A DNA stretch of 63,479 bases, the filler included. It is 6 parts of 6 records of this genome, joined end to end, with 100 filler letters (N's around TTAATTAATTAA, not from the genome) between each part and the next. Parts side by side here need not be neighbours in the genome. Positions count along the whole stretch, not along the records: positions 1 to 8,480 come from SRR20825006_2710; 5 more parts are not named here. The stretch is one strand, 5' to 3'. Numbering within the stretch: the stretch's first letter is position 1; every line of letters begins with the position of its first letter. The notes beneath the pieces were generated by a model that saw only the letters and a list, made by a program, of their open reading frames with translations, was not told the DNA's origin and searched no databases. Below are positions 1 through 63,479 of this stretch, in pieces. The translations under genes and the position numbers were made by a program.

Positions 1-65
1 GTTTTGTGACTTTTATGGGTGCATTTACAAGAAGCCTGTTAAATGCACCATAAAAAGCACATTTA
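1..65. repeat. Two abutting inverted transposon-end-like sequences (…ACA at 27-29, 7-bp spacer, TGT… at 37-39)
   Basis: Plus strand from 37 reads TGTTAAATGCACCATAAAAAGCAC. Minus strand from 29 reads TGTAAATGCACCCATAAAAGTCAC. Both start with TGT, as TnsB-family ends do, and lie ~130-160 bp downstream of tniQ. Confidence 0.6.
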
Positions 66-123
66 TGCGCGCTATGTGATTGTTTTTATTGCATTCGAGT
101 AGGACTGAAGCTTTGGTAAACAT

Positions 124-162
124 CATCCGATTCACCGGATGAAAGCATCTGATTCACCAAAT
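124..162. repeat. Direct repeat pair, putative internal TnsB-binding sites
   Basis: CATCCGATTCACC (124-136) and CATCTGATTCACC (146-158), 22 bp apart, between the TGT end and the tniQ stop. Confidence 0.45.
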
Positions 163-192
163 TCGGCCCTTCGCAGCTTTCTGGTCGAGCGA

Positions 193-2118
193 TCACCGAT
201 TTGGCCACTCGCGGGCAACGCGTTTTAGCTCCGAGATAGGGAAAGCTTTTTCATCCAGATTGTCGATGAGGCGCAACAGGTCCTTTCGCTGATAAAACCA
301 CGCGCCCATCCAAACAGGATCAGCAATCGGAAGAATTCCCGAATCCGCCATCAGTTTCTTGACCTCGACGTGTGAGATGCCAAGCAGCCTGCCGATAGCC
401 GCTGCCCTAATGTAGCGCTCTTGGAACCTCTGAAGTTCGATGCGTGAAAAACGGAGCTTGCCTTTCCGTTGCCGATACTCAGCTTGATCAACCTCATGCA
501 TCCAGGGGCCACCATGCTCTGGAGAAGCCAGCCGGCGCGGCGTAGAGGGCACAACTCCTAGTATAAGTGCCGCTTCGCTCGCTGAAATCGTATGATCCGG
601 GTCGAGCGTCTCTAATACAGCTTTCACCTCAGATGTATTAAAGCGCAGGTGATCAATTCTATTTATGCCTTTTATGATCTTGGTGTCCTTGAGTTCCCCC
701 TTCAATTGAAATTTCAGGATTTTCTCTGTAGATGACCTTCCGCAAGTTACGCCCCACAGCGAGAGATAACCTTCAACTTCGTCATCAATTTTGCCGCAGC
801 TATTGCATATATTCGCGAGGAATTGCTCCAGTTCCTCCTTCACGTAGCCTCCTGCGCGGATCCCATGCTGTCCCTCTGTTACAGGAATGATCGGACTGAT
901 AAGTCCCGAATGCGCCAATCTTTCAGCCTGCGTTTCGCTGCTTCCGAGAATAATTTGGACCTGCCGCAAGCTTACCGCCTCCTGAGTTCTCGCGATCACC
1001 TTTTCCGCTGCATCTGCCGGGAATGCCCAGCGGTTGAGAGAGGCACCTTTAGCTGTGGCCGGGAGCATGCCGGCTTTGCGCATCAGCATGGAAATCCTGC
1101 TTTTCGATATACCGGTTGCGCTCGCAAGCGAGTTGGCAGAGTGCATCCGCCGGACTGGTAATGTCTCTCCGAGCACGACCTCACCTGCTTCAAGGGCGAA
1201 GTTTTCCACAATGGCGGTCCTGAGGATACCTCGCAGTGGCTCCATGCCGTCGACCATGTTTCGCTTCTTCAGCCACCTGAAGAGATAGCCGTATGCTGCT
1301 TGAGGACCCGCGCGGCCGCTACTGCATCCGGATTCGATGCACAGTCGCTTGAACTCGGTCAGAATGGCGTCGGTTCCTGCCGAGTAAGTCTTGAAGCCGA
1401 CGTCCCCAACCCGCGCCCAATCGGAAGCCCCATACTCCTTGATTGGCGCAGTAGGACCGTCCGCCAAAAGAGATCCGAGCATTTCGGATGCCTTGACAAC
1501 ACCGGAGACAGTCTGAGAGCCTAGCCAATCTTCGCGCTTTTCAGTCGCGGAGAACCGCCTGGAAACGTACTGTTGCAGAAGGCCGGGACTTCTGTCGTCG
1601 GACGTTGCAATGACGCCGGGCTCAATGTCATTTAGCGCGAGCAGCTGCTCGATATCGAAGAGATCAATGCTGTCTTCACGGCGGAACTCAACGAGCTGAT
1701 TTTGGTGCAGCGCACAGCACACAAAGGGTCTCAGCAGCCATTGCCACCGAAACCTTAAAGAGCCCGGGTTCCAGCATGCCTGTGAACGGTCGTCAGCCAG
1801 ACACTCAAGACAGACGTTTACCGACCCACGCCGAACAAAAGGACGGTTAAAGGTTTCCCCGCGCAACGTGAAATTGCCATCAGGTTTTGCGACCAAAGTG
1901 TTATACCGAATATGCTCGGCTTCAACGCCGGACAATGCCGATAGGGCTTGTACGAAATCTTCGGTTCCGTCGCGGATATCCTTTACCCCAATATCCCAGT
2001 AGCCGCGAAATTGCGACAAACTGGCGCCAGTATGAAACTGGCCGGTCCGCGCAAGATAGCCTTGCGCGAGCTCGTCGTCATAAAAGGGAAGTTGCGGTTC
2101 CAACAGGGGGAGCGTCAT
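193..2118 (-). CDS. tniQ: TniQ/TnsD-family target selector with extended C-terminal HTH region (641 aa)
   Basis: N-terminal PFYDDELAQGYLAR motif, zinc-finger CLEC…W…CALH, ATGA overlap with the tnsC stop. Confidence 0.85.
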   Translation of the reverse strand: MTLPLLEPQLPFYDDELAQGYLARTGQFHTGASLSQFRGYWDIGVKDIRDGTEDFVQALSALSGVEAEHIRYNTLVAKPDGNFTLRGETFNRPFVRRGSVNVCLECLADDRSQACWNPGSLRFRWQWLLRPFVCCALHQNQLVEFRREDSIDLFDIEQLLALNDIEPGVIATSDDRSPGLLQQYVSRRFSATEKREDWLGSQTVSGVVKASEMLGSLLADGPTAPIKEYGASDWARVGDVGFKTYSAGTDAILTEFKRLCIESGCSSGRAGPQAAYGYLFRWLKKRNMVDGMEPLRGILRTAIVENFALEAGEVVLGETLPVRRMHSANSLASATGISKSRISMLMRKAGMLPATAKGASLNRWAFPADAAEKVIARTQEAVSLRQVQIILGSSETQAERLAHSGLISPIIPVTEGQHGIRAGGYVKEELEQFLANICNSCGKIDDEVEGYLSLWGVTCGRSSTEKILKFQLKGELKDTKIIKGINRIDHLRFNTSEVKAVLETLDPDHTISASEAALILGVVPSTPRRLASPEHGGPWMHEVDQAEYRQRKGKLRFSRIELQRFQERYIRAAAIGRLLGISHVEVKKLMADSGILPIADPVWMGAWFYQRKDLLRLIDNLDEKAFPISELKRVAREWPNR

Positions 2119-3146
2119 TTCTTGACCCTCCGCTTCCTGCCCGGCGTTTTGGGAGGGCTGCTGCCGTCATCCATGTCTCCGGACAACTGCGTTAAATCTG
2201 AAACGGAACTGGAAGTCACCGAGCTTGGTTGATAGTCGGCCCTGAAAGGGTTTTCTGAGTTGAAATGCAGGAATTGAAGATCGAAGACGGTCTCGAAGTC
2301 GGCAAGTTCCAGCGAGGAAGCCTCTTGTTCGAACGCCTGGATTACCGATGTTGCGATCAGGCGCATGCAACGACCATAGCTACCTCGACATCCGTCATAA
2401 ATCCGATCATGAAAATAGACGTCGCGGGTAATGCTGCGCGCAAGCTTCAGCTTGGCGCTTTCTGCATATTTGCTTACTGCAAGAGCTATCAGGTCAATGG
2501 CCTGTTTCCGCGAAAACGGATCCAGCCGAAAGTCGAGAAGCCGGCCGGCCAGCTCTTCATTTTCTGGCATCTCATAAATGAAGTCCCGCAGTTTTTCCGT
2601 GCCGATGACGATCAGGCATACGCCGCCCCCGTCCTGCAACAGGGTCTTCAGGAACAGATTTACCGGCTCGGACTTGCTTCTTAGAAGGTTGTGGACTTCG
2701 TCCAAAACCACAATTTTAACACCTGCCATTTTAAGACGATGCATTGCCAGATCATTGGCAGCCGCTCGCGTCGATCTCGGGTTAGTACCTTGAAACCCGG
2801 TGGAGCGGCAAATATCCATAGACGCGCTTTTGACAGTCGCATCGGTTCTCAAACGGCAATAGGCAATTTGCTTGCTGCTACTTATGACATCAATCGCTTC
2901 GCCGAAAAGCCGTTCCAGAACCTGCTGCACCAAGAAGGTTTTGCCTTCTCGTCCGGGGGCAGTGACCGCAATGCCCATTGATTCATTTTGAAAGCGCTTC
3001 GGCTCCGGCAAAAGTTTACCGGTTTCGTCCCTTTTTAGAACGAAGCCGAGCCTCTCGTAGAAGCTATTGTCCCAAGGGCTCATCATGTAGCGCTGGAGGA
3101 TCCAGTCAGCGGTTACGGGCGCTTTGCTGGTGTGAAGTTCAGTCAT
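2115..3146 (-). CDS. tnsC: TnsC/TniB AAA+ ATPase (probable start MTELHTSK at 3146)
   Basis: Walker A-like APGREGKT, Walker B IVVLDEVHNL, sensor IVIGT, ELAGR; lies between tnsB and tniQ. Confidence 0.85.
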   Translation of the reverse strand: MTELHTSKAPVTADWILQRYMMSPWDNSFYERLGFVLKRDETGKLLPEPKRFQNESMGIAVTAPGREGKTFLVQQVLERLFGEAIDVISSSKQIAYCRLRTDATVKSASMDICRSTGFQGTNPRSTRAAANDLAMHRLKMAGVKIVVLDEVHNLLRSKSEPVNLFLKTLLQDGGGVCLIVIGTEKLRDFIYEMPENEELAGRLLDFRLDPFSRKQAIDLIALAVSKYAESAKLKLARSITRDVYFHDRIYDGCRGSYGRCMRLIATSVIQAFEQEASSLELADFETVFDLQFLHFNSENPFRADYQPSSVTSSSVSDLTQLSGDMDDGSSPPKTPGRKRRVKK

Positions 3147-3150
3147 TGTT

Positions 3151-5427
3151 TTACTCCATTGTTCCAGATTGCCAGTTGGGCTTGGTGCGCCTTCCTGGTT
3201 GTTTCCGCGTCGGTTTCCGTTGCGGCTGATCATCCTCAGGCTCCACCGCACTTTCTTGTGTCACGGGACGAACGGGTGCCCCATAAAGGCCATGTGACTG
3301 ATCGCTGCTGATCTCGGTGCTGGGAGTGACGTAGTACCTGAGGGTCTCCTCTTCCCAGCGGGCGACCTCCTCGGCGGTCAGGGCTTTGCGCGCCACTTTT
3401 CGACTGGTGGCGATCTTCTCCTCAAGCATCGTATCGATCCTGCTTTGGGCCCTTTGACGGACCTCGTCGTCCGCAGGATTTCTCTTCAGGTATTCATGAC
3501 GGCGCAGAAGGTCCCATTCGTAGACAGAGATCCCGCGCGCGCGCCGGTCCATAACTTCGAGCGGCATCCACTCATTCGGCCGAATTTCGACCTGTATCTG
3601 GCTGATATCTTCTTCCCACCAGCGGACCCTGAAATCGCGATTGGGCTTCCGCAGGTACTCCTTCATGAAATCCTTCGAGGAATAGTCTGCATGCATGACC
3701 CGGATGCCGGTTTGCCGAGCTTTCCGCTTTAGTGTCGTGCCGAAAACATGAGTCATGGTTTTCAGGTCGGGGACAGGGCGGCATCCCATCCCGAGAGCCA
3801 TTTCATGCCGCCACAAATCGTTCGGCGTTAACCCGTCGCGACCAAAGCCGCTGCTGTTATGGTAGATGTCGACTACCCAAATTGTGATTACCTGGATCAG
3901 GTCATCCAGGGTCAGAATAGCCTCAGCTTCGGCATCGTAATCGCCGCGCTTGACCGTGTCGGAGAAAGCCTTGCCAGGAATTTTGGCGAGCAGCGTTTCG
4001 TGCAGAGTGCGGAATACTCGCTCCATCAAACCGCGAATAAAGGCCTTTGCTTTGGGCGCGGTCATGTTTTCGATACGCAATGACGCGCATAACATGTCGG
4101 TGCTACACGCTACGTAGGCACTCCCGGCATCGTGCAGGATCTTTTCTGGACGAAGCAGGTGATCCCAAGCACCTTCGGCCCCGCAGGCAGAGGCAATCTT
4201 CGTCTTGTCCATCAACGACATCATGATGGTGCGTTTGGCGAGATCGGGATCCGCCGTGGCGCGGATCTGTAGCCCCAGAATGCAGCCCGTATAGGCATCA
4301 AGCATTATAGACACGACCACGCGCAGGGGTTTGCTGCCGTCAATGCCGAGTTCCGCGACTTTTTGCTCGCCTAACCAATATATGAGGAATGCAAATGGAA
4401 TAATCGCGAAGACATCCGCCGTGTATTCATCGATCATGGTGATCTGGCCGGCGCGTTCGACCTGCATGCCTAGACCAACTGAAAGACAATTGCTTAGCAG
4501 CCAGTCTGGGCCACGACCTCGAAGCATTGCCTCCAGCGGGGCCAGTGATGCAACCCATTTACTGACAGTGCCGACCGATGGGGGACGTACATTCTGCAAT
4601 GCCTCCCACTCTGCCTCGGAAATATCCTCTCCATCGGCATCACGCCGAGATAGAGCCTCTTCCTGATCTTGCCTTTCTTGCTTGACGGCGTCTGATATGC
4701 CGCTGTGAACCGCCGCAATGGGAATTTGCTCAAGCGTAACCAACTCATCAATCTTCTGCCTGACGATGCGGGCGACATCAGGATGAAGCTTGCACTGTCT
4801 GTTTCCCGACAAATAACGATTGTCAGCAAGGCCGGAAAAGCCCTGGTCACGAAGCTTCTTGTCCCATTCAAGCAATGTCTGGGCGGTTGTCGAGTATTGC
4901 GGTGTCTTTCGGCGGCGAAACGGATGGCGCCTGCGGCCGTCGACCTTGGCGTTAAGCTCATCGATACGATGCGGCAACCGCGTCAGGATATCCGCTTCGA
5001 TCTTGCGAATTTCGCGCCTAGTCTTCGTGATTATGCCCTTTTCATCGCAGATTTCGCGCATGAGCATCACGCTGGCATACCGCAAGATTAAATCTTGCGC
5101 CGGCCGTTCCGCCAGCGACGCCACAAGCTCAGGCTTGAAACTCTGAGAATGGTCGATAAAGACATGGTCGTCCTCATCGATCTCCAGGCTCCCATCGAGG
5201 AGCCCGCCATACAGTTCGGAATGCGGCAGGATTTTTCTGCCGACAAATTCGATATCAGGACGCGTTCCGCGTAACGTTTCCGGGACGTTCTGCGCTTCGG
5301 GGTCAGGGAGAAATTCAACCAGGTGGCCGTTGTTTGCAGCATGGAGAAATTTGATCTTCCTGTGCCCGAACCGTCCGACCGTGCCGAACTCAAAGCGAAA
5401 GACGGTTCCGTTCTGCGGGTCACTCAT
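3151..5427 (-). CDS. tnsB: TnsB/Mu-family DDE transposase (probable start MSDPQN, overlapping the tnsA stop)
   Basis: DDE motifs MIDEYTAD, ILHDAGSAY, GLMERVFRT; DIYHN; C-terminal Mu-type beta region; AGGAGG RBS. Confidence 0.9.
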   Translation of the reverse strand: MSDPQNGTVFRFEFGTVGRFGHRKIKFLHAANNGHLVEFLPDPEAQNVPETLRGTRPDIEFVGRKILPHSELYGGLLDGSLEIDEDDHVFIDHSQSFKPELVASLAERPAQDLILRYASVMLMREICDEKGIITKTRREIRKIEADILTRLPHRIDELNAKVDGRRRHPFRRRKTPQYSTTAQTLLEWDKKLRDQGFSGLADNRYLSGNRQCKLHPDVARIVRQKIDELVTLEQIPIAAVHSGISDAVKQERQDQEEALSRRDADGEDISEAEWEALQNVRPPSVGTVSKWVASLAPLEAMLRGRGPDWLLSNCLSVGLGMQVERAGQITMIDEYTADVFAIIPFAFLIYWLGEQKVAELGIDGSKPLRVVVSIMLDAYTGCILGLQIRATADPDLAKRTIMMSLMDKTKIASACGAEGAWDHLLRPEKILHDAGSAYVACSTDMLCASLRIENMTAPKAKAFIRGLMERVFRTLHETLLAKIPGKAFSDTVKRGDYDAEAEAILTLDDLIQVITIWVVDIYHNSSGFGRDGLTPNDLWRHEMALGMGCRPVPDLKTMTHVFGTTLKRKARQTGIRVMHADYSSKDFMKEYLRKPNRDFRVRWWEEDISQIQVEIRPNEWMPLEVMDRRARGISVYEWDLLRRHEYLKRNPADDEVRQRAQSRIDTMLEEKIATSRKVARKALTAEEVARWEEETLRYYVTPSTEISSDQSHGLYGAPVRPVTQESAVEPEDDQPQRKPTRKQPGRRTKPNWQSGTME

Positions 5428-6106
5428 CTCCGACACCTCCTGTCACTACAAAGGTATCGAGCGTGATCTTTTCCTTCTTGATTTGCTTGAGTTGCCCCGA
5501 GTGAAGGCGCCGAACCAACGCTCGAAACCCACGTGGGCCCCGGTCAATCTCAAGGACCAGGTCACGCATAGTACGGGGCGCCGTCATATTCAGGATGACG
5601 TCTAGGGCAATTTCGTCGACCTCAGGCTCATCATCGCGGCAGCCGCGCATGAGATCTGCATTGTGAAGGTCGATCGGATCACGAGCATATTCGGTGACGA
5701 GATAGAGTTCATCGATGATGCCCCGTCGCTTGGCCTCGGCACAAACCTGGGAAATCTCGCATTCGAAATCCGGATGCACCCGGCGGTAAGGCTTGTCCGT
5801 AAATCCCAGGCGCCGCCCGTTTCTCTTGATCGCGACATGATCGAGGAAATGGGAATGCGTCTTCCCTTTCCTGTCTTGCCAGGCGATCGGGCCAACCTGC
5901 TCGAGCACATCAACCGTATCAGGGTCTGCGAGCATGAGCAGTCGTGTGCGATATTCACCCAGACTGCCGCAGCGGGTAATCCGCCCCGGATTCGCATCGC
6001 TGTCATTGATAACCAGTCCAACCACGAAATGTCCGTGAGATGCGGAGGGGATCGGTTTGCATGCGCGTGATGGTCGCGGTTCATTCCATTCGTATGTCGT
6101 TGTCAT
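5420..6106 (-). CDS. tnsA: TnsA-like endonuclease-fold protein
   Basis: S(LG)E…DPD…VLEQ…HFLD…KP layout plus C-terminal winged helix; first gene of the operon. Confidence 0.75.
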   Translation of the reverse strand: MTTTYEWNEPRPSRACKPIPSASHGHFVVGLVINDSDANPGRITRCGSLGEYRTRLLMLADPDTVDVLEQVGPIAWQDRKGKTHSHFLDHVAIKRNGRRLGFTDKPYRRVHPDFECEISQVCAEAKRRGIIDELYLVTEYARDPIDLHNADLMRGCRDDEPEVDEIALDVILNMTAPRTMRDLVLEIDRGPRGFRALVRRLHSGQLKQIKKEKITLDTFVVTGGVGDE

Positions 6107-6156
6107 TTTTCAAGCCAAAGCTTCCCTGCTCGAAGGCGCACTTCGAGTAATAAACG

Positions 6157-6260
6157 TTGACCGGTGGGCGGAAATCGACTAGAAAGATATCGGAAACAAT
6201 TGGTCGGCCCAGCCGGCTATTTAGATCGGGCCCGGATATTTGCCGTATCCGGGCTTTTTC
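6157..6260 (+). ncRNA. Candidate ~70-nt counter-transcribed sRNA with promoter and intrinsic terminator, opposite the tnsA leader
   Basis: TTGACC-17bp-TAGAAA (6157-6185); hairpin GGTCGGC/GCCGGCT; 9-bp stem GCCCGGATA/TATCCGGGC (6230-6254) followed by a T-tract. Confidence 0.4.
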
Positions 6261-6789
6261 TATTCTCCCTACATGGCAGCCCCCATTTCCCAAGGGTAAA
6301 TACCCTCGTTCATTGCGGAACGAGCGCCCCAAAGGTCTCGGAAAACACTGCCAATGCGCACGACTGCCTGCGAGAGGCAGATGTACGGAACACGGCTGGT
6401 CAATCGTCTATTAGGATAGTTTCGGGACATCGTTACCTATAAAGCTAGCACGACCGCCAAGTTGTCTTGACAGTCTGGAACTCTCGCGTTCTGATTGCAC
6501 GTATCTAGCGAAAGTTGTGGTGGCTTTTCAGGTGGTGCCCAATAACATGATGATGGTGTCCCCCACTAGGACCAACAATGAAACGTCCTAGCTTCGTGGA
6601 GCCGTGCAAGCTCCGTGACGGCAGTGATCTTACTAAGTGATTGATTTCGAGTCGAATCATTTTTGAATCTTTCGTGTTAGTTGCGACCTGAGTTGAGTTT
6701 TCGTGGCCGGCCGGCCGGCAGCAAGTCGCAGGAATGTCCCTGAAAACCTAACCGATTTCGATTTCAGACGGCATTTTGCGATCGCGCCG

Positions 6790-7863
6790 TCAATGCAGCA
6801 TCGGTCGGTTTTCCAGCCTATCCGCTCGCTCAAGCATTCGGATGACTGACCTGAGGCTCAGCGCCGGTTTTCTGTCGGCATTCTTCTCGATGACTTCGGT
6901 GATGATCTGGATCGAATTCTCCGACAATCCACGGCGCCGCCCTTCCTGTCTGGCGAAGGCGGTGAGAGCCGGTGTGCTGAGCTCAGTCAGGTTGATGGTG
7001 ACGAGCCGGCTTAACAGCGGCTCCGACACCCCGTCGAGGCTGTTTGCCGTCAGGATCCAGCCAACCCAGCGCATGTCGAAACGGAGTTGATAGAAGGGGC
7101 ACTCCCATCGTCGCGATGTCTCCGGCTCCAACAAGGGCAGCAGACTGTCGGCAAGGCTGTGCCGCTCTCCCCGGGTGGATATGACCGCGGTTGCTTTCTC
7201 GATCTCATCAAGGGCTACGATTGGGTTGGCGACCAGGTGGCTTATGACTGTCTCGAGCGGCTTGCCGGCATGAGCCGAACTCCACCCACGTTGCACGCCG
7301 CCGACTGAAAACGAAGACTGCTCCACGGTGGCATCGATCGTGCGCAGCGGCACATCGAGTGCCGTACTGACCCTGCGCGCCCAGGTGCTTTTGCCAATTC
7401 CAGGTGGACCGACCAGCAACATCGGGGGAAGCCGGAAACCGGGATCATCCCGGCGGACCTGAGCTCGCATTGCATGCCAAACGTGCTCTGTAGCAGGGGC
7501 CATCCACGGCATTTCCGTATGCAGTGCGGATGCTATCTCGTCCGCCCGTGCTTCGGTTTCGATTCGGTGTAATGCAACACCGTCCGAAAGCATCTCGATC
7601 TGCTGACGCTCGTCGGTCTTGAGATGCGAAAATCCGGAAGCTCTGTGGCGGTTCTGTTCAATTCTGTTGACCCGGCGCCTGATGCGCGCATGATCCTCAC
7701 GGGTGACAGTGTCAGTGGCTCTCTGCCAGTCCTCCTTTTCCCGTTCTTCCGGCGAGAGCTTTGCCTCCCGAAGCTTTCGAAGGTGCTCTTCGAAACGGCG
7801 TGTGACCTCGATGGCATTGAGGGGCTCGAAGAACCGGGCTTCGACAAAGGGTATGCGGGTCAT
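6790..7863 (-). CDS. Stand-alone Lon-type AAA+ ATPase (no Lon N-domain or protease domain)
   Basis: LLVGPPGIGKS Walker A; NPIVALDEIEK Walker B; LLPLLEP; TANS…PLLSRL. Confidence 0.85.
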   Translation of the reverse strand: MTRIPFVEARFFEPLNAIEVTRRFEEHLRKLREAKLSPEEREKEDWQRATDTVTREDHARIRRRVNRIEQNRHRASGFSHLKTDERQQIEMLSDGVALHRIETEARADEIASALHTEMPWMAPATEHVWHAMRAQVRRDDPGFRLPPMLLVGPPGIGKSTWARRVSTALDVPLRTIDATVEQSSFSVGGVQRGWSSAHAGKPLETVISHLVANPIVALDEIEKATAVISTRGERHSLADSLLPLLEPETSRRWECPFYQLRFDMRWVGWILTANSLDGVSEPLLSRLVTINLTELSTPALTAFARQEGRRRGLSENSIQIITEVIEKNADRKPALSLRSVIRMLERADRLENRPMLH

Positions 7864-8440
7864 GGGTACTCAAGCTGACGATGATAGGCGGGACGAATAC
7901 TGAGGAACAGTGATGCGGAGGGTGGATATTCGGGGCCAGGATGTGGCCGCTTTCAAACAGGAGGCCGGATAGCACCAATATCGATCGCTTTGAAAGTCCT
8001 GATTTGTCCACATAAATAATTGAATACATTGAATTAATGTGAAAAATTAAACTCCATCTTGTTGGCAGGCAAAGACCCGGGTGGTGTGTATGTGAAACAG
8101 CTGTGCGAATATCCGAAACGAGTTCGGAATTTCTCATCGCATGGTCAGACGCATACCCTGAAAGAGCGGCCATCTGAGGTTTTCGCATTTCGTCTGATTG
8201 GCCGGCTGGTTGGACGAGGCAGCCGTCGCCATACTGAGAAGTAATGTGAAAATCAGAATGCCATTCGCATCTTCAGCAGCCGTTTGAGACCCACGGCAGA
8301 GGTCGCTCAAACCAGGTTCCGTGAACCGTGGTTAACGGGACGTTGACCGGCATTGGTTTCGATGTGACATGCAGTTGAAATGATCTGCCTGCCTATCCAC
8401 TCCACTCGATCTCGCTTCTCGCTTTGCAAATGTGAACATC

Positions 8441-8480
8441 ATGCCCGTTCTGATCACCGCCGACCTGCATCTCGACCAAT
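8441..8480 (+). CDS. Metallophosphoesterase, N-terminal fragment truncated by the contig end
   Basis: MPVLITADLHLDQ matches the calcineurin-like first motif (hhh-D-x-H); only 13 codons are visible. Confidence 0.6.
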
Positions 8481-8580
8481 NNNNNNNNNNNNNNNNNNNN
8501 NNNNNNNNNNNNNNNNNNNNNNNNTTAATTAATTAANNNNNNNNNNNNNNNNNNNNNNNNNNNNNNNNNNNNNNNNNNNN
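8481..8580. other. Artificial contig linker (N44-TTAATTAATTAA-N44); same linker at 15225-15324, 29197-29296, 43445-43544 and 56238-56337
   Basis: N runs around an all-frame stop sequence; composition changes and genes are truncated at each junction. Confidence 0.98.
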
Positions 8581-8724
8581 GTCAAAGTAGGTCATCGCCA
8601 AAGCACTCGCCAGGTTGTTAAAAACAAAGCGTAATACAGAGTCCAGCGTTTCGATGAATAGCTTGGATAAAAGGCGGGATCGAGAGAATTAGCGGGGCAC
8701 AGACGGATAAATCGCTAATTTTAC

Positions 8725-9096
8725 CTAGCGACGCTGTAGGTTAATTTCGCGGACTTTAATTTCACTACTTGTAGAGAGTTCACGAAGAATATCAATAGAG
8801 TGCTGGGCAGCACTGATCTCCTCTGCACTCAATGAGTTGTTACTTTCTCGTTCTTTGATTACCTGCTCTATAGCGCGTGCCGCTTGACTGACTTCATCTA
8901 TTCCCAGTACCCCAGATGTTCCGGCAATCGTATGGGCTTGGCGATAGATATCTTGTAATGTCTCTTCCTTAGGTTGAGCCAAGTTACTCGTCCAGGCCTC
9001 AACCAATTGCGTTACCCGCCCGGGTAGTTTTTTAATGTAGTCGCGTTGTAGTTGCCGCAACTCTTCATTTATATCTTGGTGTGATGGGTTAGGCAC
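8725..9096 (-). CDS. Hpt (histidine phosphotransfer) domain protein
   Basis: AHTIAGTSGVLG Hpt motif; overlaps the receiver gene. Confidence 0.9.
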   Translation of the reverse strand: MPNPSHQDINEELRQLQRDYIKKLPGRVTQLVEAWTSNLAQPKEETLQDIYRQAHTIAGTSGVLGIDEVSQAARAIEQVIKERESNNSLSAEEISAAQHSIDILRELSTSSEIKVREINLQRR

Positions 9097-9487
9097 GGTG
9101 AAAATCCTCCCATATATCCTTCAATTTTTGCGCCATATCCATTGGCTCAAAGGGCTTACTAATCACTGCATTTGCGCCCAAGCTGAGTAGCTGATCGACT
9201 TCGTCAGCTTGCACCTTCGCGGTGATAAATACGATAGGTGTGTTTTGATATTGCTCGTTATTGCGAATTTCTGACAGCACACTGGGGCCGTCCATACCGG
9301 GCATCATGACATCCAATAGTATTAGCTGGGCCGGGAATGTTTCCAGCGTAGCGAGGCCTTCTGGTCCGCTTGCACAGCAGCGCGTGTCGAGGCCGCCTAT
9401 CGTTTTTAAGGCGATATCGGCGACGATTCGAATGTCCTCTTCGTCTTCAATATAAAGTACGCGTTCTAGGCTTTCATTGTGTGACAT
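9089..9487 (-). CDS. Single-domain response regulator (CheY-like)
   Basis: YIEDEED, LILLDVMMPGMDG, ITA, SKPF. Confidence 0.95.
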   Translation of the reverse strand: MSHNESLERVLYIEDEEDIRIVADIALKTIGGLDTRCCASGPEGLATLETFPAQLILLDVMMPGMDGPSVLSEIRNNEQYQNTPIVFITAKVQADEVDQLLSLGANAVISKPFEPMDMAQKLKDIWEDFHRA

Positions 9488-10640
9488 TGTAAGCCCCTGT
9501 CCGGTCCTTTTTACGCAAGTCGATATAAAACTCGGTGCCGTTTTTTACGCTGGAATTGAAGCTGAGTTCCCCCTCATGGTGCTCGACAATCGCTTTAGAT
9601 ATATGCAACCCCAAACCAGTACCACCGATAGCGCGTTGGTTGGAGCTATCCGCTTGGGTAAACTTTTCAAAAATATGAGGTTGGAACTCCTCGGGTATAC
9701 CTTTACCTTGGTCTTTCACGACGATTCTTATGCCGTGTTCAGTCTCTTCTGCTGAGACATACACTTCGGTGTTCAACGGTGAGAATTTCGCAGCGTTAGA
9801 CAATAGGTTGCTCATTACTTGCATCATTCGGTCAGGGTCGACATCGATACTCAGGTGGTCGGGGCACTCGCCCAGCACATAGCGCACCTGGTATTTGTCA
9901 CCGTAAACACGATTGTCGCTGATAGCGGTTTCCAAAAAGGATCTTAGCGGGATGCGGGTGATGCGATATTGCATCTTCTCCGACTCGATTTTAGAGATAT
10001 CGAGGATGTCGTTAATAAGTAAAAGCAGGCGCTCGCTATTTTTTTGGGCGATATCTATGAGTGCTTCACTTTTTTCAGGATCATTGGTCAACGCGCCTGA
10101 CTTGAGAATGTCCAGAGAAGCCTTGATCGACGTCAGGGGCGTGCGTAGCTCGTGACTGACGGTCGAGATGAATTCGTCTTTGATGCGTTGCTCATGAACA
10201 CGCCGCATTGCCTCACGTAGCTTTTCTTCTGTGTCCTTACGTTCTGAAATGTCTCGAACGATGCCGGTAAACATCCGTTGGCCCTTGATCAGCATTTCGC
10301 TGACGGCGAGCTCCATCGGGAAAACATCGCCGTTTTTGCGTTGGCCGCGTACCTCTCGACCGATATCAATGACTTTTTTGGTGCCGGTGGTCAGGTAGCT
10401 GTGAATGTAACCATCGTGTTCTTCGCGGTAGGGGCTTGGCATCAACATACTGACATTGCGGCCAACTAATTCCCGGGTTTGATAGCCAAATATCCGCTCT
10501 GCAGCAGGGTTTACAGTATCGATAAGCCCTTGATTATTAATCGTTATAACGCCGTCGACCATCGTTTCTAGAATGGCCTTGCTACGATTTAGCAAATCTG
10601 CAACAGCATCGGGTTTTGGCATCGAATTCAGATCATACAA
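9474..10640 (-). CDS. Cytoplasmic PAS (FixL-like) sensor histidine kinase; start may be the ATG at 10622
   Basis: PAS motif LMPSPYREEHDGYI; H-box SHELRTPL; N-box NLLSNAAKFS; G1 DQGKGI; G2 GGTGLGL. Confidence 0.92.
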   Translation of the reverse strand: MYDLNSMPKPDAVADLLNRSKAILETMVDGVITINNQGLIDTVNPAAERIFGYQTRELVGRNVSMLMPSPYREEHDGYIHSYLTTGTKKVIDIGREVRGQRKNGDVFPMELAVSEMLIKGQRMFTGIVRDISERKDTEEKLREAMRRVHEQRIKDEFISTVSHELRTPLTSIKASLDILKSGALTNDPEKSEALIDIAQKNSERLLLLINDILDISKIESEKMQYRITRIPLRSFLETAISDNRVYGDKYQVRYVLGECPDHLSIDVDPDRMMQVMSNLLSNAAKFSPLNTEVYVSAEETEHGIRIVVKDQGKGIPEEFQPHIFEKFTQADSSNQRAIGGTGLGLHISKAIVEHHEGELSFNSSVKNGTEFYIDLRKKDRTGAYNVTQ

Positions 10641-10724
10641 TCAGTAGGGTTGCCACGGTGTCATATGAGCTTAGTGCTTGTCTCACAAGGCTTTAACTGG
10701 GAATTGTACTTACCGAATAAGGCC

Positions 10725-13700
10725 TTAATGGAAGTCGTGAGAGTCCACATGTAGCGGGAAGAGCGCGCCGATATCACGCAGGGTGTGTGCGATGATGTGC
10801 GTCACTCTACTACCTGTCTGTTGGTCACTGTGCTGTATTTCACCCGTCACTTCCAGTATTCGCGCCGACAGGATGGCCTGGCGGTTTTCCGCTTGTTTCG
10901 CTGGCCACACAATGACATTGATGTTCCCAGTGTCATCTTCGAGTGTCATAAACAGTACGCCAGAAGCACTACCGGGGCGTTGCCGGCAACTGACGATGCC
11001 CGCAACGGTCAGCCATTGGCCATCTTTAATATCGCTCAGGCGAGCCGCTTGCTGATAGTGTTCGCAATACCCTTCACTGCGTAGCCACGCCATAGGGTGG
11101 CGACGGAGGCTTAGAGAGTTGTAGGCATAGTCATGTTGAATGTTCTCTTTCTCCGAGGGTATCGGTAGGGTAGCGGGTGCTTCAGTATTGTGGGTTTTGA
11201 CTAGCTGGCCGCTACCGCGGTGCTGCTGTATGTACCAATAGCTGCGGTAGCGATCTATTTCGAAGTCGTGAAATACATCGCTGCGCGCAAGTAGGTTGAG
11301 TTGGCTTGTGCTGAAATCGCCCTCACTGCGAAGTCGCTGAAGGCAGCTCTCCACTGAGGTAAACGCTTGTTGCTGGCGTAGCTGGCAAAGTGCTTGTGCG
11401 CTTTCATGAGACAGCCCCTTGATGGTTCGCAAACCGAGGCGAATTGCAGAGCGTTCTTTTTTAAATACCACACGGTGTTCCCAGTCGCTGTGGCAGGCAG
11501 AGACTGGGAGAATGGCTACGTCGTGCCGCTGAGCGTCCTGACAAAGCTGAGAAACAGAATAGAAGCCCATCGGCTGGCTATTGAGTAAGCTGCAGTAAAA
11601 GGCGGCAGGATGGTGACACTTGATCCAGGCCGAGGCGTAGGCGAGGAGAGCAAAGCTCGCTGAATGTGACTCTGGAAAACCGTAGGCACCAAACCCTTTC
11701 ATTTGGCTGAATAAGCGCTCTGCAAAGTCGAGGTCGTAGCCGCGCTCAAGCATGCCGTTCACCAATTTATCTTTAAAACCCGCTAAGTCGCCATTCTTCC
11801 CCCAGCTGGCCATTGCCCGCCGTAATTGGTCAGCTTCACCGCCGCTAAAGCCGGCGGCGACCATGGCAAGTTGAATCACTTGTTCCTGGAATATGGGCAC
11901 CCCGAGAGTGCGCTTGAGTACTTTTTCAATCTCCTTGTTTGCGTAGTGCTCGGCTTCTAAACCTTGCCGACGACGAAGGAAGGGGTGCACCATACCGCCC
12001 TGGATGGGGCCAGGACGTACGATCGCTATTTGAATCACTAAATCGTAGAAGCAGCTAGGTTGAAGGCGGGGAAGCATGGTCATCTGTGCCCGGGACTCAA
12101 TCTGAAAGACCCCAATACTGTCTGCGCGTTTGAGCATGGCATAGGTCTCTGCATCTTCTGCAGGGATATCACTTAGCCTGATATCTGTGCCCGCGGCATC
12201 ACTGATATACCGCAGGCTTCGGCGCAAGGCGCTTAGCATTCCTAAGGCCAAGATATCAATTTTCAACATGCCCAAGGCTTCCAGGTCGGACTTGTCCCAT
12301 TGAATAATGGTGCGCTCGGGCATGGCGGCATTTTCCTGGGGCACCAAGGTATTGATCGGCTCACGACTGATAACAAAGCCGCCAACGTGTTGAGACAAAT
12401 GCCGGGGGAATCCGATAAGGGCATTGACCGCATCGATGAATTGCTGGCCGCGGTGATCCGATGTGCTTATACCCAGCTCACTGAGGCGCAGGGCTAAGCT
12501 GCTTTGGTTGTCCCACCACGCCATATTTTTACTGAGCTGGTTGATGAGCTGGGTGTCCAAGCCCAGTGCCTTGCCCACATCGCGCACAGCGCTTCGGCGC
12601 CGGTAGCTAATAACGGTGGCAGCTAAAGAAGCATGGCTGCGACCATACTTGCGATAGATGTATTGAATCACTTCCTCTCGGCGCTCGTGTTCGAAATCGA
12701 CATCGATATCCGGAGGTTCATCGCGCTCCCGAGAGATAAAGCGTTCAAATAGCAGTTCGCTCCGGCTTGGGTCGACTTCCGTGATGAATAAGCAAAAACA
12801 CACTGCTGAGTTTGCTGCCGAGCCCCGGCCCTGGCAGAGGATGCCCTGGCTGCGGGCAAATTGGACGATGTCGTAGACAGTGAGGAAATAGTGCTCATAG
12901 CGTAGCTCAGCAATGAGGCTTAGCTCTTTATCAATGCTGCTCTGAACATCGTCTGGAACACCTTGCGGCCAGCGTTTCTCGGCGCCCATTTGGGTCAGCT
13001 CACGCAAAAATGCTGTGGCACTTTTTTCCTTGGGCACCAGCTCGGCGGGGTATTGATACTTTACTTCTTCCAAGTCGAACTGACAGCGAGCGGCAAGTTT
13101 GTCGCTTTCGTCTAACAGGGCCTGAGGGTAGTCGCGCGATAATAGCTCCCTAGGTTTTATATAGTATTCGCTATTCATCAAGGTGTTTCGGCCGAGTTGG
13201 TCAACGGTTGAATGCAGGCGAATAGCGCGAAGCACATCGAATAGGGGGTGGCGGCTGCGGCAGTGCATCAAAATATGGGGTGTGGCCACAAGCGGAAGTT
13301 GGTAGCGGCACGCCAGGTTATAGTGTTTGAGGTAATACGCTTCCTGTTGGGCAGTGCAGTGCAGCGCGACACCCAGCCACAGGCGAGCTGGGAACAAGGC
13401 CTTTAAATCCTTCAACCCAGTTGCGTCACATTTACTTTCAGGAAGATAGATCGCGAGTAGGTGCCGGTTAAAGCGCTGAAGCGCCTCCATGCTCAGGGCA
13501 TAATTGCCTTTGGCGCTATGCAAACGGCTGTAACTGATGAGTGAGCATAGCTCGCTGTAAGCTTGCCGACAGGGCGCGACGAGCAGCAGTTGGAATCCTT
13601 CCTGAAACTGGAAACGTGCGCCGCATATCAGCTTGATATTTGCTTCTTTGGCCGCTTGCCAGGCCCGCACTATTCCCGCCAGAGAAGCTTCGTCACACAG

Positions 13701-13808
13701 GGCGATTGCTTTGTAGCCATTCGCCTCGGCTTGGGCAACCAGCTCCTCCGGATGAGATGCCGCGCGTAAGAAACTGAAGTTGCTCTGACAGTTCAGCAGT
13801 GTGGCCAT
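10725..13808 (-). CDS. dnaE2: Error-prone DNA polymerase DnaE2 (start MATLLNC at 13808, 1027 aa)
   Basis: SNFSFL…SHPEELV, GRGSAANS, PPDIDVDFEHERREEV, YGFPESH, C-terminal SHDFH. Confidence 0.96.
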   Translation of the reverse strand: MATLLNCQSNFSFLRAASHPEELVAQAEANGYKAIALCDEASLAGIVRAWQAAKEANIKLICGARFQFQEGFQLLLVAPCRQAYSELCSLISYSRLHSAKGNYALSMEALQRFNRHLLAIYLPESKCDATGLKDLKALFPARLWLGVALHCTAQQEAYYLKHYNLACRYQLPLVATPHILMHCRSRHPLFDVLRAIRLHSTVDQLGRNTLMNSEYYIKPRELLSRDYPQALLDESDKLAARCQFDLEEVKYQYPAELVPKEKSATAFLRELTQMGAEKRWPQGVPDDVQSSIDKELSLIAELRYEHYFLTVYDIVQFARSQGILCQGRGSAANSAVCFCLFITEVDPSRSELLFERFISRERDEPPDIDVDFEHERREEVIQYIYRKYGRSHASLAATVISYRRRSAVRDVGKALGLDTQLINQLSKNMAWWDNQSSLALRLSELGISTSDHRGQQFIDAVNALIGFPRHLSQHVGGFVISREPINTLVPQENAAMPERTIIQWDKSDLEALGMLKIDILALGMLSALRRSLRYISDAAGTDIRLSDIPAEDAETYAMLKRADSIGVFQIESRAQMTMLPRLQPSCFYDLVIQIAIVRPGPIQGGMVHPFLRRRQGLEAEHYANKEIEKVLKRTLGVPIFQEQVIQLAMVAAGFSGGEADQLRRAMASWGKNGDLAGFKDKLVNGMLERGYDLDFAERLFSQMKGFGAYGFPESHSASFALLAYASAWIKCHHPAAFYCSLLNSQPMGFYSVSQLCQDAQRHDVAILPVSACHSDWEHRVVFKKERSAIRLGLRTIKGLSHESAQALCQLRQQQAFTSVESCLQRLRSEGDFSTSQLNLLARSDVFHDFEIDRYRSYWYIQQHRGSGQLVKTHNTEAPATLPIPSEKENIQHDYAYNSLSLRRHPMAWLRSEGYCEHYQQAARLSDIKDGQWLTVAGIVSCRQRPGSASGVLFMTLEDDTGNINVIVWPAKQAENRQAILSARILEVTGEIQHSDQQTGSRVTHIIAHTLRDIGALFPLHVDSHDFH

Positions 13809-13815
13809 GGCGCTT

Positions 13816-15224
13816 TCAGGAAAAAAAGCCGTGCAGGTACCACTGCTGACTGAGGCAGTCTTTAAATAGCCAGCACAGGCCGTGGTCATGGTGTCGGGCG
13901 ATGTAGTAGTCGCGAACCTGGCGTTGCTGCCACCAATTACTATCCAGGCGTTCTGGGCCCTGAAGTATTTCAAGGGGGCCCTGCCAGACCAATCCGGTGG
14001 TAGTGCGTTGAACCGGCAGAGGCGTCGGCAACAGCAAACTGGGCCTGAGCGCTTCACTGCTTGCCTCGTCGTCACGGTGTTCGCAGTTATAGTCGCTTAC
14101 GGGGCACGCAACGCCTTGTTGTTCCGGTAACACTCGGTCGTCTATCTTCAACTGTTGAAGCGCATTGTCACCTAGGCGCAGCTGCAAGCTGTTGATTAGG
14201 CGAAGTTGGGCGTCACTCTGCTCGGTGGCTTCTCTATGCTCGTCAAAAAGTTGCTGTTTGGTGGCTTCCAGGCTGACAAACTCTCTGCATTCCAAAGTAA
14301 TACCTTCTACAGCGCCAGCTAAGGTAAACCCTTCCAGCTGCAGAGCGATGAGTTCGAGAAGGTTTTTCCGGTGAAAGTGGCGGTGATTAACCGGCGTTTT
14401 CCAGTGCTGGCGTTCGCCGCTCAAATAGTGGAAGGTCCAGTGCAGGTCACGGTTTAAGCACTGGCGCAGACGTAAATAGACCTCTAGCTCTTTGAGCATG
14501 GCAGACATCGGAAAGCGCAGCTGATCACTCTGAAATAAGCCGCCATCAAACTGACGTTCACTGACAAAAACGTCAGCGGGTTGGTAGCGCTGTCTTGGGT
14601 CCTGCTTGCGCCCAGTTAGGCGGGCGACAAAGTCGGCCATAACCGGGTCGAAGCTGCTCAACAGTTGCTTGCGCGGCAGGTTAAGAACATCCCCTAGTCG
14701 CCTCAGGCCCATATTGTGCAGCGCTTCTAATTGGGCGCTTGGCAGCGGGAGCTGGCGGCAGGGTAGTGACGCCAGTGCGCGTTTTAGTGCATCGCGTTTG
14801 AGCTCGCCCTCGGCATTTACTAGATGAGCGGGGCGAATGCCTTGCAAGCTTAAGAGTTCTGCTGCCAAAGGGGTATTGCCCAGGCCAATATTTAACTGTA
14901 AGCCGCGTTTTCGATAGGCTGAAAGCAGGGCGCGATACAAACGCTGCAAGTTGCCAAATAGCTTGAGCGAGCGGCTCACCTCCAATAAGAGTGCGTTGGG
15001 CGGCGATAGACTGATGTCGTCGCTGAAGCGATAGGCCCAAAGAGCCAGGCGCTGCCAGTGGGCCTGTTCGCACTCGCTCTGCTGCGGTTGGCAGTAGAGC
15101 GAGGGGCAAAGCGCTAAAGCAGTGGTTAACGACATTCCCTCGGTAACGCCCGCGAGCCTGCTAGCGGCGTTCACCAGTGACACCTGTTGCTGTGCAATCA
15201 GGGCGCAGGGCTCGCTCAGCGGTG
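13816..15224 (-). CDS. imuB: ImuB Y-family polymerase-like protein, 5' truncated by the contig edge
   Basis: GMSLTTALALCP; C-terminal RP..L…GPERL…WW…RDYY…W.LHGFF; directly upstream of dnaE2. Confidence 0.92.
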
Positions 15225-15589
15225 NNNNNNNNNNNNNNNNNNNNNNNNNNNNNNNNNNNNNNNNNNNNTTAATTAATTAANNNNNNNNNNNNNNNNNNNN
15301 NNNNNNNNNNNNNNNNNNNNNNNNCTCCCTAACTTCCTGTTTGGGGCGGCATTTGCATGCCATTTCTCAGTCAGGCGCGTGTCCCGTTTTTTTTATATTT
15401 ATACTTCTTTATAAGGCAATTCTGATGCTGAAAACAATAGGGCGAATTCGAACTTCTCAAATGAGCCCAAAAATCCCCGTATTGCGCGACAGAAAACGCA
15501 ATCCAAAACACATGCGACGCCATTAATACAACCATAGATGCATACACGTTGATTTAAGGACCCTATCCAAGTTCTGCTTTGACGAGAAC

Positions 15590-16210
15590 TCAGCGATACG
15601 ACCGGGCAATAGAATCACTAAGCCGCCCCAAAAGGACACTCATGGCAGCGACAGTTGCCTCGGTTGTTGTATCCTTGGGAACCACGGAATCGGTAAACCG
15701 TTCGGATACGGCGGTTTCACCCGAATTGAAATTGACAATTTTCCAGCGCGCTGCGATCTGCACCGAACCGTCCGGCTGACGTTCGAACTGTCCCAGATCG
15801 ACCACGATCTGCCAGACAACCCCGTCGCGCGAGTTCCACGGGAATGTCTCGATCCGCTGCGGGCTCAACCGATGGTCAAGGTTTTCGATCAACACCCGCT
15901 GAATGTTTTCATCCAGCGGCTCGGCCCAGCGATCAAACTGGTTGATCACCAGCCGGTTGTCACTACTGCGCGTCACAATCTGGCTGCGATCAAGATGGCT
16001 TGGGATGGTTATCGGTCCCACCCCCATCACCGCCGTTCGGGTGGCCCCCGACGGGGCTGCAACATCGTCGGGGGATAACAGATAATAACGTTCCTGAACC
16101 GGTGTGCTGCACGCGGACAGGAAGCCAAGCGATGCCAATAACACCCCCGCGATCAGTCGCTTGCGAATTGTCGCCGTTGTTTTCGGTTTCATTTGCATTT
16201 CCCGCATCAT
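15590..16210 (-). CDS. pqiC: PqiC-family membrane-integrity lipoprotein
   Basis: Lipobox LSAC; YYLL; LDRSQIV; RWAEPL; follows pqiB. Confidence 0.9.
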   Translation of the reverse strand: MMREMQMKPKTTATIRKRLIAGVLLASLGFLSACSTPVQERYYLLSPDDVAAPSGATRTAVMGVGPITIPSHLDRSQIVTRSSDNRLVINQFDRWAEPLDENIQRVLIENLDHRLSPQRIETFPWNSRDGVVWQIVVDLGQFERQPDGSVQIAARWKIVNFNSGETAVSERFTDSVVPKDTTTEATVAAMSVLLGRLSDSIARSYR

Positions 16211-17892
16211 TCTTCCTCCCGGCGGCCCGGTTTGCCCAGGATCAGAGCATTCGGATTTTGTTCAAGGAAATCGGCCAGATCCCGCAACGACCTGGCTGCC
16301 GCCGAAAGCTCTTTCAGAGTTTCCTCAAAATTATAGCGGATCGGCGAATTCGGCGATGTCACGTCACGTACACCGCCAAGTGCAACCTGCGCGGATTCCA
16401 GCGCCTTCTGAGTGGCTGGCAACACGCTGGTATCAAGGTTCGTCACAAGCTGGTTCACCCCGGCAGCTGCCTGTTTCAGGCTATCCATGCTCTCAATGAT
16501 CGCAGGCGATGTAACAATGTTCTCCATCCCCTCGACAGTCCCCAACAGTCGAATGCCGATTTCCTCAATCGGGAATGTTTCAACCTTTTCAAGCAACGAG
16601 GACAGGGAATTGCTGATCTCATCGATCTTTTGCGGCAATGTCGGCAATTCTGGAATTTTCCCCTGCGCATCGCCCAGATAGCGGGGCGGCGTCACCGGAT
16701 ACATGCCCAGATCAACAAACAGCTGGCCGGTTATAAAGCTCCCGGTTTTCAGACGTGCCCGCAAACCACGTTCGACCAGAACATCCATGATCTTCGCATA
16801 ATCGACATCGGCGGTGTCCTGATTGCCGACCATTTGCACCCGTTCGGGCTCCAGCGTCACTTCAACAGGCACCCGGAACGATTGATTGGGAACGACATAT
16901 TCCAGATTGACGCTGTTGACCGTGCCGACGCGAATGCCATTGAATTCAACCGGCGCGCCGGGCGAAAGCCCGCGTACAGAGGAATCGAAATACAGCATGT
17001 ATTTCTGCGTGATGCCATACGCCAGAATTTCCGCCTGTTTACGGCTGTCGTTTAACCGGAACACCGTATCGGGTTTCGCTGTTTCCGAATTCAGGCTTTC
17101 GTCAGGCGTATAGAAATTGATGCCACCGGCCAAAACTGATCGAACAGATTGGGCACGCACCGATACGCCTTCCGCATTCAGATCAAGACTGATGCCGCTG
17201 GAATTCCAGAAACGCGTATCGCGCTTGACCAATCCATCAAACGGCTTGCGGACATAGATCGGGATCGACACCTTTTCGGCCGCGGAATCCAGATTGGTAT
17301 CAAGGACCTCGCCAACCTCTACCCCGCGCAGAAGAACCGGCGTTCCCGACGCGACTGAACCAAGTTCCTCCGCCATCAGGATAAACCGTGTTCCGTCCGA
17401 TCCATCAGGCACATATTCCGGTTCTTCCGATCCGGTAAACTCGCGGGCCTCTTGGCCAGACCTGTCTGGAACCGCTTCGATATAAGCCCCTGAAACGATG
17501 GTCTGAAGGCCGGAAATCCCCTGTGCGGAAACGCGCGGGCGTACCACCCAGAATTTGGTTTTATCGGTCAGATAGGGTTCAAAATCCGAATTCATCCGCA
17601 TCGTCAGAACCACATGCCCGAAATCCTCGCTCAGATTGATTTCGGTAACCTGTCCGACATCAACATCACGATACCGCACGGCGGTTTTGCCCGCGGTCAG
17701 TCCCTCGGCCGTTTCGAACGTCACGGTAACTTCTGGTCCTTTGGCTGCCGCATCGCGCCATAAAAGCCAACCGCCGATGATTAACGCGACAATCGGCACG
17801 ATCCAGATGACCGGCAGGTTCTGAAATGCCTTTTTCACATCGGGCCTGCCTGGCTGCCCCTGACCGGCATTCCGGCTGGTGTCGTCCGTCAT
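16207..17892 (-). CDS. pqiB: PqiB MCE-domain intermembrane transport protein
   Basis: WIVPIVAL TM segment, three MCE domains, helical C-terminus ending in PNALILG. Confidence 0.93.
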   Translation of the reverse strand: MTDDTSRNAGQGQPGRPDVKKAFQNLPVIWIVPIVALIIGGWLLWRDAAAKGPEVTVTFETAEGLTAGKTAVRYRDVDVGQVTEINLSEDFGHVVLTMRMNSDFEPYLTDKTKFWVVRPRVSAQGISGLQTIVSGAYIEAVPDRSGQEAREFTGSEEPEYVPDGSDGTRFILMAEELGSVASGTPVLLRGVEVGEVLDTNLDSAAEKVSIPIYVRKPFDGLVKRDTRFWNSSGISLDLNAEGVSVRAQSVRSVLAGGINFYTPDESLNSETAKPDTVFRLNDSRKQAEILAYGITQKYMLYFDSSVRGLSPGAPVEFNGIRVGTVNSVNLEYVVPNQSFRVPVEVTLEPERVQMVGNQDTADVDYAKIMDVLVERGLRARLKTGSFITGQLFVDLGMYPVTPPRYLGDAQGKIPELPTLPQKIDEISNSLSSLLEKVETFPIEEIGIRLLGTVEGMENIVTSPAIIESMDSLKQAAAGVNQLVTNLDTSVLPATQKALESAQVALGGVRDVTSPNSPIRYNFEETLKELSAAARSLRDLADFLEQNPNALILGKPGRREEE

Positions 17893-19175
17893 GATGACAT
17901 CCCCTGTTCCTTTTGCATTCCCGCCCGATCCCAGATCAGCCGCGGATCAAATGCCATTGCCGACAGCATGGTCATAATGACCACGGCACAGAAGGCCACA
18001 GCACCAAAACCCGGTGCGACGGTTGCAATATTACCCAATTTCACAAGTGCTGCCAGTATCGACACCATAAACACATCAATCATCGACCAGCGCCCGATCA
18101 GTTCGGTCACGCGATAGATCAATGTCCGTTCGCGAAGCGGCCCGGCAAGCCCCAAACCCGTTGCGGCATAAACCCAGCCAAGCAGGACAATCTTCATGAT
18201 CGGCACCACGATGCTGGCGGTGAAGACAACAATCGCAATCGGCCATTGCCCGGATTGCAACAGCACCACCACCCCGGAAAGGATCGTATCGGATTCCGCC
18301 CGCCCCAGATAGGTGATCGTCATGATCGGAAAAATGTTGGCCGGGATATAAAAAACGACCGCTGTCACCAGCAGTGCCCAGGCCCGCGACAGGCTGCCCG
18401 ACTTGCGATGATGCAGATGCGTCCCGCAACGCGGGCATTTGCCTCCGGTTTCCCGTGCGGCACTGTCCGTTACGACAAACGCACAGATCTCGCAGGTCAT
18501 CCAGCCTGTTGCCTTCTCCTGCCCGGTACCGACACGCAATTCTTCCAGATCCTCTAACGTCGCATAGCGCAAATTTTCCGGCGCCAGTCGCCGCCAGATC
18601 GTCCTTGGATCCAGCGTCGTGCTCATCAGCAATGTCGTCGGGATCAGAAAGCAAACTGCATAAAAGGCAGGCCCGGCAATGACATCGGCAAAATCCGTAA
18701 GCTTGGTCAGCGCGACCAGAAGTCCGATCAGAAACACATCAAGCATCGACCAAGGCCGAATAACAGCCAAAACACGCCAGACTGCCCGCAAGCCCGGCAC
18801 CACGAACCCGAAATAAAGCGGCGCGAGCACATAGATATAAGCCCCGATCAGCATCAGCGGGGCAGCAATCGACGTCAACGCGACCATAAAGGCCAGAAAC
18901 GGGAACCCCTCCTGCCAGAAGGTCACAACCCCGCTCAGCAACGTATTGCTTTCGGTGCGTCCTTCCATGGCAAAGGTCAGGATCGGAAATGAATTGGCAA
19001 TCAGAAACAGGACAAATGCTGTAATGGCAAAGGCCAGAGGCCGTTCAACCGTACCCTTCTGCGCCTCATACAAGGGCGACCCGCACCGGATGCAACGTGC
19101 CACAAAGCCCGGTGGAATGTCGTCTTCGACATGCAGGTAATCGCAATGTTCACAGGCAACAAGGCGATGCGGCAT
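17889..19175 (-). CDS. pqiA: PqiA inner-membrane protein (two PqiA domains)
   Basis: Two CxxC…CxRC motifs; PWSMLDVF and RWSMIDVF. Confidence 0.93.
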   Translation of the reverse strand: MPHRLVACEHCDYLHVEDDIPPGFVARCIRCGSPLYEAQKGTVERPLAFAITAFVLFLIANSFPILTFAMEGRTESNTLLSGVVTFWQEGFPFLAFMVALTSIAAPLMLIGAYIYVLAPLYFGFVVPGLRAVWRVLAVIRPWSMLDVFLIGLLVALTKLTDFADVIAGPAFYAVCFLIPTTLLMSTTLDPRTIWRRLAPENLRYATLEDLEELRVGTGQEKATGWMTCEICAFVVTDSAARETGGKCPRCGTHLHHRKSGSLSRAWALLVTAVVFYIPANIFPIMTITYLGRAESDTILSGVVVLLQSGQWPIAIVVFTASIVVPIMKIVLLGWVYAATGLGLAGPLRERTLIYRVTELIGRWSMIDVFMVSILAALVKLGNIATVAPGFGAVAFCAVVIMTMLSAMAFDPRLIWDRAGMQKEQGMSS

Positions 19176-19326
19176 TCAATCTTCCTGTTTCCATAAGGCA
19201 TTAGCGCACAATCTGGAAGTCATATGAGTAAGCGGCAGAATTCATCCCCTGTCAAATCCGATTGGCAAAGCCAATGGGTGGGCATGCCATATCGCCAAAC
19301 CCGAAAACAAACGCGATCCCAACCCT

Positions 19327-20226
19327 TTAGTTCCCGATTTGGGGCAAATAATGGCGCGCTTCACCCAGAACGATCTCATTAACCTGCGACAGCAATCCAC
19401 TTTGCATATTCCAGTGATGCCAATAAAGCGGCCGTTCGATTACATGCGGGCATGGCTGCACCAACCGTCCGCTCTGTAAACCCTCCGCCGCCTGATGCTC
19501 CTCAACCACGGCATAGGCGATACCCTGCTCGGCCACGGTAACGAAACCTTGTGAACTTGGCATCGTATGGGCCGGGAACTCGCCCGGCACCAATCCGAAA
19601 TACCGGTTTAAAAACTGGTTTTGCAATTCGTCATAGCGTGAAAAATTCACCGCCGGGCAGGATCGCAAAGCATCCGCCGTTACACCATCGGCAAAGTACC
19701 GGTCGCGGAATTCCGGCGACACCACCATGATATAGCGCATCGCGCCCAGTGGCCGCACCCGGCACCCCTGTATCGGATCGGGCCGCAAACTGACCGCACC
19801 CAGCACGGTGCCGGCCTGAAGTGCCTCGTGATTAAGTGCCTCGTCCTCGACCGTCAGATGCACCAGCAGGTCAAGCTCATCAAACAGCGTCTTGGGCACA
19901 TTGACAAACCATGTCGCCAGACTGTCGGCATTGACCGCAATCGCGATCTGGCCGAAACGGCTGACCGAATGCAGCTTTGGCAGTTCATCATATAATTCCT
20001 GCTCAAGCAGGCTGACCCGCTGATAATGCTGCAAAAGCCGCTTTCCGGCATCGGTCGCGGCAATCGGTTTGGACCGGATGATCAAAGGCTGCCCCAGCCG
20101 GTCTTCCAGCAACTTGACCCGCTGCGATATCGCCGACTGCGTCAGACCAAGATCACGCGCCGCCTTCTCAAAACTGCCATGACGGATCACCTCGGCGCTG
20201 GCTTGTAACAGCTTGTAATCGATCAT
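19327..20226 (-). CDS. argP: LysR-family regulator ArgP/IciA
   Basis: LysR HTH; IAVNADSLATWF; LYWHHW; divergent from a LysE exporter. Confidence 0.9.
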   Translation of the reverse strand: MIDYKLLQASAEVIRHGSFEKAARDLGLTQSAISQRVKLLEDRLGQPLIIRSKPIAATDAGKRLLQHYQRVSLLEQELYDELPKLHSVSRFGQIAIAVNADSLATWFVNVPKTLFDELDLLVHLTVEDEALNHEALQAGTVLGAVSLRPDPIQGCRVRPLGAMRYIMVVSPEFRDRYFADGVTADALRSCPAVNFSRYDELQNQFLNRYFGLVPGEFPAHTMPSSQGFVTVAEQGIAYAVVEEHQAAEGLQSGRLVQPCPHVIERPLYWHHWNMQSGLLSQVNEIVLGEARHYLPQIGN

Positions 20227-20509
20227 TTTATTGTCACTGCCTCATCCACCAGCCGCACACCTATTCATAGATGCATCATCAACATCCAAGGATGCATCAC
20301 CCCTATCAGGACAGCAGCACCTGTCGGCACAACTAACTACTGTATTGCTGAGCTGCTTAAACAGAGCCGAATGGTAACGGGGCTGGCCATACGCTGCCTC
20401 GCGCATTCTAATCATAAAATTTACTAATACTATATCATGATAATTCGATTTTCTTATTTCTTAAAACTGCTATCCCTGCCCCATCAACAGCGATTTTGCG
20501 GGATGAAAA

Positions 20510-21136
20510 ATGCTTCTGACTTTTGCGACCGGATTTGGCCTTGGCGGCGGACTGATCATTGCCATTGGCGCGCAGAATGCCTTTGTTCTCGGGCAAGGGT
20601 TGCGTCGCAACCATCCGGTGATGGTGGCATTTGTCTGCGCGCTATGTGATACCATCCTGATCGCAGCCGGTGTTGCCGGTCTGGGAACGTTGGTTGCCAC
20701 CTACCCGATCCTGACCAAAATCGCGACGTGGGGCGGTGCGGCCTTCCTGATCTGGTACGGGTTTGCAGCGCTCAGGCGTCTGTTTGAAACCGAAACCCTG
20801 TCAGAAAGCGATGTCAGGCAGGCGGGCTGGAAGGCAGTTCTGTCGACGGCGCTTGCCGTGACCCTCCTGAACCCGCATGTATATCTTGATACCGTTGTCA
20901 TGCTGGGCGGGATTGGCGGGCAATTCCCCGCCGACGAACGGCTGACCTTTGCGCTTGGCGCGATGAGCGCAAGCTTCGTCTGGTTCTTTGCCATCGCGCT
21001 GGGCGCGGCGTGGCTGGCCCCCTATGTGGCGCGGCCGATCACGTGGAAAATCATTGATGGGGTCACCTGTGCGGTGATGTGGCTGGTGGCTTACACGCTG
21101 ATCGCACCGGAAATCACGTCCCTGATTTATTCCTGA
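20510..21136 (+). CDS. argO: LysE/ArgO amino-acid exporter
   Basis: IAIGAQNAFVL; TLLNPHVYLDT. Confidence 0.9.
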   Translation: MLLTFATGFGLGGGLIIAIGAQNAFVLGQGLRRNHPVMVAFVCALCDTILIAAGVAGLGTLVATYPILTKIATWGGAAFLIWYGFAALRRLFETETLSESDVRQAGWKAVLSTALAVTLLNPHVYLDTVVMLGGIGGQFPADERLTFALGAMSASFVWFFAIALGAAWLAPYVARPITWKIIDGVTCAVMWLVAYTLIAPEITSLIYS

Positions 21137-21196
21137 GTAAAAATGAATAATCGATGTGATTAAACATTTTTTGTGAAAAATAGGGATTCGGGCGGC

Positions 21197-21775
21197 TTAT
21201 TTGCCCATCGCTTCCTTGAAATGCTGTCGGCAGACCGAGACATAGCGATCATTGCCACCGATTTCGACCTGGGCCCCCTCGCGCACCGTATTGCCGTTTT
21301 CATCAACGCGCAGAACCATCCCGGCCTTGCGTCCGCAATGACAGATTGTCTTAAGTTCGCTTAGCTTGTCCGCCCAGGCCAGAAGCCATTTCGAGCCTTC
21401 GAAAAGCTGCCCCTGAAAATCGGTACGGATGCCATAACACAGCACCGGCACGCCAAGCTTGTCGGCGACATCGGAAAGCTGCCAGACCTGATCCTTGGTC
21501 AGAAACTGTGCCTCGTCCACCAGCACGCAATCAATCCGGCCTTCATCAAGCTTTTCCCCAATCAGGGCGCAAAGATCGGTATTGCCGTCAAACAAGACGG
21601 CCGGGGCTTCAAGGCCAATGCGCGATGCGATCTTGCCGACACCGAAACGATCATCAAACGCCACGGTCAGCAGAAGCGTCTGCATGCCGCGTTCCTGATA
21701 GTTGAAGCTCGATTGCAAAAGCGTCGTCGATTTGCCCGCATTCATCGACGAATAATAAAAGAACAGCTTGGCCAT
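21197..21775 (-). CDS. tdk: Thymidine kinase
   Basis: [33 protein letters not shown]. Confidence 0.97.
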
Positions 21776-21853
21776 GGTTTCCCCCGAAAATCGTTATTGG
21801 GGAATAGCCGATCAATCGGGATTGATCAATATGACAACGGCAGCCAAAAACGG

Positions 21854-22765
21854 TTATCCGCCATTGCGACCCATATCGATATCGCGCAGTTCGCGGCGCA
21901 TGAAATCAAGCAGCGACTGGATTTTGGCACTGCGCGTCACACCGGCCGGAAAGACGGCAAAAACTTCAAGATCGGGCAATTTGCAGTTCGGCAGAACATG
22001 CACGACATCGCCGCGCTCAATTTCATCGGCAATATCGCAAAACGGCACAACCGCAAGCCCGTGCCCGCCACGCAGGAATTGCAGACGGGCGGTTGCATTA
22101 TCAACCCGGACACTACCCGATACCCGAATGGATTTTTCCTGATCATCGCAGATCAGGCGCAGGGTTTCGGGAACCCGGCTATACATCACCCAGTCATGAT
22201 CGGCGAGCTGTTCGGGGGTTTCGGGCAAGCCCACCCGTGCAACATACCCCGACGACGCCGCAATGATCCGGTGGGTCTGATAGAGCTTGAAGCTTTTAAG
22301 CTCCGAGCTTTTAAGCGGCCCGGACCGGATGCCAATATCAATCCCCCGCCCGATCAGATCGACAACCTCGTCAGACAGATGAACATCAATCGCCACCCCC
22401 GGATAGGTCTGGCGAAACCGGTCAAGGATCGGCACGATCCGAAGTGTGCCCAGATGCACCGATGAAGTAATCGATATCTTGCCGACCGGCTCGTCACGCA
22501 TGACTTCGACCCGCTTGCGGGCGGCCTCAGCCTCCAGCGCAATCGTCCGGCAACTGTCGTAATAACGCGTTCCGGCATCGGTCAGGCTGAAATTGCGGGT
22601 GCTGCGCCGAAGCAGCGGCACGCCAAGTTTGGCTTCAAGCTGCCTGATCTGATGAGACACCGCAGCACGGCTCAGCCCCATCTTGCGCGCTGCGGCAGAA
22701 AACCCGCCATCCTCGACCACACGGGCGAAAATCATCATTGCCCGAACTTCATCCAGTGCCGACAT
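21854..22765 (-). CDS. LysR-family regulator (CrgA/DmlR-like)
   Basis: FSAAARKMGLS…LLRRSTR HTH; divergent from the DJ-1 gene. Confidence 0.92.
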   Translation of the reverse strand: MSALDEVRAMMIFARVVEDGGFSAAARKMGLSRAAVSHQIRQLEAKLGVPLLRRSTRNFSLTDAGTRYYDSCRTIALEAEAARKRVEVMRDEPVGKISITSSVHLGTLRIVPILDRFRQTYPGVAIDVHLSDEVVDLIGRGIDIGIRSGPLKSSELKSFKLYQTHRIIAASSGYVARVGLPETPEQLADHDWVMYSRVPETLRLICDDQEKSIRVSGSVRVDNATARLQFLRGGHGLAVVPFCDIADEIERGDVVHVLPNCKLPDLEVFAVFPAGVTRSAKIQSLLDFMRRELRDIDMGRNGG

Positions 22766-22875
22766 TTTATATGCTCATTTAATTTGACAATCTGTCCAAT
22801 TCTTCGATCTTCCGCAAATTAGATCAGCATTCTATCCTTGGTGCAAATCCTATTCACATATCAAGGACCAAAACG

Positions 22876-23556
22876 ATGCGTATTCTGATGATTGTGACGT
22901 CCCACGACAAAATGGGCGATACCGGCCATAAAACCGGTATCTGGCTGGAAGAACTTGCCGCCCCCTATTTCCGGTTCCGCGATGCCGGTGCCGATATCAC
23001 GCTGGCATCCCCCAAGGGTGGTCAGCCGCCGCTTGATCCCAACAGCCAGGTTCCCGATGCCCTGACCGAGGCGACCAAACGGTTTGAAGGTGATGCCGAC
23101 GCCCAGAAGGCATTCGCCAACACCGTGAAGCTTGATGGCCTGAAAGCCAATGATTACGACGCGCTGTTTTATCCCGGCGGTCACGGGCCGCTTTGGGATC
23201 TGGCAATTGATGCCAAATCCATCGCATTGATCGAGGCATTCGTCGCACAGGACAAACCGGTGGCCGCTGTCTGCCACGGCCCGGCAGCATTCGTGAATGC
23301 CAAAACCAAAGACGGCAAGCCGCTGGTGGCGGGCAAAAAAGTCACCGGCTTCACCAATGACGAAGAAAAGGCCGTCGGCCTTGAAAAGGTCGTCCCGCTT
23401 CTGATTGAGGACGAATTCACCAAACAGGGCGGCCTTTATGAACGCGCTGACATGTGGGCGTCCCATGCGGTTGTCGATGGCAAACTGGTAACTGGCCAGA
23501 ACCCTGCATCCAGCGATGCGGCCGCAGATGAGGTTATCAAACTGCTTGGTAAATAA
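22876..23556 (+). CDS. DJ-1/PfpI (Hsp31-like type 1 glutamine amidotransferase) protein
   Basis: WLEEL, PGGHGP, AVCHGP, TGQNPAS. Confidence 0.93.
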   Translation: MRILMIVTSHDKMGDTGHKTGIWLEELAAPYFRFRDAGADITLASPKGGQPPLDPNSQVPDALTEATKRFEGDADAQKAFANTVKLDGLKANDYDALFYPGGHGPLWDLAIDAKSIALIEAFVAQDKPVAAVCHGPAAFVNAKTKDGKPLVAGKKVTGFTNDEEKAVGLEKVVPLLIEDEFTKQGGLYERADMWASHAVVDGKLVTGQNPASSDAAADEVIKLLGK

Positions 23557-23560
23557 TCGC

Positions 23561-23591
23561 TTGACCTTCCAGCAACTGGAAGCCCCATAGT
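23561..23591 (+). promoter_or_regulatory. CueR-type (MerR-family) copper-responsive promoter
   Basis: -35 TTGACC, 19-bp spacer containing the palindrome CTTCCAG-CAA-CTGGAAG, -10 CATAGT; upstream of copZ. Confidence 0.85.
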
Positions 23592-23626
23592 CGGATTATC
23601 GAATCCAACCTGACGGAGCAACCGGA

Positions 23627-23827
23627 ATGCTGAAACTGAAAGTCGATGAAATGAGCTGCGGCCATTGCGCTGCCACTGTTACCAAAGCTGTCGAGGGCGT
23701 TTCGGGGGTTGAAAAAGCCGATATCGACCTTGCAAAGGGCGAAGTAACCGTGACCGGCAATCCCGATGTCGCAGCCCTGATCGCCGCCATTGACGATGCC
23801 GGTTATCCGGCCCGCGAACTGGCCTGA
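23627..23827 (+). CDS. copZ: CopZ heavy-metal (HMA) chaperone
   Basis: MSCGHC motif, 66 aa, C-terminal AGY. Confidence 0.92.
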   Translation: MLKLKVDEMSCGHCAATVTKAVEGVSGVEKADIDLAKGEVTVTGNPDVAALIAAIDDAGYPARELA

Positions 23828-23842
23828 TCGATCAAGATATCC

Positions 23843-23878
23843 ACGCGGAAGGCCGCCCCGATGGGCGGTCTTTTGCGT
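23843..23878 (+). terminator. Intrinsic terminator between convergent copZ and MFS genes
   Basis: GGCCGCCC-CGAT-GGGCGGTC followed by TTTT. Confidence 0.75.
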
Positions 23879-23893
23879 TTCGGTTTCCCGCAT

Positions 23894-25099
23894 TCAGGCT
23901 TTGTCGACATGTTCGATATCAGGCAGGAAAATCGCAAGGAAACCAATGGCCGGTAACCATGCGCAAACCTGATAGACCAGCCCCAGCCCGAAATGATCAG
24001 CCATCACGCCAAGAATGGCCGCACCAATCCCGCCAAGCCCAAAGGCCAGGCCAAAGAACAGACCGGAAATCATGCCAATACGTCCCGGCACAAGTTCCTG
24101 CGCATAGACAACAATCGCCGAAAATGCCGATGACAGGATCAGACCGATGGCAATCGAGAGCATCACGGTTGCCCCCAACCCGACATAGGGCAGGATCATT
24201 GCAAAGGGCAGTGCTCCAAGGATCGATCCCCAGATCACCTTTTTGCGGCCAATCCGGTCGCCGACCGATCCGCCGATCAGGGTTCCCGCCGCAACCGAGG
24301 CCAGGAAAATGAACAGATAAATCTGCGCATCGCCTTCGGAGAGCGGGAATTTTTCCATGAGGTAAAACACGTAATAGCTGGTGAAGCTGGCGAGATAGAA
24401 CCATTTCGACAGCATCAGACAGAACAGAACCAGAAGGCCGCCAATCACCTGGCGTCGGGCCGGAAGATTTGCCGCCAGATGAACAACACGCGGGCGCCGC
24501 ACGGCATGGCCGTTGCGTTTATACCAACGCCCGAGCAGCGTCAGGATCACAACACCGGCCAATGCAGCAAAGGCAAACCATGCCAGACTGCCCTGTCCGT
24601 GCGGCAAAACCACTGCGACCACCAGCAACGGCCCGATGGCTGAACCGACATTGCCGCCCACCTGAAACAGCGACTGCGCAAAGCCATGCGCCCCGCCCGA
24701 TGCCAGACGCGCCAGACGCGAGGATTCCGGGTGAAAGATCGACGATCCCACACCCAGCATCGCACTGCCCATAAGCAGCACCGCAAAACTGGTTGCCGAG
24801 GACAGAACCAAAAGCCCCGCCATCGACATCCCCATGCCGAATGGCAAGGAATAAGGTTGCGGTCGACGGTCCGTGAAATGGCCGATAAAGGGCTGCAGCA
24901 ACGATGCCGTCACCTGATAGGTCAGGGTCAATAGACCGAGCTGCGCAAACGATAGATCAAAGCCGCCCCTGAACACCGGATAAGCCGCGACAAATAGCGA
25001 CTGGATCATATCGTTCAGCAAATGGCAGAAACTGGCCGCACCCAGAACCGGCAAAACGGTTCGGGAGACTTGCGGTCGGTTGAGAACGGCTTCGTTCAT
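23894..25099 (-). CDS. MFS transporter, Fsr (fosmidomycin resistance)-like; start MNEAV
   Basis: CHLLNDMIQS, FHPESSR, AQSLFQVGGN, SGLFFG. Confidence 0.9.
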   Translation of the reverse strand: MNEAVLNRPQVSRTVLPVLGAASFCHLLNDMIQSLFVAAYPVFRGGFDLSFAQLGLLTLTYQVTASLLQPFIGHFTDRRPQPYSLPFGMGMSMAGLLVLSSATSFAVLLMGSAMLGVGSSIFHPESSRLARLASGGAHGFAQSLFQVGGNVGSAIGPLLVVAVVLPHGQGSLAWFAFAALAGVVILTLLGRWYKRNGHAVRRPRVVHLAANLPARRQVIGGLLVLFCLMLSKWFYLASFTSYYVFYLMEKFPLSEGDAQIYLFIFLASVAAGTLIGGSVGDRIGRKKVIWGSILGALPFAMILPYVGLGATVMLSIAIGLILSSAFSAIVVYAQELVPGRIGMISGLFFGLAFGLGGIGAAILGVMADHFGLGLVYQVCAWLPAIGFLAIFLPDIEHVDKA

Positions 25100-25234
25100 C
25101 GGGGACCTCGTTGAAATGACATTAAACGCACGCCTTGGTGCGTTGATCATCATTATAAAAATTGCAAAACGGCCCACCACCGCGTTAGGGTCAATTTATT
25201 ACGAGACTGGGCCAATCACGCAAGACAGGCATCG

Positions 25235-25993
25235 ATGTCATCATTTCGCGAAGTTCCAAGACCGATTATCGCATTGGGGACGGATTATCCCGATGGTCAT
25301 GTGATTGCCGCCCATCGCCATGATCGCGATCAGTTGCTATATGGCATGACCGGGGTTTTGATGGCATCAACCCCGCACGGCGCATGGATGATGCCGCCCC
25401 AGCGCGGCATGTTGATCCCCGCCGGGGTCATCCACGAGGTCCGCCTGTTTGGCGATGTCAAAATGCGCTCGCTTTATCTGCGCCCGGACCGGCTGGGCGC
25501 GACAGACAACCAGTGCAAGGTGGTCGGCATTTCATCGCTGATGCGTCATTTACTGATCGAAGCGGTTGCCGTCCCGGCGGAATATGATATGGCGGGTCGT
25601 GATGGGGCGCTGATGGCGCTGATCGAACATGAAATCAAACGGTTGCCGGTCCTGCCACTGTCGCTTCCGCTACCGGAACAGGCCGCATTACGGGAAAAAT
25701 GCCGTGCCTTTCTGGCATCGCCAACCCCGCATGAAACCATCGATGACTGGTGCCATCATCTGGGCATGAGCCGCCGAAGCTTTACCCGGCAGTTTCGCAA
25801 GGAAACCGGATCAAGCTTTGTCGAATGGCGTCAACAGGCCTGCATCCTAGCCGCCCTGCCAAGACTGGCCGCCGGCGAAGCCGTGACAACGATTGCGATG
25901 GACCTTGGCTATGACAATCCCGCCGCGTTCAGCAACATGTTCAAACGCATCCTTGGCGCATCACCGCGCGATTACCGGACTGCGGGCACATAG
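25235..25993 (+). CDS. AraC-family regulator with cupin domain (NimR-like)
   Basis: HRHDRDQLLY cupin; C-terminal AraC HTH (LGY…AFSNMFKR..G.SP). Confidence 0.92.
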   Translation: MSSFREVPRPIIALGTDYPDGHVIAAHRHDRDQLLYGMTGVLMASTPHGAWMMPPQRGMLIPAGVIHEVRLFGDVKMRSLYLRPDRLGATDNQCKVVGISSLMRHLLIEAVAVPAEYDMAGRDGALMALIEHEIKRLPVLPLSLPLPEQAALREKCRAFLASPTPHETIDDWCHHLGMSRRSFTRQFRKETGSSFVEWRQQACILAALPRLAAGEAVTTIAMDLGYDNPAAFSNMFKRILGASPRDYRTAGT

Positions 25994-26193
25994 GAAAATA
26001 TTTCGCCTCTGAGCTTACAAAAAAATGGAACATCAGGATCACTTCATCGGGCACCAAGCAAATTGCACATAGAAAAATGGTTAAGCCCGCATGCTAAATC
26101 AGGCTTAACCATTGAAAGATAACGCCGAAACAAGATCGGTGGCATTCATAATACCATATCAGCGCCGAGCCTTGGCGAAACGCAGCAGACAGC

Positions 26194-27858
26194 CTAAGCA
26201 GCCTTTACCGCCGACAAGAAAGCTTCGACTTTCTGAAGCAGGATATCTGCCTGCTGAGACATATTATTTGAGGCAGAAAGAACTTGCTCGGCCGCAGCCC
26301 CGGTTGATGCCGCGGCTTGGTTGACACCGTGAATATTGGCCGTTACTTCGCCGGTACCCGCAGAAGCCTCCTGGACGTTCCGATTGATTTCATCGGTTGC
26401 GGCACCTTGCTGTTCAACCGCACTGGCTATTGCCGATGCAATTTCACTGATTTCGGTGATGGTTGTTCCGATGGAATCAATGGCAACAACAGCGCCCTCT
26501 GTTTCGCTTTGGATTGCGGTTATCTGATTGGTAATTTCCTCGGTGGCCTTGGAGGTCGCATTAGCAAGGTTTTTCACCTCGGCCGCGACAACGGCAAAAC
26601 CTTTGCCTGCTTCACCTGCGCGGGCAGCCTCGATCGTGGCATTCAGAGCCAAAAGATTGGTCTGTGCCGCAATATCACTGATCAAACCGACGACATCACC
26701 AATTTTCTGAGCCGCTTCTGCAAGTCCACGAACCTGTGCATTCGTACTTTGCGCTTCCACAACAGCCTTATCCGCCACACGGGATGACTGTGTAACCTGA
26801 TGGCTGATTTCAGAGATCGATGCACTTAGTTCTTCGGACGCGCTGGCAACGGTTTGAACATTATTTGATGCCTGCTCGGCCGCCGCAGCAACAACCGTTG
26901 ACTGACGACTGGTTTCTTCCGCGGTTGCCGTCATTGACGTTGCAGTATGCTGCATTTCGGTCGCTGCATCCGAGACCGTTTTCAGAACGACCGATACATC
27001 ACCTTCAAAATCACCGGTCAGTTTTTCGATCAACCTGGCGCGGGATTCACGCTGTTTCTGGGCTTCGACTTCCTGGGCGGCCAGTTCCTCTGCCTTGATC
27101 ATGTTTTCTTTAAACACGAGCACCGCCTTGGCCATATCACCAATTTCATCCTTGTGATCCTGTCCGGGGATATCGACGGTTTTGTCGCCTCCGGCAAGAA
27201 CCCGCATCGCGTTTGTAATGGTAATAATCGGACGCGAAATACCAACACCGATCAGCCACGCTGCTGCCAAACCGACCACCACAGCAATTGCAGAAATAAT
27301 TGCGGCAAGCGAAATGGCAAAAGCGTTTTCTGCTTTTGCTCTAGGACCAATCTCATCCTGTTTGGCTTTGAAGGACAGTTTGAGTTCTTCGATGTCGCTT
27401 GCGACCTTTGGCCCCAGAACGTTCAGGGTCTTTTCAGCGATACGTTGTTGTTCCGCAGTATCCTTGGTTGCACTTAACGCGCGAACCGCCGCAGCATACT
27501 CCGCAATATCCTGATCCACAGCTTTCGCACTTTCGAGATAGTCAGGGTCTTTAACAAGAGACAAAAATTCGGCGTTAAGCTTTTTGGTTGTTTCCAATCT
27601 TTGATTTGCGTTTTCAAGTGCTTCAGGAGACTGCCTCATCTGAAAATTCAAAACCGAGACACGAGCTTCAAGCATATTGGCCTGAACACGTGAAGCTTGG
27701 TTTGATTGCAGTGCAATCTGCCGGTACTCGTTGAAATTACTGTCTGCATCCATCAATGCAATAACGCAGATCGCCGACACCGTGATCATCAAAACCAACA
27801 TCACGCCAAAACCGCCAGCAACTTTGATGGCAATTTTAATTCGCTTTAGAAGCCCCAT
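26194..27858 (-). CDS. Methyl-accepting chemotaxis protein
   Basis: Two TM segments, HAMP (DEIGDMAKA), IAAQTNLLALNATIEAARAGEAGKGFAVVA. Confidence 0.96.
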   Translation of the reverse strand: MGLLKRIKIAIKVAGGFGVMLVLMITVSAICVIALMDADSNFNEYRQIALQSNQASRVQANMLEARVSVLNFQMRQSPEALENANQRLETTKKLNAEFLSLVKDPDYLESAKAVDQDIAEYAAAVRALSATKDTAEQQRIAEKTLNVLGPKVASDIEELKLSFKAKQDEIGPRAKAENAFAISLAAIISAIAVVVGLAAAWLIGVGISRPIITITNAMRVLAGGDKTVDIPGQDHKDEIGDMAKAVLVFKENMIKAEELAAQEVEAQKQRESRARLIEKLTGDFEGDVSVVLKTVSDAATEMQHTATSMTATAEETSRQSTVVAAAAEQASNNVQTVASASEELSASISEISHQVTQSSRVADKAVVEAQSTNAQVRGLAEAAQKIGDVVGLISDIAAQTNLLALNATIEAARAGEAGKGFAVVAAEVKNLANATSKATEEITNQITAIQSETEGAVVAIDSIGTTITEISEIASAIASAVEQQGAATDEINRNVQEASAGTGEVTANIHGVNQAAASTGAAAEQVLSASNNMSQQADILLQKVEAFLSAVKAA

Positions 27859-28356
27859 ATTACTACCCCACACCCCAATAACTATCCTTTAGTATTGTTC
27901 CCCCAAAAAAGAACCACACATCTAGAGGGAGCCTTGATACAAAAGAATGAATTCATTTCACGCCGCAATCAGAGGAAACTGTTTCGCTCTGAGCAAAATT
28001 GTCCCATGCAATCAATGGCTTTGAATGAACATGACCTGCCCGCACGCAACCTGAGATGAAATATGCGACATTGCCTCAAGTCATCACGAAGGTTTTCTAA
28101 GGTTTCAGAATGCTTACAGGAAATAAACACTGTGCGACGATCATCCTGAGCACTTCGCCAAGCTGCGTATAATCACGTCTCACACTTTGCTTGAGATTAA
28201 CCAACACCCCAGTCGGAAAGTTAACAGTCAAGCGCAGATAGATCGCGAATGCCAAATATCGCCCGGGCAAAACATCGCTTATGCACGGATACAGGCGATC
28301 ATTTCAGTTTGGCACTGAAGTTCACTCTGCACACACCATCAAAGACAGAGAAACAG

Positions 28357-28415
28357 TGGTACAAAAATGAACCAAAATCAAGAAAAAACACCTTTAGTGG
28401 TATTTTTTTAGACCA
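28357..28415. promoter_or_regulatory. Two 18-bp TGGT-N10-ACCA operator-like palindromes upstream of the XRE gene
   Basis: TGGTACAAAAATGAACCA (28357-28374) and TGGTATTTTTTTAGACCA (28398-28415), both preceded by AG. Confidence 0.5.
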
Positions 28416-28511
28416 TTAAACCCAAAAGTATCAATTTTGAGAATCTAAATAAATCAAAGGTTCATGTTTTTTTGATTCTTCACACTCCAATTCCATACAG
28501 GAACAGCAGTT

Positions 28512-28946
28512 ATGATAACCAACCTTAGTGAGCGAATAAGAGAGGCAAGAAAGCATCTAGGGCTTAGTGCATCGGAAGCAGCAAACCTTGCCGGACTTAC
28601 ACGCAAATCGTGGGAACGTTACGAGCTGGACAAAAATGAACCAAAAGCATCATCTTTGGCTGTACTGGTTGATAAGGGCATAGACGCAAGCTGGCTGCTG
28701 ACAGGAAGGGGCAGCATGCTGAGAAGCGAAGTGCTGGATCAAGCGCGCGTGATTGACCCCGATTTAATACGCATGATTCTCGAGGAAATTGAATCCTATC
28801 GCTCACAAAACAATAGGACATGGAGCATATCGGAGGCGGCTCGCGTTATTGTTCTAAGCTATGAAATGCTGCAAGCAGAAAGAGATCGGGGTATTGAGCC
28901 ATCTCCAAGAAACCTGAACCTACTCTTACAGGCAGCAAATCTGTGA
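28512..28946 (+). CDS. XRE/cI-like HTH regulator without peptidase domain
   Basis: ERIREAR..LGLS…YE…P…WLLTGRG. Confidence 0.88.
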   Translation: MITNLSERIREARKHLGLSASEAANLAGLTRKSWERYELDKNEPKASSLAVLVDKGIDASWLLTGRGSMLRSEVLDQARVIDPDLIRMILEEIESYRSQNNRTWSISEAARVIVLSYEMLQAERDRGIEPSPRNLNLLLQAANL

Positions 28947-29062
28947 TTTAACGACAAAAAGCTCAGGTGCCTCCCAATTCTACAAAAAATATGTTTTATG
29001 AAATCTTCAGGCAACATTTGGCTCATTAACGTTGAAGATGATTAGCGACACATAGAACCCAA

Positions 29063-29102
29063 CAAAAAGCCGCCTGTTTCAGATCGAAACGGGCGGCTTT
29101 TG
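29063..29102. terminator. Bidirectional intrinsic terminator
   Basis: CAAAAAGCCGCCTGTTTC-loop-GAAACGGGCGGCTTTTTG. Confidence 0.88.
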
Positions 29103-29123
29103 CACATCTTCTGATGATTGAAA

Positions 29124-29196
29124 TCAGCCGAGGATTTTGTCGCGGAGCATCTGGTTGACCATGCCCGGGTTGGCTTTGCCACCCGTGGATTTCATG
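29124..29196 (-). CDS. gatB: C-terminal fragment of GatB (Asp/Glu-tRNA amidotransferase subunit B)
   Basis: MKSTGGKANPGMVNQMLRDKILG* matches the GatB/Yqey tail; truncated by the linker. Confidence 0.75.
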
Positions 29197-29346
29197 NNNN
29201 NNNNNNNNNNNNNNNNNNNNNNNNNNNNNNNNNNNNNNNNTTAATTAATTAANNNNNNNNNNNNNNNNNNNNNNNNNNNNNNNNNNNNNNNNNNNNGTTA
29301 TCGCGCCGCCAGCGACGCTCCTGCATAAGAACCTGGAGGTTCTTGC

Positions 29347-29730
29347 ATGTCCAAAGCCCTGTTGATCATGGCCCATGGCAGCCGCAGTGAAACGGCCAAC
29401 GACGAGTTTCGTGCGCTGGTGGACACCGTGGCGGGATCTGCCCACGCCGCCGGGCAGGAGTACGTGGCCGTATTGCCCTGTTTTCTCGAGTTGGCGACTC
29501 CCTCTTTGATTGAAGCGATTCAACAGCTGGAACATCAGCCGGTGAAAACCGTGCAGCTTTACCCGTTGTTCTTCAACAAGGGGAAACACGTGGGAAAGGA
29601 TATTCCGGCACAAATTGAAGAGGCCCGCGAGCGTTTTCCTGATCTGGATATCGAATTGATGCACTATTTTGGCAGTGCCGTCGGGCTCGCACCGCTGGTG
29701 GTGCAACATCTTCAGGAACAGGAAAACTGA
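29347..29730 (+). CDS. CbiX/SirB sirohydrochlorin chelatase-family protein
   Basis: AHGSR, CFLELATP, PLFFNKGKHV..DIP. Confidence 0.88.
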   Translation: MSKALLIMAHGSRSETANDEFRALVDTVAGSAHAAGQEYVAVLPCFLELATPSLIEAIQQLEHQPVKTVQLYPLFFNKGKHVGKDIPAQIEEARERFPDLDIELMHYFGSAVGLAPLVVQHLQEQEN

Positions 29731-29746
29731 CCCGGAACCGGCTGTC

Positions 29747-31003
29747 ATGGATGACATGGAAACCACGCTTCAACGGATTTTTGCCAGCGAATCCCGCCGG
29801 GTACTGGCGACGCTGATTCGTCTGCTGGGGGATTTCGATCTGGCAGAAGATGCCTTGCAGGAAGCGTTCGTCGCTGCCCTGCGGCAATGGCCGGAAGACG
29901 GCGTGCCAGATAATCCCCGTGCCTGGCTGGTCTCTGCGGGGCGCTTCAAGGCCATCGATCAGTTACGCCGCCGTGCCCGTTACGACGCGCTATTGCGTGA
30001 GCAGGCGGATCACCTTGCCGCCCAGGCGACGGTGGAAATGGAGATAGAGAATGCGGCCATCGAGGATGACCGGCTGCGCCTGATCTTCACCTGTTGTCAC
30101 CCGGGGCTGGCGCCGCAAGCCCAGGTGGCGCTGACATTACGGGAAGTGTGTGGGCTCACCACGGAAGCCATCGCCCGGGCCTTTCTCAGCAAACCCGCCA
30201 CTGTGGCCCAGCGGATTGTTCGCGCCAAGGGCAAGATCCGCGATGCGAAAATTCCTTACGAGGTGCCGGAAGGCGCGGCATTGGCGGAGCGTCTGCAGTC
30301 GGTCCTGCAGGTGATCTATCTGGTGTTCAACGAGGGCTATCTGGCGTCGTCTGGCGAGCAGGCGCTGCGCCATGATCTCAGCGAGGAAGCGATTCGCCTG
30401 GCCGAGCTGGTGCTGGCCTTGCTGGCGGAACGCACCGACCAGCCCGACCCGGAGTGCCAGGGTTTGTTGGCGCTGATGCTGCTTCACCACGCCCGCCGAG
30501 CGACGCGCACGGATGCTCAAGGCGAGCTGGTGTTGCTGGAAAACCAGCAGCGCAGTCTCTGGGACCGTCAGGAAATCCAGCGCGCGGATCAACTGGTGCG
30601 TCAGGCCTTGCTGTCACGGCGCTTCGGGCCTTATACCCTGCAGGCCGCCATTGCGGCAGTGCATGCACAGTCACCCAGCAGTGCAGAGACTGACTGGCAG
30701 GAAATCGTCGGGCTCTATGATCTGTTGATGCAGCATATGCCGACGCCCATCGTGGCGCTCAATCGGGCGGCGGCGCTGGCCATGCGTGATGGCCCGGAGG
30801 CCGGCTTGCAGGCACTGGCGCCGCTGATGGAGAACAAGGCCCTGCAAGGGTATCACCTGGCCCATGCCGCACTGGCAGATATGCACCGGCAATTAGGCCA
30901 TCAGGACGCGGCGGTTCAGGCCTATACGCAAGCGCTGGTATTGGCGACGCAACCAGCGGAAAAACGCTTTCTGCAACAACGGCTTGCCGACCTTTCCGGG
31001 TAG
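29747..31003 (+). CDS. ECF sigma factor with C-terminal TPR extension (ECF42 type)
   Basis: AEDALQEAF, DDRLRLIFTCCHP, IYLVFNEGY, YTLQAAIAA.H; neighbouring DGPF gene. Confidence 0.9.
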   Translation: MDDMETTLQRIFASESRRVLATLIRLLGDFDLAEDALQEAFVAALRQWPEDGVPDNPRAWLVSAGRFKAIDQLRRRARYDALLREQADHLAAQATVEMEIENAAIEDDRLRLIFTCCHPGLAPQAQVALTLREVCGLTTEAIARAFLSKPATVAQRIVRAKGKIRDAKIPYEVPEGAALAERLQSVLQVIYLVFNEGYLASSGEQALRHDLSEEAIRLAELVLALLAERTDQPDPECQGLLALMLLHHARRATRTDAQGELVLLENQQRSLWDRQEIQRADQLVRQALLSRRFGPYTLQAAIAAVHAQSPSSAETDWQEIVGLYDLLMQHMPTPIVALNRAAALAMRDGPEAGLQALAPLMENKALQGYHLAHAALADMHRQLGHQDAAVQAYTQALVLATQPAEKRFLQQRLADLSG

Positions 31004-31048
31004 CGGTTTTATCCGCGGCTAGCGGAATGTTGAAAAAAACAGGGGCGC

Positions 31049-31075
31049 TGTCGAAAGCGGGGTTTCAGGTTCGAC
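31049..31075 (+). promoter_or_regulatory. ECF42-type promoter
   Basis: TGTCGA-17bp-CGAC upstream of the SnoaL/DGPF genes, matching the reported ECF42 consensus. Confidence 0.75.
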
Positions 31076-31107
31076 TAATGTGAAAGTGACCCATAAAGGA
31101 GTTGGAC

Positions 31108-31554
31108 ATGAGCATTGAAGCAACCATCCAGGACCTGACTCGCCGCTGGCTGAAAGGCGCAGCCGATAATGATGTCGAGGCGATCATGGCCCTCTATCAC
31201 CCGACTATCCGCTCATTCGATGCCATTCTGGCTATTCAGGTATCTGGCGAGAAAGCGTATCGGACGCATTGGAAAAAATGCATGGAATCCTGCCCGGCGG
31301 AGCCGTTTTTCGAGATGCACGACCTGGTTGTGGAGGCATCCGATTCGCTGGTGGTGTCGCACAGCCTGACCCATTGCGGTGCCACCGTGGAAGGGGAAAA
31401 GCAGGGTGGCTGGATGCGCTGTACGCATGTGTGGAAACGCGATGGCGACCAGTGGAAGATTGTGCACGAACACTTTTCCTGCCCGTTCAATCCGGAGGAC
31501 ATGTCGCTGATTATGACCTGGCAACCGGAGCACACACCGGTACGTTTCAGCTAA
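31108..31554 (+). CDS. SnoaL/NTF2-like protein
   Basis: R.T.VWKR…WKIVHEHFS.PF. Confidence 0.88.
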   Translation: MSIEATIQDLTRRWLKGAADNDVEAIMALYHPTIRSFDAILAIQVSGEKAYRTHWKKCMESCPAEPFFEMHDLVVEASDSLVVSHSLTHCGATVEGEKQGGWMRCTHVWKRDGDQWKIVHEHFSCPFNPEDMSLIMTWQPEHTPVRFS

Positions 31555-31577
31555 CAGTCTGTTAAGGAGAGAGCGCG

Positions 31578-31976
31578 ATGAAATATCTGTGTCTGGTGTA
31601 TTACAACGAAGCGGCCATGCAGGAGCGTGGTGATGATCACTGGCAATCGCTTAACAAGGAGTGCCAGTCCTACAGCGGCGGCTTGCAGGAGTCCGGCGTG
31701 ATGCTGGATGGCTCCGCCCTGCAACCGGTGTCCACGGCGACCACGGTGCGTTTGCGTGATGGGCAGGTGAGTGTCACCGATGGGCCCTTTGCGGAAACCA
31801 AGGAGCAACTGGCGGGCTTTTACCTGATCGATGCCAATGACCTGAACGATGCGATCCGAGTGGCCAGCCGTATTCCGCCGGCACGCTATGGCAGCATCGA
31901 GGTGCGGCCGGTGCGTGACATCTACGGTGAGTCGTCGGATGCCGTGCCCTACGCCGAAGCGCTTGCGCAACGCTAA
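31578..31976 (+). CDS. YciI/DGPF-family protein
   Basis: TDGPFAETKEQLAGFY; IEVRP. Confidence 0.93.
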   Translation: MKYLCLVYYNEAAMQERGDDHWQSLNKECQSYSGGLQESGVMLDGSALQPVSTATTVRLRDGQVSVTDGPFAETKEQLAGFYLIDANDLNDAIRVASRIPPARYGSIEVRPVRDIYGESSDAVPYAEALAQR

Positions 31977-31984
31977 CCTTCGAA

Positions 31985-33145
31985 CTAGTCGAAGGTCTTC
32001 GCGAATACCAAACCGCCCCACAGTACATTGCGGTCGCCCACGCCCTCTTTCAGTTCGGAGGTGTGGCCGCGCAGGACATAGCTGAGCCGATAGCCGTCGC
32101 TGAAGGCATAGGTGTAACCCAGCCAGGCTTCGGCGACGCCATGGTTCACTTCGTCGCTGTCGTAGCGCACGTCGCTGTCCCGGAACTGGCCTTGCAGAAA
32201 CGCATTGTAGGCGCGGCCGACCAGCGCGATGCCACCCCACACATAGTGCTCGTTGTCTTCACTGGTGGCGGTGGTGTTGTTGCGTTCACCATAGCGGGTC
32301 AGCTCCGGGTTGCTCTGCCACCAGGGGCTGCGCAGGCGCCCGGCGCGAAAGCTCAGGCTCCAGCGCGCTTCAGTGAGGTAACCCACGGAACCTTCCACGG
32401 TGCTTTTCACTTCCAGATTGTCGCTGGAAATGGGCAGGGTCTTCTGCCGTGCCACCGCATAGCGAGCGGTGGGTTCGCCGCCATCGCTGATCTGGTGATC
32501 CCAGCCCTCCGCTTGTTCACTGCCGACGACCTTGTGCACACCATTTTGAATATTGCCGGCCAGGTCCAGCCCCAGGGCGCCCAGTGTCAGGGTACTGTGC
32601 CAGGCCACCTGGTCGTCGGGGTTCACCTGCACGCGGCTGCTGGAAAGGTAGATCATGCTGGCATAGGGACGGTCGTCGTAGAGGGGCTCGGGCCGCTCTT
32701 TCTGTTCCGGGGTGAAACCGAAAATGCCGGCTTCAAAACTGTGGCCGCGAATCCGGCTACCGGACAGGCCATTGAGGCCCAGGGCGCGATCGATCCAGCC
32801 CAGCGGGGTGTCCAGGGAAAGCAGAAAATCCCGTGCCCGGGTGCCGGTGGCGGCCATGCTGAGGCCGTAGGTGTAATCCTGATCACGGCTGCCCGGCCCC
32901 AGCATGTCGTTATCCAGGGTCAGTGCCCAGCTGCCGTTTTCGCGCTCCTGCTCCGGTTGAGGGCGGGATTGGCGTGGGCGCATTTCGGCGAGTCCCGGGT
33001 CTGCGGCCCGGGCCAGCGGCGAGGCGGTGTCGGACAGGGACGCGGCAGCGGTCAGTGCCGGGCTCGCCAGCATGATGATCGCCAGTAAGCTGGCAACCCG
33101 GAAACCGGGGGAAGGAAAAAGGCTGTCGCGTGTGTTCTCTGTCAT
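31985..33145 (-). CDS. Lipid A 3'-O-deacylase LpxR-family outer-membrane protein
   Basis: Signal peptide, DND…D.DYT.G, DRPYA, GWDHQI, YNAFLQG. Confidence 0.8.
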   Translation of the reverse strand: MTENTRDSLFPSPGFRVASLLAIIMLASPALTAAASLSDTASPLARAADPGLAEMRPRQSRPQPEQERENGSWALTLDNDMLGPGSRDQDYTYGLSMAATGTRARDFLLSLDTPLGWIDRALGLNGLSGSRIRGHSFEAGIFGFTPEQKERPEPLYDDRPYASMIYLSSSRVQVNPDDQVAWHSTLTLGALGLDLAGNIQNGVHKVVGSEQAEGWDHQISDGGEPTARYAVARQKTLPISSDNLEVKSTVEGSVGYLTEARWSLSFRAGRLRSPWWQSNPELTRYGERNNTTATSEDNEHYVWGGIALVGRAYNAFLQGQFRDSDVRYDSDEVNHGVAEAWLGYTYAFSDGYRLSYVLRGHTSELKEGVGDRNVLWGGLVFAKTFD

Positions 33146-33555
33146 GGCTCCGTGTCCGTCTCACTCCGGGAGCGCGCAAGCGGCTCGTCGGAACTGCAAT
33201 TCAGTGACGCGTACGGTATGCCCCGCACGCGCATGGTCGGTATCGCGTTGCTGGGCGGTTGTTGCCTGTTTCTACAGAGAGTTGTTGTTCTGCCAGCGGC
33301 AGCGGCGCCATTGTCGAGCCGCTGAGTGTTCAATAGGACTAGGATCCCCGATGACTGTTCGATGAAACAGTGCGACAGCGTTGGCCATTTAATCGAATTT
33401 TTCGATTTATCCGGAACACGCCCTTATCTGCGGATGACATGATTCCCATCACTGCCGTCTTCTTCGGTCATTGAGCTTCGTTACCCAGGCGGCGTAGCCT
33501 CAGTGACATATTCATGAGCTGACGCTCAACAGACAGTGATGAGAAGGAGAGCACG

Positions 33556-34722
33556 GTGGCAGAAGCATATATCGTAGCGGCGGTGCGTACCGCTGGTGGC
33601 AAGAAGAACGGTCGGCTGAGCAAGGTACACCCGGCGGATATGGGCGGTCGCGTTATCGATGCCGTGGTCGAGCGCACCGGTGTGGCGCCGGAAAAAGTTG
33701 ACGATGTGATTTTGGGTTGTGTGAGCCAGATCGGCCCGCAGACCTTCAATGTGGCACGCACCTCCATCATGAGCTCCTGCCTGCCGGAGTCCGTGCCCGG
33801 GGTGACGATCGATCGCCAGTGCGGCTCTTCCCAGCAGGCGATTCATTTTGCCGCCCAGGCGGTGATGAGTGGCACCCAGGACCTGGTGATTGCCGGCGGG
33901 GTGGAATCCATGAGCCAGGTGCCCATCGGTTCTCCGGTGATGGCCGTCAAGGAAATGGGTAACCCGTTTACCGGTGAGATCAGCAAGCGCTACCCGGGGG
34001 AAACCTTCAGCCAGTTCCATGGTGCCGAGCGCATGGCGGAGAAATACGGGGTGAGCAAGGCGGAGCTGGATCAGTTCGCCTACGACTCTCACAAACGTGG
34101 GGCGGCGGCTACCGAGGCGGGTCGCTTCAAGGATGAAATCATTCCGGTGCCGGTGACCCTGGAAGACGGTTCCCAGGAAGAGCATCTGGTCGATGAAGGC
34201 ATCCGCTGGGAAGCGGAGCTGGATGCGATCAAGGCACTGCAGCCGCTGCAGGAAGGCGGTCACATCAGCGCCGCCAACGCCAGCCAGATTACCGATGGTG
34301 CCTCGGCGGTGATGATCGCCAGCGAAAAGGCGGTGAAGGAGCTGGGCCTGACGCCGCTGGCGCGTATTCACGCCATGGCGGTGGTGGGTTCTGACCCGAC
34401 CATGGTGCTGGAAGGCCCGATCCCGGCCACCGAGAAAGTACTCAAGCAGGCCGGCATGACCATGGCGGATATCGACCTGTACGAAGTCAACGAAGCGTTC
34501 GGCTCCGTGCCGCTGGCCTGGATGAAGGCAGTGGGTGCAGACTACGAAAAACTGAACGTGAACGGTGGCGCCCAGGCGCTGGGCCACCCGCTGGGGGCCA
34601 CCGGTTCCAAGCTGATGGGCACGCTGGTGTATGAGCTGAAACGCCGTGGCGGCAAGTACGGTCTGCTGGCCATCTGTGAAGGCCTGGGCACTGCTAACGC
34701 GACCATTATCGAAGTGCTGTAA
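33556..34722 (+). CDS. Acetyl-CoA C-acyltransferase (thiolase)
   Basis: RQCGSS, NEAF, GHPLGATG, C-terminal CEG. Confidence 0.96.
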   Translation: MAEAYIVAAVRTAGGKKNGRLSKVHPADMGGRVIDAVVERTGVAPEKVDDVILGCVSQIGPQTFNVARTSIMSSCLPESVPGVTIDRQCGSSQQAIHFAAQAVMSGTQDLVIAGGVESMSQVPIGSPVMAVKEMGNPFTGEISKRYPGETFSQFHGAERMAEKYGVSKAELDQFAYDSHKRGAAATEAGRFKDEIIPVPVTLEDGSQEEHLVDEGIRWEAELDAIKALQPLQEGGHISAANASQITDGASAVMIASEKAVKELGLTPLARIHAMAVVGSDPTMVLEGPIPATEKVLKQAGMTMADIDLYEVNEAFGSVPLAWMKAVGADYEKLNVNGGAQALGHPLGATGSKLMGTLVYELKRRGGKYGLLAICEGLGTANATIIEVL

Positions 34723-34821
34723 ACGTTGTCGCTGGAAGTGAAAAGTTGAAAATGGAAACGCGGGCGGGCGTGTAGCGGGTCATCTGACATTCAGCTCCGT
34801 GCCTTCGCGTTTTTCAGCTTG

Positions 34822-34857
34822 AAAAAAGCCGCCCTGGTTTTCCGGGGCGGCTTTTTT
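34822..34857. terminator. Bidirectional intrinsic terminator
   Basis: AAAAAAGCCGCCCTGG-TTTT-CCGGGGCGGCTTTTTT. Confidence 0.9.
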
Positions 34858-34916
34858 GGGTTCATCGCGGAATGGAGTGATCAGCCAGCTTCAGAACTTG
34901 TCGCATTACCCCGCCC

Positions 34917-35123
34917 TGGCAACCGCTGGACGCCGGATGCCCGATGACAGACGCTTGCATTCAAAACCTAAACACCTTGGCCGGCATGCTCTCTGCGCAA
35001 AAGGCATTACCCGATTGTTGCCTGAATGATGACTCTGATACCCCTCGAAGGAGAGGCCGCAATAACGACAACCTCTCAGGCTATGGGGTTTTACGTCAGG
35101 CATCCGGCGTCTAGCGTTTGGCA
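34917..35123. repeat. ~207-bp element bounded by inverted arms of degenerate heptamers
   Basis: Left arm TGGCAAC CGCTGGA CGCCGGA TGCCCGA; right arm reverse complement TGCCAAA CGCTAGA CGCCGGA TGCCTGA. Confidence 0.75.
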
Positions 35124-35218
35124 AAGTGCCGGGGATTCGCGATAAATCCATCAAACGGCGAAAAGCGAGTCATTCACTCTAATCCGCGAAGAACCTTTTC
35201 TAGCGCACGGTTTTATTT

Positions 35219-35243
35219 GCAGGAGCCATGCTTGCATGGCGAA
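35219..35243 (+). repeat. GTAG-type REP-like palindrome
   Basis: GCAGGAGC-CATG-CTTG-CATG-GCGA, the GTAGGAGC-x-CTTG-x'-GCGA layout; a related copy is at 43426-43444. Confidence 0.6.
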
Positions 35244-35249
35244 GGGTTC

Positions 35250-35358
35250 AGTCACGAGTCACGAGTCACGAGTTTCGAGGAGCGAAGTGCAGAACCGGAA
35301 GCCCTCTCTTCGGATCCTGGGTTTTGCTTTTCGCAACTCGTCACTCGTATCTCGATAC
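35250..35358. repeat. ~110-bp element bounded by inverted heptamer tandem repeats
   Basis: (AGTCACG)3 AGTTTCG on the left; TCGCAAC TCGTCAC TCGTATC TCGATAC on the right. Confidence 0.8.
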
Positions 35359-35386
35359 CGTTTCCGCGCCAGGGCCGCTTAGCGAA

Positions 35387-36505
35387 TCAACTGAGCCTTT
35401 CCACCAGCCAGACTCCGGCCAGTATCATGATGGCTACTGACCCCACCGGCACAAAGACGCGCTTGTACAGCGCCGTATCCCGCGCCAGATAAGCCAGCGG
35501 CACAAACAGCAGCACGATGGCGATCTGCCCCAGTTCCACACCGATATTGAAGCCCAGCAGCGGCAACACTATGCCGTCGCCCATCAGCCCGAGATCCGCA
35601 AGCACTGACGCAAACCCCAGCCCGTGCACCAGGCCGAAGACGAAGGCCATGATCCAGCGTTTCGGAAACAGCCCCGGCAGCAGATTGGCGGCGGCGCCGA
35701 GCGCCACGGTGAGGGCGATGGCGGATTCCACCAGCCAGGCGGGCAGGGTAATGATGCCCAGCGTGGCCAGCGCCAGCGTCAGCGAATGGGTGACGGTAAA
35801 GGCGGTGACGATGGCCAGGGTCTGGGTCAGGGCACCACGCATGGTGGGTGCCGACTGCCAGCCACCCCGTTGCCAGACCAGCACGGCGGGAAACAGCAGG
35901 GTGAGCAGGAACAGGATGTGGTCGTAGCCAATCAGGATGTGGTGGATGCCCTGATGCACAAACCCCTGAAAGGCCTGCCATTGCCCGGCGCCACTGCTAT
36001 CGAGCTGGTGGCGACGTTGCTTGTCGCTGAATGTCACCGCCAGTTCGACGCCGTCGTGGTTCGATCTGAGCAAGCCGTGGTGACTGGGGTCCCGGTCGAA
36101 CAGGAAGCGGTAATGAACACCCAGCTGTGCCGGTGCAGTGGGGCACGTGCCCTGAAAATGCAGGGCGGCGTAGGTGCCGTCCACATGGTCATTGGCCTGC
36201 AAACCGGTGAGCGTGAGCGGGCAGGGTTGGGCCGTTTCGCCTTGCCCTGTCTGCACGGTGAGCATGGGCAAAATTTGCTGCGCCAGTTCCGGTTGGCGGT
36301 TACGCAGCTCCCCCCAGGTGATGTTGCCATCGTTGTTGCTGTCCAGGTCGGTCACCAGTTGCAGGTCGCGCAGGGCAATATCCCAGCGGCCGGTAATGTG
36401 TGGACTGCTGGCGGTGCTGTTCAGGGTCAGGTAGCTGTCGCTGGGTTTATGGGCAAACGCCGGGGCGCAGGCGAGAAGCAGCATCAGTATCAGGCAATGC
36501 TTCAT
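35387..36505 (-). CDS. HupE/UreJ-family membrane protein with N-terminal periplasmic domain
   Basis: Signal peptide ending AFAH; HILIGYDHILFL; TAFT..HS; FGLVHGLGF; FNIGVELGQ. Confidence 0.9.
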   Translation of the reverse strand: MKHCLILMLLLACAPAFAHKPSDSYLTLNSTASSPHITGRWDIALRDLQLVTDLDSNNDGNITWGELRNRQPELAQQILPMLTVQTGQGETAQPCPLTLTGLQANDHVDGTYAALHFQGTCPTAPAQLGVHYRFLFDRDPSHHGLLRSNHDGVELAVTFSDKQRRHQLDSSGAGQWQAFQGFVHQGIHHILIGYDHILFLLTLLFPAVLVWQRGGWQSAPTMRGALTQTLAIVTAFTVTHSLTLALATLGIITLPAWLVESAIALTVALGAAANLLPGLFPKRWIMAFVFGLVHGLGFASVLADLGLMGDGIVLPLLGFNIGVELGQIAIVLLFVPLAYLARDTALYKRVFVPVGSVAIMILAGVWLVERLS

Positions 36506-37680
36506 GGTTGGGCCTCCGGCCAGTGCGCTTGGAGGGCGGCGTCATGAACGCCGTGGGTGTCGATGAAATCCCGTGCGGTGGCCCGGGCAGCATCGTTGTC
36601 GGCGGCGGTGGCCGCCGCGAGCAACAGGCGCAGGTCGGTGAGCTCCTTTTGCTGCTGCCAGTTGTCCCGGGCCACGGTAAGGGCCTCGGTGGGCGACGGG
36701 ACGACCTGCAGCAGGTAGCGGGCATGTTCACGTTGATGCACGGTGCGGCCAGCGAGTTCCGCTGCGTCCAGCCGTTGTTGATAGGCGTGTTGCCACTGCT
36801 CTGCCTGCGGATGCTGGCTTCTCTTGCCGGCAATGGCCAGGCGCAGCAGGGCATTGTCCCGGTCCTGCCAGTTTTTCAGATCCGCAATCACGGCGTCGGA
36901 GTGACCGTGCTGTAACCACAGGTCGTTTTGCAGGTAGCGCAAATAGGCATCCTGTGGGGCGAGCGCCAGGGCGGCATCCAGGGCCTGTTGCGCCCGTTCC
37001 GGTTCGCCCTGCTGAATGGCCATTTCGGCAATGAGGGTCTGCAACCAGACGCTCTGGGTGGTGTCGCTAATCAGTGGGCTATCGGCCAGCGACTGCAGGG
37101 TGGCGTAGGCGCGCTGATGTTGGTCTGTCATGGCCTGCACACTGGCCTGGCATAACACCACCGTCGTCGGTGGCAGGCTGTTGGCCGCGTTGCCACAGGC
37201 TTGCCGGGCGGCATCGAACTGGCCCTGAACCCGCTCGATGTTGGCCAGCATCAGCCAGCCCTGGCCCTGGTTGGGGTGCTGTTCCAGCAATTCCGTCAGG
37301 CGGGTTCGGGCCCGGGTGAACTGGTGGCGTTGTTGCTCGATGTCTGCCCACAGCAGGCTCACTGCCGGGGAGGGCGGCTGTGAAAACGGCCTCAGGGTGC
37401 GTTGTGCATAGCCGAGAAAACGCGGGTCGCCCTGCTGGCGACCGTAATCAATCTGGGCGCGGGCCAGACGCAGTGCATCGACCTCGTTTTGTGGTGGGCT
37501 GGCGGGTGTCAGTGCCCGTTGCGAGTCCGACAAGGTGGCCAGCACCGTGTTGTCATTGTCCGGGGTGTAGGGGGCTGCCCGGGTCGTGCTGACCAGTAGC
37601 CCCCCGCAGAGAATCAACAGTAAGGCCGCCGGAAACCGGCGGCCTGTTTGGGGGTTAGTCCAGGACACTGTTATAGGCAT
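36502..37680 (-). CDS. Exported TPR-repeat protein
   Basis: Signal-like N-terminus, helical repeats, GDPRFLGYA; in operon with DUF4331. Confidence 0.8.
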   Translation of the reverse strand: MPITVSWTNPQTGRRFPAALLLILCGGLLVSTTRAAPYTPDNDNTVLATLSDSQRALTPASPPQNEVDALRLARAQIDYGRQQGDPRFLGYAQRTLRPFSQPPSPAVSLLWADIEQQRHQFTRARTRLTELLEQHPNQGQGWLMLANIERVQGQFDAARQACGNAANSLPPTTVVLCQASVQAMTDQHQRAYATLQSLADSPLISDTTQSVWLQTLIAEMAIQQGEPERAQQALDAALALAPQDAYLRYLQNDLWLQHGHSDAVIADLKNWQDRDNALLRLAIAGKRSQHPQAEQWQHAYQQRLDAAELAGRTVHQREHARYLLQVVPSPTEALTVARDNWQQQKELTDLRLLLAAATAADNDAARATARDFIDTHGVHDAALQAHWPEAQP

Positions 37681-37894
37681 CCTCGTTGCTGTTGGTCTGA
37701 TTCCGGAAGCGCAGGTTGTTTACGCTAACCGGGTCGGTGGTGTCACTGGTGGTGGCCAGCTGGGTTTTCACAAAAGCCGTGTAGTCCACCGTGGCTTGTG
37801 CCCGGGGCGGTGGCGGGTCGTTGTCATCGTCACCCCCGCAGGCCACAAGCCCGAGGGTGGCCAGTGAAACCGTGGTTGCCAGTAATAAACGCAT
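37655..37894 (-). CDS. Small lipoprotein (79 aa)
   Basis: MRLLLATT…LVAC lipobox; AGGAG RBS. Confidence 0.8.
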   Translation of the reverse strand: MRLLLATTVSLATLGLVACGGDDDNDPPPPRAQATVDYTAFVKTQLATTSDTTDPVSVNNLRFRNQTNSNEDAYNSVLD

Positions 37895-37919
37895 GATGTC
37901 CTCCTGTAATGGGGCGCGG

Positions 37920-39440
37920 TTACGGCGCGGCGGCCACGTTGTCGGCACCGGGCAGCGGCGTGTTCAGGTACGGAAAGGTAGTCAGGTAGGCAGCTGGATC
38001 GGGCAGGGCGCCGTCATTGACGATGGCACCACCGTTGACCTGACTGTCCTGGGTGCCGCAATTACCGATTTCACCACCGGGATCGGCGCCGTTCACATCC
38101 GCTCCGCAGAGGAAGCCTTCGACGGCGGTGAGGGCGATATCCACCACGTCATCCACCGGGCGACGACCGTTGGGGAAGCCGGCAAAGTCACCCCCGGCAA
38201 CACCGAGGTCCACCTGGGCACCGGCGGCGGTGGCCGGGATGCCGGTATTCAGGCGCAGCATTTCACTGGGGGTTACGGTGGGTAGCTGGGTGACACCGGG
38301 GACACCGGTGAGGAACACAGTGACCAGATCGTTACGCGGGGTTTCCGGCGCCGGCACGCTGAACAGCACATTCACCAAAGCTGGCAGGCTTGGGTTGGTC
38401 ACATAGGTGGCGAACTGGCCATCATCTTTCGGTTCACTGGCGTTGAAACGGTCTTTGTCGGGCAGGCCGATGACCACTTCGTTCACCAGGGGTGAGCCGA
38501 GACGTGATACCTGGGTATAGGCGCCGCCTTTCACGGCCGGGCCTTTGGCATCGGTGCTTGCGGTGGTGCTGGAGCCCTGCGGCGCCGGGTTGATGACGCT
38601 GGCCTGACGAACGCTGGCGGTGGTCCAGCCACCGACAACGGTGTTGTCGCCGGTCAGGCAGTCCGCCGGGACTTCCAGAGCCAGGCTGGTGACGTTTTTG
38701 TCGTCAAGAATGTTGTTGCGCGAATCCCGGGCGCCCAGTGGGTCGAGCGCTACCAGATCAAACACTTCACCCAGGTTCACCACAAAGCCTTCCTGGCGTT
38801 GGCCAACGAACACTTTGCCGGGCATGGGGCAGTCGGGGAGCGTGACATCGTAGATAAAGTTATCGGCATAGGTGGCGTAATCAGCGATGGACTTGGTGCC
38901 GATGTTGTCTACTGGTTTGGCAAAGGTGTCCTCGCCACTGCCGGCGTTGGTGATGCTCTGTACATTGCCGGTGCGGCGATCGCCGGTGATCATTTTGACG
39001 GTGTAACTTTCCAGCACGTTCTGGGCGCTGGTGTCGTTGGCGGTGATGGCGCCGATGTTGATCAGCGGTACCGGCACGTCAGTGCCGCCCACATTGACCG
39101 TGGCGTTTTTGCGTTCTGTATTGAATTGAAACTGGAAGGTGATGTCTTCCATGGCGTTGCCGTCATTATCGATATGGATTTCGTAAATGGCGTCATCGTC
39201 CAGGGAAAAATAATTGGGACCGCCATAGGCATCCTGCAGGGGCAGGTAGTTGGCGATCAGGGTCACATATCCGTCACGGCCGGACTCATAGCTGTTGAAC
39301 ATATAGAAGTCCGTGCCATCGACTTTGGGCATGCCGGTGATGAACGGGGCCTCGCGGTGGCTGGATGCCAGCGCAGTGCTGCTGGCCAGCAGTGCGGCGG
39401 CGGTACAGACCGCGGGTAAGAGAACAGGGCGGCGTAACAT
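37920..39440 (-). CDS. DUF4331-domain exported protein
   Basis: Signal peptide, then SSHREAP, QVSRLG.PLVNE, GFPNGRR..DDV, FPYL. Confidence 0.9.
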   Translation of the reverse strand: MLRRPVLLPAVCTAAALLASSTALASSHREAPFITGMPKVDGTDFYMFNSYESGRDGYVTLIANYLPLQDAYGGPNYFSLDDDAIYEIHIDNDGNAMEDITFQFQFNTERKNATVNVGGTDVPVPLINIGAITANDTSAQNVLESYTVKMITGDRRTGNVQSITNAGSGEDTFAKPVDNIGTKSIADYATYADNFIYDVTLPDCPMPGKVFVGQRQEGFVVNLGEVFDLVALDPLGARDSRNNILDDKNVTSLALEVPADCLTGDNTVVGGWTTASVRQASVINPAPQGSSTTASTDAKGPAVKGGAYTQVSRLGSPLVNEVVIGLPDKDRFNASEPKDDGQFATYVTNPSLPALVNVLFSVPAPETPRNDLVTVFLTGVPGVTQLPTVTPSEMLRLNTGIPATAAGAQVDLGVAGGDFAGFPNGRRPVDDVVDIALTAVEGFLCGADVNGADPGGEIGNCGTQDSQVNGGAIVNDGALPDPAAYLTTFPYLNTPLPGADNVAAAP

Positions 39441-39471
39441 ACGAACACTCCTTTTATTTATGTCTCTACGG

Positions 39472-39546
39472 TACGCAGCAGGTCGCCTGCCGGATGCAAA
39501 AAAATATTTTGTTTTTTTCTGCATCCGTTATGCGGTTTTTCACGTA
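39472..39546. promoter_or_regulatory. Divergent twin ECF promoters GCATCC-N16-CGTA
   Basis: Minus strand 39497-39472 toward DUF4331; plus strand 39521-39546 toward the sigma gene; identical boxes and spacing. Confidence 0.8.
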
Positions 39547-39608
39547 TTACTAACAGGTAAGCTGTCATTAAAGAGGTCTACTCAACGGCACGTCCGGAGA
39601 ACCTCGTT

Positions 39609-40154
39609 ATGGCAGCAAAGGAAGGCATGCTGGTGGATCAGCTGGCAAAAGTGGCGCAGGGCGATCGCGCTGCCTTTGCGGGGCTGTATCAACAAACCAG
39701 TCGTGCGGTGTACGGACAGTGCATGCAATTGTTGCGTGATAATGACGAGGCCAATGACGTGCTGCAGGAAACCTATATTCAGGTGTGGCATCACGCCGGT
39801 GAATACCATGCGGACCGGGGATCGGTACTGACCTGGATGATGTCGATCTGTCGGTACCGGGGGCTGGATGCATTGCGCCGCCGGCGTACCGATGTGGCGT
39901 TCGATACGGTGGCCCAGAACCATGCCTGCGAGAAACCCGGGCCCATGCAGAATGCAGGCGACATGGTGGATCGGCAGCGCTTGAGTGATTGTTTACGCGA
40001 TCTGGATGAGCGTTATCGAAACAGTATCGAGATGGCCTATTTTCGAGGCTTCACCCATCAGGAACTGGCTGTTGCCATGGGGCAGCCTCTGGGGACCACG
40101 AAAAGCTGGGTGCGCCGTGGGCTCAATGTCTTGCGTCAGTGCCTGGGTTCATGA
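39609..40154 (+). CDS. ECF sigma factor (SigK-like)
   Basis: AFAGLY, A.DVLQE, YFRGFTHQELA…PLGT.KSWVRRGL. Confidence 0.92.
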   Translation: MAAKEGMLVDQLAKVAQGDRAAFAGLYQQTSRAVYGQCMQLLRDNDEANDVLQETYIQVWHHAGEYHADRGSVLTWMMSICRYRGLDALRRRRTDVAFDTVAQNHACEKPGPMQNAGDMVDRQRLSDCLRDLDERYRNSIEMAYFRGFTHQELAVAMGQPLGTTKSWVRRGLNVLRQCLGS

Positions 40155-40861
40155 AGCCGGATAACCCTGAACGTAACCATGCGCTGGCGGCGGAATATGT
40201 GCTGGGCACCCTGCACGGCGCGGCGCGAAAACGTTTCGAACGCTGGATGATGCTGTCGCCCAAATTGCGTCGGCAGGTGTGGCTGTGGGAGCGGCGTTTG
40301 CAACCGTTCAATGAGTCTGCGCCCAGCATGCAGCCGCCGGCCGATGCCTGGGGTGCGCTGGAGCGCCGGTTGTTTTCCGCGCCAGAGACGGCGCCCGGGC
40401 CCCGGGCCGCCGCCTGGTGGCAGTCGGCGTTGCCCTGGCGCTGGACCACAGGCATTGCCGTGGCGGGGTTGATGGCGTTATTGATCTGGACGCCGGTGCC
40501 GCCGAAAGCCCCGGAGAATGGATTGGTGGGCGTGGTGCAGGGAACACAGGCACAACCATTGTGGGTGTTGAACGCCTCCCGGGGAGACCACAGTCTCACA
40601 TTGCGTTCATTGCCGCCCACGTTGCCGGCAAGTGATGGTCAGGATTATGAGTTGTGGTTGTTGCCAGAATCCGGGGTGCCGATCTCGTTATCGGTATTGC
40701 CGACCGAGGGGGCAGAGTTGCGGATTACGCTGAGTCATGAGCAGGTGAAACAATTGCTGCAATCCCGTTCCCTTGCGATCAGCCTGGAGCCCCATGGCGG
40801 TTCGCCGACGGGGCAGCCCACCGGGCCGGTGGTGTATCAGACCCAGCTTGTGGATTTATAG
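40151..40861 (+). CDS. RskA-family anti-sigma factor
   Basis: LAAEYVLGTL, TM segment, YELW, AISLEP.GGSPTGQPTGPV; ATGA coupling to the sigma gene. Confidence 0.92.
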   Translation: MKPDNPERNHALAAEYVLGTLHGAARKRFERWMMLSPKLRRQVWLWERRLQPFNESAPSMQPPADAWGALERRLFSAPETAPGPRAAAWWQSALPWRWTTGIAVAGLMALLIWTPVPPKAPENGLVGVVQGTQAQPLWVLNASRGDHSLTLRSLPPTLPASDGQDYELWLLPESGVPISLSVLPTEGAELRITLSHEQVKQLLQSRSLAISLEPHGGSPTGQPTGPVVYQTQLVDL

Positions 40862-40902
40862 CAGGGCAGGCTAGCCGGGTGCTGGCCTGCGTTGATGCGG
40901 CG

Positions 40903-42819
40903 TCAGCTGCCGAGTTCGCTTTCGGCGATTTCCAGCGCTTCCATGGCGTCCAGTAGCTCCCCTTCCAGCGCGTCGTGCTGTTTCTTCAGGCGAGCCTGAT
41001 CCCCCAGCAGACCGTTCATTTCGTCCTTGCGGTTTGGGTCGGTGTACAGCGCGTCATCGCCCAGCCCATCTTCCACTGTGGCCAGTGTGTCACTGCATTG
41101 GGCCAGTTGTTTTTCCAGGGTTTCCACCTGCTTTTTCAACGGCCGTAACTGCTGGCGTTGTTGGGCGGCTTGCTGGCGGCGGGCCTTGGCGTCCTGGCCA
41201 TCGCTGGCTTTCTCTTCTTTCACCGGTTTGCCGTCGCGGCGGTTTTGTTGCAACCAGCGGGCGTAGTCGTCCAGGTCGCCATCGAAATGGCTGACGCCGC
41301 CGTTGGCCACCAGGAAAAAATCGTCCACGGTGGTTTCCAGCAGGTGGCGATCGTGGGAGACCATCACCACCGCCCCTTCGAAGGCTTGCAGGGCCAGGGT
41401 CAGCGCTTCGCGCATGTCCAGGTCCAGGTGGTTGGCGGGCTCATCCAGCAGTAGCAAGGCGGGTTTTTGCTGGACGATCATGGCCAGCGCCAGGCGGGCT
41501 TTTTCGCCGCCGGAAAAACGCCCGATGGGGGCGAATACATCATTCCCCTGAAAGCCGAAGCGGCCCAGTTCGCTGCGCAATTGTGATTCGCTCCATTGCG
41601 GGTAGAACCGGGACAGCATCTGGTAGGGGGTGTCGTTGGCGTCCAGGCGATCCACCTGTTGCTGGTGGAAGTAACCGATTTTCAGATCATCGTTTTTTTC
41701 AAAGTGACCGCCCAGCGCGGGAAGCTCGCCCACCAGGGTACGTACCAGGGTGGACTTGCCCGCGCCATTGGGGCCGAGCAGGCCGATGCGGGTTTCCGGA
41801 CGCAGGCTCAGGTTCACCTGGTCGAGGATCACCGTATCAACGCCGTTATTGCGATAGCCGCATTGCACCGCGTCCAGGTTCTCCATGGGGTTGGGCAGTT
41901 TTTCCGGGCTGTGAAAATCAAAACTGAAGCCGGAATCCACATGGGCGGGCGCAATCAGTTCCAGTTTTTCCAGTGCTTTTACCCGGCTCTGGGCCTGCTT
42001 GGCCTTGCTGGCTTTTGCCTTGAAGCGGGTAATGAATTTTTGCAGGTGGGCGACCTGGGTTTGCTGCTTGTCATGCATCTTCTGCTGCAGGGCCAGCTTT
42101 TCGGCGCGCTCGCGTTCGAAATCGGAGTAGCCGCCGGTGTACTGCTTCAGGCTGTTGTGTTCGATGTGCAGAATCTGGGTGACGATGGCATCCAGAAACG
42201 CCCGGTCGTGGGAGATCACCAACAGCGCTCCGGGCTGCTGAATCAAATAACTTTGCAGCCAGAGAATGGCATCCAGATCCAGGTGGTTGGTGGGCTCATC
42301 GAGAAGCAACAGGTCCGCGTCGCTCATCAGCACCTGGGCCAGGTTCAGACGCATGCGCCAGCCGCCGGAAAAACTGGAGACGGGCTGTTGTTGTTGGGCT
42401 TCGCTAAAGCCCAGGCCGGCCAGCAGGATGGCGGCGTTGGCCGGTTGTTGCCAGGCGTGCAGGGCGTCCAGCTCGCCGTGGGTCAGGGCAATGGCGTGGT
42501 TGTCGCCGGCCTGTTCAGCGGCCGCCAGTTTACGCTCGGCGGCGCGCAGGGCGTGGTGGCCGTCCAGCACATAATCGATGGCGGGTTGTTCCAGCGCGGG
42601 GACTTCCTGGGCCATCATGGCCAGGCGCCAGTCGGCAGGCAGGTTGAGGTTGCCGCCGTCGCTCTCCAGCTCGCCCATGATAAGCTTGAACAGCGAGCTC
42701 TTGCCGCTGCCATTACGGCCCACCAGACCTACGCGCCAGCCCTTGTGCAGCACCAGGTTGGCATCTTCCAGCAGCAGGTCGGGGCCGCGGCGAAGGTTGA
42801 TATGTTCGAGAGACAGCAT
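40903..42819 (-). CDS. ABC-F family ATPase (YheS-like; start MLSLEH)
   Basis: Two ABC domains (GRNGSGKS/FSGGWRMR/LDEPTNHLD and GPNGAGKS/FSGGEK), C-terminal coiled coil. Confidence 0.93.
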   Translation of the reverse strand: MLSLEHINLRRGPDLLLEDANLVLHKGWRVGLVGRNGSGKSSLFKLIMGELESDGGNLNLPADWRLAMMAQEVPALEQPAIDYVLDGHHALRAAERKLAAAEQAGDNHAIALTHGELDALHAWQQPANAAILLAGLGFSEAQQQQPVSSFSGGWRMRLNLAQVLMSDADLLLLDEPTNHLDLDAILWLQSYLIQQPGALLVISHDRAFLDAIVTQILHIEHNSLKQYTGGYSDFERERAEKLALQQKMHDKQQTQVAHLQKFITRFKAKASKAKQAQSRVKALEKLELIAPAHVDSGFSFDFHSPEKLPNPMENLDAVQCGYRNNGVDTVILDQVNLSLRPETRIGLLGPNGAGKSTLVRTLVGELPALGGHFEKNDDLKIGYFHQQQVDRLDANDTPYQMLSRFYPQWSESQLRSELGRFGFQGNDVFAPIGRFSGGEKARLALAMIVQQKPALLLLDEPANHLDLDMREALTLALQAFEGAVVMVSHDRHLLETTVDDFFLVANGGVSHFDGDLDDYARWLQQNRRDGKPVKEEKASDGQDAKARRQQAAQQRQQLRPLKKQVETLEKQLAQCSDTLATVEDGLGDDALYTDPNRKDEMNGLLGDQARLKKQHDALEGELLDAMEALEIAESELGS

Positions 42820-42935
42820 GGTGAGCCTATTTTCAAGACAGTGGCCTGCGTGCCGTGACAGACGTGCAGGAAACCGGCGCAGTGTAAGCGATGGCCTGTT
42901 CAAGCACCAACCTGCCCGGGGAGGTGAACCAGGGG

Positions 42936-43406
42936 ATGCCCGTGAATGATGAGATGAAAGCGGATCTGTGGCGTTTTGCGCTGGGGCGCTGGCAGGACAA
43001 GCGGTTCGAGCAAGCCTGCCTGCATCTGCAGGACGATTATCAGGTGCCGGTATCGCTACTGCTGTGCGGCTTGTGGCTGGCGGCGTCGGGCAAGCAGCCG
43101 GATGCCCGGACGGGTCGACGGTTGGCGGAGCTGGCGGAGCCGTTCGAAGCGGATTATCTGCGCCCCCTGCGCCAGGTACGCCGCAAGGCCGCACAGGATG
43201 AGCGCTTGCCCGAGTTCAAACGCCAACTCCAACAGGTAGAGCTGGAGGGCGAGCGCTGGTTGCTGACTACCCTGCCTTCCTTGTGCGAGAACTTGTTGCC
43301 GGCCGGCAAGCCGGTGGACCCGATGGGTTGGTTGTTGGTGTTGGTCCCGGAAACGGCGCAGTGTGAAGGGTTGCAGAAATCGCTCAATGATCTGGTTGCG
43401 CTTTAG
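42936..43406 (+). CDS. TIGR02444-like conserved protein
   Basis: LWRFAL…ACL.LQD…V..LL…W…PLR..RR; typically divergent from yheS. Confidence 0.75.
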   Translation: MPVNDEMKADLWRFALGRWQDKRFEQACLHLQDDYQVPVSLLLCGLWLAASGKQPDARTGRRLAELAEPFEADYLRPLRQVRRKAAQDERLPEFKRQLQQVELEGERWLLTTLPSLCENLLPAGKPVDPMGWLLVLVPETAQCEGLQKSLNDLVAL

Positions 43407-43544
43407 GCATTGCGACGAAGCCGCTGTAGGAGTACCTCTTGAGGNNNNNNNNNNNNNNNNNNNNNNNNNNNNNNNNNNNNNNNNNNNNTTAATTAATTAA
43501 NNNNNNNNNNNNNNNNNNNNNNNNNNNNNNNNNNNNNNNNNNNN

Positions 43545-44978
43545 GATGCCGTCGTTGTCATCGTCCGGGTCGCAGGGATCGCCGCTGCCATCCTGGTCGA
43601 AGTCTGCCTGGTTGTTGTTCGTGATCTTGGGGCAGTTGTCGGTGCTATTCGGGATGCCGTCGTTGTCGACGTCTTCATCGCACAGATCACCGCGGCCATC
43701 GCCGTCGGTGTCCTCCTGCGAGGAGTTCGGCGTGCGCGGGCAGTTGTCATCGGGTTGTTCGATGGTGTCGTTATCCAGATCAGGATCGCAGGCGTCCCCG
43801 AGGCTGTCATTGTCCAGGTTGTCCTGGTTCGGGTTTGGGACGAGGTCGCAGTTGTCGAGCGCATCCGTGATGGAGTCGTTGTCATCGTCTTCATCGCAGA
43901 TATCACCGAGGCCATCGAAGTCGGTGTCGCGTTGATCCGGGTTGGATGACTTGGGGCAGTTGTCCTGGTTATCTACGGTGCCATCGTTGTCATCGTCGTC
44001 GTCGCATGCGTCGCCCTGGCCATCGTTATCGTTGTCCTGCTGACCCGAGTTGATGACCCGCTCGCAGTTGTCTGAGGCGTTCCCCACGCCGTCGTTGTCA
44101 ATGTCTTGATCGCATGCATCCCCGCGCCCATCACCATCGAGATCGGCCTGCGAGGTGTTCGACACCGCCGGGCAATTGTCCGAGAGATCCGGGATGGAGT
44201 CTCCATCGCCGTCTCCCATATCGCAGATGTCGCCAAAGCCGTTGTTGTTGCTGTCGGCTTGGTTGGGGTTGGCGGTTCTCGGGCAGTTGTCTTGATTGTC
44301 GGGGACGCCGTCATTGTCGTCATCGTTGTCGCAGGCGTCGCCCTGTCCATCGCCATCGGTGTCGGTTTGTGAGGTGTCCGCGGCGAGCGGGCAGATGTCC
44401 TGGTTGTCGGGGACGCCGTCGTTATCGTCGTCGTCGTCGCACGCGTTCCCCGCGCCGTCGCCGTCCGTATCGATCTGGTTGCTGTTGATGACCCTCGGGC
44501 AGTTGTCCTGGTTATCCGGGGTGTTGTCGTTGTCATCATCGAGGTCGCATGCATCCCCCTGACCGTCGCCGTCGAGGTTTGCCTGATCGGGGTTGTTGGT
44601 GAACTGGCAGTTATCATCGCATCCCGATGTCGCACCGCCGACGCAGGGCGTGTCGCCGATGACAGATCCCGCGTCGCTCCCATCGTCATCGATCGAGTCA
44701 TTGTCGTCGTCTGGATCGCAGGGATCTCCTTGGCCGTCGGCGTCGAAGTCCTCCTGCCCATCGTTGACGATGTTCGGGCAGTTATCGTTGGGGTTGCAGT
44801 GCATGTCCCCGTCGTTGTTGCCCGTGAGCAGGCAGAGTTGGGCGTGCGCTTCTGGTGCTCCCGTGAGCATGAACAAAAGCAGAAAGCCAAACATCTGGGG
44901 GATCTTGTATCGAGACATGCGAGCCTCTGGAGAGAGGGCTCCGTGGCCGTCGAGAGGCGTCAGGAGTCGGTGATTCAT
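43545..44978 (-). CDS. Secreted thrombospondin type-3 repeat (Ca-binding) protein, 3' truncated; start may be 44918
   Basis: Signal peptide AHA|Q; about 11 units of DNCP…Q.D.D.DG.GD.CD.D.DNDG. Confidence 0.9.
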
Positions 44979-45316
44979 GGGAGGCTTGGGGTGTCGTTAT
45001 CGACCGTCCCGGACCTTGATAGGGGGCGAATGCGTTCGCGCCTATCATCGAAATTGCCCCCCCAGGATCATCCCCCAGGGTTCACGATAGGTCACAGGAT
45101 GTGACACTTCATGAGGTGCTGTAGCGTCGTGATGTCATGCTCCATCCTGGCCGGGTTGTGCTGGCGGATGAGTGAAGATGACTGCACGGGATGACGAGAC
45201 CACACCGGAGGGTTTTGTTAGATATGCCCTGGTTATGACCTTTGTCTTTTCTTCTTATAGGAAAAAGAAAATCAAAGGGCAAGCCTCTGGCCCGCGTCTG
45301 GTGAGATGCGTGGAGG

Positions 45317-45889
45317 CTAGAAGTAATAGCGGATGTGCCCGGTGAAATCGATGGGGTCGAAGTAGGCATCGAGCAGGTAGATTTTGGGGCGATACTCGAG
45401 GGCGAGATCGATCGGAATCACCGAGAGGGTGAGCTGGAGGCCCACGACGAACGCCGCCGCGAGGTCGAGGTTTGGCGCGCGGTTCCAGATCGCGGCGCCG
45501 ACGCCACCGCCGATATGCCACGCGAGCGAGATGTCTCCGTTGCCAACGATCTCGGGGCGCTCCGAGAGGAGGTCCGCGCTGAGCGCGATCGCCTCCCCGA
45601 ACCCGCGGCAGTAGTTGTAGCCGCGGCGCTCGTAGTAGCAGCCGCTGCGCCACCCGTAGCGCAACGGGCCGACGTTGCCCTGGATGCTGAGCGAGTCACT
45701 CATGAAGTACTTCATCGACAGCAGCGTCGCGAAGGTCCCCGCGCCGAAGCCGATGCCGAATCGCCCCGCCTGTCGAACGTCTTGCGCTTGCGCTTGGCTC
45801 GTGGCGATCGCGTTGGCCGAGAAGGTCAAAAGGAGCGCGCTCGCGAAGATCGCGAGCCTGGAGGAGATGGGGTGCGTGGATCGATACAT
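45317..45889 (-). CDS. Small outer-membrane beta-barrel protein
   Basis: Signal peptide, FGIG.G.G, amphipathic strands, C-terminal RYYF. Confidence 0.75.
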   Translation of the reverse strand: MYRSTHPISSRLAIFASALLLTFSANAIATSQAQAQDVRQAGRFGIGFGAGTFATLLSMKYFMSDSLSIQGNVGPLRYGWRSGCYYERRGYNYCRGFGEAIALSADLLSERPEIVGNGDISLAWHIGGGVGAAIWNRAPNLDLAAAFVVGLQLTLSVIPIDLALEYRPKIYLLDAYFDPIDFTGHIRYYF

Positions 45890-46155
45890 GATGGGCCTCA
45901 TCAACAGGGTCGGCAGCCGAACAATGTGCCAGGAATTCGAGCAGTGCCTGGAAAGCCTAGCAAAGAATCTCGATGTCGAGAACCTCTCCCGAGACAACGC
46001 GAGCAAGGTGTCAGAGCCCCTCTGGTCTGTCTCGGTGATGACTGTTATATTCTCCACCCGCAACAGGAACGCCACCAGAAAGAAGATTTATGTCGGTGGT
46101 GTGAGTTCGAAGATATGAAGCGATCTGTAAAACAAACGAGGTGAAGATGTCTGCC

Positions 46156-46848
46156 ATGGCACGCAAGATGATGTGGTCGAGTATGGCGCTCGCAGTGGCG
46201 CTTATGGTGACGGCATGCGAGAAGAAAGCAACACCGACGCCTCCAAAAACCGACACGGCGAACGCCACCACGAGCGCGAACGCCACCAGCGCTCAGATGG
46301 CTGCGCAAACCACCGCCACGGCGACCCCCAAACTCTCCGACGAGCAGCTCGTGAAAGAATCGCGCAAGTATGGGCATATCCCGATCGTCGGCGACACCGA
46401 TCGCGAGTCCGTGACCTCGAAGTTCGAGAACTGGAAAAAGGCCGAGGACGAGGCCAAGGCCAACGAGGGCGTCGGCGCCAAGCTCGCCGCCGTCCCTCCT
46501 GGCGCCACCGTCACCATCGTGTTCGGCACCTGGTGTTCGGATTGCTTCCGCGAGATCCCGCGGCTGTGGGATGCGCTCGATCAGGTCGAGCAAAAGCCCC
46601 CCTTCGAGATCAAATACCTCGCGGTCAACGAATACCTGCGCGCCGATCGCGACCTGACGGCGATGAACATCCACAACATCCCCACGCTCATCGTCGAGCG
46701 TGATGGGAAGGAGGTGGGGCGCATCATCGAGAAGCCTGTCACGAACGTGGAGGAGGATCTCCTCGCGATCCTCGAAGGGAAGAAGAAAGGGGTCGTGACC
46801 AGCTCCCCCGAGCTGCGCAGGCGCTACGGTCTCGACGAGAAGAAGTGA
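46156..46848 (+). CDS. Thioredoxin-fold lipoprotein (start approximate)
   Basis: Lipobox VTAC, T/A-rich linker, GTWCSDC, cis-Pro IPT. Confidence 0.85.
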   Translation: MARKMMWSSMALAVALMVTACEKKATPTPPKTDTANATTSANATSAQMAAQTTATATPKLSDEQLVKESRKYGHIPIVGDTDRESVTSKFENWKKAEDEAKANEGVGAKLAAVPPGATVTIVFGTWCSDCFREIPRLWDALDQVEQKPPFEIKYLAVNEYLRADRDLTAMNIHNIPTLIVERDGKEVGRIIEKPVTNVEEDLLAILEGKKKGVVTSSPELRRRYGLDEKK

Positions 46849-46881
46849 GCGCGAAGCTCTCTTGGCTCCTGAAGTCCCGCT

Positions 46882-48822
46882 CTAGTACTGCGTGACCAGA
46901 TCGAGCAGGACCCACAGCGCGCTCGCTGTCGTCATGCAGCCGTGTTGATCGCTGTAGAGCTCTCCGCTCGGCGCCTCCCATGGGGACTCACAACATGGGT
47001 CCGTCATGCGCAAATCCTCGCTCCCCAGCCATGAACCATCGACCTGCTGACGCTCGAGGAGCTCCTCGAGCAGCGCGTCGATGCGCTCGTTCGATGATCC
47101 TCCGAGCGTCGCCGCGCCCAGCGCCCACGCGATCTCGAAGGTGGTCGCATTGGCGCTCAGGTGTGTCGCCTCGCGCTCGATGGGGAACTCTTCGAGCCAC
47201 TCCATCTCTGCGAGCATGTACAGGTGGTGGTAGGTGCTAAAGTGGTGCGTGCGCCACCAGTAGGCGTGCCACTTGCCATCGGCGCACGCGAACTTGGCGA
47301 GGTACTCGTGGAGTCCCTGCTCGAGCTTCTCCTTTGTCGCCTCGTCCAGCGCGGGCCACGCCAGCGCGGTCACGCACGGGTGGACGTCGCTCCAGTGACG
47401 AGGTCCGCGCGAGCTGATAAAGCCACCGCGACGATCCCACATCGAGATCAACCACGCGTTATCCTCAGGATCGCGCGCATATCCAACCTCATCGAAGAGC
47501 CTCAACGTGAGCGCGCTGGTGCGCGTATCTGGACCTGCGTGCGAGCCAAAGCCCCACCCCCCTTCGCGCGTGCGCTTGGTGGCGAGCCAACCCGCCGCGC
47601 GTTGCGCGACCTCCTGAGCGTATGGCTCGAAGGAGACGGCGCGCGTCATGGTCAGCCCGATAAAGGCCGTCGAGAAGCAGTCGGCGTATCCAAACGGGAG
47701 CCTGTAGTCGATCCAGCAGCCCTCGGCGCCTTGCTTCTCGATGAGCGCGTGGATCGCGAGCCGGATGCGCTCCTCGATGAGCGCGCGCTTCTCGCGGCGA
47801 CTCTGCTTCTTTGGCGAAGAGAGCCCCTTTGGTTTGAACGTGAGCATGGTTCGAATGTCGCGCGTGGAGGGGTCCTCTTCCATGCCTATCCTCTGTACAT
47901 CGGCGTGCGTGGAGTCCTGGCGCTCTTGCAACTCGAAGGTCTCGGTGTCGGGGAATGGTGAAGCCTCCTCGAAGCGATTGAACCATCGGTTCGCGCCATC
48001 CCGTGGCTCGAGCTCGTGGCGGCTGCCGACGAGTTGACCGCGCTCGGGGGCGATCTCGAGCGCGAGGTGTTCCTTGTAATCTTCATAAAGCTGGAGGCTG
48101 CTCACCGAGGACAGCAGCTGCGTGTGCGCGCTCATATCGAGCCCATCCAGGTGCGGCTGGCGCGATCCCGCGCGCCGCGATCTGCTCGCCTGCACGATGG
48201 CCACGAGCCCGTGCGCCTGGCGGTACCGATGACCGATGCGATCGATCTCGAAGCCCGTCGCCCTGAGCTCTTCGACGACTTTTGCAAGCTTGAACGCGTG
48301 CGGGCTCACATCCTGGAGCCACCCCTGCAGGAGCGACCAGCCCGTGATCGGATCGAGGTGGTCGAGCCTGATCCTGAAGCCGATCTCCTTGCTCCGAAGC
48401 GCGTAGTCGATCAGCAACATGCCGCCATCTGCCTGCTCCGGGCAACACCCGCGCACGAGCGACATGCGTGTGTTCAGGCGAACCAGCGCGGCCTCGATCT
48501 CGCTGGCTCCATGGCATTGCCTGGCCAGCCCCACCAGCGAGCGCTGCGCCGCCTCGAAGCGCTCTCGCGACGAGGCGATATACCAGCAGGGATCTATGGT
48601 CAGCTCGAGCCGTTCACGTGATTCCCCGCAGACCCTGAGCTGGAGCGGCAACCCGTCATGGCTTAGCCGCGAGCGCCCCCCGCGACGCGCGTGGTTCGCA
48701 GGAGATGGGGCCAGCATGGGCGAGAGCTGCTCGGTCAGCTCCTTCCTGTCGATCTTGGACAGGTTGGCCGCTTGCTCGAGCAGCGCTCGCATTGTCTTGA
48801 GTTCGCCGTATTTGGAAACCAT
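46882..48822 (-). CDS. Two-domain protein: possible ABBA-prenyltransferase-like N-domain plus prenyltransferase/squalene-oxidase-repeat (class II cyclase-like) C-domain
   Basis: QW-like repeats QGAEGCW, EGGWG, DGKW, QQVDGSW; YWW; terminal TTA; strong GAAGGAG RBS. The N-domain call rests on one motif. Confidence 0.7.
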   Translation of the reverse strand: MVSKYGELKTMRALLEQAANLSKIDRKELTEQLSPMLAPSPANHARRGGRSRLSHDGLPLQLRVCGESRERLELTIDPCWYIASSRERFEAAQRSLVGLARQCHGASEIEAALVRLNTRMSLVRGCCPEQADGGMLLIDYALRSKEIGFRIRLDHLDPITGWSLLQGWLQDVSPHAFKLAKVVEELRATGFEIDRIGHRYRQAHGLVAIVQASRSRRAGSRQPHLDGLDMSAHTQLLSSVSSLQLYEDYKEHLALEIAPERGQLVGSRHELEPRDGANRWFNRFEEASPFPDTETFELQERQDSTHADVQRIGMEEDPSTRDIRTMLTFKPKGLSSPKKQSRREKRALIEERIRLAIHALIEKQGAEGCWIDYRLPFGYADCFSTAFIGLTMTRAVSFEPYAQEVAQRAAGWLATKRTREGGWGFGSHAGPDTRTSALTLRLFDEVGYARDPEDNAWLISMWDRRGGFISSRGPRHWSDVHPCVTALAWPALDEATKEKLEQGLHEYLAKFACADGKWHAYWWRTHHFSTYHHLYMLAEMEWLEEFPIEREATHLSANATTFEIAWALGAATLGGSSNERIDALLEELLERQQVDGSWLGSEDLRMTDPCCESPWEAPSGELYSDQHGCMTTASALWVLLDLVTQY

Positions 48823-48998
48823 TCTCTATATCTCCTTCGCGTCTCGATCGATCGTCACCAATAAGGTTATCGGTGACGATCGACCGAGAGTTGCTCAGAG
48901 ACGCCAGGTCCATGTGTGAACCTATCCCCCCGATAGGTTCGAATCATATGCATCACACGGGAGCTTTATATTCATCCTGACGCCTGCTCCCTTTCTCG

Positions 48999-49014
48999 AG
49001 CAAATTGAATGCCA
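48999..49014 (-). promoter_or_regulatory. Sigma54 -24/-12 promoter
   Basis: Minus strand TGGCATTCAATTTGCT: GG-N10-GC, near consensus TGGCAC-N5-TTGCW. Confidence 0.8.
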
Positions 49015-49099
49015 TGGATGACAGTTTCCTGTTTGGGCCCTCCTCGCGGCTTGTTGTGCGATCGTGCATATGCGACGGGTTTAACAACTATACGGCTTC

Positions 49100-49139
49100 T
49101 GCGTCCTGGTTGGACGCGGTTGCGTCCAGTCGGGACGCA
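49100..49139. promoter_or_regulatory. Tandem enhancer (UAS) palindromes
   Basis: TGCGTCC-N5-GGACGCR twice, 21 bp apart, ~85-125 bp upstream of the -24 box. Confidence 0.7.
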
Positions 49140-49212
49140 GGGGTGCTTTTGCAACCGCATCTGACTGATGGGGGTGCCCTCGCATGCGGATTCTATCTGG
49201 GAATGAGGGTGG

Positions 49213-51876
49213 TCAGTACCTGGAGACCAATGACGCGAGCATGTCCATATGCTCGAGCGAAAGTGTCCCTTCGAGCTCTTCGGTGAGCTTTTTATAAGCT
49301 CTGCCGACCTCGAGGTGATCGATCAACAGCGCCGTTTGCTCGAAGTCCTCGGGGAGCTCGGTCACCGGGACACCCAGGACGCGCTGGAGGAGCTGCTCGA
49401 GGAGCGTCGCGAGGAACTGGTGGCGCGGTGATAACGCCCCCTTGTCGATCCCTTCGAGCGTCTCGAGTAAACCGGGCACGATCGTGGCGTCCCCCGCTCG
49501 CAGTGCCGCCAACGTACACTTGCCCGCGAGCACCGGGCGCCTGCTGATGCGCACCTCGCCAGCGAGCGCGTTCTGGAAATGCGCCGCGCTCCTCGCGAAG
49601 TCCCCTTTGGCGAGCGCACACTCGCCGAGCAACTCCTCGCGCTCCCTGCTCCCCTCCGCGTAGCGCTCGAGCGCGCCTCGAGCGAAGGGCCGCTCGTGCC
49701 TGGCCAACAGCGCCAGCCTGTGCCACTCCAGCGAGGCGTCCTCGGGGGCGTCGAACACGTGCGTGGTGAGTTGCTCGAGCTCCTTGTCGAGATGCTCCAG
49801 CCCGGAGAGCGAGGCGCGGGCGGTCTCGAGCAGGACGCGATGGCGCTCCTGCTCCGGGTAGACCTCGCGCTCGACCTCGGTCAGGGCGCGCTCCATGATC
49901 ATCGGCTCCTTGCTCTCGAGCGCGAGCTGACACCACGCCGCGAGCACAGACGAGATCTTCTCCGGGTGCGTGATACGGATCTCTTGCGAGAGCTCCTGCA
50001 TCAGCGTATCCGCGATCTTTGGGGTGTGATCGAGCGTCTGTTTTTCTCTGGCCGCCTTGATCACCTGGAGCGCCTGCTGTGCCTGATCTGCTGCCAACGC
50101 ATGCATGCCCCGGTGCATGTTGTCCTCGGGGAGCACAGACGCGAGCTTCTCGCGCGCGCTGGCGAGCGCGTCGCGCGCCCAGTACTCCACAGGCGCGAGG
50201 ATCGGTTTTGCCCAGAGGCGGCCATCCTCGAGCTTATAGACGAACCCTCGGTCGAGCAGCTTCTCCAGCCTCAACTCGACCTCCCAGATGGAACGCTCCG
50301 AGAGCTTCGCGCAGAGCGCGGCGTCAGTGTGTGGCCAACTCAGCGCCATCCACGCCATGAGCTCGCGCTCGGTGTCATCGAGCGCGCTCGCTGCGCTCGC
50401 ATTTCCCATCATCGGGCGAGCTCCCTGATCCTCGAGCAGCGCCAGCGCCTCGTGCGTGATGTGGAGCTTTCGAGGTCTGCCCGACCAGCGCGCGAGACCG
50501 CTCGTGACCCACGCCTCGAGCTCCCGGTCGATGGCAAAGAGCTCCCCGCGCGTTCTCGCGAAGAGCTCCCTGGCCGCGCGGCCAGGGAGGTCGAGCACGA
50601 ACCTCGGCCCTTCAAAGAGCCCCTCGAGCGCCTCGGCATCGAGCGGCGCGAGGCCAGTCTTTCGGCGCGAGCGTTGCTCCCCGAGGAGCACGAATGGGCC
50701 TCGCCCGATGTGCTCCTCGAACATTTGCCAGGTCCAGCCATCGACGACCTGCTGCGAGATCACGAGGAGCTGACCATCCGGCATATGCTCGAGCATATGC
50801 CGCGTCGCCTCGAGCATATGCTCGAGGTTCGTCTCCAACGAGGGCGGCTCGAGCATCCCCAACAGGCTCTCCAGCGGCCGCTCCCCGGCGGGCAGGAGGA
50901 TCGGAAAATAACCTTCCTCGAGCAGCAACATCGAGAGCAGATCCGTGTGGCGCGCCTGATCGAAGGCGCCGGGGCGGATCTCGTGCGGGATTCTCCTGGT
51001 GAGCGCGTCCATCAGCGGCGCGAGCGCGCGTTGCCACGTCCACGCGGGTAGCTTTGGCTTCGGGTTGAGGACCGCGCTGACGGTCTCGTTGCCCTCCACG
51101 ATCGCCAGGATCTCGCCCATGCTCCCGGGGCGCTCTTCGGGCTCGATGGCGATCATGCGATCGATCAGGACGCTGATCTTCTTGGGGATGCGGGGGTTGA
51201 GCTCTCTCAGCGGCGCGGCCTCTTGCGTGAACAGCGCGCGCAACCACTGACGCATCGTCTCGCCCTCTCTGGGCAACTGCCCGGAGAGCACCTCGTAGAG
51301 CATCACCCCGAGCGCGTAGATATCACTGCGCACCGTCGAGGGCTCTCCGCGAAGCTGCTCGGGCGCCAGGTAAAACGTGCTCCCTTCGAGCGGCTGACCT
51401 GGCTCGCGCTGGCGGCGAAGATCGGCGGCCAGCCCGAAGTCGAGCAGCTTGATACCCGAGGTGCTCGTCACCAGGATATTGGCCGGTTTGAGATCTCTGT
51501 GGAGCACGCCCGCGGCGTGAACCTGCTGCAAGGCGCGCATCAGCCGCGCCGTCGTCACCGCGATCGGCTCCCATCGGCTCGTGCGCTCGCGGCCAGGGAA
51601 GGGCGCGCCGTCGACGTACTCCATGGCCAAATAGTAGTGCTCCCCGATGGGGCCTTCGTCATAGAGCTCGGCGATGCAGGGGAGGTTGAGGCGACGCAGC
51701 AGGTGCGCCTCGCGCCTGGCGGTCGCGTGGGCGCCATTCTTGGAGATCAGCTTGATGGCCAGCTCGCGCTCGTGACGTGTGTCCTGGGCGCGCCAGACCT
51801 CGCCAAATCCGCCGCTTCCCAGGTGCTCCAGCAGCCGGTAGCGACCTGCGATCTTGTCTGATGCTGCGAACTCCAT
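49213..51876 (-). CDS. Hanks-type Ser/Thr protein kinase with long helical C-terminal region
   Basis: LGSGGFGEVW, AIK, HRDLKPANI, DFG, APE, DIYALG. Confidence 0.93.
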   Translation of the reverse strand: MEFAASDKIAGRYRLLEHLGSGGFGEVWRAQDTRHERELAIKLISKNGAHATARREAHLLRRLNLPCIAELYDEGPIGEHYYLAMEYVDGAPFPGRERTSRWEPIAVTTARLMRALQQVHAAGVLHRDLKPANILVTSTSGIKLLDFGLAADLRRQREPGQPLEGSTFYLAPEQLRGEPSTVRSDIYALGVMLYEVLSGQLPREGETMRQWLRALFTQEAAPLRELNPRIPKKISVLIDRMIAIEPEERPGSMGEILAIVEGNETVSAVLNPKPKLPAWTWQRALAPLMDALTRRIPHEIRPGAFDQARHTDLLSMLLLEEGYFPILLPAGERPLESLLGMLEPPSLETNLEHMLEATRHMLEHMPDGQLLVISQQVVDGWTWQMFEEHIGRGPFVLLGEQRSRRKTGLAPLDAEALEGLFEGPRFVLDLPGRAARELFARTRGELFAIDRELEAWVTSGLARWSGRPRKLHITHEALALLEDQGARPMMGNASAASALDDTERELMAWMALSWPHTDAALCAKLSERSIWEVELRLEKLLDRGFVYKLEDGRLWAKPILAPVEYWARDALASAREKLASVLPEDNMHRGMHALAADQAQQALQVIKAAREKQTLDHTPKIADTLMQELSQEIRITHPEKISSVLAAWCQLALESKEPMIMERALTEVEREVYPEQERHRVLLETARASLSGLEHLDKELEQLTTHVFDAPEDASLEWHRLALLARHERPFARGALERYAEGSREREELLGECALAKGDFARSAAHFQNALAGEVRISRRPVLAGKCTLAALRAGDATIVPGLLETLEGIDKGALSPRHQFLATLLEQLLQRVLGVPVTELPEDFEQTALLIDHLEVGRAYKKLTEELEGTLSLEHMDMLASLVSRY

Positions 51877-52039
51877 TCTACCTACATATCCTCTGGTGCA
51901 CGTCACCTGAGCCGCTCACGGAAACTCTCCGCTCTCGAAAGATGGTGGCCAGGTGTTGTTCGATGCATCCTCTGCGTAGTAGTGATAAACCCGAAAGAGC
52001 GATGCTCCACTCACCCCTTCACCGTGATGAGAAGTGACG

Positions 52040-52549
52040 ATGACAGAACCTTCCTGGCCAAAAGATCTGACCAGTGGCGGCCAGACCTTCAAGAACCGCG
52101 TCGACAACCCCCTCGTCTTCCGCGCTTATATGCTCGCCAAAATGCCTACGCTCGGCATCACGACAGCTTACCTCGATGAGATCGAGGTCACGCGTTGCCG
52201 CGTCGCGCTGCCTTATGGCTGGATGGTACGCGATCTCTTCGGGCGCGTCTCCACCGCAGCGATCCTCGCGGCGGCGGAGGCGTGCTCCGTATCGCTGCTT
52301 GTCCTCAATATTCGCAACCAGGGAGCGGCGCTGACCCCGAGACCTCGCGCCGTCTCGATCGAATGCCTCGATGAGTGCCGCGAAGACATGAGCTTCGAGG
52401 TCGAGGATGGTGATGCTTACGGCGCCTTCGTCGCCGAGGCCGTGGCTCATGGTGATGAAGTGCGGCGTGATCTTACCGTCCTCGGGAGCTCCGCCAGCGG
52501 CAAGATCACCCACCGCGTTCACATCGAGTGGGTGCTCGAGCCCAAGTAG
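52040..52549 (+). CDS. Hotdog-fold/thioesterase-like protein (DUF4442-like)
   Basis: Size and C.V.LPYGW..…F…AAE pattern. Confidence 0.55.
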   Translation: MTEPSWPKDLTSGGQTFKNRVDNPLVFRAYMLAKMPTLGITTAYLDEIEVTRCRVALPYGWMVRDLFGRVSTAAILAAAEACSVSLLVLNIRNQGAALTPRPRAVSIECLDECREDMSFEVEDGDAYGAFVAEAVAHGDEVRRDLTVLGSSASGKITHRVHIEWVLEPK

Positions 52550-52573
52550 CGACTCCGCCTGAAAGTAACACCC

Positions 52574-54934
52574 TCAGAGCTTCTCGAGCAAGACCTCGCG
52601 GGTGGCCTGAGGGTCCGCCTTGCCGCGCGAGGCTTTCATCACCTGCCCGACGAAGAATCCGAGCAGCTGCGTCTTGCCCGCGCGGTATTGCTCGGCCTGC
52701 GCTGCGTTTGCTTCGATGACGCCGTCGATGATTTCGGCGAGCTTGGCCGGATCGCTGATCTGGGTGAGCCCCTTCTCCTCGACGATCTTGGCGGGCGCGT
52801 CACCCGTGGCGAGCATCGCCTCGAAGACATCCTTTCCGGCGCGGCTCGAGATCGTGTTGTCATCCATCAGGGCGACGAGCTCCCCGAGCGCTGCTGCGCT
52901 AAACGCCAGCTCATCGAGCGGCGTGTCCTTGAGCTCACGCATCAGCTCGTTGATGACCCAGTTCGACACGCTCTGCGCGTTGTCATGCGCCTCCAGCGCG
53001 CCTTCGAAGAAGTCCGACAGCGCGCGCTCCCCGGTCAGGATATCCGCGTTGTCGTGATCCAGGCCAAGCTCCCCCTTGTAGCGCTCGTAGCGCTCGGCCA
53101 GCAGAGGATCTTCGGCGCGGATCTTGTCGCGCTCTTCCGAGCGAGGCTTCTCGGGCGTCTGCGCCGCGGCCTCTTTCTTTTGCTGCTGCTTCTCGGCGCG
53201 CGCTTCTTCGCGGTTCTTGGCGGGCTCCTCTGCCTCGTTGTTCTTGCGCGACCAGGAGTCCTTGAGCGGCACCACGCGGTTAAACACGAGCGCGCTGTCT
53301 TCACCCTGACCAGGCGCGTGATCCTCGGGGTCGGTGAAGAAATAGCCCTGGCGCTCGAACTGGAAGTGCGCGCCAGCGGCGGCCTCCTTCAGGCTCGGCT
53401 CGACGAGCGCCTTGACCGTCACCAGTGACTCCGGGTTGAGGTGCTCGAGGAAGCTGACCTCCGGGTCGCCATCGGGCTTTGGCACCGAGAACAACCTGTC
53501 ATAGAGGCGCACCATCGCCTCGACGCCCTCTGTCGCAGAGACCCAGTGGATCGTGCCACGCACGCGACGACCATCTGGTGTCGAGCCTCCACGAGACTCG
53601 GGATCATACGTGCACAGCAGCTCGGTAATCTCGCCATCCTCGCCGCGCACGACCTCCTGGCAGGTGATGTAATACCCATAGCGCAGGCGAACTTCGCGGC
53701 CAGGCGCCAGGCGGTAAAACTTCTTGGGAGGTTCCTCCATGAAGTCTTCGCGCTCGATGTAGAGCTCGCGCGTGAAGGGGAGCTCGCGCTCGCCCTCCTT
53801 GGGGATGTCGTGTGGCCAGTAAGAGGCTGGCAACCACTCGACCTTGTCCTCGGGGTAGTTGGTGATGGTGATCTTGAGCGGGTCGAGGACCGCCATCACC
53901 CTGGGCGCGCGCGCGTTCAAATCATCGCGCATGCAGTATTCGAACTGCGCCATATCCACCGATGAGTTGGCCTTTGCCACGCCCACCATCGCCGCGAACT
54001 GGCGGATCGCTTCTGGCGTGACGCCGCGGCGTCGCAACCCCGCGATCGTCGGCATGCGGGGGTCATCCCAGCCGGAGACGTGCTTGTCGCGCACGAGCTC
54101 GAGCAGCTTGCGCTTGCTCATCACCGTGTTCTCGAGGTTGAGCCTGGCGAACTCGATCTGCTGCGGGTGGCACTCCACGCCCAGCTCGTCGAGCAACCAG
54201 TCGTAGAGCTCGCGGTTGTTCTCGAACTCCAGGGTGCACAGCGAGTGCGTGATCCCCTCGATGGAGTCCTCGATGCAGTGCGCGAAGTCATACATCGGGT
54301 AAATGCACCACTCATCACCCGTGCGGTGGTGATGTGCATGGCGGATGCGATAGATGACCGGGTCGCGCATGAGCATGTTTGGCGAGCTCATGTCGATCTT
54401 GGCGCGCAGCACATGCGCGCCATCCTCGAACTCGCCAGCGCGCATGCGCTCGAACAGGTCGAGGTTCTCTTCTGGCGAGCGATCACGGTGCGGGCTGTTC
54501 GTGCCCGGGTGCCCGATGACGCCGCGCTGCTCGCGGATCTCATCGATCCCCTGGCTGTCGACGTAGGCCTTGCCTTCGCGGATCAGCTGGCAGGCGTACT
54601 GGTACATCTGCTCGAAGTAATCGGAGGCGAAGTAGACGTGCTCCTCGGGGGCAAACCCGAGCCACTCGACGTCCGCGCGGATCGAGTCGACGTATTCGGT
54701 GTCTTCCTTGAGCGGGTTGGTGTCGTCGTAGCGCAGGTGACAGCGGCCCTTGTAATCGAGCGCGAGCCCGAAGTTCAGGCAAATCGACTTCGCGTGACCG
54801 ATGTGGAGGTAGCCGTTTGGCTCAGGTGGAAAGCGGGTGACGACCTGTTGGTGCTTCCCGCTTTGCAAGTCCTCATCGATGATGGTTGTGATGAAGTTTG
54901 GCGGGACATTGGCTTCCTTGGTCGCGTCACTCAC
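52574..54934 (-). CDS. glnS: Glutamine-tRNA ligase with C-terminal Yqey (GatB-like) domain; GTG start
   Basis: [32 protein letters not shown], then [17 protein letters not shown]. Confidence 0.95.
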
Positions 54935-55289
54935 AGCGCGCCTCCATTTCCTGAGTTGTGCTTTCTGCTCTATTTTTCCCTGCGCCGCGGTGTGCGGCGA
55001 GGTGAGTTCAACCAGCAAAGGGAGAGGATCAATTCCTCTCCCTTTGCAAAGTTGCCTAGTAACATAGATCTTCGCGCTGCACCATGCCTGGAGCGGACAG
55101 AATCGACCGTTGCGCGACGTTCGCGCTCGAAAAAATGCACGCGCGCTCTTTTGGCTCGTCACTCGGACCTCGCAGGCTTTTTTCGGAGCCGATGTCGCCG
55201 CTGTTTATGGGGGGTATCAAGCCGAGAATCTCTACACAGAATGCGCTCGATTTGATACCGTCGAGGTTCGAACCTGGAACCTTCGTGTG

Positions 55290-56237
55290 GGTGTGACATC
55301 CTTGAATAAACCGCTCTATCTGCTCATCGAACATATCCTCTCTGAAGAGAACTTCGAGCAGGCCGCCGCCCGAGTGCTCCTCCACGGGCTCGATCAAATC
55401 GATGAGGTGGTCGCGGAGAGCGAATACGCAGGCCACGCTGTGACGCTTCGCGGCTCCATCCACCTTCGCTCGAACGATGGTTATCGCGCCGTCGCGCAGG
55501 CAGGGCGCCCCGACGCCCCCGCGAGCGACGCGCTGGCCGCCGCGAGCATGTGGGAGTGGGTGCATCAGTATCAACAGCCGCTCGCGTTTGACCTGGCGCT
55601 CGGGGTGCTCGCGCTGCTCGACTCCGGCGAGGATGCCTTTGTCGAGATCGATGATCCTCGCGACAGTGAAATCTCGGGGCGCACGAGCCTCGTGATCTTC
55701 CTCGAGCGCGACGCGACCCACGCGCTCCTGATGCCGCTCTTCGACGTGCGCAATGCCATCGTCGGTATGGCCTGCTTCGAGGTGCGGTGCGAGCGTGCCC
55801 TGGGCTCGAGCTTCGTGTGGTCTGATTGCGAGATGGGCATCCGAGGCTTGCTCGCGGCCACGCTTCCTTATCTTCTGGAGAAGCCGACCAGCAACAGCGA
55901 GCAGGACTCGCTGTGTGATGCGTTCCTGCCCGTGCTCGGCGACACGATGCGCCCGCGCGTTCGCCTGCTCGAGGCGTTCTCCAAACAGCTCGAGACGATC
56001 CTGTTGAGCGGCCCCACAGGAGTAGGTAAGACGCGCATGGCGCGCTGGTGCCACGCGCGAAGCTCGAGGAGCGATGGCCCCTTCGAGGTCCTCGACCTGT
56101 TGTCTGTCCCGGAGACCATGCAGATGGCCCACCTCGTCGGTTGGCGTCGCGGCGCGTTCACGAGCGCGGATCGCGATGTCGACGGTGCCATCGAGCGCGC
56201 CGCTGGAGGCACGCTGTTTATCGACGAGATCGACAAG
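55290..56237 (+). CDS. Sigma54-dependent enhancer-binding protein, 3' truncated, start uncertain
   Basis: LLSGPTGVGKT, GAFTSA (GAFTGA loop), GGTLFIDEIDK. Confidence 0.88.
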
Positions 56238-56337
56238 NNNNNNNNNNNNNNNNNNNNNNNNNNNNNNNNNNNNNNNNNNNNTTAATTAATTAANNNNNNN
56301 NNNNNNNNNNNNNNNNNNNNNNNNNNNNNNNNNNNNN

Positions 56338-56840
56338 TTGGCAAAATGATGGCCGAACGCGGCATCACTCTGGTTTACGGTGGCGGCCGTATCGGATTGA
56401 TGGGCGCAGTTGCCGATGCGGTCATGAAAAATGGTGGCAAGGTGGTCGGCATCATCCCGGCCCATCTGGATGACATCGAAGTCGGCCATAAGGGGCTTAG
56501 CGAACTGATCGTCTGCAAATCCATGTATGAACGCAAGGTCGAAATGTTCAAACGTTCGGATGCGTTCGTCACCCTTGCCGGTGGCCTTGGCAGCCTTGAC
56601 GAAGCCTTCGAAGCGCTAACGCTGCGCCAGCTTGGCATCCATGACAAGCCGCTGGTGTTCATGAACGCCCTTGGATATTGGGACAAATGCCTTGATATGA
56701 TTGATGGCATTATCGAAGACGGCTTTGCACGTGAAAGCAACCGCAACCTGTTTACGGTGGCCGAAACGCTGGATGAAGTGTTTGAACAGCTTGAAGCCGA
56801 ACCCGCCCCAAAATTCGATCCGCGTGAAAAGCTTCTTTAA
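56338..56840 (+). CDS. LOG-family (TIGR00730) nucleotide phosphoribohydrolase, 5' truncated
   Basis: LVYGGG..GLMG, M.ERK, GG.GSLDE, H.KP. Confidence 0.92.
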
Positions 56841-56865
56841 GCCCGATTTAACGGCCAGGATATCC

Positions 56866-56899
56866 AATCCGCAAGATATCGATTCTTGCGGATTTTTCT
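56866..56899 (+). terminator. Intrinsic terminator
   Basis: AATCCGCAAGA/TCTTGCGGATT stem followed by a T-tract. Confidence 0.8.
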
Positions 56900-56946
56900 T
56901 TGTAAAATTCTAATCAACATACTGATATTACATTTATTTTAGTAAC

Positions 56947-56960
56947 TTGACATATATCAT
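56947..56960 (+). promoter_or_regulatory. FNR/FixK-like box upstream of cytochrome c peroxidase
   Basis: TTGAC-ATAT-ATCAT versus consensus TTGAY-N4-ATCAA. Confidence 0.55.
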
Positions 56961-57019
56961 CGTGATTGCATTTGCCGCCTGTTTTACTTCCCGAACCACC
57001 ATCATTTGGGAGAGAGCAA

Positions 57020-58099
57020 ATGAAATCGTATCGTGGTCTGGTCGGCAGCCTTGTTTCCATTGCTGCCATGCTGGGGGTCGCCGGGAACGTCCTTGCAGCA
57101 GAACCACTATCACCTTCTGACTTGCGCAAGACGGCCCTTGAGCATTTCGAAGTCATTCCGTCAATGGTACCTGCCGTCAAAGGCAACGCGGTCACACGCG
57201 AAAAGGTCGAACTGGGCAAGATGCTGTTCTTTGATCCGCGTCTGTCGGCCAGTGCGCTGATTTCGTGCAATACATGCCACAATCTGGGCATGGGTGGGGA
57301 TGACAACCTTGAAACATCCATCGGTCATGGCTGGCAGAAAGGCCCGCGTAACGCCCCGACCGTTCTGAATGCCGTGTTTAACGAGGCACAGTTCTGGGAC
57401 GGACGTGCGGAAGACCTGAAGGCACAGGCCAAGGGCCCGGTTCAGGCCGGAGTTGAAATGGCGAGCACCCCCGAACGCGTTGTCGAGGTACTGAAAAGCA
57501 TGGGCGATTACGTCCAGAAATTCGTCCACGCCTTCCCGGGTGAAAGCGACCCGGTAACGTTTGATAACATGGCCAAGGCGATCGAGGCGTTCGAAGCAAC
57601 CCTGATCACCCCGGCATCACGGTTTGACCAGTTCCTCGAAGGAAACGATGCCATCCTGACCAAAACCGAAATGGCCGGACTTGAACTGTTCATCGATACC
57701 GGTTGTGCATCCTGCCATAACGGGGTGAATGTCGGTGGCACCGGTTATTATCCGTTCGGTGTTGTCGAACAGCCGGGTGCGGAAATCCTGCCGCCCGATG
57801 ACAAGGGCCGCTTTGCCGTGACCCAGACGGCAACGGATGACTATGTGTTCCGCGCCGGACCGCTCCGCAATATCGAACTGACCGCACCCTATTTCCATTC
57901 CGGCAAGGTCTGGGACCTGGAGCAGGCGGTTGCGATCATGGGATCAAGCCAGCTTGGTGCTGAACTTGACAACAGCCAGATCAAGGCGATTACCGCCTTC
58001 CTCATGACCCTGACCGGGGAAGCGCCGCGGGTGGAATATCCAATCCTGCCGGTCAGCAGCAAAACCACACCCAAACCGGCCGCAATGGTCGCAAACTGA
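57020..58099 (+). CDS. ccpA: Di-heme cytochrome c peroxidase
   Basis: Signal peptide; CNTCH and CASCH; FWDGRA; LRN…APYFH.G. Confidence 0.93.
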   Translation: MKSYRGLVGSLVSIAAMLGVAGNVLAAEPLSPSDLRKTALEHFEVIPSMVPAVKGNAVTREKVELGKMLFFDPRLSASALISCNTCHNLGMGGDDNLETSIGHGWQKGPRNAPTVLNAVFNEAQFWDGRAEDLKAQAKGPVQAGVEMASTPERVVEVLKSMGDYVQKFVHAFPGESDPVTFDNMAKAIEAFEATLITPASRFDQFLEGNDAILTKTEMAGLELFIDTGCASCHNGVNVGGTGYYPFGVVEQPGAEILPPDDKGRFAVTQTATDDYVFRAGPLRNIELTAPYFHSGKVWDLEQAVAIMGSSQLGAELDNSQIKAITAFLMTLTGEAPRVEYPILPVSSKTTPKPAAMVAN

Positions 58100-58168
58100 T
58101 CCCACAGGGGTGTGGAAAAGCAGAAAGTAGCCGCAAAGGTGCGAACCCCGACACGCTCTTTGCGAACC

Positions 58169-58203
58169 TGCCGCCCGACACAACCCGGGCGGCATTTCTT
58201 TTG
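58169..58203 (+). terminator. Intrinsic terminator
   Basis: TGCCGCCCG/CGGGCGGCA stem followed by TTTCTTTT. Confidence 0.75.
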
Positions 58204-58204
58204 C

Positions 58205-59131
58205 CTATTTCAGTTCCATTCCCTCACCGCCAGAGGCCCGTGCACCTGATAACTGCATCACCCGGCGTTTATACATATCGGCAACCCAGTTGGTCGCCTG
58301 CTTGATACCTTCGGCGGCCCGCAGATCGCGATGAACAATCAGCCAGATATCAGAATCCAGCGTCTCGATCGGGCGCGAAACCCGGGCCAGTGCCGGGTCG
58401 CTGTCGCCCAGAAAGCACGGCAAAATTCCCGCCCCGATCCCGGTGCGCAATGCATTTTGCAGCATCGCGGTATTGCCCGCGCGAAATAACGGTTTATTGC
58501 CGTCAATATGGGCCAACAACCAGCGCTGGCTTTCATAAAGGTCGAATTCTTCCGAAAAACAGATCCACGGCGCATTGGCAAATACCCGATCCGGTCCCAT
58601 ACCCCGCATATCGTACGCCAATCTTTCGGTCGCATAGACCGCACATGAAATCGTGCCAAGCCGCTTGGTAATGAAATCCCCGGTCAAAGGCAAACCATGC
58701 CGGACGGCAAAGTCCGCCTCGCGCTTGGTCAGCAATTGCGTATCATCGGATTGCCGGATTTCAAGATAAAGCCCATCGGGTTTGCTATCAATCTGACCTG
58801 CCAGAAACAGGGCCGACCACGCACTGGCGGTCAGGCGAACCTGCCGGTCGCGAATGCCCGATATCGCATCGCCCTGCCGATGGAAGGCAAAGGCGGCTTC
58901 TTCCATCGCCTCGGCGCGCGGGCGTAAATCGCGCCCGGCTTCGGTCATGCGCAATCCTTCTGGCAGGCGATCAAACAGCACCACGCCGACGACATCTTCA
59001 AGGGCGGACAAATGCCGCCCCAATGTCGGCTGGCTGACGCCAAGCTCCTGAGAGGCCGCCCTGAGGCTGCCGGTGCGCGCAAGTGCAAGAAACACGCGTA
59101 TGTGATCCCAGTCCGGTTTTTTGGTTGTCAT
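58205..59131 (-). CDS. LysR-family regulator
   Basis: DWDHIRVFLA…GSL..A…LGVSQPT. Confidence 0.92.
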   Translation of the reverse strand: MTTKKPDWDHIRVFLALARTGSLRAASQELGVSQPTLGRHLSALEDVVGVVLFDRLPEGLRMTEAGRDLRPRAEAMEEAAFAFHRQGDAISGIRDRQVRLTASAWSALFLAGQIDSKPDGLYLEIRQSDDTQLLTKREADFAVRHGLPLTGDFITKRLGTISCAVYATERLAYDMRGMGPDRVFANAPWICFSEEFDLYESQRWLLAHIDGNKPLFRAGNTAMLQNALRTGIGAGILPCFLGDSDPALARVSRPIETLDSDIWLIVHRDLRAAEGIKQATNWVADMYKRRVMQLSGARASGGEGMELK

Positions 59132-59284
59132 CGGGGGCCTCGGTTGGTGGTTGGGGCGCGATACAGGATTGAATAACGGATCATCAAAAAATCCCGTTGT
59201 TATTCATTATTGGATCACCACCAATCCCGCAAGCCATGGTTGCGCGGGTACAGACATAGAGCCACAAGTATTTGCAAGGTATGA

Positions 59285-59779
59285 TTATTCGGGATCGCCG
59301 GACTGAGGCAGATGTTCAAAAATGCTGCCCGGTCCGGTCCATTTGCCATCGGGCTCGGTCGGCCAGCGCTGATCGACGTCAGCGGCAAGATCGGCCAGCG
59401 TGACCGACGCAAACCGTTCAAGCAAAAGTTTCTCGGCGGCGTCAAACGAACTGCCAAGGGCGGCATTTACCGCCTGTTCAACCAGACATTCGGGATGTTC
59501 GACCGCAACCCCCATGGCAAAGATCGACGGGTTGCCAAGCGCGTTATGGATATCAAGAAACGTGATTTCCGAAAGCGGACGAATAATCACCCATCCGCCG
59601 CCATGTCCCTTTTCGGATCGCACATAACCGGCATCGCGCAACCCTGCCATCGTGCGCCGAACCACAACCGGATTGGTATCAAGCATCCGGGCAATCATGT
59701 CGGACGTCATCGCCCCGCCAAACCGATCCATATGGATCAGGACGTGCAACATGCGGGAAAGGCGACTGTCACGGCGCAT
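59285..59779 (-). CDS. Rrf2-family regulator
   Basis: TSD.IA…TNPVVVRR…GHGGGW; single Cys (ECLVE). Confidence 0.92.
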   Translation of the reverse strand: MRRDSRLSRMLHVLIHMDRFGGAMTSDMIARMLDTNPVVVRRTMAGLRDAGYVRSEKGHGGGWVIIRPLSEITFLDIHNALGNPSIFAMGVAVEHPECLVEQAVNAALGSSFDAAEKLLLERFASVTLADLAADVDQRWPTEPDGKWTGPGSIFEHLPQSGDPE

Positions 59780-59835
59780 TGATGGTTTCCTTGGTCTGGC
59801 AATATTGCGGCCAGACTATCGGGCTTTGGCGCATA

Positions 59836-59901
59836 TTCGCAACACCAAAAGTTTCAAGACGCTTGACACTGCAAAATCACGATACTTATAAAGTTACATG
59901 A
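59836..59901. promoter_or_regulatory. Putative Rrf2 operators overlapping a sigma70 promoter
   Basis: TCACGATACT-TATAA-AGTTACATGA (59877-59901), a weaker copy at 59836-59858, and TTGACA at 59863. Confidence 0.6.
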
Positions 59902-59932
59902 TTCATTTTCAGTTACCGCACGGAGCCCCGAT

Positions 59933-60922
59933 ATGTCTGATACATCCGCACCCTCATCATCTGGCAATCCAGTTTCGATGCGGGACCCGCAAAAACTTTA
60001 TGATGCGATCATCATCGGTGCCGGTTTTGCCGGTTTATCCGCTGCCATGCAGTTGGCCCGCGCCCGCAAAGAGATTTGCATCATTGATGCCGGATTGCCG
60101 CGCAACCGTTTTGCCACGGCATCGCATGGCTTTTTCGGGCTGGATGGCAAAAGCCCGGACGAAATTACCCGTCTGGCGATGGGGCAAATTCGCGCCTATC
60201 CCACCGTCAGCATTGCGCATGGCATGGCAAAAACCGCGACCCGACTGGAACCGGATACCGCCGGAACCGGGGACGAAGACAGCAACCGTTTCAAGGTGTC
60301 GCTGGAAGATGGCCGCCGCTTTCAGGCCCGCCGCCTGATCCTTGCCACCGGCGTGGTTGACACCCTGCCCGACATTCCCGGTCTGATGCCGCGTTGGGGC
60401 AAAACCGTGCTGCATTGTCCCTATTGCCATGGTTACGAAGTTCGTGACCGGGAACTTGGCGTGCTGGCAACCGGCCCGATGTCCACCCATCAGGCAATGA
60501 TGATCCCGGACTGGGGCCCAACGACCTTCTTCACCCAAGGGAAATACGAACCGGAACCTGAAATCCGCACACAGATGGATACGCGCGGCATCACGATTGA
60601 ACAAAGCCCGATAGTCGAACTGATCGGCACCGCCCCCGAACTTGATGCCGTTAAACTGGCCGACGGGCGCACCAAACCCATTCAGGCCCTGTTTGCCGGG
60701 CCAACTGTTTCAATGACCAATCCACTTGCGGAAATGCTGGGTTGCAGGTTCGAAGAAGGCCTTGCCGGACCGTTCATCAAGGTCGACGCATCACAGGAAA
60801 CCAGCATCCCCGGCGTCTTTGCCGCTGGTGATGCCGCCACCGCGCGCCACAATGCCACACTGGCCTCGGCCGCGGGCGTTCTGGCCGGGGTTGGGGTGCA
60901 TCAGTCGTTGATTTTTACATAG
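59933..60922 (+). CDS. Thioredoxin-reductase-like FAD oxidoreductase
   Basis: GAGFAG, LILATG, HCPYCHGYE, TS.PGVFAAGD. Confidence 0.92.
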   Translation: MSDTSAPSSSGNPVSMRDPQKLYDAIIIGAGFAGLSAAMQLARARKEICIIDAGLPRNRFATASHGFFGLDGKSPDEITRLAMGQIRAYPTVSIAHGMAKTATRLEPDTAGTGDEDSNRFKVSLEDGRRFQARRLILATGVVDTLPDIPGLMPRWGKTVLHCPYCHGYEVRDRELGVLATGPMSTHQAMMIPDWGPTTFFTQGKYEPEPEIRTQMDTRGITIEQSPIVELIGTAPELDAVKLADGRTKPIQALFAGPTVSMTNPLAEMLGCRFEEGLAGPFIKVDASQETSIPGVFAAGDAATARHNATLASAAGVLAGVGVHQSLIFT

Positions 60923-61110
60923 TTGAAACGCAATCACAGCAATCTCGCGACATGATTTTCACCCGGCCATCGGGGCATCCCGGTGGCCGCAATCATACTG
61001 GAGAAGGACCGAAAACAACATTCATACGAATGTCACTCTTCTGAAATCTTAGTGACAACGAAGCTCTATATGATCGCGGTTATGTTCAAAACAACAAATC
61101 AAGCGATCAG

Positions 61111-61896
61111 ATGAACATCTCAATCCGGCAACGCCATATTATCGATATTCTGCGCCGTGATGGCTTTGCATCCATTGATGCATTGGCGGACCAGTTTGAA
61201 GTCACACCACAAACCGTGCGTCGCGACGTCAATATTTTAAGCGACGCCAATCTGGTGCGCCGACGCCATGGTGGGGCCGAATACGCCGGCGAGCCGGGCA
61301 TGAACCTGTCATATGACAATCGCCAGGTGACCAACATTGCCGCCAAGCACGCCATTTCGCTGCATGTTGCCGGGAAAATTCCCGACGGGGCATCAATCCT
61401 GATCGGGATCGGCAGCACACTTGAATTGCTGGCGCTTAATCTGGCGGATCATCGCAACCTGACCGTCATCACCAACAATCTGAATGTCGCGATGGCGCTG
61501 GGCACAAATACCAGCAACCGGATCGTTATTCCTGGCGGCACTGTGCGTCTGCCCGATCGTGACCTGATCACACCGGACGCCGAAGAGATGTTCCATAACT
61601 ACAAAGCTGATTTCGGTATTTTCGGTGTTGGTGGAATTGAAACCGACGGAACGTTGACCGACTTCGACCATCGCGAAGTCGCCTTGCGTCAGGCGATCAT
61701 TGGAAACTGCCGAAATTCCATTCTGGTTGCCGATCAATCGAAATTCGGTCGCCCGGCCCCGGCCAAGGGCGGGCACCTCACCGATCCCGACATGATCGTC
61801 ATTGATCAAAAACCCGGTGGTGATTTTAACGCCCTGTTCCAGCGCCAGGACATCCTCGACCGGCTGCAAATAGCAAAAGGCGAAACTCTCAAATGA
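61111..61896 (+). CDS. DeoR/GlpR-family regulator
   Basis: VTPQTVRRD HTH, R.HGGA, VADQSKF. Confidence 0.93.
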   Translation: MNISIRQRHIIDILRRDGFASIDALADQFEVTPQTVRRDVNILSDANLVRRRHGGAEYAGEPGMNLSYDNRQVTNIAAKHAISLHVAGKIPDGASILIGIGSTLELLALNLADHRNLTVITNNLNVAMALGTNTSNRIVIPGGTVRLPDRDLITPDAEEMFHNYKADFGIFGVGGIETDGTLTDFDHREVALRQAIIGNCRNSILVADQSKFGRPAPAKGGHLTDPDMIVIDQKPGGDFNALFQRQDILDRLQIAKGETLK

Positions 61897-63032
61897 CGTC
61901 TCAGACCCCCGACACCCAAAGACCCTTTATCAGGATCGAAAATGTTTCACGCATTTTTGACGGTGGAAACGGTGTTCATGACCTTTCCGTTGATATACCG
62001 CGCGGCAGCTTTGTTGTTCTGCTGGGGCCCTCCGGCTGCGGAAAGTCAACCACGCTGCGTCTGATTGCAGGTCTTGAAACCGCCGATCAGGGTCGCATTC
62101 TGATTGACGATCAGGACGTCACCGCAGTCCCGCCGTCAAAACGACAGCTATCCATGGTGTTTCAATCCTATGCGCTGTTTCCTCACCTTAGCGTCGCAGA
62201 AAACATTGTTTTTGGCCTGAAGGTTCGCAAATGCGCCAAGGCTGAAATGGCGAAACGCCTAGCCGATGCGCTCGGTGTGACCGGACTGGAAGGGTTGGAG
62301 AAACGCAAGCCTGCCGAACTTTCGGGCGGACAACGTCAACGGGTTGCACTGGCACGCGCCATCGTTGCCGGGCATCCGCTGTGCCTGATGGATGAACCAC
62401 TATCCAATCTGGACGCAAAACTGAGGCATTCCGTGCGCAAGGATATTCGCGACCTGCAGCAACGCCTTGGCATCACGGTGGTGTATGTCACCCACGATCA
62501 AACCGAAGCGATGAGCATGGCAGATATCGTCATCCTGATGAAGAATGGCCGTATCGAGCAGGCTGGAACCCCGGCAGACCTTTATCTGAAACCCGCCACC
62601 GCCTTTGCTGCAAGCTTTGTCGGCAGCCCGCCAATGGGGCTATTGCCAGCAACCGCAATCCCGTCCGACGCCCTACCAAGCGGTGCACGACCCGACAATC
62701 TGATTGTCGGCATCAGACCCGAAGACATCAAACTTGATACCGACCAGCAAAACAGTGCTTCGGGCCTCTCCGCGACGGTCATATCCAGCGAGTTCCTGGG
62801 ACCGGAAACCTTTGTCTATCTGTCAATAGACGGAACCGACGGGACAACGGCCCGCCTGCCCGGTCGTGTGCATCTTTCGCCCGGGACACAAGTCTCGCTC
62901 AGTTGGGCTGGCGTTGCTGCCCACTGGTTTGATCGCGAACACGGTCATCGTCTTTCGGCGGCGATGAACGACCATGCAACGCAAAAATCTTTTGTTACGA
63001 CGACCAATCACTCAGCAATTCCGACATCGTAA
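61893..63032 (+). CDS. UgpC/MalK-like ABC ATP-binding protein
   Basis: GPSGCGKST, VFQSYALFPH, LSGGQRQR, DEPLSNLD. Confidence 0.95.
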   Translation: MTSQTPDTQRPFIRIENVSRIFDGGNGVHDLSVDIPRGSFVVLLGPSGCGKSTTLRLIAGLETADQGRILIDDQDVTAVPPSKRQLSMVFQSYALFPHLSVAENIVFGLKVRKCAKAEMAKRLADALGVTGLEGLEKRKPAELSGGQRQRVALARAIVAGHPLCLMDEPLSNLDAKLRHSVRKDIRDLQQRLGITVVYVTHDQTEAMSMADIVILMKNGRIEQAGTPADLYLKPATAFAASFVGSPPMGLLPATAIPSDALPSGARPDNLIVGIRPEDIKLDTDQQNSASGLSATVISSEFLGPETFVYLSIDGTDGTTARLPGRVHLSPGTQVSLSWAGVAAHWFDREHGHRLSAAMNDHATQKSFVTTTNHSAIPTS

Positions 63033-63046
63033 AAGGACAGAAACCG

Positions 63047-63479
63047 ATGCGTAATTCCATTACCAGTGCCGCTTTTGCTGCCGGTCTGCTTGCTTCGGCG
63101 GCAACCCCGGCCTTTGCCGCAACCGAACTGACAATGTATTACCCCATCGCCGTTGGCGGTGCGTTGACCGAAGTAATCGACGGCATGATTGACGGTTTTG
63201 AAGCCGAACATCCCGACGTCAAGGTCAATGCGATTTATGCCGGAAACTATGACGACACCCGACTGCGTGCGGTTTCTGCAATCAAAAGCGGCGATCCGGC
63301 GCAGCTTTCGGTGATGTTTTCGATCGATGTCTATGACCTGATCGAACAGGATTTGATCATTCCGTTTGATGATGTTGTCAAAACCGCAGAAGACAAGGAA
63401 TGGCTTAACGGCTTCTATCCGGCGCTGATGGCCAATGGCAAAGTCGACAACAAAACCTGGGGCATCCCGTTCCAGCGTT
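63047..63479 (+). CDS. UgpB-like ABC substrate-binding protein, 3' truncated
   Basis: Signal peptide MRNSITS…AFA|ATELTMYYPIAVGG; frame open to the window end (WGIPFQR). Confidence 0.88.
   Translation, partial: MRNSITSAAFAAGLLASAATPAFAATELTMYYPIAVGGALTEVIDGMIDGFEAEHPDVKVNAIYAGNYDDTRLRAVSAIKSGDPAQLSVMFSIDVYDLIEQDLIIPFDDVVKTAEDKEWLNGFYPALMANGKVDNKTWGIPFQR

Follow-up and report, generated by a model that had tools for sequence, protein, structure and literature searches.

A head-to-tail junction of two Tn7-like transposon ends, probably formed by repeated insertion behind an HNH-endonuclease gene

The window (the whole stretch of DNA analysed, 63,479 nucleotides) is a pseudomolecule in which six contigs (1-8480, 8581-15224, 15325-29196, 29297-43444, 43545-56237 and 56338-63479) are joined by five identical 100-nt linkers (44 N, TTAATTAATTAA, 44 N). 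Genes on either side of a linker are not necessarily genomic neighbours, and the six contigs, the first included, may stem from more than one organism; their G+C content varies between 52.4% and 62.6%. The first contig carries part of a transposable element, which begins a few dozen bases from the contig start, and next to it the tip of a second end (Table 1).

Table 1 Positions of the transposon ends, genes and artificial linkers in the window
Feature	Position	Strand	Basis or remark
End-A, terminal 29 nt (TGTAAATGCACCC...)	1..29	-	resident element or relic; points away from the window's element
AG, probable target DNA between the resident End-A and the new insertion (2-bp offset)	30..31	.	comparison with run contigs
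AAGCC, End-B-side copy of the 5-bp target site duplication (TSD) of the window's element	32..36	.	same 5 bp flank the HNH-side End-A
End-B (tniQ-proximal end), terminal TGT	37..160	+	homology to the M. limonii and G289 elements and X1 stops at 37
End-B terminal site AATGCACC	42-49	+	motif search
End-B internal repeats GATTCACC	129-136 and 151-158	+	motif search
tniQ/tnsD-like target selector, 641 aa, TniQ + HTH_17	193..2118	-	Pfam TniQ 1.1e-13, HTH_17 6.1e-08
tnsC/tniB AAA+ regulator, 378 aa	2115..3251	-	Pfam AAA_22 3.9e-10, TniB 1.2e-07
tnsB-family DDE transposase, 761 aa	3151..5436	-	phmmer against the PDB
tnsA-like endonuclease (predicted), 228 aa	5420..6106	-	AF2 model and Foldseek
Cargo AAA ATPase, 357 aa	6790..7863	-	Pfam AAA 5e-12
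Artificial linkers	8481-8580, 15225-15324, 29197-29296, 43445-43544, 56238-56337	.	not element sequence

The stretch from 193 to 6106 is a Tn7-like transposition module with the gene order tnsA-tnsB-tnsC-tniQ. Its target selector is of the TniQ/TnsD type and carries the HTH_17 match at the C-terminus, and the matches of the AAA+ regulator to the TnsC/TniB families lie above the 22.4-bit cut-off. The transposase was assigned to the TnsB family by phmmer searches against the PDB, which matched TnsB of Tn6677 (2.7e-17), the TnsA-TnsB fusion of PseCAST (4e-16), a ShCAST-type TnsB (1.9e-09) and TnsB of Tn7 (2.5e-06); its Pfam matches were weak and below threshold (rve 0.11, Mu-transpos_C 0.23). The 228-aa protein had no match in Pfam and no sequence match in the PDB. 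Its AF2 model, built from 28 sequences with a pLDDT of 81.2, gave only four Foldseek matches in the PDB at E<=0.001, all of them to entries containing Tn7 TnsA (two chains of 1t0f, 1f1z and one chain of the TnsABCD-DNA transpososome 9bw1; best 1.6e-06, TM 0.41-0.48), and its Atlas features point to TnsA-like clusters. Judged by the modelled fold, the protein is a predicted TnsA, which supplies the endonuclease of a Tn7-like element. The operon lies at the att-distal end of the element and is read outward, the tniQ stop codon being 156 nt from the terminus. The same layout was found in the related copy of Martelella limonii and in the inner element of a second genome, G289.

At the tniQ side of the module, TGTTAAATGCACCATAAAAAGCAC is read at positions 37-60 of the plus strand, and TGTAAATGCACCCATAAAAGTCAC is the reverse complement of positions 6-29; the two arms are separated by the spacer AGAAGCC at 30-36. 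The sequence-only reading had described an end at 37 and a near-identical inverted arm across this spacer, and both its coordinates and its letters were correct. The repeat search recorded the arms as an inverted pair (I10; arms 10-27 and 40-57, 18 nt, 83%), and their gapped alignment had a local score of 16; of 5000 windows placed at random with this geometry, one reached the score. The similarity is not a matter of chance: positions 2-29 match one terminus of the M. limonii element and 37-8480 match its other side. RATKCACC motifs are found in End-B at offsets 6, 93 and 115 and in End-A at offsets 5 and 60. These repeats, lying in asymmetric ends as in other Tn7-like elements, are putative transposase-binding repeats. 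A weak terminator-like hairpin followed by a T run lies on the minus strand at 56-73, inside End-B and downstream of tniQ, and may mark the end of the tns operon transcript.

A scan of species genomes with the TniQ sequence yielded one close relative, in M. limonii NBRC 109441 (98% TniQ identity). That genome has two copies of the arm motif in inverted orientation, separated by 19.6 kb; one site, opening with TGTAAATGCACCCATAAAAGTCAC, is End-A, and the other is the tniQ-side End-B. The element between them is 19,615 bp long, starts with TGTAAATGCACCC (End-A), finishes with ...GGTGCATTTAACA (End-B) and has CTCGG on both sides. The window matches it from 37 to 8480 with 95.8% identity over 8,448 columns, the alignment halting exactly at base 37, and positions 2-29 equal its End-A tip (100% over 28 nt). 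Matches of the M. limonii element and its flanks to the window were confined to these two intervals. The two arms at 1-65 are thus two different ends, End-A and End-B, and form a left-end/right-end (head-to-tail) junction. The earlier proposal that two Tn7-like ends are joined here stands, with the correction to its term 'head-to-head' that they are not two copies of the same end. Position 8480 had been regarded as the element's far side; the contig in fact ends there, in front of a linker and 40 nt into a metallophosphoesterase gene (8441-8480); the M. limonii element continues for about 11 kb past the corresponding point. Searches for a second copy on the other window contigs (tblastn with five proteins) returned only the element's own genes, and megablast of 1-8480 against the plasmid collection gave no match.

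The End-A of the M. limonii element lies 21 nt past the stop codon of a conserved gene encoding a 185-aa HNH endonuclease, which is present in 14 of 14 species genomes of the genus. End-A follows this stop codon after 19-21 nt in four of the 14 (G002, G289, G410 and G365), one (G408) has a degenerate End-A relic after the gene, and in the remaining nine End-A is absent. A metagenome contig (L043) contains the HNH gene, 21 nt and an End-A identical to window 1-29, base 1 included; in G405 unrelated sequence comes after the same 21 nt, which represents the matching empty site. End-A faces the HNH gene at 18-21 nt past its stop codon in G002, G289, G410, G365, L043 and the public runs X17-X19, the distance being 18 nt in X17-X19 and 19-21 nt elsewhere. 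The window's own intergenic sequence (the AGAAGCC site) occurs in 0 of the 14 genus genomes, and an empty site of its own species was not found among them. The nearest genome compared (G001) shares 30% of the window's words and lacks the element (0 matches). It provides no usable empty site, since its HNH orthologue shares only 67% identity with that of Martelella and is followed by different downstream sequence.

Solo End-A relics were found in G410 (about 150 nt, L074) and G365 (about 29 nt, L052/L065). The TnsB query gave no match in either genome, which indicates that End-A tips persist at the HNH site as relics; for the same reason these two genomes are no test of a second stacked junction. 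The short end motif was matched in 14 of 401 family genomes, and among the matches inspected the real ends were the places in G002 and G289 and one of 12 further loci (L052, from G365). Scanning metagenomes with 20 nt of End-A gave six stretches, of which one was a true end (L043) and five were unrelated, and the scan for an End-A/End-B junction with 2-12 nt in between gave 0 stretches.

Parts of window 1-3000 were detected in 19 public sequencing runs, and three runs of one study contained 95-100% of the sampled words. Logan contigs from the runs X17, X18, X19 and X1 were aligned to 1-8480; X17-X19 are contig sets of about 210-260 Mb rather than single bacterial genomes. One Logan contig covers window 1-6836 in both X17 and X18 with 0 differences and at a word depth of 180 and 159, respectively. 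Its first base is exactly window base 1 and it is unbroken at 30-37. End-B therefore has a single left context in these two runs, which counts against an integrated single copy plus a circle and also against two identical copies. Logan works with words of 31 letters, and both the Logan contig and the window contig stop at base 1 because bases 1-30 are a repeated word in the 31-letter graph. The sequence in which this word is repeated was seen in X17, X18 and X19: another contig is common with window 1-30 and then continues with AGCC and a sequence whose reverse complement, ...GAA CTG GAA CCG TGA, encodes ELEP-stop, the 3' end of the HNH gene as in M. limonii. In X19, with a depth of about 5, no listed contig crosses 30-36, and coverage of this stretch is too thin for use. 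The metagenome X1 contains a close relative of the element, differing in 4 of 980 letters, with other sequence before base 37, which confirms the element boundary at this position.

End-A is accordingly found in two contexts. In the first one, read in X17-X19, it is followed by AAGCC, 13 nt and the HNH stop codon, and in the second one by AG, AAGCC and End-B. Since AAGCC adjoins both End-B and the HNH-side End-A, the window's element is integrated with a duplication of AAGCC, one side of which was read in the window and the other in the X17-X19 contigs; a 5-bp match has a chance of about 1 in 1024. The two contexts could lie in different cells, and we infer their linkage in the same cell. The depth of one bin (1-283), taken with an assumption as to which contigs aligned there, weakly suggests that End-A has about twice the depth of each junction. 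A second variant of 6785-8480, differing in 5 of 242 and 8 of 256 letters, was also seen in X17 and X18 at a depth of 240-300, and a second variant of 37-6785 is absent from these runs at a likeness of at least 95%. The samples therefore contain a related element, or the remnant of one, that lacks an identical tns module. It may, as a conjecture, be the left neighbour of the junction.

The junction is best explained by repeated site-specific insertion at one hotspot with a 2-bp offset, and we consider this explanation probable. It belongs to a known kind of event in the Tn7-like family and its mechanism is not new. Read from the gene, the pre-insertion site would have consisted of the stop codon, 13 nt, GGCTT, CT and the resident End-A, which would have been 20 nt from the stop codon. 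In the order that we infer for the two insertions, the newcomer would have used +14 to +18 as its 5-bp target, leaving two bp to the resident End-A. The window's element would thus have inserted between the HNH gene and the resident End-A, with its own End-A towards the gene and with AAGCC duplicated, and the resident End-A would have been left 7 bp from the new End-B, that is, 2 bp of leftover target and the 5-bp duplication. The positions +14 to +18 and +20 are within or beside the 19-21 nt spread of other genomes. TniQ would read the end of the HNH gene and set both the position and the orientation of the insertion, like TnsD at attTn7, and target immunity would not have stopped the second insertion. 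This last point counts against stacking, as canonical Tn7 immunity should prevent an insertion at only 2 bp from an end already in place (PMC11014353).

A tandem stack at a hotspot with a 2-bp offset was one of the two readings offered from the sequence, and it agrees with the run contigs: the AAGCC at 32-36 is the 5 bp found at the HNH-side End-A, and AG is left over. The wording 'stack of elements' may overstate the case, since other species have relics of about 16, 29 and 150 nt at the HNH site and the left neighbour could be a short End-A relic of this kind. It may also be a whole element; the contig stops at base 1.

A parallel locus was found in G289, whose TniQ is 90% identical to that of the window. 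The locus (L036/L037, G289:C1:3602296-3617163) consists of nested elements within a 4.37-Mb contig. Read from the gene, the HNH stop codon is followed by 16 nt, ATTGT and the outer End-A, which is 21 nt past the stop codon. The inner element (12.3 kb, with intact genes and GCCGC on both sides) lies 184 bp from the outer End-A. The decayed outer element keeps End-B and two tniQ fragments, after which ATTGT appears again, so that this element has ACAAT on both sides. Directly after the duplication at the outer End-B comes GAATGCACCCATA, which together with the TGT of the duplication matches the End-A tip in 15 of 16 positions. The sister genome G408 has the same 16-nt relic straight after the HNH gene and lacks the element, which corresponds to the pre-insertion state. 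Taken together, the relic in G289 and the bare relic in G408 indicate that the G289 newcomer inserted between the gene and an older relic, with a 3-bp overlap. This chromosomal architecture is the same as that of the window's junction. The distances of the insertions to the resident End-A are 2 bp in the window, 0 bp (3-bp overlap) for the outer G289 element and 184 bp for the inner one; such cases, as rare survivors in genomes, are no measure of target immunity.

The first alternative to be weighed is an excised circular copy, in which End-A would be joined to End-B across 7 bp of flank and the HNH-side End-A would come from another element. The geometry of the junction fits a transposon circle, End-B is without a chromosomal left context in X17 and X18, where the 1-6836 contig is unbroken, and the second variant of 6785-8480 in these runs speaks for a second related element somewhere. 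We nevertheless consider this alternative unlikely. The match between the AAGCC on the End-B side and that at the HNH-side End-A is predicted by an integrated copy and would be a coincidence for a circle; a circle junction would be accompanied by no matching duplication at the outer sides, whereas AAGCC is present at both sides of the element. The element also encodes a TnsA-fold protein. TnsA and TnsB of Tn7 excise a linear element via double-strand breaks. In insertion sequences of the IS3, IS30 and IS256 families, circle junctions likewise consist of two abutted ends with a spacer of a few bp; these circles are intermediates of copy-out transposition by elements with a single transposase, and a promoter is often created at the junction. 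In contrast, the search for a sigma-70-like promoter across the junction found 0 sites here, the spacer holds a full 5-bp duplication matched at the other end of the element, and the same abutment of End-A and End-B is chromosomal in the finished-size 4.37-Mb contig of G289. The circular-form junction, which had been the second of the two readings offered, is thus disfavoured by the AAGCC match and the G289 parallel. It is very improbable that the culture contained the window's element solely in free circular form while a related element filled the HNH att site; if true, this would mean that a Tn7-like transposon encoding TnsA has a circular form.

A tandem dimer of two identical copies, arising by duplication or unequal exchange and not by a second transposition, would account for the head-to-tail orientation and for End-A termini that are identical over at least 29 nt. 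However, it predicts a second context of End-B and a contig break near 30-37, where the contig is unbroken, and it predicts double depth over 37-6836, where the depth of 180 is the same as in the variant-specific pieces at 7033-8324 (175-211). Unequal exchange would moreover leave exactly the 5-bp duplication and not 7 bp. We regard a dimer as very unlikely. An assembly or concatenation artefact at the contig end deserves mention because artificial linkers join the contigs of the window and the junction falls within the first 36 bases of its contig, a region in which overlap sequence is left by graph assemblers. Yet the junction is physically present in independent Logan contigs of two runs (0 differences, depth 159-180), the arms differ from each other, which excludes a hairpin artefact, and the spacer follows the logic of a target site duplication, all of which makes an artefact extremely unlikely. 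The reading of the arms as a palindrome (terminator or res site) inside an element whose true boundary lies elsewhere, for which the location 156 nt downstream of tniQ and the weak hairpin at 56-73 of the minus strand could be quoted, is refuted by the M. limonii, G289 and X1 loci and hardly worth considering, since homology with M. limonii, both G289 elements and X1 stops at 37 with a different flank each time, M. limonii and both G289 elements bear 5-bp duplications, and End-A stands beside End-B in none of them save through the stacking in G289. The comparison of homologous ends and duplications that the sequence-only reading had put forward as a check thus turned out in favour of true ends: End-B meets unrelated flanks in M. 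limonii, G289 and X1, duplications are present wherever both sides are visible, and the arms, which should have stayed together as a palindrome if the reading were wrong, are apart in the homologues.

By its sequence-level features the element is a Tn7-like transposon. It has in common with Tn7 at attTn7 a TnsA-fold protein, a TnsB-family transposase, an AAA+ TnsC/TniB regulator and a TniQ/TnsD-like selector. It further shares TGT...ACA termini (seen in the window, M. limonii and G289), asymmetric ends with repeated internal motifs, and 5-bp duplications (CTCGG in M. limonii, GCCGC and ACAAT in G289, AAGCC for the window's element), as well as insertion in one orientation at a constant short distance downstream of a conserved gene. 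This gene is glmS in Tn7 and the HNH-endonuclease gene here. The tns operon of Tn7 is next to the att-proximal right end and read inward, whereas the operon described here is att-distal and read outward towards End-B. According to what Parks and Peters in 2007 and Peters et al. in 2014 reportedly described, Tn7-like elements and end relics stack into islands at one att site, and the locus resembles such islands in having successive elements and leftover ends beside the attachment site.

Passages of PMC11014353 describe Tn7 as strongly immune to a second insertion, in contrast to the insertions found here, whose distances to a resident End-A are 2, 0 and 184 bp. The same source reports, in the parts concerned with Tn6022/AbaR-type elements at comM of Acinetobacter baumannii, insertions within or beside resident kin despite measurable immunity (PMC11014353). 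These elements are similar to the one studied here in inserting within or beside a resident element of their own family, but they use TniQ plus TnsF, insert inside comM and have other ends, hosts and att site; no TnsF-like gene was seen among the ORFs of 1-8480. Immunity was also reported for an archaeal Tn7-like element in the section concerned of a preprint (bioRxiv 10.1101/2025.07.27.667033). An att site at an HNH gene was not found in print, the term 'HNH' being absent from the main text of the Tn7 surveys PMC8649781 and PMC10293859. One preprint contains the terms 'HNH endonuclease', 'att site' and 'Tn7-like' together. No literature joining 'Tn7-like' and 'Martelella' was found.

The results define a Tn7-like lineage of Martelella-type Alphaproteobacteria with exact ends, a 5-bp target site duplication, an att site at the HNH gene and an att-distal tns operon. 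The newcomers at 0-2 bp from a resident end provide material for questions about the strength or specificity of target immunity in this lineage, and as natural cases they also bear on the way in which stacked elements and end relics build islands.

The module boundary at 6785, where the second variant of X17 and X18 begins and from which it matches rightwards only, lies just before the AAA-ATPase gene. In X1 the stretch 6289-6785 is swapped for 1018 other letters. Related elements seem to exchange the AAA-ATPase cargo module. The part of the M. limonii cargo that is absent from the window (L004 460-11532) includes a 1203-aa YobI-like P-loop NTPase matching the PADLOC Tmn model (1.4e-70), a metallophosphoesterase and a 2045-aa protein without a Pfam or PADLOC family. 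This cargo is probably of a defence type.
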